A DNA stretch of 64,000 nt from an uncultured Acidobacteriota bacterium (GTDB lineage: Bacteria > Acidobacteriota > Thermoanaerobaculia > Gp7-AA8): the NCBI GenBank assembly GCA_963741955.1, contig CAVUKB010000007.1, positions 832,001-896,000 of the forward strand. Direction: 5' to 3'. Made by a program: the position numbers and the translations under genes. Below, piece by piece: positions 1-64,000 of the stretch (within the stretch, counting starts at the first letter, position 1; each line of letters begins with the position of its first letter). The notes beneath the pieces are model-generated. The model worked only from the letters and a program-made list of their open reading frames with translations. It was not told the DNA's origin and did no database searches.

Positions 1-3000
1 AGCGGCGCGTACTCGTCGGCGTGGGCGAGCGCGATGAGCGCGGGCCCGGCGGACGAAACCGGGCAGACGGTCGCTTTCGCGATCACCGGCAATACGAATC
101 CCGCACTCTTCTCGTCGGGGCCGGCGATCGACGCCGCCGGAAATCTCACCTTCTCCACCGCGGCGAATGCGAATGGCTCCGCGACGGTCACCGTGACGCT
201 CTCGGATAACGGAGGGACTGCCAACGGTGGCGTCGATACGTCCGCCCCGGTCTCCTTCACCATCACCCTCACCCCTGTGAACGACGCACCGGTCGCGGTG
301 GCGGATGCATATGCGACGAACGAGGACACTCCTCTCAACGTCGCTGCCGCAGGTGTTCTGGCGAACGACACGGACGTCGACGGCGACCCACTGAGTGCGA
401 TCCAGGTGTCGGGCCCCGCGAACGGCTCGCTGACGTTGAATCCGGACGGATCGTTCACCTACACACCGAACGCGAACTACAATGGATCCGACTCGTTCAC
501 GTACAAGGCGAACGACGGCTCCGTCGATTCGAACGTCGTCACCGTGTCGATCACCATCAATGCCGTGAACGACCCTCCCGTCGCCGGTGATGATTCGTAC
601 ACCACGGCCGAGGACACTCCGATGGTCGTCGCCGCGCCTGGCGTTCTCGGGAACGACTCCGACGTGGAGAGTGACCCTTTGACCGCCGTGCTGGTCACCA
701 GTCCCGCGCACGGATCACTCACGCTCAACCCGGATGGCTCGTTCAGCTACACTCCGGCCCTGAACTACAACGGACCGGACAGCTTCACGTACGAAGCGAA
801 TGACGGGACGTCCAACTCGAACGTCGCGACGGTCAGCATCACCGTGACTGCGGTGAACGACGCGCCGGTGGCGGTCGATGACTCGTACAGTACCAACGAA
901 GACACTCCGCTGAACGTCCTGGCTGCTTCGGGGGTCCTGGCGAACGACACCGACGTCGATGGAGATCCGCTGACCGCGATCCTCGTCGCGGGTCCGTCGA
1001 ACGGGGGACTGACACTGAATGCGGACGGATCCTTCAGCTACACGCCGAACGCGAACTACAACGGCTCCGACTCGTTCACCTACAAGGCGAACGACGGCTC
1101 GCTCGACTCGAACGTGGCCACCGTGACCATCACGATCAACGCGGTGAACGATCCCCCGGTGGCGACCGGCGACTCGTACACCACGACCGAGGATACTCCG
1201 CTGAACGTCGTGGCTGCGACGGGCGTTCTTGCGAACGACACCGACCCCGAGAGCGATCCGCTCACTGCGGTCCTGGTGTCCGCACCATCGAACGGTACCC
1301 TGACACTCAATGCGGACGGATCGTTCACTTATACTCCGAGCGCGAACTTCAACGGTTCCGATTCATTCACCTACAAAGCGAACGACGGGACGTCCGACTC
1401 GAATGTCGCCACCGTCGCCATCAATGTGACCGCGGTCAACGACCCTCCGGTCGCGAACGGCGACTCGTTCAGTGTGAACGAGGATACCCCTCTTCCGGTG
1501 GCCGCTCCGGGTGTGTTGGCCAACGATACGGACGTCGAAAACGATCCGCTGGTGGCGGTACTCGTTTCCGGGCCGGCCAACGCGGCGTCGTTCACGTTGA
1601 ATGCCGACGGCTCGTTCAGCTATACGCCGAACCCGAATTTCAACGGAGCCGACTCGTTCACGTACAAGGCAAACGACGGGTCACTCGATTCGAACGTGGC
1701 GACGGTGACGATCACCGTCAATCCGGTCGACGACGCGCCGGTCAACAGCGTCCCCGCCGCACAGACGATGGATCAGGGGACCACGCTCACCTTCTCTACC
1801 GGAGGGGGCAACGCGATCTCGATCTCCGATGTGGATGCGGGAGTGGGAGCCATGGCGGTGACCCTCACCGCTTCCGACGGTACACTCTCGCTCTCCGGTA
1901 CGGCCGGACTGAGTTTCACCACCGGCTCGGGGACGAACGATTCCACGATGACCTTCACCGGGACCGTGGCGAACGTCAACGTCGCGCTGGAAGGGATGAC
2001 TTACACCCCCGGCGCGGCGTTCTTCGGATCGACCTCCGTCACCATCACCACCAGTGACCAGGGGAACACCGGCGCGGGCGGGCCGCTCTCGGACAGCGAC
2101 TCGGTTGCGATCACCGTCAACCAGGTGAATCAGCCACCGGTGAACTCCGTCCCTGCAGCGCAGACGATAGACGAAGACACCTCGCTCACGTTCTCGACCG
2201 CCAACTCGAACCTGATCTCCATCAGTGATCCCGACGCGGGATCGGCGAGCGTCCAGGTGACTCTCGGCGTCACGAACGGGACTCTGACTCTGAGCGGAAC
2301 GACCAACCTGACGTTCACGACCGGCACCGGTACCGCCGATGCAACGATGACGTTCACCGGCACGATCGCCGACATCAACAACGCGCTTGCGGGTCTGGTC
2401 TACTCGCCACCGGCGAACTACAACGGAACCGAGACGTTGACCATCCTCACCGACGATCTCGGGAATACCGGTCCGGGTGGAAACAAGACGGACACCGATT
2501 CGGTGACCATTACGATCAATGCAGTCGACGACGCGCCGGTGCTCACGGCACCGGGCTCCGTCACGATCGACGAAGACAACACGCAGACGTTCTCCGGCAC
2601 CATCTCTGTGGCGGACGTCGACGCAGGATCGAATCCGATCGCCGTGTCGCTCTCGGTCAGTCACGGTAACATCGCACTTGCAAGCCTGGTGGGCCTGAGC
2701 ATCACCAGCGGCGCCGACGGAACGTCGGCCGTGGCGTTTACAGGCACACTCACGGACGTCAATAGTGCGCTCAACGGCCTGGTGTACACGCCTGCTGCGA
2801 ACTACAACGGAAGCGACGCTCTTGCGGCCAGTGTGAATGACCAGGGCTACACCGGCTCGGGCGGACCACTCGCCGACAACAGTTCGGTCGCGATCACGAT
2901 CAATGCAGTGAACGATCCGCCGACCGCAACGGCCGCAGGTCCTTACGGCGCCTACCCGGCGATCCCGATCTCATTTGCCGCGGGAACCCTCGGCGGAACG

Positions 3001-5691
3001 GACGTGGACGCGGGAACCACGGTCACCATCGACACGGCGCCTGTGGCCACGACGAACGGCTTCGTCACTCTGAATACCGATGGGAGTTTCACGTTCACAC
3101 CTTCTCACGGGGCCGCTGGTGGAACGGCGTCGTTCCAGTACCGCGTATGTGATGACGGAAGCCCTGCACCCGGACTCTGCAGCAGCGCCGTCACCGTCAC
3201 TTTCAACGTGAGCTCGACCGACGTCTACTTCGTGAAGGCGGCGGGAAGCGGCACGGGGTGCGCGCTCGGGTCCGAATGCACGCTCGCCACGGCGCTCACT
3301 CAGATCGGCGCAGCGACCGGAAAGTCGATCTTCATCGGTGATGCCGCGAACCACAGTACGGCAGTCACTCTCAACACCGGCGGGGCGCTCGTGGGAGAGG
3401 GTGCGACCGCATCGTTCGACACCATCTTCGGAATCAACAGCGGCATCGGTTCTCCGGGAGTCCTGGCGACGCGGCCGGCCACGAACACGACCGCGCCGAC
3501 GATTCAGCAGACGGTGACGCTCGCGGCGAGCTCCCTTCTGCGAGGGGTGACCGTTTCGACGAGCGGCGCGACTGCGGTCTCGGGTGGCGCGATCGCAGGC
3601 CCGGCGGTCAGTGAAGTCACCGCCAACGCGACGACGGCACCGGCCGTCGTGCTGAACGGATCGACGGCCGTCAATATGAGCTTCTCGGGGATCTCGAGCT
3701 CGTCCAGCGGCAGCAGCGGAGTTTCGCTCACCAACGTCACCGGCAACTTTATCGCTCTCGGCGGGACGCTCTCGAACGCGACCGCGGCCGACTTCCTGGT
3801 CAGCGGCGGAACGGCGAACGTGACGTATGCCGGCTCGATCAGCGACGCGACCGGAACGGCGGTGAGCGTGGCGAACGCAACTGGCGGAACGAAGACTTTC
3901 AGCGGCGCAATCGGCAGCGGCTCCGTGTCGCTCACCTCCAATACAGGAGCGACGATCAGCTTCACCGGCGCACTTACGCTGAGTACCAGCATGGCCACTG
4001 CGTTCACTGCGACAGGTGGTGGAATTGTCACCGCGACCAACACCGCCAGCACGATCACGACGACCAGTGGCACCGCAGTGAACGTCAGCAACACCACGAT
4101 CGGTGGCGGAGGCCTCACCTTCCAAAGGATCGATCACAGTGGGAACAACACCACGATTGCACTGACGAATACTGGATCGGGTCCTTTCACCGTCTCCGGT
4201 AGCGGAACGACAGCGGGGAGCGGCGGCACGATTCAGAACACGGTCGGCGCGGATGCAGTGACATTGAACAACACCGGTGGCGTCGTGACGCTGAAGTACA
4301 TGACCATCCAGGACATCACGGCGGCGACCGACGCCGTCGACGGCGAGGACACGCACAGCAACGTCGACGCGATCCAGGGCCAGAACGTCAACGGAGGCCT
4401 GACGCTCGACAACGTCACGATCCAGCGGATCAGCGACAACGGCGTCAACGGCTCCATCGACGGAGCGCCGCCGAGCTCCACCACCTGGAACGGTCTCACG
4501 CTATCGAACTGTACGTTCACGAACACGAACCGGTTCAACACCAGCCATGCCGACGCGAACAACGAAGGGGCGGTGTACATCCAGGGGATCAAGGGAATCG
4601 TCTCGGTGACCGGAAGCAGCTTCTCGAACGCGGGCAACGGTCTGATCCTGAGAACCGCCAGCACCGGGACGCTGGACATGACGGTACGGAGCAACAGTTT
4701 CACCACTCTGTACAAGGAGATCGGCACGCTCAGTGTGGGTAACTTCGGCATCGACGTGATTCAGGAGGGCTCGCTCTCGTCGACGATCCGCATCGGCGAT
4801 ACGGCGACCGAGTCGAACGCAGCGCTCGGAAACGTTTTCACCAACGGCGGCGACCGAGCGTCGATCCGCATCATCTCCGATACCGGGTCGACCGGAGCGA
4901 TGAAGTCGTCGGTCGCGAAGAACACGTTCACGATCACGGATCACACCTCGCCAGGCACCTCGCCCGGCAGCTTTGTTTTCAACTTCCCGCAGGGCGGCGT
5001 CCTGTTGCGGGCGCTGGGCAGCGGCAACTACGAGGCGATCTTCGCGAGCAATGTTCTCGATCAGGTGATGCATGCCGACGGCGGGCTGGGCCAGCTCACA
5101 ATGTTGGCCGAGAAAGGCGACTCCGAGTTCATCGTTCGCAATAACACGTTCCGGCTCCCGTGGGATGCTCCGGTCGAGCTTCGAGCCGACGGTGCTGCCG
5201 GTGGTCAGAACAGCGCGAAAGTACTCTTCACCAACAACACGTACGTGGACGGGACGGTGGGAAGCGCATCCGACGATCTCGGCGCACCGTTCCCATCGCC
5301 GTACACGCCTTCTTACACGCAGGTGCGAAACAACGGTCGTCTCGATCTCACGGTGCAGAACGACGGCCCGTTCGGCTTAAACGATCCCTCCTCCGGATTC
5401 GCGAATTCGTTCCACGCGCAGACAACCAGCTCAGGCGACGTCTTGAATCTGTTCCTGCTGAACACGGCGTCACCGCTCGGGTACCAGCTGAAGGCAGCGA
5501 CCGCTACGACTTACAACCTGTTCCGCAACGGCTCGGGCTCGGGAACCGCGCAGGGCGTTCTTCAGGACAATAACAATACCGGAGGCGGGGGAGCCGACGG
5601 CACCACGCCACCGGTCGCGAATCTGTCCGGTGCTGGAACGGTGACGCTGTCCGGAGTTCCACCACCACTGCCGAACATCACTCAGCCTTGA
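1..5691 (+). CDS. Giant surface adhesin (5'-truncated by window edge): tandem Big_9/cadherin-like Ig repeats plus C-terminal beta-rich, probably beta-helical, region
   Basis: Frame is open from base 1. Repeated VNDAPVA..D.Y.T.EDTPL...GVLAND.D..GSF.YTP..NYNG.DSFTY.ANDG units, then longer VDDAPVNSVP-type units, then Thr/Ser/Gly/Asn-rich beta-strand repeats. Stop TGA at 5689-5691. Confidence 0.9.
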   Translation, partial: SGAYSSAWASAMSAGPADETGQTVAFAITGNTNPALFSSGPAIDAAGNLTFSTAANANGSATVTVTLSDNGGTANGGVDTSAPVSFTITLTPVNDAPVAVADAYATNEDTPLNVAAAGVLANDTDVDGDPLSAIQVSGPANGSLTLNPDGSFTYTPNANYNGSDSFTYKANDGSVDSNVVTVSITINAVNDPPVAGDDSYTTAEDTPMVVAAPGVLGNDSDVESDPLTAVLVTSPAHGSLTLNPDGSFSYTPALNYNGPDSFTYEANDGTSNSNVATVSITVTAVNDAPVAVDDSYSTNEDTPLNVLAASGVLANDTDVDGDPLTAILVAGPSNGGLTLNADGSFSYTPNANYNGSDSFTYKANDGSLDSNVATVTITINAVNDPPVATGDSYTTTEDTPLNVVAATGVLANDTDPESDPLTAVLVSAPSNGTLTLNADGSFTYTPSANFNGSDSFTYKANDGTSDSNVATVAINVTAVNDPPVANGDSFSVNEDTPLPVAAPGVLANDTDVENDPLVAVLVSGPANAASFTLNADGSFSYTPNPNFNGADSFTYKANDGSLDSNVATVTITVNPVDDAPVNSVPAAQTMDQGTTLTFSTGGGNAISISDVDAGVGAMAVTLTASDGTLSLSGTAGLSFTTGSGTNDSTMTFTGTVANVNVALEGMTYTPGAAFFGSTSVTITTSDQGNTGAGGPLSDSDSVAITVNQVNQPPVNSVPAAQTIDEDTSLTFSTANSNLISISDPDAGSASVQVTLGVTNGTLTLSGTTNLTFTTGTGTADATMTFTGTIADINNALAGLVYSPPANYNGTETLTILTDDLGNTGPGGNKTDTDSVTITINAVDDAPVLTAPGSVTIDEDNTQTFSGTISVADVDAGSNPIAVSLSVSHGNIALASLVGLSITSGADGTSAVAFTGTLTDVNSALNGLVYTPAANYNGSDALAASVNDQGYTGSGGPLADNSSVAITINAVNDPPTATAAGPYGAYPAIPISFAAGTLGGTDVDAGTTVTIDTAPVATTNGFVTLNTDGSFTFTPSHGAAGGTASFQYRVCDDGSPAPGLCSSAVTVTFNVSSTDVYFVKAAGSGTGCALGSECTLATALTQIGAATGKSIFIGDAANHSTAVTLNTGGALVGEGATASFDTIFGINSGIGSPGVLATRPATNTTAPTIQQTVTLAASSLLRGVTVSTSGATAVSGGAIAGPAVSEVTANATTAPAVVLNGSTAVNMSFSGISSSSSGSSGVSLTNVTGNFIALGGTLSNATAADFLVSGGTANVTYAGSISDATGTAVSVANATGGTKTFSGAIGSGSVSLTSNTGATISFTGALTLSTSMATAFTATGGGIVTATNTASTITTTSGTAVNVSNTTIGGGGLTFQRIDHSGNNTTIALTNTGSGPFTVSGSGTTAGSGGTIQNTVGADAVTLNNTGGVVTLKYMTIQDITAATDAVDGEDTHSNVDAIQGQNVNGGLTLDNVTIQRISDNGVNGSIDGAPPSSTTWNGLTLSNCTFTNTNRFNTSHADANNEGAVYIQGIKGIVSVTGSSFSNAGNGLILRTASTGTLDMTVRSNSFTTLYKEIGTLSVGNFGIDVIQEGSLSSTIRIGDTATESNAALGNVFTNGGDRASIRIISDTGSTGAMKSSVAKNTFTITDHTSPGTSPGSFVFNFPQGGVLLRALGSGNYEAIFASNVLDQVMHADGGLGQLTMLAEKGDSEFIVRNNTFRLPWDAPVELRADGAAGGQNSAKVLFTNNTYVDGTVGSASDDLGAPFPSPYTPSYTQVRNNGRLDLTVQNDGPFGLNDPSSGFANSFHAQTTSSGDVLNLFLLNTASPLGYQLKAATATTYNLFRNGSGSGTAQGVLQDNNNTGGGGADGTTPPVANLSGAGTVTLSGVPPPLPNITQP
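277..1725 (+). repeat. Five intragenic tandem Big_9 (tandem-95-type) repeats of about 290 bp
   Basis: Units begin VNDAP / VNDPP / VNDAP / VNDPP / VNDPP, with clear nucleotide-level similarity. Confidence 0.85.
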
Positions 5692-5754
5692 CGGGGCGTC
5701 ACCCAGCTGGAGGAGCTCTTGGAAATACACAGTGGACTGAGGAGGAGGTATTAA

Positions 5755-6264
5755 ATGGCAGAACCTTTCCTGAGCGAGATCAGGCTCTTTACCTTTACAT
5801 TCGCGCCGAAAGGATGGGCGCTTTGCGACGGCCAACTGCTGCCGATCAATCAGAATCAGGCGCTCTTCTCATTGCTCGGCACGACGTATGGCGGGAACGG
5901 ACAGACGAATTTCGCACTGCCCGATCTCCGCGGGCGAGTTCCGATCCACACGGGCAGCGGGTTTACACTCGGTGAGCGTGGCGGGGAACAGGCCCACACT
6001 CTGTCGATCTCCGAGCTTCCGACGCACACGCACGTCGCTTCAGGCGTCAATGCGACGGCCACTTCGGCCTCTCCGGCGGGCGCATTCTTCGCGACCTCGC
6101 CGACCGCCCTCGGCTCGGTGTACGGACCTCCCTCCAATTTGGTCGCGACGAATGCCGCGTCAGTCGCGAACGCAGGAGGGTCTCAGGCTCATCTCAACAT
6201 GCAGCCGTACCTGACGTTGTCGTTCGGGATTGCATTGCAGGGGATCTTCCCGAGCCCGAACTAG
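5755..6264 (+). CDS. Phage tail-collar domain protein (MdpB/COG4675-like), paralog 1
   Basis: EPFLSEIRLF..FAPKGWALCDGQLLPI.QNQALFSLLGTTYGG.G..FALPDLRGR, HTH motif, C-terminal HLNMQPYL..F.IALQGIFP. RBS GAGGAGG. Confidence 0.92.
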   Translation: MAEPFLSEIRLFTFTFAPKGWALCDGQLLPINQNQALFSLLGTTYGGNGQTNFALPDLRGRVPIHTGSGFTLGERGGEQAHTLSISELPTHTHVASGVNATATSASPAGAFFATSPTALGSVYGPPSNLVATNAASVANAGGSQAHLNMQPYLTLSFGIALQGIFPSPN

Positions 6265-6279
6265 GAGAAGGAGCAGAAG

Positions 6280-6780
6280 ATGGCACAACCCTATATTGGA
6301 GAGATCCGGATGTTTGCGGGGAACTTCGCTCCGGCCGGATGGATGTTTTGCTCAGGGCAACTCCTCCCGATCAGCGAATACGATGCCCTTTTCAACCTGA
6401 TCGGAACGACCTACGGAGGCGACGGCCAGAGCACGTTCGCGCTCCCCGACCTGCGCGGGCGGATACCGATCCACCAGGGAAACGGGTTCATCATGGGCGA
6501 GACCGGTGGAGCCGAGGAGGTCACGTTGACGGTGCCCCAGATTTCAGCGCATTCGCACCCGTTCCTTGCGGCGAATGCGACGGCCGCGAGCTCGAATCCG
6601 GCCGCGGCTCTCCTGGCAGAGCCGACGGCGAGCATCTACAACGCCGGAACGAATCCAGTCGGCATGTCGCCGCAGGTCGTGAGCTCGACCGGCGGTTCGC
6701 AGCCACACAACAATTTCCAGCCGTATCTCTGCGTGGATTTCATCATCTCCCTCTTCGGGATCTACCCGAGTCCGACCTAG
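6280..6780 (+). CDS. Phage tail-collar domain protein (MdpB-like), paralog 2
   Basis: QPYIGEIRMFAGNFAPAGW..C.GQLLPI..ALF.LIGTTYGGDG.STFALPDLRGR, HSH motif, HNNFQPYL..FIISLFGIYP. Confidence 0.92.
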   Translation: MAQPYIGEIRMFAGNFAPAGWMFCSGQLLPISEYDALFNLIGTTYGGDGQSTFALPDLRGRIPIHQGNGFIMGETGGAEEVTLTVPQISAHSHPFLAANATAASSNPAAALLAEPTASIYNAGTNPVGMSPQVVSSTGGSQPHNNFQPYLCVDFIISLFGIYPSPT

Positions 6781-6833
6781 GACTTCCGTCCCGCTGGCGA
6801 TGACGAGAATGCGCACTGTGCATGAGGAGGTGA

Positions 6834-7364
6834 ATGATGGCTGATCCATTCGTTGCAGAGATCAGGATATTTCCGTTCAACTTCGCCCCGAAGGGATGGG
6901 CGTGGTGTAGCGGGCAGCTCTTGCCCATTTCACAAAACACGGCGTTGTTCTCTCTTCTGGGAACGACGTATGGCGGCGACGGAAAATCCACCTTCGCGTT
7001 GCCGGATCTTCAGGGACGGGCGCCCATGCATCCGGGACAAGGTCCCGGCCTGTCGCTGCACGATCTCGGAGAAGAGGGGGGATCGCAGACGGTCTCTCTT
7101 CTCGAATCGGAGATTCCATCGCACTCGCACACGATGCAGGGATCGAGCGACACGGCCGACCAGAATCTCCCTTCCGGAAATATGGCGGCCATACCCCTCG
7201 GCCGCGGCAACAACCTGTACACGGCGACGAACACGCCCCGCGTGGCGATGAACGACAATGCGATTTCGCCCGCCGGTGGGAACCAGCCGCACAACAACAT
7301 GCAGCCGTTTCTGACGTTGTACTTCTGCATCGCGCTGCAGGGTGTCTTTCCGCCGCGGAGCTGA
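6834..7364 (+). CDS. Phage tail-collar domain protein (MdpB-like), paralog 3
   Basis: DPFVAEIRIFPFNFAPKGWAWC.GQLLPISQNTALFSLLGTTYGGDG, HSH motif, HNNMQPFL..FCIALQGVFP. RBS GAGGAGG. Start is 6834 or 6837. Confidence 0.92.
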   Translation: MMADPFVAEIRIFPFNFAPKGWAWCSGQLLPISQNTALFSLLGTTYGGDGKSTFALPDLQGRAPMHPGQGPGLSLHDLGEEGGSQTVSLLESEIPSHSHTMQGSSDTADQNLPSGNMAAIPLGRGNNLYTATNTPRVAMNDNAISPAGGNQPHNNMQPFLTLYFCIALQGVFPPRS

Positions 7365-7367
7365 TCG

Positions 7368-8075
7368 ATGGATTCGACGGACTACTTTCATTCGGAGGCC
7401 CCGGCCGGGAGGTCGGGGCCGTGGTTGATCGAAAAGATCACCATTCCGGATCGCGAATACGACGCAGCTGCCGACCCGCGGCCGGACTGCTTCAAGTTCC
7501 GCCCGGGGCGGTACACCGTTCTTCGTCGCGAATCCGAACAGTTCATGACCGATCTCTATGATGAGTGGTGGACGCAACGGCCGGGAATCGCCGAGGCGGT
7601 CGCACGAGGGGGGGACGTCCTGGTCACCGGACTGGGGCTGGGCCTGGTCGCCGAAGCGATGTTGCGCCCGAGTGAAAGTCGCGTGAAGAGCATCACGATC
7701 GTGGAGCTCTCACCGGACGTCATCCGTCTCGTCGGACCTTATCTGCTCTCGCGCCATCCCGGCCGGATCGACCTGGTCGAGGCGAGCGCCTTTGCGTGGG
7801 AGCCGCCTGATCGCGCACATTTCTCCGTCGCCTGGCACGACATCTGGCCGAATCCGTACGCGCCGGAAGTGACCGCGGAGATGCGGCGTCTCCAGGAGCG
7901 ATACGGTGATTGGTGCGACTGGCAGGGATTCTGGCCCCGAACCTATTTCGAAGCCGCGGTCAGTAAGCGCCGTCCGTTCGAGACCGTTGCGTCAGGCCTC
8001 GAGCCGGTACAAGCTTCACAGAAGCATGCAGCGGAATCTGACGTTCCACGACAGCATTTCGACCGAAGGAGTTGA
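7368..8075 (+). CDS. Class I SAM-binding protein, spermidine-synthase-like/methyltransferase fold
   Basis: DVLVTGLGLG motif I, ITIVELSPDVI acidic motif II, and WHDIW. Confidence 0.75.
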   Translation: MDSTDYFHSEAPAGRSGPWLIEKITIPDREYDAAADPRPDCFKFRPGRYTVLRRESEQFMTDLYDEWWTQRPGIAEAVARGGDVLVTGLGLGLVAEAMLRPSESRVKSITIVELSPDVIRLVGPYLLSRHPGRIDLVEASAFAWEPPDRAHFSVAWHDIWPNPYAPEVTAEMRRLQERYGDWCDWQGFWPRTYFEAAVSKRRPFETVASGLEPVQASQKHAAESDVPRQHFDRRS

Positions 8076-8113
8076 TCCGGCCCGCCACTGACGCGCCGGA
8101 GGAAGAGCACATC

Positions 8114-8827
8114 ATGTTCGAGATCGATCGCAGACGCTTCGTCATCCTCGGGACCGCCGCCACGGCGGGTCTCGCTCTCCGCTCCAATCTGTTCGCAGAG
8201 AGCTGGCAGAATCCATCGTTCGTTTCAGTCGGATACTGCAGCACCGTCCGACGGGTCCGTACCCGGCGGGCGCCGGGTCCGCGCTTCTTCGAATCCGCCA
8301 CCGGAGTTCCCGGTGGTGATCCGGCATTCTTCCGAGACGGAGCTCGTTTCCGCATCCACGACTTCTGCCGTGCATCCGCGCCCGCTACACCGGAGCGGAT
8401 CGACGTCGACGTTCTTTTCCCGGCCGAAGGTCTCGAGCAGAAAGTCTCGTTTCTCGCGTGGCAGAGTCGCTCGAATGGCGGATCGGAGGGGACAGCGAAT
8501 CCTCTCGCATTCCGGATTCCGGTTCAGTCGACTGGTACGACGGATGTGGTGATGCGCCGCCGGATCGGCGAGATCGACGAGAATGTGACCATACCGTTCA
8601 GCGTCAACGACGGAGCCGCCGCCATCAAACTGAACCACGGTATCTACGCGATTGCACTCCTTCGCGAAGGCGACTCCGCGCCGCGGTGGGGCTCCGTGCA
8701 GGCCGAAGGGGTGAACCCTGCGGAGGACCGGATGTCGATCCGTCTGGTGCGCGATTCTCTCGACGGGCCGGTCCCCGTCACTTTCGACTATCTCCTTCTT
8801 TCCGTATCCTATCCGGAGAATGACTGA
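8114..8827 (+). CDS. Hypothetical exported protein with twin-arginine-like signal
   Basis: MFEIDRRRFVILGTAATAGLALRS after RBS GGAGGAAG. The 3' end overlaps the next start. Confidence 0.6.
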   Translation: MFEIDRRRFVILGTAATAGLALRSNLFAESWQNPSFVSVGYCSTVRRVRTRRAPGPRFFESATGVPGGDPAFFRDGARFRIHDFCRASAPATPERIDVDVLFPAEGLEQKVSFLAWQSRSNGGSEGTANPLAFRIPVQSTGTTDVVMRRRIGEIDENVTIPFSVNDGAAAIKLNHGIYAIALLREGDSAPRWGSVQAEGVNPAEDRMSIRLVRDSLDGPVPVTFDYLLLSVSYPEND

Positions 8828-10772
8828 CCGTTTTCCCGCAGACGGATCGCTGAGCCGATCCCTTTCCCCGAGAGTGCGGGCGCTCTTCGGAACGCTCGCG
8901 ATCCTTCTCGCGCTTGCAGCACCTGACGTGGCGGCATCTGCGGATACGGCCTGGATTCCATGGAGCGACGCCGCGATCGCGCACTCCGCGAAGAGCGGAA
9001 CCCGGCCGCTTCTGATTCTCATCGGTGACGGGAGCTGCATCGAATGCTCGCAGCTTCGAGGGATCGAGGTCGGTGAGGGAGAGCTCGGCCGGCTCTGGCT
9101 CGATGCGGACCTTCATCCCGAGCTCGCACGTGCGTATCTGGTCGCGGCGCGAGTTCTCGGGGCGTCCGGCCCCTCCGCGGTCGTCGTCGTGACTCCGGAC
9201 CTCGAACCGGTCGCGGCGACTTCGGACCTCCAGACTCTTCCGGAGTTTGTCTCCTCATTCTTCTCCCGCTGGAAAGCCGGCCCCACGACGGTCTCGGACC
9301 AGGCGGCACTCGCGATCCGACGCTATCGTCTGAACGGCGGAGCCCTTCCGTTTGAGGATCCGATGACCGCGCGCGGAGTGGCCGTCGAGGCGGAGGCCGC
9401 ACTCTGGGGCGAGGGACGCGAGAACGCCCTGACCGAGCTCCGGAGGCTCACCGCTTCCGCGGTGTACGACCAGCTGGGGGGAGGGTTCCACCGTGCCGCC
9501 AGAGATTCCGAGTGGCGCGTCCCGCGATTCGAGAAACGCCTCGCCGATCAGACCCTCCTGATCGAAACGTATCTCGACGCATCACGCATCACCGACGATC
9601 CGCTCTTCTCTCGCGTCGCCCGCGACTCCGCGGCATTCCTCGTGCGGGAAATGTCCGACGTACGGCGACCGCTCTTCTTCAACGCGCTCGGTCCGAAGAG
9701 CCTCGTCCCCCGCGGAGGACCGGAGATGCTCACCGGCGCGTATTACAGCTGGCAGATCTCGGAGATCACGGCGCTTCTGGGTGACGACGCCCGCCCGTTC
9801 ATCGCGTACTACGGAATGGCTCCCGAAGGGAATGTCCCTGCCGCGTACGACCCGGCCGGAGCGCTCGCGGGACGGAACGTTCTCTTCGTGAGCGGAGCGA
9901 CTTCCGAACCTCCGGCGCTCGACGAATCGAAACAGCACCTCCTCGCGGTCCGGATGCATCGGCCGCCTCCGACCGCAGACGGGAAGGCCGTGACCGAATA
10001 CGAGGCCGCGGCGATCTCCGCACTCGCGAGAAGCTCCATCGCGTTCGACAACGACGACTGGGGCCGTGTCGCGGTCGACGCGCTCCACGCCCTGGACGGA
10101 GTGAATCGCGATTCGAAGAGTCACGCCCTCTACCGCGAGCGCGCGGCGGGCGTCCCTGCGCTCCTCGCCGATTACGTCTATCTGGTTCAGGCGAATCTCG
10201 ACGTGTATGCCTTGACGTTCGATCCCTCGTTTCTGCATCGCGCGGTCGAGCTTCAGAAGGAGTGCGATGCTCTTTTTCTGGACCAGAGCTCGAAGGGCTA
10301 CGCCGCCGCGAAAGCGCTCCCGCCGCCGGTTTCCGGCCTCACCTCTCCCGATCCGATCATGCTCGGCGTCCTTGCGCGGGATCTCGGGAGAATCGGTGCA
10401 ATGACTGCGGATGCCGCGATGGTCGGCCGGGCCACCTCGATCTCCGCAGGAACGACTCTGCCTGCGCAACTGATCGTCGCCGGAGATCGCGGCGACGCGG
10501 CGGTGCGTGCGCTTCTCGAGGCGGCCCGGTCGGACATCCGAGGCAATCTCGAGATTCGCCTATTCGACCGGAAATCGGCCCGTGCGCTCGCAGCTCTGTT
10601 TCCATACGCCGGATTCGTCGCGGAATGTCCCGTCGCGTTCCGGATCGAGAAGTCGAACGGACGCCACGAGTGCAGCCCCTTCGCAACCTTGTGCGACATG
10701 GGGAAGTGCCGCACGCCGACGGCGGATCCCGCCATGATCGCCGCGTGGGTGTCGAAAGGAACATCGAAGTGA
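8820..10772 (+). CDS. YyaL/DUF255 (SPATA20)-like thioredoxin + (alpha/alpha)6-barrel protein, divergent, with probable signal peptide
   Basis: WIPWSD.AI..SAK..RPLLILIG..SCIEC, DAD.HPEL, YDQLGGGFHR..D..W.VP.FEK.L.DQ, GAYYSW, RPPP..D.K, LADY. Hydrophobic N-terminus ending AASA. Confidence 0.8.
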   Translation: MTDRFPADGSLSRSLSPRVRALFGTLAILLALAAPDVAASADTAWIPWSDAAIAHSAKSGTRPLLILIGDGSCIECSQLRGIEVGEGELGRLWLDADLHPELARAYLVAARVLGASGPSAVVVVTPDLEPVAATSDLQTLPEFVSSFFSRWKAGPTTVSDQAALAIRRYRLNGGALPFEDPMTARGVAVEAEAALWGEGRENALTELRRLTASAVYDQLGGGFHRAARDSEWRVPRFEKRLADQTLLIETYLDASRITDDPLFSRVARDSAAFLVREMSDVRRPLFFNALGPKSLVPRGGPEMLTGAYYSWQISEITALLGDDARPFIAYYGMAPEGNVPAAYDPAGALAGRNVLFVSGATSEPPALDESKQHLLAVRMHRPPPTADGKAVTEYEAAAISALARSSIAFDNDDWGRVAVDALHALDGVNRDSKSHALYRERAAGVPALLADYVYLVQANLDVYALTFDPSFLHRAVELQKECDALFLDQSSKGYAAAKALPPPVSGLTSPDPIMLGVLARDLGRIGAMTADAAMVGRATSISAGTTLPAQLIVAGDRGDAAVRALLEAARSDIRGNLEIRLFDRKSARALAALFPYAGFVAECPVAFRIEKSNGRHECSPFATLCDMGKCRTPTADPAMIAAWVSKGTSK

Positions 10773-11263
10773 GTGTCGGAAACCGCGATGCCGCTCACAC
10801 ACGACTCGGACCGGTGTCGAACGACGACACTCCGTTTCTCTTCGCGCTGTACGCTTCGACTCGCGAAGAGGAGCTGTCGGTCGTGCCGTGGACTCCGGAG
10901 CAGAAGAACGCGTTTCTCCGGATGCAGTTTCAGGCGCAGCAGACGTCATACGACGGGAACTACCCCGGAGCGAGTCGCGATCTCATACTGCTCGGCGAGG
11001 AGCCCATCGGCCGCCTCTACGTTCAGCGAACTCCCGACGAGATCCGGGTCATCGACATCGCGCTCCTACCGGCATGGCGCGGACGGGGGATAGGATCGAG
11101 ATACCTCCGGGATCTCTGCCGCGAGTCGGACGCGACGGGGATCCCTCTCGCCATTCACGTCGAGAAACAGAACCGAGCGTTGCAGCTTTACCAGCGCCTG
11201 GGGTTCGCGATCGCCGACGACCGAGGGGTCTACTGGTTCATGAAGCGGATGCCGGCCTCGTGA
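10769..11263 (+). CDS. GNAT family N-acetyltransferase
   Basis: GTG start overlaps the upstream stop (GTGA), with RBS AAGGA. FL..LYASTREEEL..W..EQK.AFL.MQF.AQ, IDIALLP.WRGRGIG, N.AL.LYQRLGF. Confidence 0.88.
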   Translation: MSVGNRDAAHTRLGPVSNDDTPFLFALYASTREEELSVVPWTPEQKNAFLRMQFQAQQTSYDGNYPGASRDLILLGEEPIGRLYVQRTPDEIRVIDIALLPAWRGRGIGSRYLRDLCRESDATGIPLAIHVEKQNRALQLYQRLGFAIADDRGVYWFMKRMPAS

Positions 11264-11342
11264 AACGCGGGCGCAGACTCCTGGGAAGGAGAGCGACGCG
11301 GAGGTGCTTTGTCCCGGCCGCATGATCGCCCGCTCAGGGCGA

Positions 11343-11642
11343 TCAGTTGAAAACCGCTTCGTAGCGGCTTCCGTCGGGCTCGGGCTGGACCGGAACGATG
11401 AACAGAGGCAGCTCTCCGAGCTTGTCGTGGCGCAATGAGTACGTTCCCTGGGCGAGTATCCGCTCGCGCTCGCCGCGGAAGATCAGGGAGAAGGGTGAGC
11501 GGGTCGATTCGCTCCTTCGAAATTGCGGCTGTTCGATCACCTCGACGAGCGTCAATTCGTAACGGTCCGATGGAACTTCGATGACGAAGTTCGAGCCGAC
11601 GTGCTCTCTGAAGTCGCTGGCCGTCGCCTGATCGAGATCCAC
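11343..11642 (-). CDS. DUF6916-like small protein
   Basis: LTLVEV..R.PFSLIFRG...LAQGTY.L.H..LG.L.LFIVPV...YEAVFN. RBS GAGGAGG before GTG. Confidence 0.8.
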   Translation of the reverse strand: MDLDQATASDFREHVGSNFVIEVPSDRYELTLVEVIEQPQFRRSESTRSPFSLIFRGERERILAQGTYSLRHDKLGELPLFIVPVQPEPDGSRYEAVFN

Positions 11643-11737
11643 GTAGCGTCCCCTCCTCGAACCACGTTGTCCATGGTTCGCGATTGATCAACATCCGCGT
11701 GCGGCCCCTCGTTAGAAGTGCGGCTCGCGTGGCGTGC

Positions 11738-12265
11738 TCACTCTCCCGGCAGCGCCTGCGTCTGGGCGCGGCCTCGATTCCTCGGTTGCGGCATCCAGAC
11801 CGACCAGAGCGCGGCGGTCGAATACGCGAGATCGCGCCGGATGCCGGTGACCATCAGCGCCTCGTCCGGACAGAGCTGGACCAATGCCTCGCCGAGTGTT
11901 CTCGTGTCCGTCGGATCGTCCGTCTCGACGATGAACGTCGATTCGAACGGCAGCTCCCACACCCGGCCGAGACGCTCGATCCCTTCGTGAAGCTCGCGGT
12001 AGTCTGCGCCCGGCGTCAGACTGTGGCGGATCAGCAGAAGCTCGCGGTGTCGCGAGTATTGAGCGCGTGCGACGAGAAGCCGCGCATTCCCTCCGATCAG
12101 CATCCGCAGATACCGTGCGATTGCGCCGGCGGATCGTGTCGCCGGCAGCCGGACTTCCCAGCTCTGGTCGAAATTCGGTTCGGCCCGGAGACGTCGCAGC
12201 GCCGCGCAGACCTCGACCGTCAGATCACCTTCGTAGCAGATCTGGAACAGTGCTTCTCCACCCAT
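11738..12265 (-). CDS. Hypothetical protein, apparently two tandem small ferredoxin-like (SinR-family/Cas2-like) domains
   Basis: RBS GGAGG before ATG 12265. The two halves share a beta-helix-(W/F)..S(W/T)-helix-L(L/M)V pattern. Confidence 0.5.
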   Translation of the reverse strand: MGGEALFQICYEGDLTVEVCAALRRLRAEPNFDQSWEVRLPATRSAGAIARYLRMLIGGNARLLVARAQYSRHRELLLIRHSLTPGADYRELHEGIERLGRVWELPFESTFIVETDDPTDTRTLGEALVQLCPDEALMVTGIRRDLAYSTAALWSVWMPQPRNRGRAQTQALPGE

Positions 12266-12362
12266 CACACCCTCCCATTCAGATTGTCCGAACGCTGGAG
12301 TCGACGGAAAGTGTAGCAGAGTCGGTAGGATCACTTCAAAGAGGAAGAAATGCGGGCTAGAA

Positions 12363-12582
12363 CCAATGGCCCGAACTTAAGCAAAACCCGCGTGTCAGCC
12401 GGGAGTCTGCGCGAGCTTGCTGAGCAGCGAAGGATCCTCTCTCCGAGGGGCGCCACGGCTCCCGCCGCGGCCGCGCAGATCGCCTTCAGAACGGAACGAG
12501 ACGAAACCTGCGGCAGATGCGCAGTAACTCCGCACATCGGCTCTGTGAACACCCACCGTGCCACTGAAGTTCGGGCCATTGG
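12363..12582. mobile_element. Family A MITE-like structured repeat, copy A1 (complete, with TIRs)
   Basis: Perfect 16-bp TIR CCAATGGCCCGAACTT (12363-12378) / AAGTTCGGGCCATTGG (12567-12582). The interior is shared with 35921-36095 and 54355-54540. Confidence 0.8.
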
Positions 12583-12661
12583 GACCAGAACCCGTCTCGC
12601 GCGGCTGCTTCGATCGAACACTTCCCGCAGCCTGCACCTCGGATCACATATCATCGCCGGA

Positions 12662-13261
12662 ATGAAACGATACGACCGCGCCTACTTCGACCGCTGGTAC
12701 CGCGATCCGGAAACGAGCGTCATCGACGACGATGCGGTCCGCCGGCGTGCCACGATGGTGCTGGCCGTCGCTGAACATCTCCTCCGCCGCCCGGTGCGCT
12801 CCCTTCTCGACATCGGATGCGGGGAGGGAAACTGGGAACCGCATCTGCGCCGGATCCAGCCGGGAATCCGCTATCTGGGGATCGACTCGAGCCGTTACGC
12901 GATCCGGCGCTTCGGTCGCGAGCGGAACCTGAGACTCGGCTCCTTCGCCGATGCATCGACCCGGATCGGAGCTGCGCGGTTCGACGTCCTCGTCTGCTCG
13001 GACGTCCTTCACTATCTGACCGCCCGCGAGATCGATCGCGGTCTCCCTCCTCTGGTGGATCGAGTCGACGGAATCGCTTATCTGTCGGCCTACACCTCCG
13101 ACGACGACACCAGTGGTGATCTCGAAGGCGGCTATCGACGTCCTGCATCCTGGTACCGGGATCGATTCCGGAGGGTCGGTCTCACCGAGCTCGGTTTGCA
13201 GTGCTGGGCCGGTCCTCTGATGCAGGAGAGCGGAGCCGCGCTCGAATACTCCCCGGAGTGA
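12662..13261 (+). CDS. Class I SAM-dependent methyltransferase
   Basis: LLDIGCGEG, YLGIDSS, FDVLVCSDVLHYL. The longer ORF from 12350 runs through repeat A1. Confidence 0.85.
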   Translation: MKRYDRAYFDRWYRDPETSVIDDDAVRRRATMVLAVAEHLLRRPVRSLLDIGCGEGNWEPHLRRIQPGIRYLGIDSSRYAIRRFGRERNLRLGSFADASTRIGAARFDVLVCSDVLHYLTAREIDRGLPPLVDRVDGIAYLSAYTSDDDTSGDLEGGYRRPASWYRDRFRRVGLTELGLQCWAGPLMQESGAALEYSPE

Positions 13262-13388
13262 GGGGTGCTCTGCCGATCGCCGATCGGAGCCCGTGCGCGA
13301 GTCACCGCGCGCGGTGACGGTTGCCGTGGTCTCGATTCACGTCGCCCGATAAGATCCCTCTTCGAGATTCGAAACGGAGGATTGGCAT

Positions 13389-13814
13389 ATGGGTCAGGTG
13401 ATGACCGCGGAGCAGGTGGAGAACCGGATCGGGCTGGAGATGTTCGCGCGTCTCGGCTGCTATGCGGAGGGGAAAGTCTACGTCGTCCCGATCACGTATG
13501 CGTACGAGAACGGCGTCATCTACAGCATCGGGGGGGAAGGAATGAAGATGCGGATGATGCGAAAGAATCCGGAAGTCTGCCTCGAGATCGAGCATCTGGA
13601 AGGGCCGGAGGATTGGGAGACCGTGATCGCATGGGGTCGATTCGAGGAGCTTACCGGCGACGACGCCCGGCACGGACTCGAGCTCTTCATCAGGCGGGTC
13701 ACTCCTCCCGGCGCGGAAGCGAAGAAAGAACAACCGGCGGGTCCCCCGCCGCTGGTTTACCGGATCATCCTCGGCGAGAAGACGGGACGGTACGAGAGCG
13801 CATCGACAGTCTGA
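13389..13814 (+). CDS. Pyridoxamine 5'-phosphate oxidase/NimA-like flavin-binding protein
   Basis: ARLGC..YVVPITYAY..G.K..MMRKNPEVCLEI..WETVIAWGRFEEL. Confidence 0.85.
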   Translation: MGQVMTAEQVENRIGLEMFARLGCYAEGKVYVVPITYAYENGVIYSIGGEGMKMRMMRKNPEVCLEIEHLEGPEDWETVIAWGRFEELTGDDARHGLELFIRRVTPPGAEAKKEQPAGPPPLVYRIILGEKTGRYESASTV

Positions 13815-13822
13815 GATCTGAC

Positions 13823-14377
13823 TCACGCCATCAGATGTTCGATCAGGGTATGCACCCCGATCCCGATCAACACGAGGCCGCCGAGGATCTCGATCCCTGA
13901 GCCGAAACGCTCGCCGAACCGGCGGCCTGCCCACGCTCCACCGAGCGACAGAACGAACGTCACAGCTCCGATCACCAGCGCGGAGAGGAACAGCGGGAGG
14001 TGGAGAGTCGGGAGGGTGACTCCGACCGCGAGAGCGTCGATGCTGGTTGCGACGCCGAGGACGAGCAGGGTGTGAATTCCGAGATCGCCTTTCGACAGGG
14101 CGTGCTCGTGTTCGACGGAAAGCGCCTCGTGAATCATCTTGCCCCCGACGACCGCAAGAAGGACGAACGCGACCCAGTGATCCCACGCTTCGGTCCATCG
14201 TGTGAGACCGGCTCCCCCCACCCCTCCGGCGAGCGACATTCCGAACTGAAAGACCCCGAACGTGGAAGCCAACGCGATCAGAATGCCGGGGCGTGCCCTC
14301 CGCAGGGCCATGCTTGCGGAAACGGCAGTCGCATCCATGGCGACGGCAAAAGCGATCAGGAAGAGTGTGGGAAGCAT
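13823..14377 (-). CDS. mntP: Manganese efflux pump MntP
   Basis: AVAMDATAVS, FGVFQ.GM, WDHWVAF.LL..VGGKMI, ATSIDALAVG, EILGGLVLIGIG. Confidence 0.9.
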   Translation of the reverse strand: MLPTLFLIAFAVAMDATAVSASMALRRARPGILIALASTFGVFQFGMSLAGGVGGAGLTRWTEAWDHWVAFVLLAVVGGKMIHEALSVEHEHALSKGDLGIHTLLVLGVATSIDALAVGVTLPTLHLPLFLSALVIGAVTFVLSLGGAWAGRRFGERFGSGIEILGGLVLIGIGVHTLIEHLMA

Positions 14378-14651
14378 GGCCGGCGTCGAGGCCGGGTCAT
14401 TATAGCGAGTCGCGATCGGGCACCGCACCTCGCTTCGGCAGACGGACCATTGACGCCTCTTTCGCGGAGATCGCATCGGTGTACTCCCCGAGTACATCGG
14501 AGGATTCCCTCTCGACGGAGAATCATTTCGGATATCAGATTCGAGAGAGCGTTTCACCCTTGCCGAATTCGCGCGGCACCTGGCTCAGGTTGGTCGCTGA
14601 TTTGCTTACGAGCAGATCAGTAGTCCTCGTCCGCCGACTCGAAGGAAGCTG

Positions 14652-16652
14652 ATGACACACGAGCTGATAGTCGAAGGTGCCGCCGGAGGGCTGACCCCGT
14701 CCAGGGCGCCGGACCTTCTCGATGCGGTGCTCGAGAACACGACCGATCCGACGATCATCGTCGATGGAGAAGGGGTCGTTCTCCGTTTCAATTCCGCGGC
14801 GGTTCAGTGGTCCGGCCGGAGCCTCGGCGCGGCGATCCGTGTGGGGAGAAAGCTGGAGGGTATCGTTGGCGGCCCCCCCCAGGCTTCCGTCTGGACGGAC
14901 CTTTTCGCACGCGCGAAGCGCGGTGCGGTGGTTTTTGCCGAGACCACTCAGGGCATTTCGGGAGAGATCCGCCAATACAGTCTCGCGACGAGGCCTGCGC
15001 CTCCTGGTGTGGTCTTCACGCTTCGCGACATCTCCGATTATCGACGGGCGGAGAGTCACGAGTTTTTCCAGCTCGCTCTCGGCCGGATTTTCGCGCAGAA
15101 CCTTCCGGTGGTGGAAACGCTCGAGCTGGTGCTGGAGGCCTTCTGTGAGTCGATCGGATGGGATTTCGGCGTGGCATGGCTCGTCGATTCCGAGAACCGT
15201 ATTCTGCGTGCGGAGACGGAGTGGTTCGCGCCTGGATTCGTACGGAGCGTCGCGCCGCGGCCGTGGCCGGAATTCGCACTCGGCCATGGTATTCCGGGAA
15301 GAGTCTGGGCGACGCGGGAGAGCATCTGGTATCCCGATCTGCTCGACGAGACGCGGGCGGACCGCTTCTTCCTCTCGTCGCATCTCGGGCTGCGCGCAAC
15401 CGTCGCCTTTCCTCTTCTCGGAACCGAGTCGGTTCTCGGCGTGCTGGAGTTCTTCAGCCGGCGCGTGACACCGGTGGGAAGCCATCTGACGGTCGCACTC
15501 GAGGAAGTCGGGTCGGAGATCGGCCATTACCTGGAGCGAAAAAAGGCGGAGTCGGAACGAACCAAGCTCAATGCGGCTCTCGAACGAAGCACATCCGAGT
15601 GGCAACAGACCTTCGACGCGATCAACTCGCCGATCCTGATCACCGACCGGGAAGGGGTCATCGTTCGCCTCAACAACGCCGCACGGGATCTGGGACGCAT
15701 CGACTCTCCCGACCAGACTCTCGTGGGACGGCACGTCGCGGAGGTCGGCTCCTGTCCGCTCTGGCGGAGCATCGGAGAAGTGATCCGTTCGGTGTCGGAT
15801 TCCGAGCAGGCGGTCAGTCTGAATCAGGGCGACGAGAGCGAGGGGAAGATCTGGGACATCGACGGGAGCTTCAGCCCCGGGCTTGATGATGGCAACGACC
15901 GGGTGATCGTGATTCTGCGGGACCTCACCACCGTGGTACAGCTCCAGGATTCGGTGCGGAAAGGCGAGCAGCTCTGGGCGATGGGAGAGCTTGTGGCAGG
16001 GGTCGCCCACGAAGTCCGCAACCCGCTCTTCGGCATCTCGGCGACACTCGATGCGTTGGAAGTCTCCGTTCCGGTGAAGGACCAGTCGCGGGAGCTGTTC
16101 GACGCCCTCCGTCAATGGATCGACAGGCTCAACGATCTGATGGAGAACCTTCTGGAGTACGGAAAGACGTGGTCGATGAACCTTGCGCGAGGAACTCTCG
16201 ATCCGGTGGTCGACCAGGCGATGGAGCTCTGTGAGCCGCTCGCGAGATCACATTCCATCACGTTCTCGGGCGGTGGTACCTTCGACGGCGAGCTCATTCT
16301 GATCGATCCGGTCCGGCTGGTTCAGGTCTTCCAGAATCTGATCACCAACGCCATTCAGCATTCTCCGGAGGGGACCCGGGTCGACATCGAACGGAGGGTC
16401 TCCCGCGATCGCGATCGGACGTGGCTGGTCTGCGAGGTTCTCGATCGTGGAAACGGTTTCCGGGAGGAGGACCTCAGCCGGATCTTCCAACCCTTCTTCA
16501 CCCGACGCCGTGGTGGTACCGGCCTCGGTCTATCCATCGTCCAGCGAATCGTCGAGGAGCACGGAGGCGTGCTTCATGCGTCGAATCGCGAAGGTGGAGG
16601 CGCGTCATTACGTGTCGCGTTTCCTTCCATGCGCAAAGGCGGCTCATCATGA
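14652..16652 (+). CDS. Cytoplasmic PAS-GAF-PAS sensor histidine kinase
   Basis: H-box VAHEVRNPL, N-box QVFQNLITNA, D.G.GF, IFQPFFT, GGTGLGL. GAF motif GIPGRVW. No TM segment. Confidence 0.92.
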   Translation: MTHELIVEGAAGGLTPSRAPDLLDAVLENTTDPTIIVDGEGVVLRFNSAAVQWSGRSLGAAIRVGRKLEGIVGGPPQASVWTDLFARAKRGAVVFAETTQGISGEIRQYSLATRPAPPGVVFTLRDISDYRRAESHEFFQLALGRIFAQNLPVVETLELVLEAFCESIGWDFGVAWLVDSENRILRAETEWFAPGFVRSVAPRPWPEFALGHGIPGRVWATRESIWYPDLLDETRADRFFLSSHLGLRATVAFPLLGTESVLGVLEFFSRRVTPVGSHLTVALEEVGSEIGHYLERKKAESERTKLNAALERSTSEWQQTFDAINSPILITDREGVIVRLNNAARDLGRIDSPDQTLVGRHVAEVGSCPLWRSIGEVIRSVSDSEQAVSLNQGDESEGKIWDIDGSFSPGLDDGNDRVIVILRDLTTVVQLQDSVRKGEQLWAMGELVAGVAHEVRNPLFGISATLDALEVSVPVKDQSRELFDALRQWIDRLNDLMENLLEYGKTWSMNLARGTLDPVVDQAMELCEPLARSHSITFSGGGTFDGELILIDPVRLVQVFQNLITNAIQHSPEGTRVDIERRVSRDRDRTWLVCEVLDRGNGFREEDLSRIFQPFFTRRRGGTGLGLSIVQRIVEEHGGVLHASNREGGGASLRVAFPSMRKGGSS

Positions 16653-17047
16653 TCGAACAGCGCGCTATGAACGACAACCGGAGAATCCTGATCGTGGACG
16701 ACGAGGCACTGATCGCTCTCGCGATGCGACGCTACTTCGAGGTTCTTGGATACGACGTCGATTGTGCCCAGGAGCTCGAAGAAGCCCAGGCTCTTCTCGC
16801 CAATTACACCTACGATCTGGTCATCGCCGACCTGCGGCTGACCGGCATCGGGGGAGTGGAGGGCCTCCAGATCGTTTCGGATATTCATCAGAAATGTCCG
16901 TCCACACGGGTGATACTGCTGACCGCATACGGGACTCCGGAGATCGAGAAGGAATCGTACAACCGTGGAGCCGATGCTTTTCTGCACAAACCGGCAGCGA
17001 TGATGGAGATTGCGAACATCGCCACCGAACTGATGGGGAGGACGTGA
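16649..17047 (+). CDS. Single-domain response regulator
   Basis: RILIVDDE, IADL, LLTA, FLHKP. ATGA overlap with the kinase (alternative start 16667). Confidence 0.9.
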   Translation: MIEQRAMNDNRRILIVDDEALIALAMRRYFEVLGYDVDCAQELEEAQALLANYTYDLVIADLRLTGIGGVEGLQIVSDIHQKCPSTRVILLTAYGTPEIEKESYNRGADAFLHKPAAMMEIANIATELMGRT

Positions 17048-17925
17048 TGGATCGCTCCCTCCTTGAAACGGTACTCGCTCCCGGAGGTCTGAGGCCTCTG
17101 TTTCAACCGGTCGTGGACGTCTCGGATGCGGCTTCGGTGACGATCCACTACATCGAGTGTCTGATGCGAGGGCCGGTCGGAACCCACCTCGAGCCGGCCA
17201 ATGTCCTGTTCGACTACGTCCGGCTGAAGCGGGAAGAGAGTCTGGTCGACCGCGCCTGCGTCGCTGCAGCTTTGCACGGTCTGGCCCGGCTCGATGATTC
17301 CGTTCGGATGAGTGTGAACGTCCACGCCTCGACGCTCGGCCGGGACCACGGATTCGTGGGGTACTTCCAGGAAGTGGCCGAAGCGGCCCGGATCGACATC
17401 GAGCGGGTGACGCTGGAGATCGTGGAACATGCACCACCGTGGGATGGTGTGAGCTTCCTCGCCGCGATTGCGGATCTCCGGTCGCTCGGAGTGGCCATCG
17501 CGCTCGACGACGTCGGACTGGGGCTCTCGAACTACAAGATGATTCTCGACGTCTGCCCCGATTATCTGAAGGTGGACCGGTACTTCGTTTCTTCGTGCGA
17601 CGAAGATCCGAAACGCCGCGCAGTGATTCGCTCCATCCGCCAGCTCGGATCCGAGTTCGGTGCGCGGATCGTGGCCGAAGGGGTGGAGCGGCGGGAAGAG
17701 CTCGAGACGCTCCGCGGGCTCGGAGTCAGTCTGGTTCAGGGGTTCCTCTTCGCGGAGCCGTCGACCCATCCCGAAATTCCGAGGAGCGCTCACGAGCTGC
17801 TTGTACGGGAGGAAGAGGGAGGACACGGGAACGTGAGCCTCGGCGCCATCCGGTCGAAGAAAAAATCAGATCGCCGCTCCCGGGCGCTTCCTTCCTCAGA
17901 CGTCCTTGGGCTTCGTGACCGGTGA
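17047..17925 (+). CDS. Stand-alone EAL-domain c-di-GMP phosphodiesterase
   Basis: FQPVV, ECL (EAL variant), SVNV, LEIVE, ALDDVG.G, LKVD, AEGVE, QGFLF. Confidence 0.88.
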   Translation: MDRSLLETVLAPGGLRPLFQPVVDVSDAASVTIHYIECLMRGPVGTHLEPANVLFDYVRLKREESLVDRACVAAALHGLARLDDSVRMSVNVHASTLGRDHGFVGYFQEVAEAARIDIERVTLEIVEHAPPWDGVSFLAAIADLRSLGVAIALDDVGLGLSNYKMILDVCPDYLKVDRYFVSSCDEDPKRRAVIRSIRQLGSEFGARIVAEGVERREELETLRGLGVSLVQGFLFAEPSTHPEIPRSAHELLVREEEGGHGNVSLGAIRSKKKSDRRSRALPSSDVLGLRDR

Positions 17926-18342
17926 GATCGGAATTCGCTCCGGAGCCGGATCCACCGCGACCGACGGATCTGCGGCCGTCGCGAGATGGTGCACGTAATG
18001 GGCGAACGCGTCGAACTGGAGCGGTTTGAAGAAGATCGCATGGGCGACGCTGCGATCCACTTTCGCGATCTCCGATACCGGCGCGCCCGTGATCACGATG
18101 ACGCGCGGGCGATCGTCGTCGGGGAAGTGCTTGATCGCCTGCACGAGATAGTGCCCGGACGAGAAGCCGGCCAGCATCAGGTCGAGGATGATGATGCTCC
18201 ATTGCTCTCGGCGGACCGCAGCAATCGCATCCTCGGCAGTCGGTACGAGCTCGACCGAGAGATCATTCTGCTTCTGGATGTACGTCAGAATGCCGCGGGA
18301 GACGAACGGGTCGTCCTCCACGAGCAGGATCCGTGCACTCAT
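17896..18342 (-). CDS. Single-domain response regulator
   Basis: RILLVEDD, ILDLML, VITG, FFKP. Confidence 0.85.
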   Translation of the reverse strand: MSARILLVEDDPFVSRGILTYIQKQNDLSVELVPTAEDAIAAVRREQWSIIILDLMLAGFSSGHYLVQAIKHFPDDDRPRVIVITGAPVSEIAKVDRSVAHAIFFKPLQFDAFAHYVHHLATAADPSVAVDPAPERIPISPVTKPKDV

Positions 18343-18460
18343 TGATGTCGCCCATCCGGCCTTTCGGCCGTACAACTCCTGTCCCTCTGCCAACCTACTA
18401 AACGAAAGATAGATTGACAACCTCAGCGGATTGCGGTGCAAGAGCGTTGCCTGCGGGCGC

Positions 18461-18826
18461 TCAGGTCAGCGGAATGAACTCGTCGTCGTCCTGGTGCTCT
18501 CTTTCCCAGGAGAGAAACTCCCAATAGCCGCAGCGAGGTGTATCGGGATATTCACGGCAGACCTCGGGGCGATCTTCATAGATGGTGCAGCGACGGCTCT
18601 CCAGATCGAGGAAACGACAGATCGTTCCGTAGATCTCGTCCTTCTGATGCCGGAGGACGCGCTCCCCTTCGTAGATTTTCGTGAAGCGGCGTCGAGCATT
18701 CTCGACCGTCACGCCGAATCGTTTCGCGATTCGCGAGATGTCGCTTCTGCTGACGTTGATCTTCGGATAGCTGCAGCAGTAGGCGGGGCAGCGGGAGCAG
18801 TCGTACAGCATCTTTTTAGGAGCCAT
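18461..18826 (-). CDS. YkgJ family (CxxCxxCC) cysteine-cluster protein
   Basis: CSRCPAYCC, CRFLD..RRCTIYEDRPEVCREYP. Confidence 0.88.
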   Translation of the reverse strand: MAPKKMLYDCSRCPAYCCSYPKINVSRSDISRIAKRFGVTVENARRRFTKIYEGERVLRHQKDEIYGTICRFLDLESRRCTIYEDRPEVCREYPDTPRCGYWEFLSWEREHQDDDEFIPLT

Positions 18827-18832
18827 AATATA

Positions 18833-18878
18833 TATCTATTATCTGGTATCTATTATCTGGTATCTGTTTAGTATCTGG
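18833..18878. repeat. AT-rich TATCTnn heptamer tandem array
   Basis: TATCTAT-TATCTGG-TATCTAT-TATCTGG-TATCTGT-ttag-TATCTGG. Confidence 0.8.
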
Positions 18879-19173
18879 TAAGTGATTGGTTGTATGTAGT
18901 CTATTATTAATTCAGTGATTGGATATCTAATTTTCGTGTCTGATTCTGCCGGATCGATGAGGCTGAAGCGCGTCCGACAGAGATCGGGCGTCTCGGCACA
19001 CTCACGATCCAGGTCGGCCGCTCCCGCAAGCCTGCGCGGCATCATAGAATAGCAGGGAACCGCTGCTGAATGGAGGGGCGAATGGCCCGGGAGGGTATTT
19101 CCGTATCCCGGAGATCGGTGCGAAAATCGTTCTGTCTCGTCATGTCGCGCGAACGCTTTCCCGGGAGGCTCTC

Positions 19174-19626
19174 ATGGATTCTCGAAAACGGACAGTCGTC
19201 GACCTCGAGCGTCCCGCTGTGGTCGGGCTCATGTTGTTCGTGGCTCTCGCGATCGGTGGCTGCAGCACCGCTTCACCGAAGCAGGGGGGAGATCCGCGTC
19301 TCGAGGTCGAGGCGGCCCTGGCGTCGCCGCGGAGCGGTCGCCAGGAGGCCTACCTTCTCTATCGCGTGCTGGTTCGAAACGTCTCGGAGCACACGCTGGT
19401 GATCCGGCGCGTGGAAGTGGAGCCGATCGGTGGACCGGAAGTGCGGAACGCGTACGTCACCGACTCGAAGACGATCGAACCGGGTGAGGCCGCACATTTC
19501 GAGATCTGGGCCGAGGTGCTCGCTGATCCCTCGAGTCCGGATCATACGAGCGGAATGGCCCGGGTGGCGGTCAGTTTCGACGACCACGGTCAGCCGTTCA
19601 TGCGGAGCTGGGTGGTCGAGGTCTGA
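19174..19626 (+). CDS. Hypothetical lipoprotein with Ig-like beta domain
   Basis: Hydrophobic segment ending LAIGGC. V.N.S..L.I..V and I.PGE pattern. RBS GGAGG. Confidence 0.6.
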   Translation: MDSRKRTVVDLERPAVVGLMLFVALAIGGCSTASPKQGGDPRLEVEAALASPRSGRQEAYLLYRVLVRNVSEHTLVIRRVEVEPIGGPEVRNAYVTDSKTIEPGEAAHFEIWAEVLADPSSPDHTSGMARVAVSFDDHGQPFMRSWVVEV

Positions 19627-19722
19627 AAACGACCCGGTCCCACGCAGCAGGCCGCTCTGCAGATTTCTCGCCGCGAGACGACGTGAGAAATCCGGGAACA
19701 GCGCGACCCCGTGAATCCACCT

Positions 19723-20946
19723 TCAGCTCCGATAGTCGGCGTTGAGCGAAACGTAATCGTGTCCGAGATCGCTCACCATCAGCACCGCGGTGGCTGAACC
19801 GCCCCCGAGGTCCACCGTCACCGGCACACGCTCCCTGGAAAACAGCTTTGCAGCGTCGGCCTCCCGGTACTCTGCAGGCTCGCCGTTCTCGACTAGGGTC
19901 AGGTCTCCGATTCGGAGTGAGACCCGTTTGGCCGAAAAGCGGGCTCCACTTCGTCCGACAGCCGCGAGAATCCGTCCCCAGTTAGGGTCGCCGCCGTTCA
20001 GCGCGGTCTTCACCAGAGGCGATGTCCCGATTGCGTGCGCGGCGAGCTTCGCATCCCGTTCGTTCCGGGCGCCGCGGATCTCGATCTCCATCACCCGCGT
20101 CGCTCCCTCGCCGTCCCGTACGATCATCCAGGCCAGCTCGCGACAGACCTTCTCCAGCGCAGCCAGAAAGCTCGCTGGATCCGCTCCGCCTCCGAGTGTC
20201 TCACCGGCGAGTTTCCCCGACGCCATCAGGAGAACCGTGTCGTTCGTCGATGTGTCGCCATCCACGGAGATCGCGTTGAAGCTGGTTGCGGCGGCTTGAC
20301 GGAGTGCCTTCCTGAGAAACTCCGGGGTGGCTGCGGCATCCGTCATGAGGAACGCGAGCATCGTGGCCATGTTCGGGTGGATCATCCCCGCGCCCTTCGC
20401 CATCCCGACGATCCGTCCACGTTTCCCGCCGAGCGTGAAGGTGGCTCGAGCGACCTTGGGGCCGACGTCCGTGGTGAGAATCGCGTGCGATGCGGCCTCG
20501 ATCCCCGACGAGGAGAGCCGGTGCAGAGCATCGGGAAGCGCGGCGCGAATCTTCGCGTCGGGCAGAAGGACACCGATCACGCCGGTCGAAGCGACGAAGA
20601 TCTCTTCCGGAGTGCAGCCGGCCAGTTCCGCTGCCTTGCTCTGTACTCGCTTCGCCGCATTCATCCCTTCCTTTCCGGTGACGGCGTTCGCGCAACCGGC
20701 GTTCACGACCACTCCCTTCACTCGCCCGCGCGACTTTTTGAGGGCAGTCTTCGAGAGCACCACCGGGGCGGCCTGAAAGCGATTGGTGGTGAAGATCGCC
20801 GCAGCGTTCGCGCCGTCCTCAGCGAGGATCAATGCGACGTCGGGTCGCTTCTTCCGGATCCCGGCACGAACGCCGGAAGCGAGAAATCCCTTTGGTAACT
20901 TCATGACGAGAGTCCCCGGTATCGTTCGAACTGTTTCGAGGCGCAT
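19723..20946 (-). CDS. argJ: Bifunctional ornithine acetyltransferase/N-acetylglutamate synthase
   Basis: FTTNRFQAAPV, NAGCANA.TG, ASTGVIG, KGAGMIHPNMATML, DGDTSTND, RDGEGAT, DPNWGR, ADYRS. Start is 20946 or 20904. Confidence 0.95.
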   Translation of the reverse strand: MRLETVRTIPGTLVMKLPKGFLASGVRAGIRKKRPDVALILAEDGANAAAIFTTNRFQAAPVVLSKTALKKSRGRVKGVVVNAGCANAVTGKEGMNAAKRVQSKAAELAGCTPEEIFVASTGVIGVLLPDAKIRAALPDALHRLSSSGIEAASHAILTTDVGPKVARATFTLGGKRGRIVGMAKGAGMIHPNMATMLAFLMTDAAATPEFLRKALRQAAATSFNAISVDGDTSTNDTVLLMASGKLAGETLGGGADPASFLAALEKVCRELAWMIVRDGEGATRVMEIEIRGARNERDAKLAAHAIGTSPLVKTALNGGDPNWGRILAAVGRSGARFSAKRVSLRIGDLTLVENGEPAEYREADAAKLFSRERVPVTVDLGGGSATAVLMVSDLGHDYVSLNADYRS

Positions 20947-20959
20947 ATGCGTGCGAAGG

Positions 20960-22330
20960 TCATTTCGCGTCGCTCTTCCACTTCTTCGCCGCCTCGCGCA
21001 CGCGCCACGGCGCGGTGCCGCCGATGACGTCCTTCTTCGCCAGCGCCGCGTGGACGTCGAGCGCCTGGAGATCCGATTCGAGGATCTCTTCCGTCGCTCC
21101 GAGCTCGCGCAACGTCTTCCCACGTCGCACCGCCTCGCCGATCCTCCGGCTGACGATCTCGTGTGCGTCGCGAAACGGCACGCCGCGCGCGGTCATCGCA
21201 TCCATCACCTGAGTAGCGAGCAGAAGGTCGCTCGAGGCCGCCTCCTTCATCCGTGTCCGGTTAAGGCCGAGGCCGGAGAGTAGCCCGTCGAGCGCCGGGA
21301 GCGCAGCGGACAGGATCTCGCGGGTCCTGAACAACGGCTCCTTGTCCAGCTGCAGATCCTTGTCGTAGGCCAGCGGAAGACCCTTCATCATCGCGAGAAG
21401 TCCGGCCAGCTCGCCGATGGCGCGGCCCGCGTGCCCCCGCACCAGTTCCAGCACGTCGGGGTTCTTCTTCTGCGGCATTCGCGACGATCCGGTCGCGTAC
21501 GCGTCGGGGAGATCCACGTATCCGGCTTCATCCGACGAAAAGAAGATCAGATCTTCGGCGAGCCGTGAGAAGTGTCCCAGGAGCAGTGCCGCGCAGAAGA
21601 GATACTCGGCGGCGCCGTCCCGATCGGAGACCGCGTCGAGCGAGTTGGGGGTCGCCCGGGCGAACCCGAGCCGCCGCGCGAGTCTCCCGCGGTCGATGGA
21701 GAGCGGAGATCCCGCCATCGCCGCGGATCCGAGCGGACATTCGTCCCCCCTTTCCGAAGCAGCGCGAAGCCGGTCGACGTCACGGCCGAGCATCGTCACG
21801 TAGGCCAGAGCCCAGTGGCCGAACGACACCGGTTCCGCCTGTTTCAGATGGGTGTACCCGGGCATCGGCGTTCCCGCTTCCCGTTCGCCGATGCTCGACA
21901 GCGTCGCGATGACCGCCGAAACGAGAGCGATCGCTTCACCGAATGCCTTCTTCAGCCAGAGTCGCAGGTCCGTCGCGACCTGGTCGTTTCTCGAACGTCC
22001 GGTGTGGAGCTTTGCCGCCAGCGGTCCGACCTTCTCCCGCAGTCGCGACTCGACGTACGAGTGAACGTCCTCGTAATCATCGAAGGGAAGGCGTCCGGAT
22101 CTCGATTCTTCTCCCACTTCGCGGAGGCCGTCGATCAGCGCCTTCCCTTCCGTCGTGGAGACGATTCCCGCTTCCTCGAGCGCGGAGACCCACCCGACCG
22201 ATCCTTCGACGTCCTCTTCCAGGAGAAGCCAGTCGAACCGGAAAGAATCGTTCAGACGGCGCAGGGCATCGGCTGGTCCGCTCGCGAACCTGCCGCCCCA
22301 CATCTGTTGACTGCGCTTCTCCTCGGACAT
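20960..22330 (-). CDS. argH: Argininosuccinate lyase
   Basis: MWGGRF, LHTGRSRNDQVATD, PGYTHL, GSS.MPQKKNPD. Confidence 0.96.
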   Translation of the reverse strand: MSEEKRSQQMWGGRFASGPADALRRLNDSFRFDWLLLEEDVEGSVGWVSALEEAGIVSTTEGKALIDGLREVGEESRSGRLPFDDYEDVHSYVESRLREKVGPLAAKLHTGRSRNDQVATDLRLWLKKAFGEAIALVSAVIATLSSIGEREAGTPMPGYTHLKQAEPVSFGHWALAYVTMLGRDVDRLRAASERGDECPLGSAAMAGSPLSIDRGRLARRLGFARATPNSLDAVSDRDGAAEYLFCAALLLGHFSRLAEDLIFFSSDEAGYVDLPDAYATGSSRMPQKKNPDVLELVRGHAGRAIGELAGLLAMMKGLPLAYDKDLQLDKEPLFRTREILSAALPALDGLLSGLGLNRTRMKEAASSDLLLATQVMDAMTARGVPFRDAHEIVSRRIGEAVRRGKTLRELGATEEILESDLQALDVHAALAKKDVIGGTAPWRVREAAKKWKSDAK

Positions 22331-22398
22331 CCGTGGCCTCTCTCCATCATTCTGCGGCGCGGAACGGTCTCCATCGGCCGTCCCGCATCCGAGATCGT

Positions 22399-23625
22399 CT
22401 ACGACTCGGCTACCTTCTGAAGGCCGAACGGCGCGAGCCGCGACCGCCCTTTCGTCTGCAGCCCGAAGAGCCGGATGAAGCCGGCCGCGTCGTTGCCATC
22501 GTAGTCGCCCATGGTGAAGGAGGCGAGATCCTGCGAGTAGAGCGAGTCGACGGCCTTCCTTCCGACCACCGCCGCTGTTCCCTTGTAGAGCTTGAGGGTC
22601 ACGTCTCCAGTCGTATTCTCGGAGAGCTTCGTGGCGAAGGCGTCGAGCGCTTCACGGAGAGGAGTGAACCACTGACCGTTGTAGACCAGCTCCGCGTAAC
22701 GGACCGCCATCCGCTCCTTCTCGTGCGCACTCTCTTTGTCGAGCGTGAGCGACTCGAGCGCCTTGAGCGCATTCACCAGGATGGTCCCGCCCGGCGTTTC
22801 GTAGACTCCACGCGACTTGATTCCGATCAGCCGGTTCTCGACGATGTCCGCCCGCCCGACTCCGTGGCGTCCTCCGATCGCATTCAACGCATCGATCAGC
22901 TCCGCCGGAGGAAGCGCCCTCCCGTTCACCGCCACCGGCAGTCCCTCCACGAATGTGACGGTGACCTTCTCCGGAACGTCCGATGCCTCCATCGGGTCGA
23001 CGGTCAACTTGAACATCGACGCTTCGGGCTCGAACGCAGGATCCTCGAGCGGACCTCCCTCGTGGGAGAGATGCCACAGGTTCCGGTCCCGTGAGTAGGG
23101 ATCTTTCTTCGTCACCGGAATCGGGATCCCCTTCGAGCTCGCGTAGTCGATCGCATCTTCGCGCGAGTTGATCGTCCACTCCCGCCACGGAGCGATCACC
23201 GCGAGCTCCGGAGCGAGTGCCTGGTAGGCCAGCTCGAACCGGACCTGGTCATTTCCCTTCCCGGTGCAGCCGTGGGCGACCGCGTCGCAGCCGGTCGCCA
23301 GTGCGACCTCCACCTGCTTCCGCGCGATCAGCGGCCGCGCGGATGAAGTACCGAGCAGATAATCCTTCTCGTAGATCGCCCCGGCCCTAAGAACCGGGAA
23401 GAGGTAATCGGCGGCGAATTCTTCGACCGCGTCGACGAGGTGGAACTCGCACGCGCCGGTTCGAAGCGCCTTCTCTTCGAGATGTGCGGTCTCTTCCTTC
23501 TGGCCGACGTCGACCGCGACGGCGACCACTTCGCAGCCGTAGTTCTCCTTCAACCAGGAGATGATGATCGACGTATCGAGGCCGCCGGAGTAGGCGAGTG
23601 CGACTTTCTTGACGGGCTGTTTCAC
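22399..23625 (-). CDS. argG: Argininosuccinate synthase
   Basis: LAYSGGLDTS, HGCTGKGNDQVRFE, YSRDRNLWH, SRGVYETPG. GTG start overlaps the argD stop. Confidence 0.97.
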   Translation of the reverse strand: MKQPVKKVALAYSGGLDTSIIISWLKENYGCEVVAVAVDVGQKEETAHLEEKALRTGACEFHLVDAVEEFAADYLFPVLRAGAIYEKDYLLGTSSARPLIARKQVEVALATGCDAVAHGCTGKGNDQVRFELAYQALAPELAVIAPWREWTINSREDAIDYASSKGIPIPVTKKDPYSRDRNLWHLSHEGGPLEDPAFEPEASMFKLTVDPMEASDVPEKVTVTFVEGLPVAVNGRALPPAELIDALNAIGGRHGVGRADIVENRLIGIKSRGVYETPGGTILVNALKALESLTLDKESAHEKERMAVRYAELVYNGQWFTPLREALDAFATKLSENTTGDVTLKLYKGTAAVVGRKAVDSLYSQDLASFTMGDYDGNDAAGFIRLFGLQTKGRSRLAPFGLQKVAES

Positions 23626-24827
23626 TGGTGGATCTCCTTCTCGTTCGAGAGAATGTCGTCGAGTGCGTCGATGAGCTCGACGAGTGCTTTTTTGGGAACG
23701 ATGTACGGCGGCAGGAGACGGATGACATTCTCCCGCGCCGTACCCACGATGAATCCGCGATCGAGGAGCTCGCCCGCGATCGGACCGGCGGGTCTGTCGA
23801 TCTCGATCCCCCACATCAGACCGCGGCCGCGAACGTCGACCACCGCTCCGCAGCGGGCGTGGAGCGCAGTGAGCTCACCCTCGAGCCACGTACCGAGTGC
23901 GCTGATTTTTTCGAGCAACCGCTGATCGTGGATCTCGTCGAGCACGGCGATGCCGAGTCGGCACGCCAGCGGGTTGCCGCCGAACGTCGTGCCGTGGTGG
24001 CCGGGCTTGACCACTCCCTCGAGCCGCGGTCCGGTGAGCACCGCGCCGAGCGGCAGGCCCCCGCCGAGCGGCTTCGCGAGCGTGACGATGTCCGGGACGA
24101 TCCCGGCCTGCTGGAACGCGAAGAGTGAACCGGTCCGCCCGAGACCGCACTGGATCTCGTCGCAGATCAGCACTGCTCCGAAGCGGTCGGCGAGCGCACT
24201 CGCGGTCTGGAGGAATCGCGGCGTGAGAGGGATGATCCCTCCCTCGCCCATGATCGGCTCGACGATGATTGCCGCGGTCTCCGCGCCGATCGCGTTCTCG
24301 AGTGCGACGCAGTCGTTCGGTTCGACGAAGCTCACGCCGGGAACGAGCGGCTGGAACGGCTCGCGGTATGCGTCGTGTCCGGTGAGCGAGAGTGCGCCGA
24401 GGGTCCGGCCGTGGAAGCTCTCCCTGAGCGCGACGATTCCGGGACGTCCGGGATTCCGAAGACGCGCGAACTTCAACGCCGCTTCGTTCGCCTCGGTTCC
24501 GCTGTTGCAGAAGAACGCCCGGCTCAGTCCCGACTCGCTCACCAGCCGCTCCGCGAGAATTCCCTGCGTGGGGTGATAGAAGAGATTCGAGACGTGAAGG
24601 AGTCCTTTCGCTTCTTCGCGCAGGATTCGGACGATTGCCGGATGCTGGTATCCGAGAACGTTCACGGCGATGCCGCCGAGAAGATCCCAGTAACCCACGC
24701 CGGCGGCGTCGAAGAGGCGTGCTCCCTTCCCGTCACGGGGGTGGAAATGCGTGCGCGCGTACGTGCCGAGTACGAATGCGTGGTCGCGCGACTCGACTGC
24801 GAGCGGCGATTCGTCATGCAGCAACAA
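23622..24827 (-). CDS. argD: Acetylornithine aminotransferase
   Basis: FFCNSGTEANEAALK, FHGRT, EPIMGEGG, DEIQCG.GRTG, AKPLGGG, HGTTFGGNPL. Confidence 0.93.
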   Translation of the reverse strand: MLLHDESPLAVESRDHAFVLGTYARTHFHPRDGKGARLFDAAGVGYWDLLGGIAVNVLGYQHPAIVRILREEAKGLLHVSNLFYHPTQGILAERLVSESGLSRAFFCNSGTEANEAALKFARLRNPGRPGIVALRESFHGRTLGALSLTGHDAYREPFQPLVPGVSFVEPNDCVALENAIGAETAAIIVEPIMGEGGIIPLTPRFLQTASALADRFGAVLICDEIQCGLGRTGSLFAFQQAGIVPDIVTLAKPLGGGLPLGAVLTGPRLEGVVKPGHHGTTFGGNPLACRLGIAVLDEIHDQRLLEKISALGTWLEGELTALHARCGAVVDVRGRGLMWGIEIDRPAGPIAGELLDRGFIVGTARENVIRLLPPYIVPKKALVELIDALDDILSNEKEIHQ

Positions 24828-25590
24828 GGTTCGTCCCTCCTGTTCCTTCGGTCAGTGCTACGACGTGACGTGCGGGCCCGGCGATGACCACTCGTCCCAC
24901 TCCGGTTGCGATCGCGTCCATCGACGCGCGCAGCTTCGGTTGCATCCCTCCGGTCACCACCCCTCGGGCGATCAACTCCTCTGCGAGATCGGGAGTGACG
25001 GTCGGGATGAGCGAGCCGTCGCCGTCGAGGAGACCTTCCACGTCGGTGAGAAAGACCAGCCGTGAGGCGCGGGTGGCCACGGCGATCGCTGCCGCGGCGG
25101 CGTCTGCGTTGACGTTGAGAAGACCTCCGTCGATGGCTCCGGCCATCGACGCGACCACCGGGAGGAAGCCGCCGCCGTAAACCGCCTCGATCAGGCTCGC
25201 GCTCGCTCCTGCGATGACGCCGACGTGACCCAGGTCGATCCCGTCGAGCGGGGGATGCGGTTCCGCGACCAGCGTCTCACCGTCCGCACCGCTGATCCCC
25301 GCCGCGGCGACGCCGAGAGCGTGCAGCTCGGAGACCAGCATCTTGTTCACTGTTCCGCCGAGCACCGAGACGACGACGTTCAGAGTCGCATCGTCGGTGA
25401 TCCGGAGCCCGCGATGGGTTCTCTTTTCGATTCCGAGTGTTCGGAGCGAGGCGTCGATGTGTTTCCCGCCGCCATGGACGACCACCAGCTCCGTACCCTC
25501 CCTCCAGCTTTTCGCGATCGCGGAGAGAGCGCTCGACCGCAGAAGGGGATCCTCGAGAAGGCTTCCGCCGAGCTTCACCACCATGGTCAT
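24814..25590 (-). CDS. argB: Acetylglutamate kinase
   Basis: VVKLGGS, VVHGGG, GLRITD, NVNAD, LTDVEG, GGM.PK. Confidence 0.95.
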   Translation of the reverse strand: MTMVVKLGGSLLEDPLLRSSALSAIAKSWREGTELVVVHGGGKHIDASLRTLGIEKRTHRGLRITDDATLNVVVSVLGGTVNKMLVSELHALGVAAAGISGADGETLVAEPHPPLDGIDLGHVGVIAGASASLIEAVYGGGFLPVVASMAGAIDGGLLNVNADAAAAAIAVATRASRLVFLTDVEGLLDGDGSLIPTVTPDLAEELIARGVVTGGMQPKLRASMDAIATGVGRVVIAGPARHVVALTEGTGGTNLVAA

Positions 25591-26618
25591 GCGAGCCCCT
25601 CCTTCTCGTCGAATCCGAAGACCCGGTTGAAGTTCTGTACCGCCTGCGATGCGGCGCCCTTGAGGAGGTTGTCGATCACCGAGACCACGACGGCACGCCG
25701 GCCGTAATCGACGAGCGAGAAGCCGATCTCGCAGCGCGGAGTTCCGACGACGTTCTTCAGCTCGGGGAGAACGCCCGGCTTGCGCAGAGTCACGAACGGT
25801 TTGCCGTGGTAGGCCTGTTCGTAAGCAGCGGTGATCGCCTCGCTCTCCTTCCGGTGCGCGAAGCTGAGGTAGAGCGTCGCGAGGATTCCGCGCACGGTCG
25901 GAAGAAGATGCGGGACGAAGAAGAACGGCACGCTCCAGCCGATCGGAAGGTTCTGCCGGATCTCCGGCGTGTGGCGGTGATTACCGACGCCGTAGGCCTT
26001 GAAGTTCCCGGCCAGCTCGGAGAAGGAGTACGAGACGTCGCTCTTCCGACCCGCCCCGGAGACGCCGCTCGCGGCATCGCAGACGATCGCCTGCTCCGGG
26101 TCGAGGTGCGGCACCAGGGGCCGGAGTGCGAGAACCACCGCCGTCGCATAGCAGCCGGGATTTGCCACCAGCCGGGCGTTTCTCAACTCGCCGTTGCACC
26201 ACTCCGGCAGACCGTAGACGGATTCGTCGAGCAGGTCGGGGCGCGGATGCTCGAATCCGTACCACTCCGGATAGGCGGCGGGATTGCGGAGGCGGAACGC
26301 ACCGGAGAGGTCGATCACTGGAATCCCGCTGTCGACCAGCTGCGGCACGAGCGTCGCGGAGATCTCGTTCGGCGTGGCGAGGAACACGCAGTCGGGCGCC
26401 GCGGCCTGCAGCCGGGCGGGATCGAACCCGACGACGTCCGGTCCCTCGAGACCGGTGAGCGATGGATGGATCGCGTCGTACGGGGTCGCAGCCGTCTCGC
26501 GACTCTCAGGGCTCCGGAAGAGGGCGGCGACCGAGACGGACGGATGCCGCTCGAGGAGCGCGGTCAGTTCGGCTCCAGCGTATCCGGTTGCTCCAATGAT
26601 GGCGACACGTTTCGTCAT
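25587..26618 (-). CDS. argC: N-acetyl-gamma-glutamyl-phosphate reductase
   Basis: IIGATGYAG, IDLSGAFR, ANPGCY, SGVSGAG, H.H.PEI, DNLLKGAA.QA.QN. Confidence 0.96.
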   Translation of the reverse strand: MTKRVAIIGATGYAGAELTALLERHPSVSVAALFRSPESRETAATPYDAIHPSLTGLEGPDVVGFDPARLQAAAPDCVFLATPNEISATLVPQLVDSGIPVIDLSGAFRLRNPAAYPEWYGFEHPRPDLLDESVYGLPEWCNGELRNARLVANPGCYATAVVLALRPLVPHLDPEQAIVCDAASGVSGAGRKSDVSYSFSELAGNFKAYGVGNHRHTPEIRQNLPIGWSVPFFFVPHLLPTVRGILATLYLSFAHRKESEAITAAYEQAYHGKPFVTLRKPGVLPELKNVVGTPRCEIGFSLVDYGRRAVVVSVIDNLLKGAASQAVQNFNRVFGFDEKEGLA

Positions 26619-26664
26619 GACGAAATCTCCCAGGCGCTCTGTTGAGGGAAGCGGCGCGCCTGGA

Positions 26665-27168
26665 TCAGGCGCGGGTACGTCGCGGATGCGACGTCGCGAT
26701 GAGGTTGGACAAGCGGCGGACCAGTGCCGCGGCGGCCCGCTCGGTGCGGAGAGCGAGGAAGATCGTGTCGTCCCCGCCGACAGTGCCGAGGACGTCGTTC
26801 AGGCCCGCTTCGTCGATCGCACGCGCGACCGGTTGAGCGTCGGCGGGAGGGGTCCTGATCACGACGAGCGTTCCGCCCTGCTCGACGGAGAGGACGAATT
26901 CGCGGACGAGCTGCTCGAGCCGCCCCTGCCGCCACTGCTGCGGGACGAAGCTGATCGGGTCAGCGGTGGCGGGGGCGAGGTCGGCCGGGAGTGTGTAGCC
27001 GTTCGGTGTCTTGATCAGGCCGAGCTCGCGAACGTCGCGCGAGAGGGTGGGCTGAGTGACACGGTGCCCCCGCTTCCGGAGAGCGTGGAGAAGATCCTCC
27101 TGGGAGCGGATTTCCAGCTCCCGGACCGCCCGGAGGATCTCTTCACGTCGTCGGAGTGCGTTGGTCAT
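26665..27168 (-). CDS. argR: Arginine repressor
   Basis: SQEDL..L...G..VTQ.TLSRD..EL, GTVGGDDTI. Confidence 0.95.
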   Translation of the reverse strand: MTNALRRREEILRAVRELEIRSQEDLLHALRKRGHRVTQPTLSRDVRELGLIKTPNGYTLPADLAPATADPISFVPQQWRQGRLEQLVREFVLSVEQGGTLVVIRTPPADAQPVARAIDEAGLNDVLGTVGGDDTIFLALRTERAAAALVRRLSNLIATSHPRRTRA

Positions 27169-27180
27169 GGTCGTCGTGCG

Positions 27181-27234
27181 TGCGAATAGTTATGCAGCAC
27201 AACGAATATTTATACAGAAGATTCCCGATGTCAA
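27181..27234 (-). promoter_or_regulatory. arg operon promoter with tandem ARG boxes
   Basis: Minus-strand TTGACA at 27234-27229, then two 18-bp imperfect palindromes TCTGTATAAATATTCGTT (27218-27201) and GCTGCATAACTATTCGCA (27198-27181), 2 bp apart, upstream of argR. Confidence 0.8.
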
Positions 27235-27240
27235 GAGGAG

Positions 27241-27525
27241 CGAGGCTCGAGGCTCGAGACTCGAGGCTCGTGCGCTGGAGGTTGGAGACTCTTCGCTGGA
27301 GATTTTGGCTCAGGATGGCTTCGCTCCCCGAGCCCTGGACTTCTCGCCCCGAACCTCGCGCATGGCGAGCCCCATAGGGGCGTTTGACAACAGCCAGGGC
27401 GAGGCCCCGGGGACCACGATCGCGATCCGAATTGAGATCGTTGCATCCCGAGCCCCGTAGGGGCGATTGAACCGGAACCTCGATCTCCGGGATGACTCGA
27501 TCGAGCCCCGAGCCCCGAGCCCCGC
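27241..27525. repeat. Heptamer arrays flanking two REP-like palindromes
   Basis: (CGAGGCT)n at 27241-27270 and (CGAGCCC)n at about 27502-27524. AGCCCC(A/G)TAGGGGCG at 27368-27382 and 27451-27465. Confidence 0.7.
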
Positions 27526-27533
27526 GCCTCTCT

Positions 27534-27986
27534 CTACTTCCCGCTTCGCGTCATCCGGTCCGGCGACATCAGGACGTCCGGATCGCTCTTCAGTTCCACC
27601 ACCGTCGTCTCATCCGAATCCTGCGAGACGATGAGCATCCGCACCAGGCTCCCGGCCGGAGCGGCGAACACCACCGTCCGCTCACCGTCGCGGCGTGAGC
27701 TCGCCACCACGATCGGCTGCCACTCCGGTCCGGCGAGCCGCCTCGCGATTGCGACCACGTCCCTCGTGGCCGGAACATTCTCGAATGTCGCGAGCTTCAC
27801 ATCGTGCACTCCGTCCGGATGCATGATTCGGATGGCGATCCGTCCCAGACCCATGAATGGGATCCCGGTGCGGGTGACGCGCGGGATCGAGCCGATCTCC
27901 CGTGCAATCTCGTCGAAGCCGGCGCGCGCCGGGATCGCGACGACGACGCCGAGGAGGGCGATGGAGAGAGCCCGGAGCGCTCTCAC
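27534..27986 (-). CDS. Secreted hypothetical protein (DUF4252-related partner)
   Basis: Signal peptide ending ARA. The W.PIV...S and VVEL pattern parallels the adjacent DUF4252 gene. Overlapping stop/start. Confidence 0.6.
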   Translation of the reverse strand: MRALRALSIALLGVVVAIPARAGFDEIAREIGSIPRVTRTGIPFMGLGRIAIRIMHPDGVHDVKLATFENVPATRDVVAIARRLAGPEWQPIVVASSRRDGERTVVFAAPAGSLVRMLIVSQDSDETTVVELKSDPDVLMSPDRMTRSGK

Positions 27987-28543
27987 TCCTTCCCTCCCTT
28001 CGGAGTCGTGTCGATGTGCGGGATTCCGAACTGACCTTCGATGCTCCCCAGCTTCTCGAGATCGATCGGACCAACGAGCTGCACTACGGTGAACTCCTTC
28101 GGCTCGGCTGCGATGATCACCATCCCGCCGATCCGATCACCGCTCTTCGGAAGGAGGTAAATCTCCACGTTCTCCGAGTTGCGGTTCTTCACGTTCACGA
28201 TCTTCTGCCACTCCGGGCCGAGCTGTCTCCGGACTTTGTCGGCCTCGGCGATGTCGTACGCACCCTCCTGGTCGAACTCGAAGCTGCGGACGTAGATCCC
28301 GTCGAGGCCGCGGATGATCTCCTTCGCGCTCTTCTCGTCCTGCTGGTCGCTGGAGAGAAATCCCGAGGCGAGGCGGAGCATCTTTCCATCGAGCGTCACT
28401 TCGACCGACTCAGCGGCCTTTGCGGCGAGCCGGCTGAAGTCGAGATCGAGAGGTCGCGTTTGCGCGGACGCACTCGATGCGGCAGCGATGCCGAACACGA
28501 TCATGGCGAGGGTACGAATCGATCTCATCGGATTCTCCTTCAT
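27983..28543 (-). CDS. DUF4252 domain protein
   Basis: Signal peptide. KA.ESVEVTLD, L.GIYVRSFEF, W.KIV.V, EPKEFTVVQLVGPID. Confidence 0.8.
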   Translation of the reverse strand: MKENPMRSIRTLAMIVFGIAAASSASAQTRPLDLDFSRLAAKAAESVEVTLDGKMLRLASGFLSSDQQDEKSAKEIIRGLDGIYVRSFEFDQEGAYDIAEADKVRRQLGPEWQKIVNVKNRNSENVEIYLLPKSGDRIGGMVIIAAEPKEFTVVQLVGPIDLEKLGSIEGQFGIPHIDTTPKGGKE

Positions 28544-28884
28544 TGGCCGGGCGCGTTCTCAGCGTCTCCGGTAATCACTTCGATCTGGTGTCGAGCGAGA
28601 GCGCTCTTTTCTCCGGTGATCCGGAGCGCGAGAAGGACTTCCTCCTTCGCGCGCTCTCCCGCGAGTCGGTGCTGGTGGGTCTCGAAGAGGGCAACGGAGC
28701 TCCCTCCGGCGACGAGTAAGAGAAGAGCGGCGACGGCCGCCCGCCACGGCTGCTGCCACCGAGCCGCCCGCTTCGGCGTCGCCGATGCATCGCCGCGACG
28801 GATCCGCTCCATGACCCGCTCTTCGAATCCCGCTGGCGGGTCCGTTCTCTTCAGAAGCTGCTTCAATTGCGATTCGAGGTTCAT
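28540..28884 (-). CDS. Putative anti-sigma factor (single TM)
   Basis: DPPAGFEERVMERI followed by one TM helix. Translationally coupled to the ECF sigma. Confidence 0.7.
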   Translation of the reverse strand: MNLESQLKQLLKRTDPPAGFEERVMERIRRGDASATPKRAARWQQPWRAAVAALLLLVAGGSSVALFETHQHRLAGERAKEEVLLALRITGEKSALARHQIEVITGDAENAPGQ

Positions 28885-29444
28885 GACGGGACTCCGGTGG
28901 GGTTTTCCAGGCGCCGGCGCAGTGACGAGAGAGCCCGGCGGAGATGACTACGGACGGTGTTGAGCGGAAGCTCGAGGAGCGAGGCGATCTCGCCCGGCGC
29001 GAGCTCCTCCTGGTAGCGAAGCGTGACGACGGTTCTCTGGATGAGCGGAAGGGTCGCCATCGTGTTTCGGAGATTCGACTGAAGGAAAGGGTCGGGCTCG
29101 CGCTCCGTCGCGTGGACCGGCGACACCTCTTCCAGCGGAAGGAGGAGCGGGCGTCGCTTCCGGCTCTCGTCGATGCAGCGGTTCACAGTGACCCGGCGGA
29201 GCCAGTAGACCAGGTGCTCGTCCGATTCGATCTCTCCGAGATGCCGGTAGAGCTGGAGGAAGACTTCCTGTGCGAGCTCCTCCGCGAGTGCCGCGTCGTG
29301 GATCGAATGAACGGCAATGCCGTAGACCATCGACTGATGCTGCCGGACGATCTCCGTGAACGCCTCCTCGTCCCCCTCGAGGGATCGCGCCACGAGCGAA
29401 ATGCCCGCGTCGGAAGGAGCCGGATCGGGGACCAGTGCGATCAT
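28881..29444 (-). CDS. ECF sigma-70 family RNA polymerase sigma factor
   Basis: GDEEAF..IV, AEELAQEVFL, WL.RVTVNRCID, EIA..L..P..TVRSHL.RA. Confidence 0.92.
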   Translation of the reverse strand: MIALVPDPAPSDAGISLVARSLEGDEEAFTEIVRQHQSMVYGIAVHSIHDAALAEELAQEVFLQLYRHLGEIESDEHLVYWLRRVTVNRCIDESRKRRPLLLPLEEVSPVHATEREPDPFLQSNLRNTMATLPLIQRTVVTLRYQEELAPGEIASLLELPLNTVRSHLRRALSSLRRRLENPTGVPS

Positions 29445-29576
29445 CTCTCTTGCCTATACGGAAAAATCCGGCAGTCGGACGCAGTCCGCCCGCTTTATCA
29501 GTGGTGGACGCGGACGCGAAGCGAATGATGTGGATTACGAGGCCGGCGACATGCCTTGACGCGGCTCGAGTCGCCT

Positions 29577-29885
29577 TCAGCCGAGATCTTCCGCGATTTC
29601 GTAGAGCCGGACCTTCGCCTCCATCTCCAGGAGGTAGCGTCGATCGTCCGGGTAATAGACCGCGGTCTCCGGGTTGTCGCCGGCGTAACGGCACACCGCT
29701 TCGATCGAGCTCCAGAGCGTGAAGAGAATGAACTCGGTGACGTCGCCATTGTCGCGACGCAGCACCATCACCCGGAGGTTCCCCTCAGTGGAGCGATAAG
29801 CAGGAATCGCGGTCTCCTGAAGGTACCGCAGATACTCGTCTGCCTTTTCGCGTCGGGTCCTGCCACGCCAGGTGCGTCCGATCAA
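29577..29885 (-). CDS. Antibiotic biosynthesis monooxygenase-like (dimeric alpha-beta barrel) protein
   Basis: I.R.WRG.T..KADEY..YL.ET..Y..T.GN, TLW.S.EAV..YAG..A.YYP.D..YL. RBS GGAGG before TTG. Confidence 0.8.
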   Translation of the reverse strand: MIGRTWRGRTRREKADEYLRYLQETAIPAYRSTEGNLRVMVLRRDNGDVTEFILFTLWSSIEAVCRYAGDNPETAVYYPDDRRYLLEMEAKVRLYEIAEDLG

Positions 29886-29988
29886 TCGATCCTCCGGTCC
29901 GGCAAATGATAGCGGGATTCCGGCCGCCGGTCGAAAAGAAGCCGTCCTCGCCGGGGGATCATGAATCCGGCGGTAGAATGGCCCGGCC

Positions 29989-31512
29989 ATGACGCCGGAT
30001 CCGCCGAGCGGCGACACAGACCGCGATCTCGCCAGGAAGATCTTCCTCCTGGCGCTGGTCACCTGCGCGTGGTTTTTCGGAGGATCGGGATTCAACCAGG
30101 GATCGAATATCGACCTGACGCGCGCAATCATCGAGCGGCATACCCTTTCGATCGACCCCTACATCGAGAATACGGGCGACATCTCCGTCCACGGCGGGCA
30201 CATCTACTCGAACAAGGCTCCCGGACTCTCCTTCCTCGCGCTGGTGCCTTATGGCCTGGTCCATTCGATCGAGCGGCTCGAAGGGATCGATCCCGGCGAC
30301 CCTCTGGTGATGACCGTGAATCTCTATTTCGTCACCGTGGCGCTCTGCGCCACGGCTGGAGCAGTGATTCCTGCGGTGCTTTTCCTGATCGGGCGATTCG
30401 CCGGTGTGTCGAGACGCTGGTCGATGATCGTGGCGCTGCTCGTGATGTTCGGGACCCCGCTCTTCCCCTTCTCCACGGTACTCTTCGCACACGTTCCGAG
30501 CGCGCTGATGCTCCTGCTGGCGTACCGCGATCTCTTCTTCCGCGACAGGCCGAGACCCTTTGCCGCGGGCGCGTGGATCGGAGTGGCCGGACTGACGAAC
30601 TATCTCTGCATCCCGGTCGCAGCAATTTTCGCAGTGGCGGTTGCCGCGACACGTGAAGCTCGCTGGCGGCGGACCGCTCTCTTCATTCTCGGCGGACTCC
30701 CGTCGGTGGTACTTCTCGGTGCGTACCAGTACGCCGCGTTCGGTTCGTTCCTCCGGACGTCCGTCGAGGCGACCGATCCCCGCTACCTGACCCGCGGCGC
30801 ACTGTTCGGGGTTCTTCAGCTCCCGAATCCCGAGGCACTCTACGGGATCACGTTCTCTCCGTACCGCGGCCTCTTCGTCTTCTCGCCACTCCTCGTGCTG
30901 GCGCTTGCCGGAGCGGTCCTGATGCTGCGGCGCTTCCGGATCGCCGGCACTGCGCTCTGGGTCATCATCTTCTACTTCTTCCTCGTGAATGCGAGTTTCA
31001 ACGGGTGGCACGGCGGATCGTCGAGCGGACCGCGCTACCTCATCCCGCTGATACCTCTTCTCGGTGTCGCACTCCTTTTCTTCGCCAGCCGGCTCCGGCC
31101 ACTCTGGATCGGCCTCGGCACTGCCGCGCTCCTCTTCAACTTCGCGGCGACTGCGGTCGACCCGCAGGCGCAAAGCACCATCAGGGATCCGATACGCGCT
31201 TATCTCGGTCCGGCACTCGTTCACGGACGGATCCCCGAGAGCGAGACGTCGGTTCCTGCGGGGATCCGGATGTTTTACACGGGACACGTCGGGATCAACC
31301 GGGTCGCTGCCGACGAAGTGAATCCGTTCGAGCGGCATCGACCGGGCTCGCTCGCTTCGGAATGGGCCAGCTTCAATCTCGGAGAGCTGGCGTTCGGAAC
31401 CGGGAGTGCCGCCTCCGTCGCGCCGATCGTCGCCTGGATGCTCCTCGGTTCGATCTACCTCCTGCAGCGCGGTGCTCGGGAGGAGGCGGTCGGGGCAACC
31501 GAAGGGTCGTGA
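29989..31512 (+). CDS. Polytopic membrane protein, putative GT-C (PMT-like) glycosyltransferase
   Basis: Multiple TM helices, YSNKAPG.S, RGLFVFSP, W.GG.S.GPRYL. Confidence 0.6.
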   Translation: MTPDPPSGDTDRDLARKIFLLALVTCAWFFGGSGFNQGSNIDLTRAIIERHTLSIDPYIENTGDISVHGGHIYSNKAPGLSFLALVPYGLVHSIERLEGIDPGDPLVMTVNLYFVTVALCATAGAVIPAVLFLIGRFAGVSRRWSMIVALLVMFGTPLFPFSTVLFAHVPSALMLLLAYRDLFFRDRPRPFAAGAWIGVAGLTNYLCIPVAAIFAVAVAATREARWRRTALFILGGLPSVVLLGAYQYAAFGSFLRTSVEATDPRYLTRGALFGVLQLPNPEALYGITFSPYRGLFVFSPLLVLALAGAVLMLRRFRIAGTALWVIIFYFFLVNASFNGWHGGSSSGPRYLIPLIPLLGVALLFFASRLRPLWIGLGTAALLFNFAATAVDPQAQSTIRDPIRAYLGPALVHGRIPESETSVPAGIRMFYTGHVGINRVAADEVNPFERHRPGSLASEWASFNLGELAFGTGSAASVAPIVAWMLLGSIYLLQRGAREEAVGATEGS

Positions 31513-31524
31513 CGCAACTCCTAG

Positions 31525-31701
31525 CCTGCATTTCTCACATCGTCTCTGCTGCGGAGACGGATAGCGGGCTGTCTACTACGTTGCGCACATCTTCGGCTCC
31601 TCGACATAGTCACCACTATGCCTTCGTCGCCGAAGCTGAGCGCGCCTTGTATCCAGGCCGCTCTCCGCCTCCTCGCGTCGAGACGGTGTGAGAAATGCGG
31701 G
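31525..31701. mobile_element. Family B MITE-like hairpin repeat, copy B1
   Basis: Long terminal inverted repeats CCTGCATTTCTCACATCGTCTC / GAGACGGTGTGAGAAATGCGGG, preceded by CTAG. Homologous to 36100-36277. Confidence 0.8.
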
Positions 31702-31766
31702 CTTGGGCTTTTGATGACAATTCTGTAAGCTGAGCCGTCTCATCCAGAAAGGAGACCGCTCGGCTC

Positions 31767-33353
31767 ATGGCAACAGCGACCGAAAAGCATCCAAAAGGCC
31801 TCTACGTTCTCTTCGCCACGGAGATGTGGGAGCGCTTCGGCTTCTACACGATGTTGGCGATGCTCACCCTCTACATGAGGGACGGGCTCCAGGGTTTCGG
31901 CTGGACAACGGCGAAGGCGACCGGGGTCTACTCCTGGTACCAGGCGTTCGTCTATGCAACGCCACTGATCGGCGGATGGCTCGCCGACCGGTTCCTCGGG
32001 TACCGCAACTCGATCACCATCGGCGGTGCATTCTTCTTTTCCGGCTTCGTGCTCCTGATGGTGCCTCACCAGGTGGGGATTTTCTATCTCGCACTGGTCT
32101 GTCTGGTCACCGGGAACGGCTTCTTCAAACCGAACGTCTCGTCGATGGTCGGTAACCTCTACAAGGAGGGGAGCCATCTCAAGGACCGGGCGTACCTGGT
32201 GTTCTACATGGGGATCAACATCGGTGCGTTCATCGCGCCGATCAGCGCCGAATACGTGAAGACGCACTGGGGCTTCAACCGGGCGTTCGGCGTCGCCGCC
32301 CTCGGGATGATCATCTCGATGGCGGTCTTCTGGGGTTTCCGGCGGTTCACCAGGGGTGCAGACCGGGTTCACGGAGACTTCGTCGATTCGGACTCAGCGA
32401 AGGAGCAGGCCGAAGCGGTGGCGGTCACTGAGGACCTTCCGCCGAACGCGAAGCACGAGGCGATGATCGCAGTTCCGGAGTGGAAACGGATCGTCGCGCT
32501 GATCGTGATCTTCCTGATCGTGATCGTCTTCTGGATGATCTTCCATCAGAACGGCAGCACCCTGACCTTCTGGGCGAACGACAACACGAACTGGAACGTG
32601 ACCGGGATCATCTCGAACGCGATCAATCCGTTCTGGATCATCACCCTCTCGCTTCCTCTCGCGTGGTTCTGGGGCTTTCTCGACCGGCGGGGGCTCGAGC
32701 CTTCCACGCCGACCAAGATCGCGATGGGGATGCTGCTGACCGGTTGTTCACTCATGATCCTCTATTTCGCCGCCCTCTCCGGTGGCTACACGAAACCCTC
32801 GACGCGGATCATCGCGCCGGCGCCCGCCGCGAATCACTACTACGTGCAACTCGCACCGGGGCTGATGGAGAAGATGAAGATCGAGACGGCGCCGATGGAG
32901 ATCGAAGTTCCGGAGGCGGCGCGAAGCACGAACGGACATCCGACCATGGAGGTCTGGGAAGTCGAGAACACCGGAAACGCGATTCTGAAGCACAACGACC
33001 CGGTGCGCATCGAAAGTGCCGAGGGAGGGAAGATCATCGTCGCCCCGGCGAAGAAGGTCTCACCATGGTGGCTGATCATGTCGTACTTCGTGATCTCTCT
33101 CGGAGAGCTGATGCTCAGTCCCATGGGGCTCGCTCTGGTCTCGAAGGTCGCTCCTCCGCGGATGCGGGGACTGATGATGGGCGGATGGTTTCTGGCGACT
33201 GCAATCGGCAACAAACTGACCGCGATCGGCGCGTTCTGGGACGTCTGGAGTCACGCTCAGTTTTTCATCACTCTAGCGCTGATGGCATTCGTAATGGCGG
33301 CCGTGCTCTTCGTTCTCATACGGCCGCTGAAGAAAGCGATGCCGGGCGTGTGA
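31767..33353 (+). CDS. POT/PTR family di-/tripeptide:H+ symporter
   Basis: HPKGL..LF.TEMWERFGFY (ExxER), GGWLADR.LG, GNGFFKPN, FYMGINIG, GEL.LSP.GL. Confidence 0.95.
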   Translation: MATATEKHPKGLYVLFATEMWERFGFYTMLAMLTLYMRDGLQGFGWTTAKATGVYSWYQAFVYATPLIGGWLADRFLGYRNSITIGGAFFFSGFVLLMVPHQVGIFYLALVCLVTGNGFFKPNVSSMVGNLYKEGSHLKDRAYLVFYMGINIGAFIAPISAEYVKTHWGFNRAFGVAALGMIISMAVFWGFRRFTRGADRVHGDFVDSDSAKEQAEAVAVTEDLPPNAKHEAMIAVPEWKRIVALIVIFLIVIVFWMIFHQNGSTLTFWANDNTNWNVTGIISNAINPFWIITLSLPLAWFWGFLDRRGLEPSTPTKIAMGMLLTGCSLMILYFAALSGGYTKPSTRIIAPAPAANHYYVQLAPGLMEKMKIETAPMEIEVPEAARSTNGHPTMEVWEVENTGNAILKHNDPVRIESAEGGKIIVAPAKKVSPWWLIMSYFVISLGELMLSPMGLALVSKVAPPRMRGLMMGGWFLATAIGNKLTAIGAFWDVWSHAQFFITLALMAFVMAAVLFVLIRPLKKAMPGV

Positions 33354-33406
33354 GGCAGATGGTGCGCGGCTGATCTCAGCGGCGGCACGAAATCGGAAAG
33401 ACGACG

Positions 33407-33440
33407 AGGCGGGCGGATTCGATCCGTCCGCCTTTTTCTT
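33407..33440 (+). terminator. Rho-independent terminator
   Basis: AGGCGGGCGGAT-TCG-ATCCGTCCGCCT followed by TTTTCTT. Confidence 0.8.
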
Positions 33441-33535
33441 GCAGCAGCGCCGTTCGCCCGGCTTTCCGCGTCCGGCCGGATCTGTGAGAATGGCACGGGA
33501 GATTGATCTTCCCCGGCTCGAGGGCCACACCAGCG

Positions 33536-34633
33536 ATGACGACCAGACGATCAGACGATGCCGACCCGCCGAAAGGGGTCATGTCTGACGTTCCGCTCTC
33601 GTCTCTCACTACTCTGGGAGTCGGCGGTCCGGCGCGCTGGTTCCTCGAAGTCGCGAGCGTCGAGCAACTGAAAGACGCACTTCGCTGGAGCGTGACTCGC
33701 GAGCTGCCGTTTTTCATTCTCGGGGGAGGCAGCAATCTGCTGGTGGTGGACTCCGGATTCGACGGGCTGGTGGTGAAGATCGCATTACGAGGGATCGATG
33801 TTCGCGAAGACGGCGAATCGGTCCTGGTGCGGGCCGCGGCAGGGGAGCGCTGGGATGACCTCGTCCTGTTTGCGGTGGAGCGCGACCTCGCCGGAGTCGA
33901 GTGCCTTTCCGGGATTCCCGGGCTGGTCGGCGCGACTCCGATCCAGAACGTCGGCGCATACGGACAGGAAGTGAGCGAGACGATCGAAGAAGTGGAAGTG
34001 CTCGAGATTGCCTCCGGCGAGATCAGTCGCCTCTCCAACGCCGATTGCCGGTTCGGCTACCGCCAGAGCATCTTCAAGCGGGAAGCGAAAGGGCGATTCG
34101 TGGTGCTCGGCGTCACGTATCGATTGACTCGCGGTGGGGCTCCTGCTCTCCGTTACCCCGATCTGCAGAGGATGGTCGAGCATGGTGGCAACCGTGAACC
34201 CTCGCTGGCCGACGTGCGGGAATCGGTGATCGCGATTCGGCGGAAGAAAGGAATGGTTCTCGATCCCGGCGATCTCGACACGCGGAGTGCCGGCTCGTTC
34301 TTCATGAATCCCGTGGTCTCGCAGGATGCATACGAGGAGGTGGTCGCCCGTGCGCGGGACGCCGGGATTCCGCGAGAGGAGAAAGTCCCGTCCTACCCGC
34401 AGGGGAACGAGGTCAAACTCTCCGCAGCGTGGCTGATCGAAAAGGCAGGATTCCACCGCGGATACGGAGCCGGACGCGCCGCCCTCTCCACGAAGCACAC
34501 GCTCGCGGTGACGAACCGCGGGAATGCGACCGCAGAAGAGGTCCTTGGTCTGGTCCGTGAGATTCAGGACGGGGTGGAAGGAAAATTCGGGTTGCGCCTC
34601 GATCCGGAGCCGGAGATCGTGGGAGAGAGGTGA
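33536..34633 (+). CDS. murB: UDP-N-acetylenolpyruvoylglucosamine reductase
   Basis: TTLGVGGPA, GGGSNLLV, GIPG.VGA.PIQNVGAYG, FGYRQS.FK, SAGSFF.NP, KLSAAWLIE. Start uncertain (33503-33581). Confidence 0.95.
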   Translation: MTTRRSDDADPPKGVMSDVPLSSLTTLGVGGPARWFLEVASVEQLKDALRWSVTRELPFFILGGGSNLLVVDSGFDGLVVKIALRGIDVREDGESVLVRAAAGERWDDLVLFAVERDLAGVECLSGIPGLVGATPIQNVGAYGQEVSETIEEVEVLEIASGEISRLSNADCRFGYRQSIFKREAKGRFVVLGVTYRLTRGGAPALRYPDLQRMVEHGGNREPSLADVRESVIAIRRKKGMVLDPGDLDTRSAGSFFMNPVVSQDAYEEVVARARDAGIPREEKVPSYPQGNEVKLSAAWLIEKAGFHRGYGAGRAALSTKHTLAVTNRGNATAEEVLGLVREIQDGVEGKFGLRLDPEPEIVGER

Positions 34634-34662
34634 TCGAGCTTACCGACCAGCCTGGCGGCGGG

Positions 34663-35346
34663 CTACCGGAGATGCTCTTCCTCGAGCACCTGAGTGATGA
34701 CGTCGAGGTCGACGCTGCGTTCGAGATACTCCCAGATTGCGAGAACGTCTTCCCGGTACGGCATGTGCGCCTCGCCTGCGGCGATGAGGGAGAACTTCGC
34801 GCGGTTGTACCACTTGCGGGCTTCGTCGGGATTGAGGTGGAGCCGTTCGCGGGCGTGCTGGACGAGAAGAAGCTCGTCGCTGGAGACGCGTGGTCCTGCG
34901 ACGATGCGCCGCACCGAGCGTTGCGCCTGTATCTTCTGCTGCTTCGCGAGGAGGACCTCTTTCTTCCGGTCGAGCGACGCGTCGTCCGGGCGCGCCTGAG
35001 CCGATTCGACCAGCTGGCGGAGGGCGTCGCGTGATTTCGCGAGATCTCCGTCCATCCGAAACCCGCTCCGATACATCAGTTTTCCCTGCTCATTTGCGCG
35101 CTTCGAGAGATGACTCCAGACCACCCGTGCGGGAAGCGAGAACGAGTGGCCTCGCGGCGTGAGCTGGAATGTGATCTTTCCGGTGGTTCCGGGCCGGAGA
35201 GCGACCTCGTGCTCGGCTTGAACTCCTCGCTCCGCAAAGTCGAAGATGGCGATCTCCGACCCCGCGAAAGCTCCTCCGAGAGGTGGCTGGACGATGTAAC
35301 GTTCGACACTCCGCGCTTCCCGGACGTCCATGTCTTCCGCAGCCAT
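34663..35346 (-). CDS. PilZ domain protein with C-terminal helical extension
   Basis: RSVER (RxxxR), DFAERG (DxSxxG-like), ARVVWS, YRSGF. Confidence 0.75.
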   Translation of the reverse strand: MAAEDMDVREARSVERYIVQPPLGGAFAGSEIAIFDFAERGVQAEHEVALRPGTTGKITFQLTPRGHSFSLPARVVWSHLSKRANEQGKLMYRSGFRMDGDLAKSRDALRQLVESAQARPDDASLDRKKEVLLAKQQKIQAQRSVRRIVAGPRVSSDELLLVQHARERLHLNPDEARKWYNRAKFSLIAAGEAHMPYREDVLAIWEYLERSVDLDVITQVLEEEHLR

Positions 35347-35416
35347 GGTCCCTTTATACCGCGATTCGGGAGGTGTGAGAAGGCGGGCGCCTCTCGGTTT
35401 TCCGCCGTTGCGGCCG

Positions 35417-35842
35417 TCATCTTTCGGTCGCTTCGTACCAGGGAAGCATCTGCTCCCGAAGATCGTCCGGCACCGGCACCGGTTCGAACTCTCCCTTCCG
35501 CACCGTGACCACGATGTACTTCCCGCTCGCGACTACCTGCTCCGGGGTGTCTTTCTTGCGAACCTCGAAATGGAGATGAATGGAGGTTCGTCCGATCTTA
35601 CCGAACCAGGCGTCGACGACGAGGAGATCGTCCAGGCGAACCGGGTAATGAAAATCGCATTCGACGTGCACGCGTGGAAGCCACACGCCGATCTCGTCGA
35701 ACAGCTTCCGGTAAGTCAGTCCCGCGTGTCGGAACAGCTCGACCTCTGCGAGCCCGAAGAAGCGGAGGTAGGCCTGGTAGTTGATGATGCCGGCCGCGTC
35801 GATGTCTTCCCAGCGAACGTATTCTTCGACTTTGTAGCGCAT
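35417..35842 (-). CDS. Acyl-CoA thioesterase (4HBT/YbgC hotdog family)
   Basis: VRWEDIDAAGII...Y..FF, CDF..P.RLDD.L, GRTS. Confidence 0.88.
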   Translation of the reverse strand: MRYKVEEYVRWEDIDAAGIINYQAYLRFFGLAEVELFRHAGLTYRKLFDEIGVWLPRVHVECDFHYPVRLDDLLVVDAWFGKIGRTSIHLHFEVRKKDTPEQVVASGKYIVVTVRKGEFEPVPVPDDLREQMLPWYEATER

Positions 35843-35896
35843 CGGGCTCGTCTCCGATCTCAGTGCGACCATTCTGTCAGGTCCGTGAAGGCGTGG

Positions 35897-36095
35897 CCCG
35901 CATTTCTCACACCGTCTCGACGCGAGCTTGCCGGGCAGCGAAGGATCCCCTCTCCGAGGGGCGCCACGGCTCCCGCCGCGGCCGCGCAGATCGCCTTCAG
36001 AACGCAACGAGACGACACCTGCGGCAGATGCGCAGTAACTCCGCGCATCAGCTCTGTGAACACCCACAGCGCCCCTGAAGTTCGGGCCATTGGGG
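35897..36095. mobile_element. Chimeric repeat: family B terminus (35897-35926) fused to family A copy A2 (35921-36095)
   Basis: CCCGCATTTCTCACACCGTCTCGACGCGAG is the reverse complement of the B right end. It continues through the shared CGCGAG into family A and ends in the A TIR AAGTTCGGGCCATTGG. Confidence 0.8.
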
Positions 36096-36099
36096 CTGA

Positions 36100-36277
36100 C
36101 CCGCATTTCTCACACCATCTCTGCTGCGGAGACGGATAGCGGCCTGTCTGCTGCGTTGCACTCCAGCTTCGGCTACTCAACATAGTCACCACTATGCCTT
36201 CGTCGCCGAAGCGGGGTGCGCCTTGCATCCAGGCTGCTCTCCGCCTCCTCGCGACGAGATGGTGTGAGAAAAGCGGG
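36100..36277. mobile_element. Family B MITE-like hairpin repeat, copy B2
   Basis: CCCGCATTTCTCACACCATCTC ... GAGATGGTGTGAGAAAAGCGGG then TTAA. Shares the central CATAGT-CACC-ACTATG hairpin with B1. Confidence 0.8.
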
Positions 36278-36353
36278 TTAAGAGTCTGCTCGGTGGTTCG
36301 GGCTCTCGCGTGGATGGGATGCGCTCCGCAGTCCGGCGCCCCACGGAACTGCG

Positions 36354-36980
36354 TTATTCGGACGGGACGACCGGCTGCGGGGCGGGAAGCTTCTCCGGGA
36401 CGTGCTGCTCGCGGATCGCCGCGTAGTAACGGACCGCGGCGCGGCCGATGCTTCTCACCGCGAAGTAATTGATCGACGCTCCGAGCGCACCACCCGCGAC
36501 CGGTACGAGAGTTCCGAGCCGTTCCGCGAACATCCGGCTGCCGAGCTTCGACGCGATCGCCTTCACCGCTTCGTGTTCTGCGCTCCGGCGCACGACTGCA
36601 GAGCCGAGCCTCCCCGCAGCGGTCGCGCCGCTGGCGATGGCAAACACCGCGGCGATCTCCTGCAGCCGTTCTTCCACCCGGGGACTCTGACCGTAGATCG
36701 CGGCGATGGAGAGCACCAGACGGCTCTGCTCGCGCACCAGGTTGAAGATGTCCGGAGCCATCGCGAGGAGCGCCCACGCACCGCCGGCGGCGCCTGCTGC
36801 CGCGCCCCACCCGGCGGTTCGCCGAGCCGACCGGCGGATCAGCGTCCGCGCGAGATCGCGCTCCTCTGCGGCCGGCCATCGCCGCCGGAGCTCGTCCACG
36901 TCGCGCACGATCGCTCCGGCGTCGATGTCGTGCACCAGCCTTTCGATTGCGCGATACGCACGTAGCGATTTGAGGATCAT
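36354..36980 (-). CDS. EcsC-family-like protein
   Basis: GAAAGAAG, IA..YG, VPVAGGALGA.INY.....IG..A..YY. Confidence 0.7.
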   Translation of the reverse strand: MILKSLRAYRAIERLVHDIDAGAIVRDVDELRRRWPAAEERDLARTLIRRSARRTAGWGAAAGAAGGAWALLAMAPDIFNLVREQSRLVLSIAAIYGQSPRVEERLQEIAAVFAIASGATAAGRLGSAVVRRSAEHEAVKAIASKLGSRMFAERLGTLVPVAGGALGASINYFAVRSIGRAAVRYYAAIREQHVPEKLPAPQPVVPSE

Positions 36981-37173
36981 GCGAATGATGACCACGGAAC
37001 GCCTGCACGAATTCCACCGGGTAGCCCGAGGCCGGACGCGGACTCGACGGTGGACCGCTCGCCTGGTCGAGAATGCCCGTCCCCACCGGGCGGCCGCGGT
37101 CAGCCGGGGGTGATCTATACACCGTTCTCGCGACGGACATTTCGACCGCGCCGCCTTCGTCTGAATGGCCCGC

Positions 37174-37200
37174 GTTAACCTCGCGGCCGCCTCGAGCGTA
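37174..37200 (+). promoter_or_regulatory. Candidate ECF sigma promoter
   Basis: GTTAAC-N17-CGTA (AAC...CGT ECF pattern) upstream of the operon that encodes an ECF sigma. Confidence 0.55.
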
Positions 37201-37246
37201 TCTACCGGTGAATCGACCGGGCGGAGCCCGAAATGGAGGTCACACC

Positions 37247-37678
37247 ATGGAAGCCTGGATTCCAATCGTGCTGTTCATCACACTCTTTTCCATGATCTCG
37301 TTCGTGGTCTGGGTCGGAGGCCGCACCCGTCGGGAGCGCATCCGCTCGATGACCGAGCTGCAGAACCGGATGCTGGACCGCTTCGCCACCGCCGCGGAGT
37401 TCGTCGACTTTGCACGAACCGAAGAAGGACGCCGCTTCCTCGAATCAGCGACGAAGGATCGCTGGAGCCCGGCCAGCGGGATTCTCTGGTCGGTGCGGCT
37501 CGGACTCGTCGGCGCGCTGCTCGGCATCGGCTTTCTCGTTCTGTACTTCGTCGAGACCGATTTCGTCATTCCCGGCGTCCTGGTCCTCGCCATCGGCCTC
37601 GGGTTCCTGATGTCTGCCGCCGTTTCGCAGAAACTGGTTCGCAAGTGGGGACTGTTGCAGGACGAGAGCGGGACGTAA
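37247..37678 (+). CDS. Small 3-TM membrane protein (DUF6249-like), first gene of ECF operon
   Basis: RBS GGAGG. TM, then a charged linker (LDRF....EF..F..T.EG.RFL), then two TMs. Confidence 0.65.
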   Translation: MEAWIPIVLFITLFSMISFVVWVGGRTRRERIRSMTELQNRMLDRFATAAEFVDFARTEEGRRFLESATKDRWSPASGILWSVRLGLVGALLGIGFLVLYFVETDFVIPGVLVLAIGLGFLMSAAVSQKLVRKWGLLQDESGT

Positions 37679-37705
37679 GCTGTCCGGAAGGAAAGATCGG
37701 ACGAG

Positions 37706-38269
37706 ATGGAGAGTGCTCCGGCAATGCGTGCCGCCCTCGGCGCATCCTCGCCAGAGAGGGCGATGAGCGAGGCCGAGTTCGAGGCCTTCTACCGGAGGAC
37801 CGCTCGCCCGCTGTGGGGCTATCTCTACCGTCTCTGCTCGGATCCGGAGTTGACCGATGATCTGACGCAGCGTGCGTTTCTCCGCTTTCTCGACAATGCA
37901 TCGGGCGATGCATCGGAGGCTCAATTGCGTGGATTCCTCTTCACCGTGGCCACGAATCTGCTCAACGATCACTGGCGCTCGGAAGCGCGGAGGTCGCGTT
38001 GGGAGCGCAATCGGGGGAGCGAGCCGCGTTCGCAGTCGGAAGGCGTCGAATCGATCCATCTGAGTCGGGACATCGGCCGGCTTTTCGAAACTCTCCAGCC
38101 CCGGGAGAAAGAGCTCCTCTGGCTCGCGCACGTGGAGGAGGCGGACCACGCGGAGATCGCGGCGGCAGTCGGAGTGAAGGAGGGGAGCGTCAAGGTCCTG
38201 TTGTTCCGCGCGAGAAAGAAGCTCGCCGCACTTCTCACGCGCAACGGGATCTACGGCGGATCGAGGTGA
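37706..38269 (+). CDS. ECF sigma-70 family RNA polymerase sigma factor
   Basis: FE.FY....PL..YL, DDLTQ.AFL, FLF.VA.NL..D.WR, EIA..G....SVKV.LFRAR. Confidence 0.92.
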   Translation: MESAPAMRAALGASSPERAMSEAEFEAFYRRTARPLWGYLYRLCSDPELTDDLTQRAFLRFLDNASGDASEAQLRGFLFTVATNLLNDHWRSEARRSRWERNRGSEPRSQSEGVESIHLSRDIGRLFETLQPREKELLWLAHVEEADHAEIAAAVGVKEGSVKVLLFRARKKLAALLTRNGIYGGSR

Positions 38270-38273
38270 AGCA

Positions 38274-38744
38274 ATGAAGAAATCGTGTCCATTCGAGTCG
38301 CGCGTCGCGTCGATCCGGCAGGAGGCGACGCCGGAGATCGATGCTCATCTCGAGCAATGCGAGAGCTGCCGGCGCACCGTGCTGGTGACTCGGGCGATGC
38401 GCGACCTCGTGTCCGAACCGATCGCGCAACGGAGTCTCGCCGACCCGCGATTGATCTGGCTGAAATCGCGGATCGTCGGACACCGCGAGGCCGTGGCCAG
38501 GGCACGCCGCCCGTTCGAGCTCGCGAGCTTCGCGGCCTATCTGATCGTCGCCTGCAGCTGGGCGCTGGTGCTGGTGTGGAAATGGCCGGCAATCCAGGCG
38601 CTGCTCGCTGACTTCGATCTGCGCAAGCAGCTGGTCCTTTCGGTCTTCGGCCAGAGCGGGCTCTCCATGCAGTTTCTGGCGATCCTGATGGTGCTCACGT
38701 TCCTCACGTTCGGCCTGACCCTCCACTCCGCACTCGGAGAGTAG
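38274..38744 (+). CDS. Zinc-binding anti-sigma factor (ZAS-like) with TM segments
   Basis: HLEQCESCR (HxxxCxxC) plus two hydrophobic helices. Confidence 0.8.
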   Translation: MKKSCPFESRVASIRQEATPEIDAHLEQCESCRRTVLVTRAMRDLVSEPIAQRSLADPRLIWLKSRIVGHREAVARARRPFELASFAAYLIVACSWALVLVWKWPAIQALLADFDLRKQLVLSVFGQSGLSMQFLAILMVLTFLTFGLTLHSALGE

Positions 38745-38857
38745 AGTTCCGGGCGGGTGTCCGGTTCAGCGCTCCGCCGGCTTCTCCGGAGGGAACGGGC
38801 GGTCGGCACGCGCGAGGAACAATTCGCGGACCTCCCTGCAGGTCACGCGAAATCCAT

Positions 38858-38886
38858 TTGACAGCATCTCCTTCCGGGGGTATGTT
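38858..38886 (+). promoter_or_regulatory. Sigma-70 promoter of the TonB receptor operon
   Basis: TTGACA (38858-38863), 17-bp spacer, TATGTT (38881-38886). The -10 overlaps the inverted repeat TATGTTT-CAA-AAACATA. Confidence 0.7.
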
Positions 38887-38965
38887 TCAAAAACATATCG
38901 ATCGTTCGGTTTTTGCAGTTTTCGATTGACCCGCTACAGAGGGCTTCAGCGCCCGGGAGGAGCTC

Positions 38966-41761
38966 ATGGCCGGCACCCGTCTTCGTACGCTCGCAACAGG
39001 TGGTTTCATCCGCCTGCTCACCATCATCGCGGCACTCGCCGTCTTTCTCGCGCTTCCACTTCAGGCTCAGGTCGACCGCGCAGTGGTCGAGATCAGCGTC
39101 ACCGACTCGAGCGGCGCGGCTCTCCCCGGCGTGACGGTCACCGTAACCCGTCCGGAGACCGGCTATCAGTCCCTCGCCGTCACCGCGGGGAACGGGACCG
39201 CGCGCGTTCCGTCCCTCTCGCCCGGAACTTACGAAGTCGCGTTCACTCTCGAAGGCTTCGCTCCGGTGACCGAGAAAAACCTCGTTCTCCGGGTCGGGCA
39301 GACCGCGCGCCTGAACATCGTGCTCAATCCCGCCACCTCGGAGTCCATCACCGTCACCGCGCAGTCCCAGGTGGTGGACGTCTACAAGTCGGACGATTCG
39401 ACGAACATCGTGCCTGAGGCGATCCAGTCGCTTCCGGTCGCGGACCGCGACTTCCAGCGACTCGCGTTCATCGCCCCGGGTGTGCAGCGCGAGCGCGGCG
39501 ACTACCGCTTCATCGGCGGCGGCCCGGTTCTCGGCAGCGGCTCCAACGCCAGCCAGGCCACCATCCTGGTCGACGGCGTCGACTTCACCGATCCTGCCCT
39601 CGGGCTCGCCCGCACCCGCTTCAGCCAGGACGCGATCCGCGAGTTCCGCGTGATCGCCAACCGCTTCGACACCGAGATCGGCGGCTCCGCAGGCGGCGCC
39701 CTCTCGATCGTCACCAAGAGCGGAACGAACGATGTCGACGGGACAGTCTTCGGCTTCTATCGCGACAAGTCGCTTCGTGCGAAAGGCGCGCTGGAACAGA
39801 AGAACAACGATTTCAGCCGCGGTCAATACGGCTTTACCGTCGGCGGCCCGATCATTCTCGATCGTCTTCACTACTTCGTCTCCACTGAATTCATCGACCA
39901 GCAGACGGTCGCCCTCTTCCGTCCGGGTGGAGCCTACGCCCCCCTCGCGGCCGACGTGAATCATCCGATGAACCAGACGCTCGCATTCGCCGGACTCGAC
40001 TCCCAGTTCGGGACCAATCACACCGGCGCGGCGAAGTTCGTCTACGAGAAGTACCAGGAAGACAACTTCCGCGTCGGCGGCATCTCCGATGTCTCCTACG
40101 GCCAGCAGCTCAATCGCGACAACTGGAACGTAACCCTGGAAGACAGCTGGGTGGTCTCTTCGAACAAGCTCAACGAAGCTCGATTCCAGGCCGGCTCGCG
40201 GAAGTACGACGAGCCGCCCAACGCGCCCGCCGGCACTCCCGCCGAGTGGTTCTCGAGCGGAAATACGCTCCAGACCGGGACGAACATCCTCGGAAACCTT
40301 CTCGGATCCGGTGATCAGTTCGAGCTTCGCGACACTTTCTACGACTTCATCCCGGTCGGGAAAAGCTCGCACGACCTGAAGGCCGGCTTCTCCGCACAGC
40401 GGATCAAAGAGCGCTCGCGCATCGACACCTTCCAGGACGGGCTCTTCGTCTATTACTCCGACGACCGCTCGTTCCCGCTGTCGTATCTGTACGGCGTCGG
40501 ATCGGCCGACGTCCGTCTCAACACCACCCGCTACGGCGCGTTCGTGGAAGACAGCTGGCGGCCGAACACGAAGCTGATGGTCAACCTGGGGCTTCGCTAC
40601 GACCTCGACACCAACGGGAACAATCCCGGTTTCCATCACACGCTCGTTCCCAACGGCCGTAAACGCGACACCAACAACTGGCAGCCTCGCTTGTCATTCA
40701 CCTACGATCTCGCCGGCAACGGTGCGAACGTGATCCGCGGCGGCGTCGGGAAATTCATCGGACGCTTCATTCTCGTCCCCGCCTTCACGGAGCTCCAGCA
40801 GAACGGCGAGACGGGACGGCTTCTGATCACACGCGTGAATGGTCTTCTGTTCGGACTTCCCGCGTTCGCCCTCGACCCGGCGCATCCGACAACCACCGGG
40901 ATTCCGCTCAAACCACAGATCACGCTTCTCGACAGTACTTTCGTCTCGCCGGAATCGACCCAGACGAGCCTCGGATACACCATGCGCCTCGGCCACACCG
41001 GCCTCTATCTCGACGCCGAAGGGATCTACGCCGAGGGGACGAAGGAGATCGTCGTCCGCGACACGAACTGGGGCGGGAACTCCAATCCGGTTCGGCCGAA
41101 CGCGAATTACGATCAGATCAACACGTACACGAACCAGGGGCACTCCGTGTACAAGGCGGCGGTGCTGAGTCTGAACGGCACCCTTCCCGGAGGACATCTC
41201 CTCACCAGCTCCATCACTCTGGCCGACAAGAAGAACATCAGCGACGACTTCAGTCCGGTCTTCCCGTTCGGCTACCCGAACGATCCGGCGAACATCGAAG
41301 CGGAGTATGGACGCAGCCGGGCCGACGAGCGTTACCGCGTCGTCCTGAGCGGCGTCTTCAAGCTCCCGTGGAAGCTGACGGTCGCACCGATCTACGAGTA
41401 CGGATCGGGACAGCCGTGGAATCTCCGGCTCGGCTACGACTACAACGGCGACGGGAAGAACTCCGACCGGCCGGCCGGTGTGGGCCGGAACTCGATGGAC
41501 GGCCCGGCATTCCAGCAGCTCAGCCTCCGGGTGACCAAGACCATCCCGGTTGGAAGCAACTCGGTCGATCTGATCGCCGAGGCTTTCAACCTGACCGACG
41601 TCACGAACTACGACGTGAGCTCGATCGACGCGGCGAAGTATCTGGCCGGACCGACACTCGCGAATCCGACCGCGCCGTACGTCGCGAATCCGAGCTTCGG
41701 GAAGTATCGCGCGACGCTTCCGTCGCGTGAGATTCAGCTCGGCGTCCGCTGGGCATTCTGA
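38966..41761 (+). CDS. TonB-dependent outer-membrane receptor (Oar-like, with carboxypeptidase-regulatory N-domain)
   Basis: Signal peptide. DSSGAALPGVTVT, IVTKSGTN, NLGLRYD, N.QPRL.F.YD. C-terminal R.IQLGVRWAF. Confidence 0.93.
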   Translation: MAGTRLRTLATGGFIRLLTIIAALAVFLALPLQAQVDRAVVEISVTDSSGAALPGVTVTVTRPETGYQSLAVTAGNGTARVPSLSPGTYEVAFTLEGFAPVTEKNLVLRVGQTARLNIVLNPATSESITVTAQSQVVDVYKSDDSTNIVPEAIQSLPVADRDFQRLAFIAPGVQRERGDYRFIGGGPVLGSGSNASQATILVDGVDFTDPALGLARTRFSQDAIREFRVIANRFDTEIGGSAGGALSIVTKSGTNDVDGTVFGFYRDKSLRAKGALEQKNNDFSRGQYGFTVGGPIILDRLHYFVSTEFIDQQTVALFRPGGAYAPLAADVNHPMNQTLAFAGLDSQFGTNHTGAAKFVYEKYQEDNFRVGGISDVSYGQQLNRDNWNVTLEDSWVVSSNKLNEARFQAGSRKYDEPPNAPAGTPAEWFSSGNTLQTGTNILGNLLGSGDQFELRDTFYDFIPVGKSSHDLKAGFSAQRIKERSRIDTFQDGLFVYYSDDRSFPLSYLYGVGSADVRLNTTRYGAFVEDSWRPNTKLMVNLGLRYDLDTNGNNPGFHHTLVPNGRKRDTNNWQPRLSFTYDLAGNGANVIRGGVGKFIGRFILVPAFTELQQNGETGRLLITRVNGLLFGLPAFALDPAHPTTTGIPLKPQITLLDSTFVSPESTQTSLGYTMRLGHTGLYLDAEGIYAEGTKEIVVRDTNWGGNSNPVRPNANYDQINTYTNQGHSVYKAAVLSLNGTLPGGHLLTSSITLADKKNISDDFSPVFPFGYPNDPANIEAEYGRSRADERYRVVLSGVFKLPWKLTVAPIYEYGSGQPWNLRLGYDYNGDGKNSDRPAGVGRNSMDGPAFQQLSLRVTKTIPVGSNSVDLIAEAFNLTDVTNYDVSSIDAAKYLAGPTLANPTAPYVANPSFGKYRATLPSREIQLGVRWAF

Positions 41762-41765
41762 TCTC

Positions 41766-41799
41766 GAGGGAGCGCAGGCTTCACGGCCTGCGCTCCCTC
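41766..41799 (+). terminator. Strong hairpin (terminator, processing or REP-like) after the TonB receptor
   Basis: Perfect 14-bp stem GAGGGAGCGCAGGC-TTCACG-GCCTGCGCTCCCTC, with no U-tract. Confidence 0.55.
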
Positions 41800-41921
41800 A
41801 CCCCGATCGTGGGGACGAGCAGAGAGGCCAGAGCCAGGGCCCACCCTTCCGGCCGCCGCAGCGACACTCGACATTTCACGATGACCGTCCATACAACGAA
41901 CAGCACTCCGGGAGAATCCAA

Positions 41922-42698
41922 ATGCCAGAACCCATGAACCAACGGGTGGTGATCGTCACCGGCGCCGCCGCAGGTATCGGCCGTACGACCGCGATCCATT
42001 TCGCGAGAGAAGGAGCACGCGTCGCTGCATGGGACGTGAAGGAGATCGACGGTGCTCTCCTCGATGAACTGAAACGAAATGGCGGTGACGCACACGCGCA
42101 GCGCGTCGACGTCAGCGACTCGAGATCCGTGGAGAGTGCGGTTGCGGACGTGATCTCACGCTGGGGACGAATCGACGTCCTGGTGAACAACGCAGGAATC
42201 CTTCGCGACTCGCAGCTGGTGAAGTGGAAGGATGGCGCCGTCGCGTCGATGATGACCGACGAGGCTTTCGACGCCGTAGTGAACGTCAATTTCCGCGGCG
42301 TCTTCATCGCCACGCGCGCGGTGGTTCCGCACATGATCGCCGCGAAACGCGGCGTGATCCTCAATGCGTCTTCCGTCGTCGGCCTGTACGGCAATTTCGG
42401 GCAGACGAACTACGCGGCGACCAAAGCCGCGGTGATCAACATGACCCGCACCTGGTCTCGCGAGCTCGGTCGCTACGGCATCCGGGTGAACGCGGTCGCC
42501 CCCGGTTTCATCGCCACGGAGATGGTCCAGCAGATGCCGGAGAAGGTTCTCGAGGGAATGGTCGCGCGCACGCCGCTCGGCCGGATGGGCAAGCCCGAAG
42601 ACATCGCAGACGCGTACGTCTGGCTCGCATCGGACGCCGCGAGCTTCGTCACCGGGACGGTCCTCTCGGTCGACGGCGGAATCGTGATCGGCACGTAG
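41922..42698 (+). CDS. fabG: FabG-like 3-oxoacyl-(ACP/CoA) reductase (SDR)
   Basis: TGAAAGIG, NNAGI, GNFGQTNYAATK, VAPGFI.TEM, PLGR.G. Confidence 0.85.
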   Translation: MPEPMNQRVVIVTGAAAGIGRTTAIHFAREGARVAAWDVKEIDGALLDELKRNGGDAHAQRVDVSDSRSVESAVADVISRWGRIDVLVNNAGILRDSQLVKWKDGAVASMMTDEAFDAVVNVNFRGVFIATRAVVPHMIAAKRGVILNASSVVGLYGNFGQTNYAATKAAVINMTRTWSRELGRYGIRVNAVAPGFIATEMVQQMPEKVLEGMVARTPLGRMGKPEDIADAYVWLASDAASFVTGTVLSVDGGIVIGT

Positions 42699-42715
42699 GG
42701 CCGAGGGAGATCGAC

Positions 42716-43705
42716 ATGAGCTACGCAATCATTACATCCACCGGGATCTGCATCCCGGAAAATGAAGCTTCGAACGATCTGTTGAGACGACGCTTCGACG
42801 TCCGCTTCCCGGAATTCGTCGACAAGATGGAAGCATCGAGCGGGATCCGAACGCGATGGTTCGCTCCGGATGACCAGGCCACCTCGGATCTCGCCGCGGC
42901 CGCCGCGCGCGAGGCTCTCACGCGTGCGGGCAAGAGTGCGATGGACGTCGATCTGATCATCCTCGGCACCGATTCCCCCGACTACATCACCCCCGCGACG
43001 TCGGTCGTGGTGCAGGAGAAGATCGGCGCGAAGAACGCAGGCACGTTCGACGTCGGCTGTGCATGTGCGTCGTTCCCCACCGGGCTGTCCACCGCGGCGG
43101 GGTTGATGGCGACGAACCCGTCGCTGAAGACGGTCCTCGTCATCGGGGTCTACATGATGCACAAGCTCGCCGATCCGGACGACCCGATGATCTTCTTCTA
43201 CGGCGATGGCGCCGGTGCGGCGATTCTCGAACAGAGCGACCGCCCCGGATTCGTCTCCGCGGCGTTTCAGGCAGACGGCGCGTACTACCGCAACTGGGGT
43301 ATCTACTCCGGAGGTACGGCCGAACCGGTCACCGCGGAGTCGCTCGCCGCAGGAAGAACGACAGTGAAAATGTTCGATCGCTATCCTCCCGAGATCAACA
43401 ACGAAGGGTGGCCGAAGCTGGTCCGGAAAGTCGCCTGCAACGGAGGGTTCGAGCTCGGCGAGATCGACTTTCTCGTTTTCACGCAGGTGCGCAAGCCCAC
43501 CATCGAGCTGGTCATGGAAGATCTCGGCATTCCGATGGCGAAGACCCATACTGTAATGGAGAAGTGGGGCTACACCGGCTCCGCCTGCATTCCGATGGCT
43601 TTTCACGACGCGCTGCAGCAGAAGAAGATCAAGACGGGAGATCTCGTCGTCTTCATCGGATCCGGAGTCGGCTACAACCAGGCAGCGGCCGCGTTCAGGA
43701 TGTAG
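42716..43705 (+). CDS. FabH/KAS III-like condensing enzyme with non-canonical catalytic residues
   Basis: SGIRTR, DY..PATS, FDV.CACASF, GDGAGA. FTQV replaces HQAN and GYTGSA replaces GNT. Confidence 0.85.
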   Translation: MSYAIITSTGICIPENEASNDLLRRRFDVRFPEFVDKMEASSGIRTRWFAPDDQATSDLAAAAAREALTRAGKSAMDVDLIILGTDSPDYITPATSVVVQEKIGAKNAGTFDVGCACASFPTGLSTAAGLMATNPSLKTVLVIGVYMMHKLADPDDPMIFFYGDGAGAAILEQSDRPGFVSAAFQADGAYYRNWGIYSGGTAEPVTAESLAAGRTTVKMFDRYPPEINNEGWPKLVRKVACNGGFELGEIDFLVFTQVRKPTIELVMEDLGIPMAKTHTVMEKWGYTGSACIPMAFHDALQQKKIKTGDLVVFIGSGVGYNQAAAAFRM

Positions 43706-43787
43706 AGGAGCGAGAGGCTAGAGGCTCGCGACTTGGCCTGGAGAGTCGAGACCATGGAGTAAATCCATCGACGAAGGAGCCTTCAGC

Positions 43788-45383
43788 GTGAAGACGCAAT
43801 CAACGGACTCCCCGAGTCCCGAGTCCCGAGCCTCGAGCCTCGCGTCGTCCCCCGCCGACATCCTCGGCGAGCGCGCACGAGTGACACCCGATCGCGAGGC
43901 GCTCGTGATCGTGCAGAGCGATGACCGCCTCACGTACGCGGAGCTCGACTGGCGGATCTGCCGTGCCGCGGCGATGCTCACGAACGAGCTCGGTCTGCAG
44001 CGCGGCGACCGTTACGGCATCCTTCTCCACAACTGCGTGGAGTTCCTCGACCTCTTCTTCGCCGCCGCGAAGACGGGGCTGATCGCCGTCCCCCTCAGCA
44101 CTCGGGCGACGGCGCACGAGCTGGAAGGCATCTTTCGTGACTCTGGCTTGAGCGCGTTGTTCTACGGGCCGGAATTCACGGAAACGATCGAGGAGTGTCG
44201 CGGCGCGCTTTCTTCGGACGCTTCGGTGATTCCGGTCGAGTCCTCGGAGTACGCCAAGCTCATCTGCGACGCGGAGGCTGCAGACGTGACCCCCGCTGGC
44301 TGCGATCCGGAGGACCTGGTCTGCCTCCTCTACACCAGCGGAACGACCGGAGCGCCGAAGGGAGTGATGATCCCGCACCGGATGCTGGCGTTCAACGGCT
44401 ACAACACGGCTGTGAACTGGAGCCTGCGGGAGGACGACCGGAGCCCGGTGTTCACGCCGATGTACCACGCCGGAGGGATCGGTGCGTTCCTCGTTCCGAT
44501 CTTCACGGCCGGGGGGACGATCGTTCTCCACCGGAAATTCGACGTTCCGGAGATCTGGCGCACCATCGAGCGTGAGCGCTGCACGGTGGCCCTCGGCGTC
44601 CCGACGATCTATCGCATGCTGATGGAAGCCCCGGAGTTCGCGACGGCCGATCTTTCGAGCATTCGGTGGCTGATCAGCGGCGGCGCGCCGCTCCCGCTCA
44701 CCATCATCGAGGCGTACCAGAAGAGAGGGGTCGTCTTCAAGCAGGGGTTCGGGATGACCGAGGTCGGCGTGAACTGCTTCTCGATGACGGTGGAGGATTC
44801 GTTCCGGAAGCGCGGCTCGATCGGAAGGCCGATGCTCCACACCCGCGCGCGCGTCGTCGACGAAGGCGGCAACGACATGGCGCCGAATGAGGTCGGAGAG
44901 CTCGTCTTCAAGGGTCCGCACGTCTCGAAAGGCTACTGGAACGACGACGCAGCGACCGCCGCATCGTGGGATCGGGACGGCTGGTTTCACAGTGGAGACC
45001 TGGCCCGCATCGACGAAGAAGGGTTCTTCTACATCGCCGGACGGAAGAAGGACATGCTGATCAGCGGCGGGGTGAACGTGTACCCGGCGGAGATCGAGGC
45101 GGAGCTGGTGGCGCTCGCCGGCGTCGCGGACGCAGCCGTGGTCGGCGTTCGCGACGAAGAGTGGGGCGAAGTCGGGGTGGCGTTCGTCGTTCCGGTTGCG
45201 GGCGCGACACTCGACCCCGAGACGCTGAGCGCGCAGCTCCAGACGCGTCTCGCGAAACACAAGCTTCCGAAGCGTTACCACTTCATCGACGCACTCCCGC
45301 GTACGCCTTACGGAAAGGTGCTCAAGGCGGATCTGCGGAAGCTCGCGGAGTCGCCTGGCGTGCCCAGAGAAGAGCAGGAATAG
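43788..45383 (+). CDS. Long-chain acyl-CoA synthetase / AMP-dependent ligase
   Basis: YTSGTTGAPKG, QGFGMTE, WFHSGDL, GRKKDM.ISGG.NVYP.EIE, LPRT..GK. Confidence 0.92.
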   Translation: MKTQSTDSPSPESRASSLASSPADILGERARVTPDREALVIVQSDDRLTYAELDWRICRAAAMLTNELGLQRGDRYGILLHNCVEFLDLFFAAAKTGLIAVPLSTRATAHELEGIFRDSGLSALFYGPEFTETIEECRGALSSDASVIPVESSEYAKLICDAEAADVTPAGCDPEDLVCLLYTSGTTGAPKGVMIPHRMLAFNGYNTAVNWSLREDDRSPVFTPMYHAGGIGAFLVPIFTAGGTIVLHRKFDVPEIWRTIERERCTVALGVPTIYRMLMEAPEFATADLSSIRWLISGGAPLPLTIIEAYQKRGVVFKQGFGMTEVGVNCFSMTVEDSFRKRGSIGRPMLHTRARVVDEGGNDMAPNEVGELVFKGPHVSKGYWNDDAATAASWDRDGWFHSGDLARIDEEGFFYIAGRKKDMLISGGVNVYPAEIEAELVALAGVADAAVVGVRDEEWGEVGVAFVVPVAGATLDPETLSAQLQTRLAKHKLPKRYHFIDALPRTPYGKVLKADLRKLAESPGVPREEQE

Positions 45384-45474
45384 CTCGGATCATTGATGAG
45401 ACTTCGATCCGCAGCAGAAGTCCTGTGAATCATCCGGGGTTGAAGCCGGTTCCTGGTGAGGCGACGAGGCTCGG

Positions 45475-47274
45475 CTACTCCGCCGTCCTGCTCGTCTGGT
45501 CGATCCACTCATCGACGACGTTCGTGAGCAGCTCGAGCGGGATGGCGCCGTTCTCCAGCAACAGGCTGTCGAATGCGCGGATGTCGAACCGCGAACCGAG
45601 CCGCTTTTCGGCTTCGTGTCGCAGCTCCTGGATGCGGACCTCACCGACCATGTAGGAGAGAGACTGGCCGGGCCACGCGATGTAGCGGTCGACTTCCGTC
45701 GCGATGTTCTGCTCACTCAGAGCGGTGTTCTCCTCGAAGTACTTCACCGCGCGCTCGCGCGGCCAGCCGAAGGCGTGCATCCCGGTGTCGACGACGAGAC
45801 GCACGGCGCGCCACATCTGATAATCGAGATATCCGAAGCGCGCGTAGGCGTCGTCGTAAAGCCCCATCTCTTCACAGAGCGTCTCCGAGTACAGCGCCCA
45901 TCCTTCGCCGAACGCACTGTAGTAATCGAAGCGGCGGAACTGCGGGACGTTTCCGAGCTCCATCGCGATCGGGATCTGAAGCTGATGGCCGGGGCGTGCC
46001 TCGTGGCAGGTCAGCACCTGGATGTCGTACTTCGGTCTCGACTCCGGTTTGTAGAGATTCACTTCCATGTAGCCGGCCACGCTGCCGTCACCCGCCGGAG
46101 GAACCGAGTACGCTGGATAGGTGTCGGGCGCGAGCGCGTCCGGGATCTTGCGAATGCCGTAAGGAACTTTCGGCAGTTTCGAGGTGAGGAAGAGCTCGAC
46201 CAGATGAGGATCGACGCGTTTGGCCGCGGCGCGATACGCCTCGAGCAGGTCGTCGGGATTCGTATAGTAGAACCGCGGATCGGTTCGCAGAAAGTGCAGA
46301 AAGTCCCGGTAACTTCCGTCGAAGTGAAGCTGGTCGAAGATCTGCTTCATCTCGGCGTGGATCGCGTCCACTTTGCGAAGCCCGAGGGAGTGGACCTGCT
46401 CCGGAGTCATGTCGGTGGTGGTGGAAGAGCGGACGAGCCAGCCGTAGTAAGCCTTCCCGTCCGGGAGCGTGCTCGCCGCGATCGAGTCCCGGCTGTGGGG
46501 GAGATACCGGTCGTTGAAGAACGTCTGGAGCCGTTCGAACGCAGGAACGACCACTTCGCGGATCGCCTTCTTCGCGCGGCTCCGCAACGCCTCCTGACGC
46601 TCGGCCGGAATGGTCGAGGGCATCGTTTCGAACGGGTGGTAGAAGTCGCTCTGACCCGGGTCGGAGACGATCTGCGCGGTGATCTGTCGCGGGATTCGTT
46701 CCATGACCACCTTCGGCTGTGTGCGTCCTTCGCGAATTCCCTCAGCCAGAAGCGCGATGGTCTGATCCATGTATGTCCCGAAGCGCTCGAGGCGCGCGAT
46801 CCAGTTCGCGTAGTCGGATTCGGTCCGGAACGGCAGGCTGCGGGCGATGTTGTACGAGGTCTGGATTCCGCCGAGCTGGTTCAGCGCGAAGACGTATTCG
46901 TGGAAGCCGTAGCTTGCGACGCCCTGCTGGTAACGGTACTCGAAGAGGTCGTAGTTGAGCCGATCGCGGGCATCGAGCTGCTCGCGAGGAATCGCGGCGA
47001 GGTCTCGAAGCGTTTGCAGATCTTCTTCGTGGTGCTCCGCGATCGCCTTCGACGAGAGGTCCGGCCATCGATCGTCGTACTCGTGCACGCCGTCGAGCGA
47101 CGCCTCGACCGGATTCTCTCGCATCTCCCGAGCCCAGGCGGCGTCGAAGAGCTGGTGGAGGGTATGACTCGCATCACCGGGAGCGGCTGGCACGTTTGCC
47201 GCCGCCAGATTCGAGGTGAGAAGGGCGGCTCCGGCCAGGGCGATGGTCAGGCGAGAGAGGAGGCGGTTCGTCAT
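45475..47274 (-). CDS. DUF885 family secreted protein (putative metallopeptidase-like)
   Basis: Signal peptide. HEARPGHQLQ, EGWALYSE, RAVRLVVDTG.H, EVDRY..WPGQ..SY..G. Confidence 0.92.
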   Translation of the reverse strand: MTNRLLSRLTIALAGAALLTSNLAAANVPAAPGDASHTLHQLFDAAWAREMRENPVEASLDGVHEYDDRWPDLSSKAIAEHHEEDLQTLRDLAAIPREQLDARDRLNYDLFEYRYQQGVASYGFHEYVFALNQLGGIQTSYNIARSLPFRTESDYANWIARLERFGTYMDQTIALLAEGIREGRTQPKVVMERIPRQITAQIVSDPGQSDFYHPFETMPSTIPAERQEALRSRAKKAIREVVVPAFERLQTFFNDRYLPHSRDSIAASTLPDGKAYYGWLVRSSTTTDMTPEQVHSLGLRKVDAIHAEMKQIFDQLHFDGSYRDFLHFLRTDPRFYYTNPDDLLEAYRAAAKRVDPHLVELFLTSKLPKVPYGIRKIPDALAPDTYPAYSVPPAGDGSVAGYMEVNLYKPESRPKYDIQVLTCHEARPGHQLQIPIAMELGNVPQFRRFDYYSAFGEGWALYSETLCEEMGLYDDAYARFGYLDYQMWRAVRLVVDTGMHAFGWPRERAVKYFEENTALSEQNIATEVDRYIAWPGQSLSYMVGEVRIQELRHEAEKRLGSRFDIRAFDSLLLENGAIPLELLTNVVDEWIDQTSRTAE

Positions 47275-47443
47275 CGTGGTCCCTTTCCTTCTGTCGAACG
47301 GAATCCCCCCATCGTACCCCGTGCGGTTTCTTCGTCGCGAGTGGCCGGCCGCGATCGGTGACTCCTTCGGCGTGGCTCCCTGGTCCGGTCGGTCGAACCT
47401 CTCGGCTCGAATTTCGTCTCATCATTGCGTGTTGGAGGGCTGC

Positions 47444-48064
47444 GTGCGAGTTCTCGTCCTGAACAGCGAGCCATGGCGCGACGGCGGCATCGCGCGCGTC
47501 CTCGAAAGCGCCCCGGGGATCCGTCCGATCCTCGAACGTGAGCTCGGCGACCTCACCTGGTCGAAGTCGCTCGCCGACGTGATCCTGGTCGCCGCGACAT
47601 CCCTCCGCACCGACCCGAGGCGCTCGCTCGTCGCCATCCGGCGGAAGTTTCCCCGCGCCCGCATTCTCGTCCACGGTGACGAGTGCGATCCCGCCACCGT
47701 CGCCGCCTTGATCGCCCAAGGTGCCGACGGCTACTTCTCCCTCGCGCTCGGCGAAGAGAAACTGGTCAAGGCGCTCCGTACCGTCGCCCGCGGTTCGGTC
47801 TGGATGCCGAGCGACGCCGTGACCTCGATGGTGCGGCAGCTCCGCTCGGGAATGGTCGGATCCGATCCGCTCAGTCATGGAGAGCAGGCGCTCCTCCGGA
47901 TGCTCGATCAGGGGATGACGAACAAGGAGATGGCGGCACAGCTCGGCGTCGCGGAGATTACGGTGAAGAGTCGGCTTGCGCGTGTCTACCGGCGGTTCGG
48001 CGTCCGTACCCGGACTCAGCTCCTCTCGTTCGCCGTCCGCAACGACCTTATCCCGCGGCCGTGA
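47444..48064 (+). CDS. NarL/LuxR-family regulator with atypical receiver domain
   Basis: C-terminal G.TNKEMA..L...E.TVK..L..VY.RFGV.TR. The receiver lacks the acidic residues. RBS GGAGG. Confidence 0.85.
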   Translation: MRVLVLNSEPWRDGGIARVLESAPGIRPILERELGDLTWSKSLADVILVAATSLRTDPRRSLVAIRRKFPRARILVHGDECDPATVAALIAQGADGYFSLALGEEKLVKALRTVARGSVWMPSDAVTSMVRQLRSGMVGSDPLSHGEQALLRMLDQGMTNKEMAAQLGVAEITVKSRLARVYRRFGVRTRTQLLSFAVRNDLIPRP

Positions 48065-48207
48065 CCTTCCCGTAACCCGGCGGTATACGAATGCTTTATC
48101 CGGTATACCGTTTCACCTCTGCGCGGCACGTTTTCTGGTGATCGCATTGCAGTCTCCCGGCGGCCTGCGAAGAGATTCTTCGCAAGATCAAATCGTCCGG
48201 AGGACTC

Positions 48208-49116
48208 ATGAAGACACGTAGCATTCTCGCCATACTCCTGCTCTCCGCTGCACTCCCACTCGCCGCCCAGACCACCGAAGGATCCTGGACCACGACCGTC
48301 GCCTCATCGTCCGGATCTCTCCAGCTCGAGGTCGTTCCGCCGCTCGGGAAGGACCAGCCGCTCAACTGCCATCGCCACGTCATTCCGGTGAAGTTCGCTC
48401 CCGCCGAGGCCGAAGGGGGGACGCTCCTGGTATCGGACCTCTCCGACACCGACACCTCGAACGACGCGAGCTCCATCACGTTCACTCCGACCGACTCGAG
48501 CTTCACCGTCTCCGATCTGACGAACCTCACCGCGGTGTACGACGTGGTGGAAGGGAACTGTGGTGGAGGCGCTCTCCGCTGGTCGATCACCACGACGGAG
48601 GGAAACGTCTTCGTCTATTACGGTGAGGCGCCGAACTTCACCGACTGCAGCGGCGCCGAGGGACAGAGCGGGGTGAACCTGCTGTCGATGAGCGACATGA
48701 GAGTCGATTCGTCGCAGGTGTACGCCGGGACGCAGTACAACACGTGGGACGCGTTCGTCGCCGCGAATCCGGACCTGGTGATCCAGAGCATCAGTCTCGT
48801 CGCCGACGCCGGATGGTTCCAGGCCGACCAGGTGCAGTCGTTTCAGATCTCCTCGGCGACGGTGAACGACAACACGTACACCGGGCAGATGACGGAGTGC
48901 GACCTTCCGGACGCCACGATCCAGGTGACGGACCAGAACGGCACGACGGTCGACGTGAAGTCGGTTCAGGGGGACGGTACGGCCTTCCGCGTGGATGATT
49001 GCCAGTACGTGTACAACCTCGTGAATCCAGGGCCGGGAACCTACACCGTCGACATCATGGTCGGCGGCGACGTGGCGGCTTCGAGCACGTTCACCGTCTC
49101 CTGCAGCAGGCGGTAA
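48208..49116 (+). CDS. Secreted beta-rich hypothetical protein (PxKF-like motifs)
   Basis: Signal peptide ending LAA-Q. IPVKF near the N-terminus and FRVD..QYVYNL near the C-terminus. RBS GGAGG. Confidence 0.65.
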   Translation: MKTRSILAILLLSAALPLAAQTTEGSWTTTVASSSGSLQLEVVPPLGKDQPLNCHRHVIPVKFAPAEAEGGTLLVSDLSDTDTSNDASSITFTPTDSSFTVSDLTNLTAVYDVVEGNCGGGALRWSITTTEGNVFVYYGEAPNFTDCSGAEGQSGVNLLSMSDMRVDSSQVYAGTQYNTWDAFVAANPDLVIQSISLVADAGWFQADQVQSFQISSATVNDNTYTGQMTECDLPDATIQVTDQNGTTVDVKSVQGDGTAFRVDDCQYVYNLVNPGPGTYTVDIMVGGDVAASSTFTVSCSRR

Positions 49117-49219
49117 AGAGGAGGTCTCTCCCTCCTTCAGGTGGGCTGCGTCGGGGATCCCGGCGCAGCCCTTTCCAGGCTGTCGACGTCGTCGCAGCGC
49201 TCGGTGATAGAGTCACGGG

Positions 49220-50017
49220 ATGCTCTCACGCTCCGACGTCGAAGCGCTTCTCGAGGCAGTGCGGGCGATCTCGCACCGCGCGACGACATTGATCGTGGAG
49301 AAGCTCGACGCCGGCTTCACGTTCAGGCAGAAGGCGGACCGGAGCTTCGTGACCGAGATCGACATCGCCGCCGAGGAGCTGATCCGCGATGCGATCCTGC
49401 GGCAGTTCCCCGATCACGGCATCGTCGGCGAGGAGCTCGGCAGCGTTGCGTCCGATGCCGAGTTCCAGTGGACGATCGATCCGATCGACGGCACCATGAG
49501 CCTCCGCCACGGGATTCCGCTCTTCGGCAGCATCGTCGGGGTGACCTTTCGCGGTGCGCCTCTGGTCGGAGTGATCGCCCTTCCGCAGCTCGGCCGCACG
49601 TACTACGCAGGAAGGGATCTCGGGGCGTGGCGCAACGACACGCGGATCTCCATCCACGACGTCGAGAACGGCGAGGCGATCGAAGATGAAGTGATCGCGA
49701 CGGGAGAGCGGCGGCAGTTCGTGAGGGGGGGACGAGCGGAAGAGTTCGATCGGCTGATGACTTCGCACCCGAGCGTGCGGACCTACTGCGACTGCTTCGG
49801 CCACGGGCTCGCGGCGGAAGGAAGTGTCGGCGCGATGCTCGACTTCGACCTGCGGGCGTGGGACATCGGTGCGACGGAAATCCTGATCACCGAGGCGGGC
49901 GGGAAGTTCGTGCGGCTGGGTGGAGAGGGGAGTGGTGCGGAGGCGAGGCACGACCTCCTCTTCGGGAAGCCGGCGGTGGTCGACTGGGTGATCGATACGA
50001 TCCGGTACCGTGAGTGA
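49220..50017 (+). CDS. Inositol monophosphatase family protein (HisN-like)
   Basis: K.D.S.VTE.D, GEE, W.IDPIDGT, WDIGA..I.EAGG. Confidence 0.88.
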   Translation: MLSRSDVEALLEAVRAISHRATTLIVEKLDAGFTFRQKADRSFVTEIDIAAEELIRDAILRQFPDHGIVGEELGSVASDAEFQWTIDPIDGTMSLRHGIPLFGSIVGVTFRGAPLVGVIALPQLGRTYYAGRDLGAWRNDTRISIHDVENGEAIEDEVIATGERRQFVRGGRAEEFDRLMTSHPSVRTYCDCFGHGLAAEGSVGAMLDFDLRAWDIGATEILITEAGGKFVRLGGEGSGAEARHDLLFGKPAVVDWVIDTIRYRE

Positions 50018-50033
50018 AGAACGACCCGCGGTC

Positions 50034-50063
50034 TTGACAATTACTCTACTCGATCACTAGATT
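50034..50063 (+). promoter_or_regulatory. Sigma-70 promoter of the Rrf2-sulfate transport operon (probably leaderless)
   Basis: TTGACA (50034-50039), 18-bp spacer, TAGATT (50058-50063). GTG start at 50070 with no SD. ATTACTCT occurs twice, 21 bp apart. Confidence 0.7.
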
Positions 50064-50069
50064 ACTCTC

Positions 50070-50564
50070 GTGCTTTCCAAACGCGCGAAGTACGGCCTGA
50101 AGGCGATGATCGGCCTGGCCCGCGATCCGGGGGGGCCGATGCGGATCGAGGACCTCGCCCGCCAGGAGAAGATCCCGAAGAAGTTCCTCGAGTTGATCCT
50201 CCTCGACCTGCGCAACCAGGGGTTCCTCCGTTCGAAGAAAGGGGCCGGAGGCGGGTATGCGCTCGCCCGGCCCGCGGATCTGATCGGCCTCGGGCAGTTG
50301 GTACGCGTCCTCGACGGGCCTCTCGCGCCGATCCCTTGCGTCAGCCAGACTGCATATGAGACGTGCGACGACTGCGCGGACGAACAGGCCTGCGAGCTCC
50401 GGATCGTGATGAAGAAGGTCAGGGACGAGATCGCCCGCGTCCTCGACGGGACGACGCTGGCGGACGCAGTTGCGAAACGCTCTGCCGGAGATCTCGCTCC
50501 TCCCGCACCTCCCGGCGGGCGCCGCCGCGCGTCCGCGTCTCCGAGTACCAGATCGAAAAAGTAG
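50070..50564 (+). CDS. Rrf2 family transcriptional regulator
   Basis: KYGLKA, IP.KFLE.IL..L...G...S..G..GGY.LA, three Cys plus C in CVS..C..C....C. Confidence 0.92.
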
Positions 50565-50575
50565 GGAGTACGGCC

Positions 50576-51577
50576 ATGCGTCTGCAGATGCTTCTCACCC
50601 TCCTCTTCGTCGCCGCGACTTCGACCGCGCGGTTGCCCGCGGCGGACGTGACGCTCCTCAATGTCTCCTACGACCCGACGCGTGAGCTCTACGAAGAGAT
50701 CAACGCGCAGTTCACCCACTACTGGAGCGCGAAACACCATCGTTCCATCGAGATCCGTATGTCGCACGGTGGCTCGGGGAGCCAGGCCCGGTCGGTCATC
50801 GACGGGCTCCCGGCCGACGTAGTGACGCTGGCTCTCGCACCCGACATCGATGCGATCGCCTCGCGCGGCGTTCTCCGGCGGGACTGGGCATCGCGACTGC
50901 CGTTCGGTTCCGCCCCGTTCACCTCGACGGTCGTGTTTCTGGTGCGGGAGGGAAACCCGAAGAACGTCCGCGACTGGCCGGACCTGGTCCGACCCGGTGT
51001 GGAAGTGATCACCCCGAACCCGAAGACCTCCGGCGGCGCACGGTGGAACTATCTCGCCGCGTGGGGATACGCCCTCCGTGCTTCCGGAGGGAGCGACGCG
51101 GCGGCACGGGAGTTCGTGACGAAGCTCTATCGCAACGTCCCGGTGCTCGACACCGGGGCACGAGGTGCGACGACGACCTTCGTCGAGCGCGGCATCGGCG
51201 ACGTCTACATCGCCTGGGAGAACGAGGCGATCCTGGTCACCGAGCAACTCGCACCGGGACGCTTCCGGATCGTGGTCCCGTCCAGCAGCATTCTCGCTGC
51301 CCCTCCGGTGGCGATCGTCGACTCGGTGGTCGACCGCCGTCGAACGCGTGAGGTCGCGCAGGAGTATCTCGAGTTCCTCTACTCGAAGGTGGGACAGCGA
51401 ATCGCCGCGCGCCATTTCTTCCGGCCGGCGATCCCGGCGATCCGGCGTGAATTCGAAGAGCGGTTCCCGTCCGTGAAACTCTTCACCGTCGAAGAGCTCT
51501 TCGGCGGCTGGGCGAAGGCGCAGTCCCGTCACTTCGCGGACGGCGGCGTCTTCGACCAGATCTATGGCCACTCATGA
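50576..51577 (+). CDS. sbp: Sulfate ABC transporter substrate-binding protein
   Basis: [55 protein letters not shown]. Confidence 0.95.
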
Positions 51578-52434
51578 CCATTCGTCGTACTGATCCCGCT
51601 GGCGTGCGCCTCATCCGCGGACGTGCCGCCGTTCTCCCGGGCTTCCGCCTCACGCTCGGCTTCACCCTCTTCTACCTTTCGGCTCTGGTTCTTCTCCCGC
51701 TGGCGGCTCTGGCGATGAAGGGGCTGTCAGTCGAGCCGCAGCGGGCATGGGAGATCCTCTCCTCAGCCCGCGTCATCGCGGCGTTCCGGCTGAGCATCGC
51801 CACTGCGGCTGCGGCGGCTGCGCTGAACACCGTCTTCGGACTTCTCACCGCGTGGGCACTCGAACGAACGTCGTTTCCCGGCCGCCGTCTGGTCGACGGA
51901 ATGATCGATCTTCCGTTCGCGCTTCCGACCGCGGTCGCCGGGATCACGCTGACCGCGATGTACGCTCCGACCGGAATCGTCGGACGGTGGCTGGCGCCGT
52001 TCGGTTTGAAGGTCGCCTACACGCCGCTCGGAATCATCCTCGCACTCACGTTCGTCGGTCTCCCGTTCGTCGTTCGTTCGGTGCAGCCGGTGATCCAGGC
52101 GCTGGAGAGGGAAGCGGAGGAAGCGGCGGTCTCGCTCGGTGCCTCGCCGTGGCAGACATTCCGGCGTGTGATCTTTCCGGAGCTCGTCCCGGCGCTTCTC
52201 ACCGGGTTCGGTCTGGCCTTCGCCCGCGGGCTCGGAGAGTACGGTTCGGTGATCTTCATCGCCGGGAACATGCCGATGCGGACCGAGACCATGCCGCTCC
52301 TGATCATGATCCGGCTCGAGCAGTTCGATTACGAGGGCGCAGCGGCGATCGCGATGGTCTATCTCCTGATCGGGATTGCGATCGTCGCGACGCTGGACGC
52401 CGTGCAGCGGATGCGGGCGAGGAGGGTCGCATGA
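51574..52434 (+). CDS. cysT: Sulfate ABC transporter permease CysT
   Basis: [41 protein letters not shown]. Confidence 0.95.
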
Positions 52435-53306
52435 CGACGTTGCCGGTTGCGCTCGAGCGCAAACGTGCCGCGACCGGCACGATCTCGCGCCGGATTCTCC
52501 TCGCCGTCGTTTTCGCCTGGCTCACCCTGATGCTCTTCGCCCCGGTACTCCTGATCTTCGCAAAGGCTTTCGAGAAAGGAGTGCCGGCCTATTTCGCCGC
52601 GGTCACCTCGCCGGCAGCGCTCTCCGCAATCCGTCTCACCCTCGTCGCGACGGCGATCGCCGTTCCGGCAAACCTCCTCTTCGGCCTCGCCGCAGCATGG
52701 GCGGTGACGCGATTCGAGTTCCCGGGAAAGACCATCGTGGTCACGTTCATCGACCTTCCTCTCAGCGTCTCTCCGGTGATCTCCGGAATGCTGATCGTCC
52801 TCCTCTTCGGGATCCACGGAATCTTCGGTCCTTTTCTGGTCGCCCATGGAATCGAGATCGTCTTCGCCGTTCCGGGAATCGTCCTCGCCACGACGTTCGT
52901 CACGCTTCCCTACGTTGCGCGCGAGCTGATCGGATTCATGCAGACCGAGGGTCGTGACGAAGAAGAAGCCTCGACGTCACTCGGCGCGCGCGGCTGGCAG
53001 ACGTTTCTGCGGGTCACGCTCCCGAACATCCGCTGGAGTCTGCTCTACGGGATCGTCCTCTGCAGTGCGCGCGCGATGGGAGAATTCGGAGCCGTGTCGG
53101 TGGTCTCGGGGCACATTCGAGGCGTCACGAACACGACCACTCTTCACGTGGAGATCCTCTACAACGAGTACCGCTTCACGGAGGCCTTCGCGGTCGCCTC
53201 GCTGCTGACTCTGATTGCGCTGGCCGCGATCGTGGCGAAAGTCATTCTGGAGAGGAAGAGTGAGCGGCGACCGGCCGCCGAGAAGCGAGAGGAGGGGAGA
53301 ACGTGA
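52431..53306 (+). CDS. cysW: Sulfate ABC transporter permease CysW
   Basis: [41 protein letters not shown] overlap with cysT. Confidence 0.95.
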
Positions 53307-54328
53307 AGATCGAGCTGCGGAACATCTCGAAACGTTTCGACGGGTTCGAAGCGCTGCGTGACGTGAGCCTCGAGGTCTGCGACGGAGAGCTTCTCGCGCT
53401 CCTCGGGCCGTCGGGTTCGGGAAAGACGACGCTGCTGCGGATCATCGCGGGACTGGAGACGCCGGACGAAGGGAGCGTCCGCTTCGACGGCGAAGACGCG
53501 ACCCTGCGCGCCATACGTGAGCGGCGGGTGGGGTTCGTGTTTCAGCACTACGCCCTCTTCCGTCACATGACGGTATTCGAGAACGTCGCGTTCGGCCTCG
53601 AGGTGAAACCGCGCCGTGAAAGAGTGACGAAAGAGGAGAGGCGCGCGATGGTGATGGAGCTGCTGCGGCTGGTCGGTCTCGACTTTCTCGCGGACCGCCG
53701 GCCGTCGCAACTCTCCGGCGGACAGCGACAGCGCGTCGCACTCGCGCGGGCTCTCGCGGTCAGACCGCGGGTACTCCTTCTCGACGAGCCGTTCGGGGCT
53801 CTCGATGCGAATGTCCGTCACGAACTGAGGCAGTGGATGCGGTCGCTGCACGAGAAAATCTCCCTGACCAGCGTCTTCGTGACGCACGATCAGGAGGAAG
53901 CGCTCGAGCTGGCGGATCGGGTCGCGGTGTTCAACGCGGGACGGATCGAGCAGGTCGGCTCACCGGAGGAGGTGTACGAGAATCCCGCCACTCCGTTCGT
54001 CTACGGCTTCATCGGGAGGGTGAACCTTTTTCATGCGCGTCTGGACGAGGGTGGAGTGGTGATTGAGCCTGGATCGGAAGAAGCCGACGACGTGATCGCA
54101 GTCCGTTCGCATCAGTTCGAGGTGCTGCGCGCGCCGACCGCCGGCGCGTTTGCCGCGCGGATAAGGAACATCGGCCGCTTCGGCGCGGTGGTGCGGGTGG
54201 AGCTCCTGGCGGCGGACCGCCCGGTGCACGTCGAGCTGACGCGGGGCGAGGTGGCGAATCTCGATCTCGTGCGGGGTGAGGAGGTCTTCCTGCGGCCGCG
54301 CGACTTCAGGCTGGTCCATCCGGATTGA
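53303..54328 (+). CDS. cysA: Sulfate ABC transporter ATP-binding protein CysA
   Basis: [39 protein letters not shown]-terminal TOBE-like domain. Confidence 0.95.
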
Positions 54329-54354
54329 CCCGATCTGCAAACCGGAATCATTAG

Positions 54355-54540
54355 CCCCAGTGGCCCGAACTCAAGGGGCACTGTGGGTGTTCACAGAGCA
54401 GATTCGCGGAGTTACTGCGCATCTGCCGCAGGGGTCGTCTCGTTGCGTTCTGAAGGCGATCTGCGCGGCCACGGCGGGAGCCGTGGCGCCCCTCGGAGAG
54501 GGGATCCTTCGCTGCCCAGCAAGCTCGCGCAGACTCCCGG
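54355..54540. mobile_element. Family A MITE-like structured repeat, copy A3 (inverted relative to A1/A2, one end missing)
   Basis: TTAG, then CCCCAGTGGCCCGAACT, through AGACTCCCGG. Reverse-complement match to 12399-12582. Confidence 0.8.
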
Positions 54541-54655
54541 GTTTCATCGCACAATCCCGGCGCGTCATCCGTCACATCGACGGGTGGGGTTCCGTGGTAT
54601 TCATTCAGCCAGCACGGAAGAGTGGCAGCTCTTCGCATCCGACCGAGGTGATCCG

Positions 54656-55984
54656 ATGAGTGAGAGTTCGATTGATACGGTTGTGCGTGTCCGGCTGGAA
54701 CATCGCCCCGGGCAGTTCGCGAAGCTGGCGACCATCGCCGCCGATGAGGGGGCGCTGATCGGGGAGATTGCGAGCGTCCGGGTCACCGAGACTCACACCG
54801 TGCGTGACGTGACCCTCGAGACGACGGACGAGGAGCAGGCGGGGCGTGTCATTGCGGCGCTGGTTGCTGCCGGAGTGGAAGTGCTCGAGCGGACCGACCG
54901 CGTCTTCGACGTTCATCGCGGAGGGAAGCTCCATTCGACGAGCCGGGTCGCGCTCGAAGATCTTCGGGATCTCCGCACGATCTATACGCCTGGCGTCGCG
55001 CGCGTGTCGCAGGCGATCGAGAAAGATCGAAACATGGCCTGGGACCTCACCTCGATCGGCAATTCGGTCGGCATCTTCACCAACGGTACGCGAGTTCTCG
55101 GGCTGGGCGACATCGGTCCGGTGGCGAGCCTTCCGGTGATGGAAGGGAAGGCGGTTCTGTACGACCGGTTCGTCGGGATCAGCGCGACGCCGCTGCTGGT
55201 CGATACGAAAGATCCGAACGAATTCGTCGATACCGTGGAGCGGCTCTCGCACACGTTCGGCGCCATCCATCTCGAAGACATCCGGGTGCCCGATTGCTTC
55301 TTCATCGAGGCGGAGCTCAAGCGGCGCCTTCGGAAGCCGGTGATGCACGACGACCAGCACGGGACGGCGTGCGTGACGCTCGCCGCGATCATCAACGCGT
55401 GCAGTCGCACCGGACGTGATCTCCGTGATTCGCGGCTCGGGCAGATCGGACTCGGCGCGGCCGGAAGCGCGATTGCGCGTCTCGCGCTGGCGTACGGAGT
55501 GGGTGAGGTGATGGTGACGGATGTCGCGGAGGCTGCGATGAAGCTTCTGGTGTCGGAAGGAGCGGTGGCGAGCGACCTTTCAACGATCATGAAGGAAGCG
55601 GACATCGTGATCGCGACGACCGGGAAACCGGGGCTGATCCCGCCGGAGATGGTGAGAAAGGGACAGGTGATCTTCGCCCTCTCGAATCCGAAGTCGGAGA
55701 TCACGCCGTCAGTCGCGCGTGCGGCCGGTGCCGCATTCGCCGGCGACGGACGCTCGATCAACAACGCGCTCGCTTTCCCGGGAATCTTCCGCGGTGCGAT
55801 GCGCGCGAAGAGCCGCGAGATCACTGCAGAGATGATGGTGATCGCGGCGGAGACGATCGCCGCGAAAGCACCGAGCGACGCGGTGGTTCCGTCACCGCTC
55901 GATCTCGACGTGCACCGCGCGGTGGCGGATGCGGTCGAGGCGAAGGCGCGCGAGCTCGGGCTCGCGGATACAGTGGAACTCTGA
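54656..55984 (+). CDS. NAD(P)-dependent malic enzyme with N-terminal ACT domain
   Basis: YTPGVA, GLGDIG, MEGKA.L, LEDI, HDDQHGT, G.GAAG, ALSNP, NNALAFPG. Confidence 0.92.
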   Translation: MSESSIDTVVRVRLEHRPGQFAKLATIAADEGALIGEIASVRVTETHTVRDVTLETTDEEQAGRVIAALVAAGVEVLERTDRVFDVHRGGKLHSTSRVALEDLRDLRTIYTPGVARVSQAIEKDRNMAWDLTSIGNSVGIFTNGTRVLGLGDIGPVASLPVMEGKAVLYDRFVGISATPLLVDTKDPNEFVDTVERLSHTFGAIHLEDIRVPDCFFIEAELKRRLRKPVMHDDQHGTACVTLAAIINACSRTGRDLRDSRLGQIGLGAAGSAIARLALAYGVGEVMVTDVAEAAMKLLVSEGAVASDLSTIMKEADIVIATTGKPGLIPPEMVRKGQVIFALSNPKSEITPSVARAAGAAFAGDGRSINNALAFPGIFRGAMRAKSREITAEMMVIAAETIAAKAPSDAVVPSPLDLDVHRAVADAVEAKARELGLADTVEL

Positions 55985-56067
55985 CCCCGAATTCACCCTG
56001 CCTCGGAATTCAGCCCGGAGTTCCCGCATCGGGGCTCCGTCTCACGCCGGAAGAGCTTTGTGGCCGG

Positions 56068-56352
56068 TCACGATCCCATCACGGCGAATTTCCAGATCAG
56101 AAGCACCACCACGGTCAACAGTGCGACGAGCGCGCTGGTCCGGAACTTACCGAGGAAAAAGCACGCGACTGCCACCGCGAGAAAGATCGTGTTGATCAGC
56201 GCGCCACCGATCCAGAGGTCTGCGCTCTGCAGCGTCAGAGGAGGCGATCCGAAGTGACGGAGGCGGAAGTATTCGGCAAGCGTGCGTAGCAGCGCGAGCA
56301 TCTGGATGCCGATTCCGATCTGGGCGAGGCGCGCGGCCGAAATGCGTCTCAA
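56068..56352 (-). CDS. Small membrane protein
   Basis: Three hydrophobic segments, directly downstream of the M23 gene. Confidence 0.55.
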   Translation of the reverse strand: MRRISAARLAQIGIGIQMLALLRTLAEYFRLRHFGSPPLTLQSADLWIGGALINTIFLAVAVACFFLGKFRTSALVALLTVVVLLIWKFAVMGS

Positions 56353-56369
56353 TGCGACTCCTCAGCGGA

Positions 56370-56987
56370 TCATTGGATCGCCGCGACGCCGGCCGGCGCA
56401 CCGTCTGTTTGCCCGTCGTGTCCCACGAGGATCGGATAGGGATCGATCGACGTCCCCTTCCACCACGCGCCGTCGGCAGAGGGGCGCTCCACCCCGAAGT
56501 GGAGGTGGGGGAAGTTCTTTGGCGCGTTTCCGCTGGTGCCGACGAATCCGATGACTTCCCCCCTCTTCACCTCGGCGCCTTCACGGAGACCGAAAGCATA
56601 GTGATCGAGGTGCGCGTAGTAGTAGACGAGATGGCGCCGGGGACCGGCGAGATAGATGGTGTGTCCTCCGGCGGGGCTCTCGTGAAGCTTCAGGATCCGC
56701 CCCGCGGCGACGGCGAGAACGGGAGTTCCGCGTGGCGCGGGAATGTCGATCGCCTCGTGAAGATGGCCGCTGCGGGGAGCGTTGAACGAGTCGCGAAGGT
56801 CGGTCACCGAAACTCCTTCGACCGGAAGGACGAGACTGTCGGGATTCAGCGCCTGCGCTGCAGTGGTGCGAGAAGGTGCAGCGCTCTCAACGTGAGGAGC
56901 TCGGCGCGAAACGACATGCTGCACGACGAACGCCGCACCGGCCACGATGAGCGCGACCCTGCAGATCACGCGGAGATTCCGGCTCAT
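56370..56987 (-). CDS. M23 family metallopeptidase
   Basis: HEAIDI.APRGTPV.A, YYAHL, VG.SGNA, PHLHF. Confidence 0.92.
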   Translation of the reverse strand: MSRNLRVICRVALIVAGAAFVVQHVVSRRAPHVESAAPSRTTAAQALNPDSLVLPVEGVSVTDLRDSFNAPRSGHLHEAIDIPAPRGTPVLAVAAGRILKLHESPAGGHTIYLAGPRRHLVYYYAHLDHYAFGLREGAEVKRGEVIGFVGTSGNAPKNFPHLHFGVERPSADGAWWKGTSIDPYPILVGHDGQTDGAPAGVAAIQ

Positions 56988-57097
56988 GAATACCCGAACA
57001 GGAAGGGAGTGGGGGAAAGTCCGCCGGGCTCTGCCTCTGGGGCCGCACGGCCACCGCGGCGGTCGCGCAGATGCCGCACTCTCCGCGGCGGATTACG

Positions 57098-57157
57098 AAT
57101 CCGCACTCCAGGGCGAGAAGCGTGGATTGTGGCGAGGAGTGCGGACTCGCAGTCCGC
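57098..57157. repeat. Inverted pair of REP-like hairpins
   Basis: GCGGATTACGAATCCGCACTCC (57098-57119) and GGAGTGCGGACTCGCAGTCCGC (57136-57157). Confidence 0.65.
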
Positions 57158-57281
57158 CACGAGGATTGCGGCTCACATCCGGCAGTCGCACCACCCGCGC
57201 CCGTGGCAGAAGCGAGGCGGACTGGTTGAATCGTGAACGCCGGTGACGCGTGGATCGATCGGTCCACCGTATCGTCGGTTC

Positions 57282-59288
57282 CTACTCCTCGTGCTCGGCC
57301 GTCTTCTTTGTGGTGACGAACCAGAGATACGCGCAGAGTCCGATGAAGAGGACCAGAGAAATACTCTGCGAGACGGGATCGAAGCCGAAGAACGGAGTGT
57401 GGATCAGATCCTCGCGATACCAGGGAAAGAGGCGCATCGCGGCGCCGATCACGCCGCCGAGCGCGCCTCCCGCCATCAGTCCGGACGCGATGATCACGCC
57501 CCGCTCGCGTGTGGTTCGTCCGCGCGACGGCGACTGGCGCTCGGATCTCCGGATCACGAAATGAGAGATGATTCCGCCGACCAGCGCCGGTGTGTTCAGC
57601 TCGAGAGGAAGATACATTCCGAGCGCGAAGATCAGTGCCGGGACCCCGAGCATCTCCATCGCCACCGCGACCATGCCGCCGGCGATGAAGAGGAGATACG
57701 CGATTGGCTGACGGTTCATGAACCCCTCGACCAGCGCCTGCATGATCGAAGCTTGCGGTGCGGCGAGAACCGGGCGGAGATCGCCGGCGGCCTGTTCGCC
57801 GAACTGGAAGACCTTCGCCAGCATCACGATGGTGAGGCCGACCGCGATCGACGAGGCAATCACGCCGAGGAACTTCACCCGCTCCTGCGCGGCGGGGGTG
57901 GAGCCGATCCAGTATCCCGTCTTCAGATCGGTGATGGTCTGTCCGGACACCGCGAGCGCAGTACACACCATCCCCGCGATGGCCATCACGAAGAACATCC
58001 CCGTCGATCCCGACAGACCGAACCGGAGCAACACCACCGCGGAGATGATGATGGTGAGCATGGTCATCCCGGAGACGGGATTCCGCGCCGTGGTGGCGAT
58101 CGCGTTCGCCGCGACGGATGCGAAGAAGAACGAGAAGACGAGGGTGATCACCAGACCCGCGAAGAGAACCACCGCGGTCGTGTGGAGACTGCCGAAGAAA
58201 ATCGCCACACCGAGTGAAGAGATCACCACGCCGAGGAGAATGGACATGATGCTGATGTCACGGTCGGTCCGCTCGAGTTTGTGGCTGGTGTCTCCTGCGC
58301 GGAACGCCTTTCCCGCGATGGCGAATGATCCGGCGACGATACGGAGCGATTTGATGATCCCGAAGATGCCAGCGGTGGCGATCGCTCCGACGCCGACGTA
58401 TCGCACGTAGCCGCGGAAGATCTGCTCGGCCGACATCTGGGCGATGGGAATGGTCGCGGGGTAGACCGCGGTGGGGAAGTGCTGGCCGATCATCCAGATC
58501 AGAGGGACGAGAACGAAGTTCGCCAGAACGCCGCCCGCGACGAGGATCATCGACGAGCGGAGTCCCATCACGTAGCCGAGCCCGAGAATGAAGGCGACGG
58601 CGTCGAAGCGGAAGACGATCTTCGCCTTCTCGGCGAGGTTCTGCACCGACGGGAGGAACTGGAAGTCGAGATACTCCTTCCATACTTCGAACGTGGTGAC
58701 GAAGAAGTCGTAGATGCCGGCGATCACCGTCGCCTGCACGAGGAGCTTCGCCTGTGAGCCTCCCTTTTCTCCCGTCACCAGCACTTCGGTGATTGCGGTG
58801 GCCTCGGGGTAAGGGAACTTCCCGTGCATCTCGCGCACGAAGTAGCGTCGCAGAGGAATGAGAAACAGCACGCCGAGACAGCCGCCGGCGAGACAGATGA
58901 AGATCGTCTGCAGGGGATTTGGATCGAGGTCGAGGGTATAGAGCGCCGGAAGGGTGAAGATCGCTCCCGCGACGACCGCTCCCGACGCGCCGCCGATCGC
59001 GGTGATGATCACGTTCTCGAGGAGGGTGGAGCGGCGGCTGTAGAGCCGGGCCATACCGATCGCGAGGATGGAGATCGGGATGGCAGCTTCCATCACCTGA
59101 CCGACTTTCAGTCCGGAGTACGCGGACGCCACGGTGAAGACGACGCAGAGGACCACGCCCCAACCGACCGAGCGGAGAGTGGTCTCCGGCATCTTCGACT
59201 GAGGAGGAATGATCGGGGTGTAGAGCTCCTCGTCGGCGAGAGGGATGTAGGCGTTGTCCGGGAGCGACTTGGCTTCGAGCGCGTCCAT
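57282..59288 (-). CDS. OPT family oligopeptide transporter
   Basis: E.T.RS, AY.GLKVG, LENV, IPLRR, YPEA.A, NP.SGMT, DLKTGY..G.TP, APQA, ASGL.AGGAL. Confidence 0.93.
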   Translation of the reverse strand: MDALEAKSLPDNAYIPLADEELYTPIIPPQSKMPETTLRSVGWGVVLCVVFTVASAYSGLKVGQVMEAAIPISILAIGMARLYSRRSTLLENVIITAIGGASGAVVAGAIFTLPALYTLDLDPNPLQTIFICLAGGCLGVLFLIPLRRYFVREMHGKFPYPEATAITEVLVTGEKGGSQAKLLVQATVIAGIYDFFVTTFEVWKEYLDFQFLPSVQNLAEKAKIVFRFDAVAFILGLGYVMGLRSSMILVAGGVLANFVLVPLIWMIGQHFPTAVYPATIPIAQMSAEQIFRGYVRYVGVGAIATAGIFGIIKSLRIVAGSFAIAGKAFRAGDTSHKLERTDRDISIMSILLGVVISSLGVAIFFGSLHTTAVVLFAGLVITLVFSFFFASVAANAIATTARNPVSGMTMLTIIISAVVLLRFGLSGSTGMFFVMAIAGMVCTALAVSGQTITDLKTGYWIGSTPAAQERVKFLGVIASSIAVGLTIVMLAKVFQFGEQAAGDLRPVLAAPQASIMQALVEGFMNRQPIAYLLFIAGGMVAVAMEMLGVPALIFALGMYLPLELNTPALVGGIISHFVIRRSERQSPSRGRTTRERGVIIASGLMAGGALGGVIGAAMRLFPWYREDLIHTPFFGFDPVSQSISLVLFIGLCAYLWFVTTKKTAEHEE

Positions 59289-59482
59289 TCAGGCTCCAGG
59301 CGGCGCCGGTTCGAGTCGGGAGAAGTCGGCGCCGCGTTCGAGCCCGCCGGGAACGGACTCGTCGGGCGAAATGGTAACCGATCAGCGCCCGGCACGGACG
59401 GATTTCGTAAACGGAGATTGAAAAACCGAGCCCGGATCGTCGCTCCGCAGCAGAAGTCTCGTGAACAGTCCGGGCTGGAGGG

Positions 59483-59902
59483 TCAGCGGACCTCGATCAG
59501 GTGAAAGTCGACGTACTCCGACGGCCGGAGCGGATCGTCGGTGAACCAGACCCGCCGCACCTCTCCGGGAGTCATGTCGTCCATCGCATGGCGCCACTCT
59601 TCGGGGACGTTCTTCCACACTGCGGAATGCGAGGTGGTTTCCTTCTTCTGGGACTGAAAGGTGATGGTGGTCGTGAACGCGACCCGGAGGGCCGACGGAT
59701 CGTCCTCGATGGGAGCCCCTCTGCCGTGGCGGAGGGTGATGTAGAAGATGCCGTCGGCCGCGCGGGTGATTCCTCCCGGCAGAACCTCGCGAGCTCGCGT
59801 GGTCGCGGTTGCGGCTCGGCCGGGTTCGGCGGGAGCGCCGCACCCGAGGAGCGGAAGAATCGCGAGTGCGATCAGGGAGAGGGAGAAGGTCTTGCGGCTC
59901 AC
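59483..59902 (-). CDS. Lipoprotein, degenerate FKBP-like fold
   Basis: Lipobox LLGC. G..Y..LR.G.G, V..W..A...M..GE.RRVW, F.L. Confidence 0.5.
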   Translation of the reverse strand: MSRKTFSLSLIALAILPLLGCGAPAEPGRAATATTRAREVLPGGITRAADGIFYITLRHGRGAPIEDDPSALRVAFTTTITFQSQKKETTSHSAVWKNVPEEWRHAMDDMTPGEVRRVWFTDDPLRPSEYVDFHLIEVR

Positions 59903-59981
59903 GGTAAGGGATTTTAACCCGGACCCCACGGTGCGAGCACCGGCAGGAGCCGCCGCGGCGTCAGTAGGTCGTTCCAGCGCG

Positions 59982-62084
59982 TTACCCGTCGAGCATTCCG
60001 AGCTGCCACATGAAGAAGATCCGCTGGTCCGCGACGTCCCGGATGCGGAGGTCGAGCGGCTTTCCCTGGCCGTGGCCGGCCTCCCGATCGATCCATAGAA
60101 GCACCGGCCGCGCATCGGGATCGGACGCAGTCACTTCCTGCATCCGCGCGGCCATCTTCCTGGCGTGCAGCGCGTGCACCCGGGTGTCGTTCTCTCCCGC
60201 GGTGAAGAGAACGGCCGGATACTTCGCGCCCGGCTTCACGTTGTGGTAAGGGGAGTAGTCGAGAAGATACCGGAACTGCGCCGGATCTTCGGCTGAGCCG
60301 TATTCAGGAACCCAGTACCGCGCCATCAGGAAGTGGTGGTAGCGCAGCATGTCGAGCAGCGGTACTGCGCAGACCGCCGCGGCGAACAGCTCCGGGCGCT
60401 GCACGAGCGCCGCGCCGGTGAGAAGACCGCCGTTCGACCCGCCGGAGATCGCGAGTCTCGATGGATTCGTGTAGCGCCGGTCGATCAGCCACTCCGCAGC
60501 GGCGATGAAGTCGTCGAAGACGTTCTGTTTTCGATCCAGCATCCCATCGCGATGCCAGCTCTCGCCGAATTCGCCTCCGCCGCGAAGATTCGGCAGTGCA
60601 TAGACCCCTCCCGCTTCGAACCAGGGGAAGAGCGTCGCCATGAACGCCGGAGTTTCCGGAATCCCGAATCCTCCGTAGCCGGTGAGGAGCACCGGATTGT
60701 TCCCGTCGAGCTCCAGTCCCTTCCGGTGCACGAGGAACATCGGGACCCGCGTGCCGTCCTTCGACGGATAGAAGATCTGCTCGACTTCGACCGTAGAAGG
60801 ATCGACCGGGACCGCGGGGCGCGCCCAGAGCTCGCGACTCCCGTCCGCGAGATCGACGCGGTAGATGCTGGTTGGTTCGTTGAAGCTCGTGAAGGTGACG
60901 AAAGCGTCGGTCCGCTCCTCTTCCGTCTCGATCGACGCCGAGCCGATGCCCGGGAGCTCGAGTCGCCGGACGAACGTTCCGTCGAGAGCATGGATCTCGA
61001 TCACGCTCGCGGCATTCTCCAGTGCATCCAGCGCCAGCATGCCCCGAGCAGGCGAGACGCTCTGCAGGATGACGTCCTTCCGTTCGGGGACAATCTCTCG
61101 CCATCGTTCACGATCGGGACGATGGAGATCGACCGCAACGAGCCGTCCATTCGGTGCGCCGAGGGTGGTCTGCATGAAGAGCGTGTCGCCGACCACCGGC
61201 CCCGTGCTGATGGCCTTCTCTCCCTCGACGATCGTTCGCATGGTGACCACGCCGGTCGCGAACCAGTGGCGAAGGTCGATCACCCAAAGGTCGTTCGAAT
61301 CGGTCCCCGTCCAGTATCCGAGGATCATCCATCGTGCATCTCTGGAGGTCCAGGCGAATGGTCCCCACGTCGTGGAGAGTGGGCCTTCCTGGTATTGCGC
61401 GAAGAGGATCGGATCGTCCGCGGCTTCGGCGCCGAGACGGTGGAATCGAATCTGACGCGAGTAGGGGTTCGAAAGATCCGCGAGCCGGGCATAGAAGAAG
61501 CCGGAGGAGTCCGGCATCCATTGAACGTCCTCCACTCGTCCCGCGATGATGTCCGGAAGACGCTCGCCGCGGACGACGTCAACGAGATTGAGTGTCGTGT
61601 TCTCGTCTCCCGCGCGGTAGAGGCCGAACGCCATGAGGGAGCCATCGTGGTTCGGGGCGGTCCAGTCGAGCGCCGTGAGTCCGTCGCGATCGATCGCATT
61701 CGGATCGACCAGCGCCCGGGGAGCGCCGGCGGGGCCTTCCTGCACGTACGAGACGTACTGCGCCTGAGTTCCTGCGCGTTTCCAGAAGAAGATCCGATCG
61801 CCACGCATCTGTGGCGTGTTGATGCTGTCGCACTCCATGAGCCGGCGCAGGCGCGACTCGAGCTCCGCGCGCCCGGGGAGGGAATCCAGCAGACGTCGGG
61901 TGTGGGTGTTCTGAAGGTCGGTCCACTCCGAGACCCGCGCGTCGAGAGCCGGATCATCGTCGGCCTCCGGCGCGGAGCTCCCTTCGAGCCATCGGTATGG
62001 ATCGACGACGGGGACGCGGTGAAGAGTCTCCTTCACCGGTCGGATCTCGGTTGGCGGAGTGGCACACGTTTTCGCTACAGGCAC
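59982..62084 (-). CDS. Prolyl oligopeptidase (S9A)
   Basis: V.DPYRWLE, GYGGF, NLRGGGE.G, GGSNGGLL, DTRV, GHG.GK. Confidence 0.95.
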   Translation of the reverse strand: MPVAKTCATPPTEIRPVKETLHRVPVVDPYRWLEGSSAPEADDDPALDARVSEWTDLQNTHTRRLLDSLPGRAELESRLRRLMECDSINTPQMRGDRIFFWKRAGTQAQYVSYVQEGPAGAPRALVDPNAIDRDGLTALDWTAPNHDGSLMAFGLYRAGDENTTLNLVDVVRGERLPDIIAGRVEDVQWMPDSSGFFYARLADLSNPYSRQIRFHRLGAEAADDPILFAQYQEGPLSTTWGPFAWTSRDARWMILGYWTGTDSNDLWVIDLRHWFATGVVTMRTIVEGEKAISTGPVVGDTLFMQTTLGAPNGRLVAVDLHRPDRERWREIVPERKDVILQSVSPARGMLALDALENAASVIEIHALDGTFVRRLELPGIGSASIETEEERTDAFVTFTSFNEPTSIYRVDLADGSRELWARPAVPVDPSTVEVEQIFYPSKDGTRVPMFLVHRKGLELDGNNPVLLTGYGGFGIPETPAFMATLFPWFEAGGVYALPNLRGGGEFGESWHRDGMLDRKQNVFDDFIAAAEWLIDRRYTNPSRLAISGGSNGGLLTGAALVQRPELFAAAVCAVPLLDMLRYHHFLMARYWVPEYGSAEDPAQFRYLLDYSPYHNVKPGAKYPAVLFTAGENDTRVHALHARKMAARMQEVTASDPDARPVLLWIDREAGHGQGKPLDLRIRDVADQRIFFMWQLGMLDG

Positions 62085-62122
62085 CAGATCATCGCTCCCG
62101 ATCGCATCGCAGAGACCGCGGC

Positions 62123-63352
62123 TCAGAGACCTTCCTGGAGCAGTTGCACCAGCGCGGTTGCCAGAAGTTCGTACTGTGAGCGGCTATTGTAGAGCTGCGC
62201 GGAGATGCGCAGCACGCGAGCCGGAGGCGCCGGCCAGGGAATCACCGGTACTTCGATCCCGAAGCGATCGTAAAGAGCGTCCTGAAGCGGATCGCCATAA
62301 AGGCTTCTGGCGGGACTCGATGTCTGCGAAGGTGGGAGAGGAACGCTGGCCATCGATCCGATCATCGAATCCGGCGCAGTCGGAGGAATCTCCAGCGCAC
62401 CACAGAGAATCTGCCGCGCCTCGAGTGCGAGCTCGTGATTGATCCGCATCACTTCCGGCCATCCACCCGAAACGAGTGACCCAATGGTCCGAATCGCTTC
62501 CGGCACCGCGAGCCAGGGAGTCGGATCGACCGTTCCCATCCAGTCGAACTCGAGGAGATAACGGCTCCGGTCCGTCCGGATCGAGTTGGCGCCGTGACTG
62601 ATGATCGCGGGACGAACCAGCTCCCGCCGATCCTCTCTCACATACAGGAATGCCGCTCCCTTCGGAGCGCAGACCCATTTGTGAAGATTTCCAGTGTAAT
62701 AGGGTACGTCGAGCGCGCGGAGGTCGAGCGGCAACATCCCCGGCGCGTGTGCACCATCGACGAGGAGATCGATTCCGCGCTTCGACAACTCTCCGGCGAT
62801 CGACTCGATCGGAAAAACGAGAGCGGTCTGGCTGCTGACGTGGTCGAGCAGGACCAGGCGCGTCCGGCTGGAGAGGGCGCCGAGTACGGCCTCGACCGCC
62901 TCTCGTTCGTCTCCGATTGGAAACGGCACCGGAGCAGTGATCACGCGAGCGCCGGCGCGTGTGGCTACGAACTCGAGAATGTTTCTCGAGGCGTTGTACT
63001 CGTGGTCGGTGGTGACCAGCTCGTCACCGGCGTGGAGCTCCAGAGAACGAAGTACGGAGTTGACTGCGGTCGTCGCGTTCGGTACGAATGCGACACCGGC
63101 AGGATCGGCGCCGACGAACGACGCAACGGTCGCGCGCGCGGAGTCGAGCAGTCCCTCCAGCTCGCGCGCGAGGAAACGGACCGGCGCCAGCTCGATTGCT
63201 TCGCGCAGCCTTCTCTGCTCGTCGAGCACTCCTCTGGGACACGCGCCGAACGATCCGTGATTCAAAAAGACGGTTCCCCAGTCGAGCATCCAATGGTGTG
63301 CGAGAGGGCTCACGTGCAGGTCCGGCGCGATCAGATCCTCGGTCACGGTCAT
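62123..63352 (-). CDS. Class V PLP-dependent enzyme (isopenicillin N epimerase/C-S lyase-like)
   Basis: FLNHGSFGACP, NAT..VN, DGAHAPG, GNLHKW..PKG, RISAQ.YN. Confidence 0.9.
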   Translation of the reverse strand: MTVTEDLIAPDLHVSPLAHHWMLDWGTVFLNHGSFGACPRGVLDEQRRLREAIELAPVRFLARELEGLLDSARATVASFVGADPAGVAFVPNATTAVNSVLRSLELHAGDELVTTDHEYNASRNILEFVATRAGARVITAPVPFPIGDEREAVEAVLGALSSRTRLVLLDHVSSQTALVFPIESIAGELSKRGIDLLVDGAHAPGMLPLDLRALDVPYYTGNLHKWVCAPKGAAFLYVREDRRELVRPAIISHGANSIRTDRSRYLLEFDWMGTVDPTPWLAVPEAIRTIGSLVSGGWPEVMRINHELALEARQILCGALEIPPTAPDSMIGSMASVPLPPSQTSSPARSLYGDPLQDALYDRFGIEVPVIPWPAPPARVLRISAQLYNSRSQYELLATALVQLLQEGL

Positions 63353-63616
63353 CTCCTGGAAAGGGAATCATCCTACTCGTAATCGAGGGCTTTGCAAGGA
63401 GGGGTGAGAGTCCGCACCGCTCGCCCGCGGCAGTCTCGAGCCATCAATCGTCCGGAATGCCGAATTCAGGTCGAATGTTTTTCTCTCAATGCCGCACTGC
63501 TTTTGGTGAGATCGAGCCTACGGGCGCCGACAGGTCGGATGCGAGCCGGCGCGGCAGACTTCCTTCACCTGAGCCCGGGTCTCCTCGAACGGCAGCACGG
63601 AACGAAAGGAGATTCA

Positions 63617-63820
63617 ATGCGAAGCACAGGCAGCGTGAAGTGGTTCAATGAGTCGAAAGGCTTTGGATTCATTACGACTGACAACGGAGAGGACGTGTTC
63701 GTCCACTACAGTGCGATTCAGTCGCAGGGATTCCGGACGCTCCCCGAGGGCGCTCGCGTCGAGTTCGACGTGGTGAATGGTCCGAAGGGACTGCAGGCGG
63801 CCAACGTCGTAACGATCTGA
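63617..63820 (+). CDS. Cold-shock protein (CspA family)
   Basis: [39 protein letters not shown]. Confidence 0.96.
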
Positions 63821-63847
63821 GCTCCAGGTTCGTCACTCGACCGAATC

Positions 63848-63876
63848 AGAGGCGGCCTCCGGGCCGCCTCTCTCTT
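63848..63876 (+). terminator. Rho-independent terminator after csp
   Basis: AGAGGCGGCC-TCCG-GGCCGCCTCT followed by CTCTT. Confidence 0.7.
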
Positions 63877-64000
63877 ATGCGGCGCCGGAAGCGCGGGCTG
63901 GCATTTACGCTGCATTTACGCCTGCGCGGACAGCGTGAGTACACGCCTCCCCGGCCGGAGAGGATTCACCAGTGGCAGAAGAAACAGAGTTTTCAGCTCT

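Follow-up and report, generated by a model that had tools for sequence, protein, structure and literature searches.

The locus at the start of the window (the whole 64,000-nucleotide stretch of DNA that was analysed) belongs, judging from its sequence and from its relatives, to a cellular cassette that is widespread and conserved across phyla. Three collar proteins, a GNAT acetyltransferase and a DUF6916 protein are encoded together, usually in the company of a Tat-signal protein and of a giant repeat/beta-helix protein that is exported. The best reading of these genes, to which we give an even chance, is that the collars form a heterotrimeric knob that would leave the cell by Tat hitchhiking and would probably work with the giant protein.

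Gene content and conservation of the locus

The initial annotation had listed a giant repeat adhesin, three tail-collar proteins, a SAM-fold enzyme, a Tat-signal protein, a YyaL-like protein, a GNAT and a DUF6916-like protein, and ORF calls together with Pfam searches confirmed that every one of these genes is present (Table 1). The gaps from the giant protein gene through ORF235 measure 63, 15, 53-56 and 3 nt, ORF235 and ORF251 overlap by 4 nt and ORF251 and ORF650 by 8 nt, the GNAT start overlaps the ORF650 stop (GTGA stop/start), and the convergent GNAT and DUF6916 genes are 79 nt apart. The whole 5.4-Mb genome yields only three matches to Collar and a single one to DUF6916; they all fall at this locus, 4.3 kb apart. 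The grouping of the genes exceeds chance, as the sole Collar and DUF6916 matches of the genome sit here.

Table 1. Genes of the collar locus, with positions counted from the first nucleotide of the window.
Feature	Position	Strand	Remarks
Giant protein ORF	1-5691	+	5' open; 1896 aa inside the 64,000-nt window
Collar 1, 169 aa	5755-6264	+	PF07484 E 9.8e-30, 102.7 bits
Collar 2, 166 aa	6280-6780	+	PF07484 E 2.8e-30, 104.5 bits
Collar 3, 175 aa	6837-7364; alternative ATG 6834	+	PF07484 E 6.5e-28, 96.9 bits
ORF235	7368-8075	+	spermidine-synthase/class I methyltransferase-like fold (weak evidence); without Pfam family
ORF251	8072-8827; likely start 8114 (MFEIDRRRFVILG...)	+	Tat-signal protein
ORF650	8820-10772	+	YyaL/Thioredox_DsbH-like, exported, CIEC motif
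GNAT acetyltransferase	10769-11263 (start GTG 10769 or GTG 10814)	+	PF00583 E 4.9e-10
DUF6916 protein, 99 aa	11343-11642	-	PF21880 E 1.9e-29; convergent on GNAT

The collars are paralogues of a phage fibre tip, a collar followed by an HxH head; all three are ancient, and their order is fixed. All three score above the PF07484 gathering cut-off of 24 bits, begin at the collar domain itself (residues 7-9) with no N-terminal fibre shaft, and carry no signal peptide. Collar 2 matched a long tail fibre (8kec, 3.9e-08) and T4 gp12 (1ocy, 6.3e-05) in the PDB, with E values of 6e-5 to 2e-4 over the gp12 chains 1ocy, 1pdi and 5iv5, and Collar 3 also matched Gp10_C at 7.2e-05, below the Gp10_C cut-off. 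The HxH motif reads HTH in Collar 1 and HSH in Collars 2 and 3, and a single HxH is retained in every orthologue (98, 100 and 98 sequences, respectively). The N-termini MAEPF (Collar 1), MAQPY (Collar 2) and MADPF (Collar 3) are kept in 82/98, 83/100 and 62/98 orthologues. In the phylogenetic tree the sequences fall into clades according to gene position, which gather 89/92 of the first collars (support 0.97), 86/92 of the second (0.98) and 89/92 of the third (0.96). Over the same 29 loci, alignment columns are on average 71-76% identical in the collars and 23% in ORF251.

A scan across phyla, anchored on Collar 2 and run on a genome collection with a single entry for each species, revealed at least 595 stretches in species genomes that encode collar relatives (among 600 candidates listed). 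In the best 80 of these at least 595 loci, where Collar 2 is 63-75% identical and the record titles name many phyla, the collar order 1-2-3 is found in 74, GNAT in 71, DUF6916 in 68 and both GNAT and DUF6916 in 66, counts which are not independent because the loci were sampled by similarity to a query and are mutually related. The collar triplet is present in 21/61 relatives (including the unpublished genome G022), in 18 of these 21 DUF6916 shares the contig and lies no more than 10 kb away, and Collars 1-2-3, GNAT and DUF6916 are all present in 17/18 of the relatives' loci. The linkage of the giant protein, collars, GNAT and DUF6916 that the initial annotation had put forward is conserved (17/18 relatives' loci) and recurs across phyla. 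Cultured carriers include Ruegeria sp. TM1040 (TM1040_RS01845-RS01880), Deinococcus ficus, Rhizobium bangladeshense, Flavobacterium phragmitis, Chiayiivirga flava and Mesorhizobium strains. Public records annotate the collars as 'tail fiber protein' or 'microcystin-dependent protein', and our literature search found no paper describing the cassette.

Export signals and partner proteins

The N-terminus of ORF251 reads DRRRFVILGTAATAGLAL, in which a hydrophobic stretch comes after a twin-arginine motif, and among its relatives (n=32) the RR is invariant and the F nearly so; TatC is encoded in the genome. The mature part is modelled as two beta-sandwich domains (pLDDT 82.9) with no convincing match among PDB structures (TM at most 0.31). 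Members of the ORF251 family occur in 34/99 loci, mostly immediately 3' of collar 3. A Tat partner was recognised in 43/80 best loci, in the form of the ORF251 family (21/80) or of a Tat-DUF6916 protein (22/80), never both together, and the Tat-signal protein proposed in the initial annotation is in this respect a recurrent member of the system; a looser regular expression gave 57/80, which includes false positives. The idea that these are two forms of one carrier draws solely on their mutual exclusion, because a relation between the ORF251 family and DUF6916 is not detectable by profile comparison (hhalign, probability 1.5%).

Collar relatives elsewhere carry signals of their own. The 120 best of the longer Collar 1 relatives include 43 with three collar modules per chain and 26 with two; many of the three-module single chains have a Sec-type leader that ends right before QPYVGEIR, and some terminate in PEP-CTERM (PF07589). 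In two listings of longer collar relatives, neither the Pfam families of the giant protein nor a fused DUF6916 was among the matches listed. Collars with their own RR leaders were found at loci L246, L281, L282, L292 and L295, with consensus Tat signals on collars 3 and 1 and none on collar 2 at L281, and lone collars with a Sec signal at L312, L319 and L320. At L171, the only fused locus with context in the metagenome scan (the remaining long loci are separate triplets), a fused Sec form keeps a 2475-aa neighbour, and GNAT, DUF6916 and the Tat ORF are absent. For the export step, the Tat and Sec leaders on collar relatives favour separate export of the collars, one of two possibilities raised in the initial annotation. 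From the three fixed clades and the single-chain three-module proteins we infer that Collars 1-2-3 form a heterotrimer. A complex prediction for Collars 1+2+3 with mature ORF251 scored 0.23 (mark 0.32), which speaks neither for nor against such a complex.

The GNAT, which reads in the frame of an ORF starting at 10262, scores 40.1 bits to PF00583 (cut-off 20.7), and its best NCBIfam match, RimI (TIGR01575), reaches 38.4 bits, below the cut-off of 86.4. Its PDB matches include N-terminal acetyltransferases and RimI at weak E values (1e-4 to 3e-3), suggesting that it may act like an N-terminal acetyltransferase, yet it is not a RimI orthologue. The DUF6916 protein (102 bits versus a PF21880 cut-off of 27) has no signal peptide and is modelled as a six-stranded beta-barrel (pLDDT 92.8), for which Foldseek gave no match at E 0.001 or better. 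Its best structural neighbours are the N-terminal, PilZN-like barrels of MrkH/YcgR (VIA Z 7.0-8.1, a chance-level background), and a function drawn from this likeness was rejected since Z 8.1 is background. No fused DUF6916 turned up among longer proteins at an E threshold of 1e-8, a negative of little weight, and long frames ending in DUF6916 at six loci were discarded, being without any other Pfam domain and probably high-GC artefacts. No paper on DUF6916 was found in the literature.

The occurrence of these two candidate helpers was compared over 49 loci classed by collar strength and leader. GNAT is present in 11/12 and DUF6916 in 10/12 of the leaderless loci with three strong modules, and each in 0/11 loci where a collar has a leader of 35 aa or more. 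The other 26/49 loci, with weaker-scoring collars and no long leader, have GNAT in two and DUF6916 in one, and L283 is a strong collar triplet without either gene. Signal-less collars can thus exist without GNAT and DUF6916, since these 26 loci and L283 mostly have none.

The 5' end of the giant protein gene was recovered from the upstream sequence, with a likely start ~2675 nt upstream of the window and a signal-peptide-like N-terminus, giving a full length of ~2788 aa. The protein consists of cadherin-like/Big_9 repeats (Cadherin_4 2.5e-138, Big_9 7.8e-131, Cadherin_5 4.1e-119) followed by ~840 aa without a Pfam family. This C-terminal part had no sequence match in Pfam or the PDB; its look-alikes in the ESM Atlas carry Beta_helix (PF13229, score 0.94), which we treat as a lead only, and it is probably a beta-helix. 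Relatives of the giant protein (residues ~230-570 of the last 900 aa) adjoin the collars in 58/80 best loci, and no giant beta-helix relative was seen in the other 22/80. The giant gene is placed upstream, downstream or divergently depending on the locus, with neither its position nor its strand constant. A segment of the C-terminal region is 45-56% identical between distant lineages, which is unusually high conservation for such proteins. The giant protein resembles other giant repeat adhesins in its signal peptide, its cadherin-like and Big_9 repeats and its probable beta-helix, but unlike them it is linked with a fibre-tip triplet and a segment of its C-terminal region is conserved across phyla. 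That the collar knob ends the stalk of the adhesin as its tip or cap, the other possibility raised in the initial annotation, is something we infer only from adjacency.

Alternative explanations for the cassette

The knob might instead be exported as a lectin or matrix protein that stands free, unattached to the giant protein, and cross-links the cell's own polysaccharide or binds other cells; the two would then be neighbours only because both serve the cell surface and are transferred together between genomes. Such an arrangement would agree with the 22/80 best loci showing no giant beta-helix relative, with the variable placement and orientation of the giant gene, with the lone Sec-signal collars (L312, L319, L320) and with those three-module chains that have a PEP-CTERM anchor of their own and so need no stalk. 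Against it, the giant gene abuts the triplet by homology in 58/80 best loci and is kept beside the fused collars of L171, and a segment of its C-terminal region is 45-56% identical across distant lineages; we regard the free-standing form as unlikely, albeit a serious competitor. Collars that stay inside the cell, serving as an anti-phage decoy or sensor or in a toxin-antitoxin-like set with GNAT and DUF6916 while the exported neighbours are unrelated, are distinctly improbable. Collars 1-3, GNAT and DUF6916 all lack a signal peptide, and many loci with signal-less collars have no Tat partner at all, as this explanation would have it, but signals of the Sec, Tat or PEP-CTERM type occur on relatives, at least 43/80 best loci have a Tat-signal partner, and the absence of GNAT and DUF6916 beside leader-bearing collars (0/11 loci) is easier to reconcile with a part in export than with a separate toxin pair.

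The two remaining explanations concern the boundaries and the origin of the cassette. In the initial annotation the whole run, ORF235 and ORF650 included, was proposed to be one dedicated appendage-maturation operon, for which speak the tight stop/start coupling across all nine genes, the only close homologue of ORF235 (G051, 51% identity), which likewise lies directly after collar 3, and the ORF650 relatives ~8 kb or less from the triplet in L054 and L055. However, neither ORF235 nor ORF650 was found in any of the 80 best loci (0/80). ORF235 is present in 2/99 cassette loci, each time directly 3' of collar 3, and in 4/401 genomes of the phylum, while ORF650 is found in 3/99 loci, all within the window's own family, and as dedicated parts both the 'methyltransferase' and the YyaL-like protein had to be given up. 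ORF235 has no Pfam match, and its 'SAM fold' is a weak assignment from one NCBIfam match (polyamine aminopropyltransferase, 14.7 bits versus a cut-off of 472) and from ESM Atlas structure neighbours (TM up to 0.73, 62-93% viral), which are a lead only; most of the look-alikes of ORF235 come from the early regions of phages. ORF235 relatives occur in 13 phage records, and the two neighbourhoods inspected are early/replication regions, away from fibre genes. ORF650 matches a solved Thioredox_DsbH-domain protein (PDB 7tkv) over residues 200-490 (5.7e-32); its N-terminal domain matches Thioredoxin_7 at E 0.16 only, and the CIEC near the N-terminus was spotted by eye. A dedicated operon of all nine genes is accordingly improbable, and by their distribution ORF235 and ORF650 appear to be local, lineage-specific accessories rather than core members. 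It is hardly credible that a prophage, tailocin or contractile injection system left these genes behind. The public label 'tail fiber protein' and the 23 collar relatives in viral contigs would suit such an origin, but these 23 (identity at most 59%; eight multi-collar clusters, one with GNAT, and 15 single collars) stand against at least 595 in species genomes, and gene content and order are fixed across phyla. A Pfam scan of the flanks (10 ORFs/17 kb upstream and 10 ORFs/15 kb downstream) found no capsid, sheath, tube, baseplate or integrase families, and these 20 ORFs belong to metabolic, cytochrome, signalling and arginine-synthesis families only; the non-phage setting claimed in the initial annotation is supported.

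A candidate exported knob and its meaning

In the preferred reading, that of an exported collar knob, Collars 1, 2 and 3 would assemble 1:1:1 into one heterotrimeric, metal-holding knob, the step of which we are most confident. Next in confidence, the knob would act outside the cytoplasm; as the collar chains lack signals, it would fold inside the cell and exit by the Tat pathway, riding on a Tat-signal protein (ORF251 here, the Tat-DUF6916 protein in other lineages), with DUF6916 as a putative knob-binding escort. Third in confidence, a conserved collar face would dock on the monomeric giant protein outside the cytoplasm, leaving the variable head loops of the knob to bind sugar or the surface of another cell. 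The step held with least confidence is that GNAT would acetylate the collars, ahead of export, at the Met-Ala N-termini that they conserve.

The fibre tips of T4 gp12 and gp37 have a collar domain followed by an HxH head, as do the collars of the window, and HxH in the T4 fibre tip binds metal. The T4 proteins are each one chain with an N-terminal trimeric fibre shaft attached to the phage baseplate, whereas the window collars are three distinct chains without a shaft, encoded in a cellular, non-phage setting in which GNAT, DUF6916, a Tat-signal protein and a giant protein are added to them. Subunits that lack a signal and hitchhike through Tat are known from HybO/HybC and DmsA/DmsB of E. coli. 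In such systems a signal-less folded subunit is encoded beside the sole twin-arginine carrier, which the cassette resembles by genomic association. The cargo of the known hitchhikers is a redox enzyme, whereas the candidate cargo here is a fibre-tip knob, and at L281 two of the three collars bear their own signal.

The virophage DSLV2 also has three consecutive collar-domain genes, the products of which co-purify 1:1:1 as a heterotrimer, and its tripartite tail, attached to the viral capsid in the model of that paper, binds lipopolysaccharide (J Virol 2025, PMC12724248). The likeness to the window locus is drawn from the description and not from sequence, and the tail is described, in the accessible text of that report, without GNAT, DUF6916, a Tat partner or a giant protein, unlike the cassette (PMC12724248). 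Collar proteins in cellular, non-phage operons are known from RhiABC of Rhizobium leguminosarum, where RhiB carries the Collar domain, and from Microcystis, where MrpA and MrpB resemble RhiA and RhiB (PMC3328848) and the third microcystin-related protein, MrpC, is an extracellular pilin (PMC12397347); we compared these operons with the cassette through the available text of the papers alone. According to that text RhiABC is not a set of three collar paralogues by Pfam, because RhiA and RhiC have no Pfam domain (PMC13133039). A Rhizobium plasmid has the present cassette as a separate locus.

We further propose, tentatively and as somewhat unlikely in its full form, that the cassette encodes a new surface-recognition device, in which an N-terminally capped, metal-holding, phage-derived heterotrimeric knob, put together in the cytoplasm, would depend on a dedicated adaptor (DUF6916 or ORF251) with the only Tat signal to cross the membrane, broken three-fold symmetry would allow 1:1 docking on a monomeric giant beta-helix protein, and fused or leader-bearing lineages could drop GNAT, DUF6916 and the carrier. 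The collar triplet family occurs in at least 595 places in many phyla without an assigned function, and the fixed cassette and the export route provide testable hypotheses for it. If the preferred reading is true, a phage receptor-binding tip would have been reused by cells without any tail, a non-redox cargo would be added to Tat hitchhiking, and DUF6916 would gain a role.

Gene order and genomic setting

The initial annotation had described a tightly coupled run of genes comprising a collar triplet, adhesin repeats, a GNAT and a DUF6916-like gene, and our ORF calls and Pfam searches agree with it. From the giant ORF to ORF650 the genes are spaced by gaps of 63, 15, ~55 and 3 nt followed by overlaps of 4 and 8 nt, and a GTG at 10769, the candidate GNAT start, shares GTGA with the ORF650 stop. 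Pfam returned Collar domains for all three paralogues (E 1e-28 to 1e-30), DUF6916 for the 99-aa gene (E 1.9e-29), cadherin-like and Big_9 repeats for the giant protein and, after reading the correct frame, PF00583 for the GNAT (4.9e-10). The solved Thioredox_DsbH-domain protein 7tkv matches ORF650 (5.7e-32), and ORF235 was without a family match above any cut-off in Pfam or NCBIfam.

Features of the locus and its surroundings (window positions, unless a region upstream in the same genome is named)
Feature	Position	Strand	Evidence
Giant ORF, 5'-open in window	1-5691	+	ORF call
Collar 1	5755-6264	+	ORF call; Pfam Collar
Collar 2	6280-6780	+	ORF call; Pfam Collar
Collar 3	6834/6837-7364	+	ORF call; Pfam Collar
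ORF235	7368-8075	+	ORF call
ORF251	8072-8827	+	ORF call; twin-arginine leader
ORF650	8820-10772	+	ORF call; 7tkv match
GNAT	end at 11263	+	PF00583
DUF6916 gene, 99 aa	11343-11642	-	Pfam DUF6916
Class I methyltransferase	12350-13261		
PAS-GAF histidine kinase	14652-16652		
EAL-domain protein	16447-17925		
386-aa ORF	L011:2006-3166 (G000:C7:828006-829166)	+	
Multihaem cytochrome pair	L009:6914-10110 (G000:C7:818914-822110)		MtrC/MtrF-like domain

The source genome (5.4 Mb, 99.1% complete), of which the window is G000:C7:832001-896000, holds three Collar matches and one DUF6916 match, all within this locus. A prophage reading was rejected because the 20 flanking ORFs scanned (ten in 17 kb upstream, ten in 15 kb downstream) are metabolic, cytochrome and signalling genes, encoding a molybdo-enzyme, methyltransferases, MtrC-like multihaem cytochromes, acetyl-CoA hydrolase, a histidine kinase, an EAL protein and arginine-synthesis enzymes, and no phage family turned up among them. 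Two multihaem cytochrome genes adjoin each other ~10 kb upstream (MtrC/MtrF-like domain at E 4e-54; paired CXXCH motifs), and the methyltransferase, kinase and EAL genes listed in the table lie directly 3' of the cassette.

Conservation across phyla

The locus is a non-phage, conserved cassette in which the collar triplet is fixed. Among 61 relatives, 24 have a Collar match and 23 have DUF6916; three clustered strong Collar matches occur in 21 (read by hand from place tables, the unpublished G022 counted), 18 of which carry DUF6916 at most 10 kb away on the same contig. Best matches to collars 1, 2 and 3 in order, with GNAT and DUF6916, were present at 17 of 18 retrieved loci, the remaining one (L048) having three short collar ORFs and nothing more of the cassette. 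The segment between collar 3 and GNAT differs among these relatives. At L042:5071-12499 and L043:9543-18104 this distance is 7.4-8.6 kb.

Scanning one genome per species with the collar-2 alignment confirmed at least 595 relatives among 600 stretches. The best 80 of these loci (63-75% identity to collar 2) come, by record title, from Acidobacteriota, Chloroflexota, Alpha-, Beta- and Gammaproteobacteria, Verrucomicrobiota, Bacteroidota, Actinomycetota and Planctomycetota, and they retain the order collar 1-2-3 (74/80), GNAT (71/80), DUF6916 (68/80), the last two together (66/80) and a relative of the giant C-terminal region (58/80), so that the proposed gene linkage recurs both in relatives and across phyla. 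A Tat partner is found either as the ORF251 family (21/80) or as a DUF6916 paralogue with a Tat leader (22/80), never as both in one locus (0/80). The initial annotation had also counted a methyltransferase and a YyaL-like protein as dedicated genes, a view we abandon: among 401 genomes of the phylum, four carry ORF235, ORF650 is known from the window and two relatives, and neither occurs in the best 80 loci (both 0/80). The single close ORF235 homologue, in genome G051, likewise lies directly 3' of collar 3. ESM Atlas look-alikes of ORF235 (~200 aa, TM 0.73) are 62-93% viral and are named methyltransferase or spermidine synthase, and the two phage neighbourhoods inspected around its relatives are early or replication regions.

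In a tree of 339 collar sequences, the first-, second- and third-position clades hold 89, 86 and 89 of 92 genes (support 0.96-0.98), which makes the triplication older than the spread of the cassette. Large plasmids of cultured strains also carry it, annotated only as three 'tail fiber protein' genes and an acetyltransferase. Viral contigs (2.9 million) yielded 23 relatives with at most 59% identity, comprising eight multi-collar clusters and 15 single collars. Tandem arrays of nine (L144, a 5.4-kb viral-collection contig) and six collar genes (L142) were seen, the remaining cassette genes being absent from the stretch visible, and L069, L128 and L135 each have two triplets side by side. We found no paper on the cassette; RhiB and MrpB are already known as cellular collar proteins (PMC13133039, PMC3328848).

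The collar triplet as a probable mixed knob

Several sequence features support well the view that collars 1-3 would form one heterotrimeric knob. Their N-termini are characteristic by paralogue (MAEPF 82/98, MAQPY 83/100, MADPF 62/98), and each retains one HxH motif, after which lies the variable stretch. Among 2041 longer collar 1 relatives (at least 297 aa), the best 120 include 43 that parse into three collar modules on one polypeptide, ordered 2-1-3 in 21 of the 43, and 26 with two modules, the other 51 being over-split by the parser. Such single-chain natural forms are expected if the three products normally share one particle. In a virophage, three consecutive collar proteins are reported to co-purify as a lipopolysaccharide-binding heterotrimer (PMC12724248). 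Three of the three-module chains (P0029, P0056, P0113) combine a leader and short heads with a dockerin-like stretch rich in aspartate and a PEP-CTERM terminus, and the module's last strand precedes the first collar, as though the chain had been permuted.

Probable export and the giant protein

The knob probably acts outside the cytoplasm, judging from export signals. Many three-module chains begin with a Sec-type leader ending immediately ahead of QPYVGEIR, and others terminate with a PEP-CTERM signal. A single fused form came with its gene neighbourhood from the metagenome scan: L171 encodes a 594-aa chain with a leader beside a 2475-aa neighbour, with no GNAT, DUF6916 or Tat ORF. All three collars at L246 bear separate RR leaders. 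A Bacteroidota sample gave a match in 61 of 401 genomes (40 regions retrieved); at L281:8988-10986 collars 3 and 1 bear consensus twin-arginine signals and collar 2 none, with neither GNAT nor DUF6916 within 9 kb, and L282, L292 and L295 resemble it in their collar Tat signals. TatC is encoded in the window's genome.

We compared helper genes at 49 loci classed by criteria set in advance. Where three modules scored at least 200 bits and lacked a leader (12 loci), GNAT was present in 11 and DUF6916 in 10; where a leader of 35 aa or more preceded any module (11 loci), both were absent throughout. These two classes fit a role for GNAT, DUF6916 and the Tat partner in serving signal-less chains. 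This pattern does not hold for every collar protein, because the 26 loci with weaker modules and no long leader had GNAT in two and DUF6916 in one.

DUF6916 is modelled as a six-stranded barrel (pLDDT 92.8) whose nearest solved folds, PilZN-like domains (Z 7-8), are not above background. The ORF251 model (pLDDT 82.9) has two beta-sandwiches with no clear match among solved structures, and profile comparison detected no relationship between ORF251 and DUF6916. Mean conservation per column is 23% for ORF251 and 71-76% for the collars at the same loci. The closest GNAT relatives are RimI and N-terminal acetyltransferases, every one below cut-off.

The upstream sequence, proposed initially as the place to seek the adhesin N-terminus, extends the giant ORF by ~2.7 kb to ~2788 aa, with a signal-peptide-like N-terminus at the putative start. 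A paralogue of its first ~270 residues is encoded just upstream, as the mature part of the 386-aa ORF, which matched no Pfam family and shares motifs with the giant protein after the signal peptide. The giant C-terminal region has no sequence match in Pfam or PDB; its ESM Atlas look-alikes carry Beta_helix, which we treat as a lead only. In a Sphingobacteriales locus (L119:6716-13981), the giant neighbour (2421 aa) has a C-terminus resembling, by eye, a type IX secretion C-terminal domain.

It is plausible that the collars hitchhike through Tat on a signal-bearing product, for example that of ORF251 or Tat-DUF6916, and that DUF6916 escorts the knob. More speculatively, the GNAT might acetylate the collar N-termini and the exported knob might dock on the giant protein.
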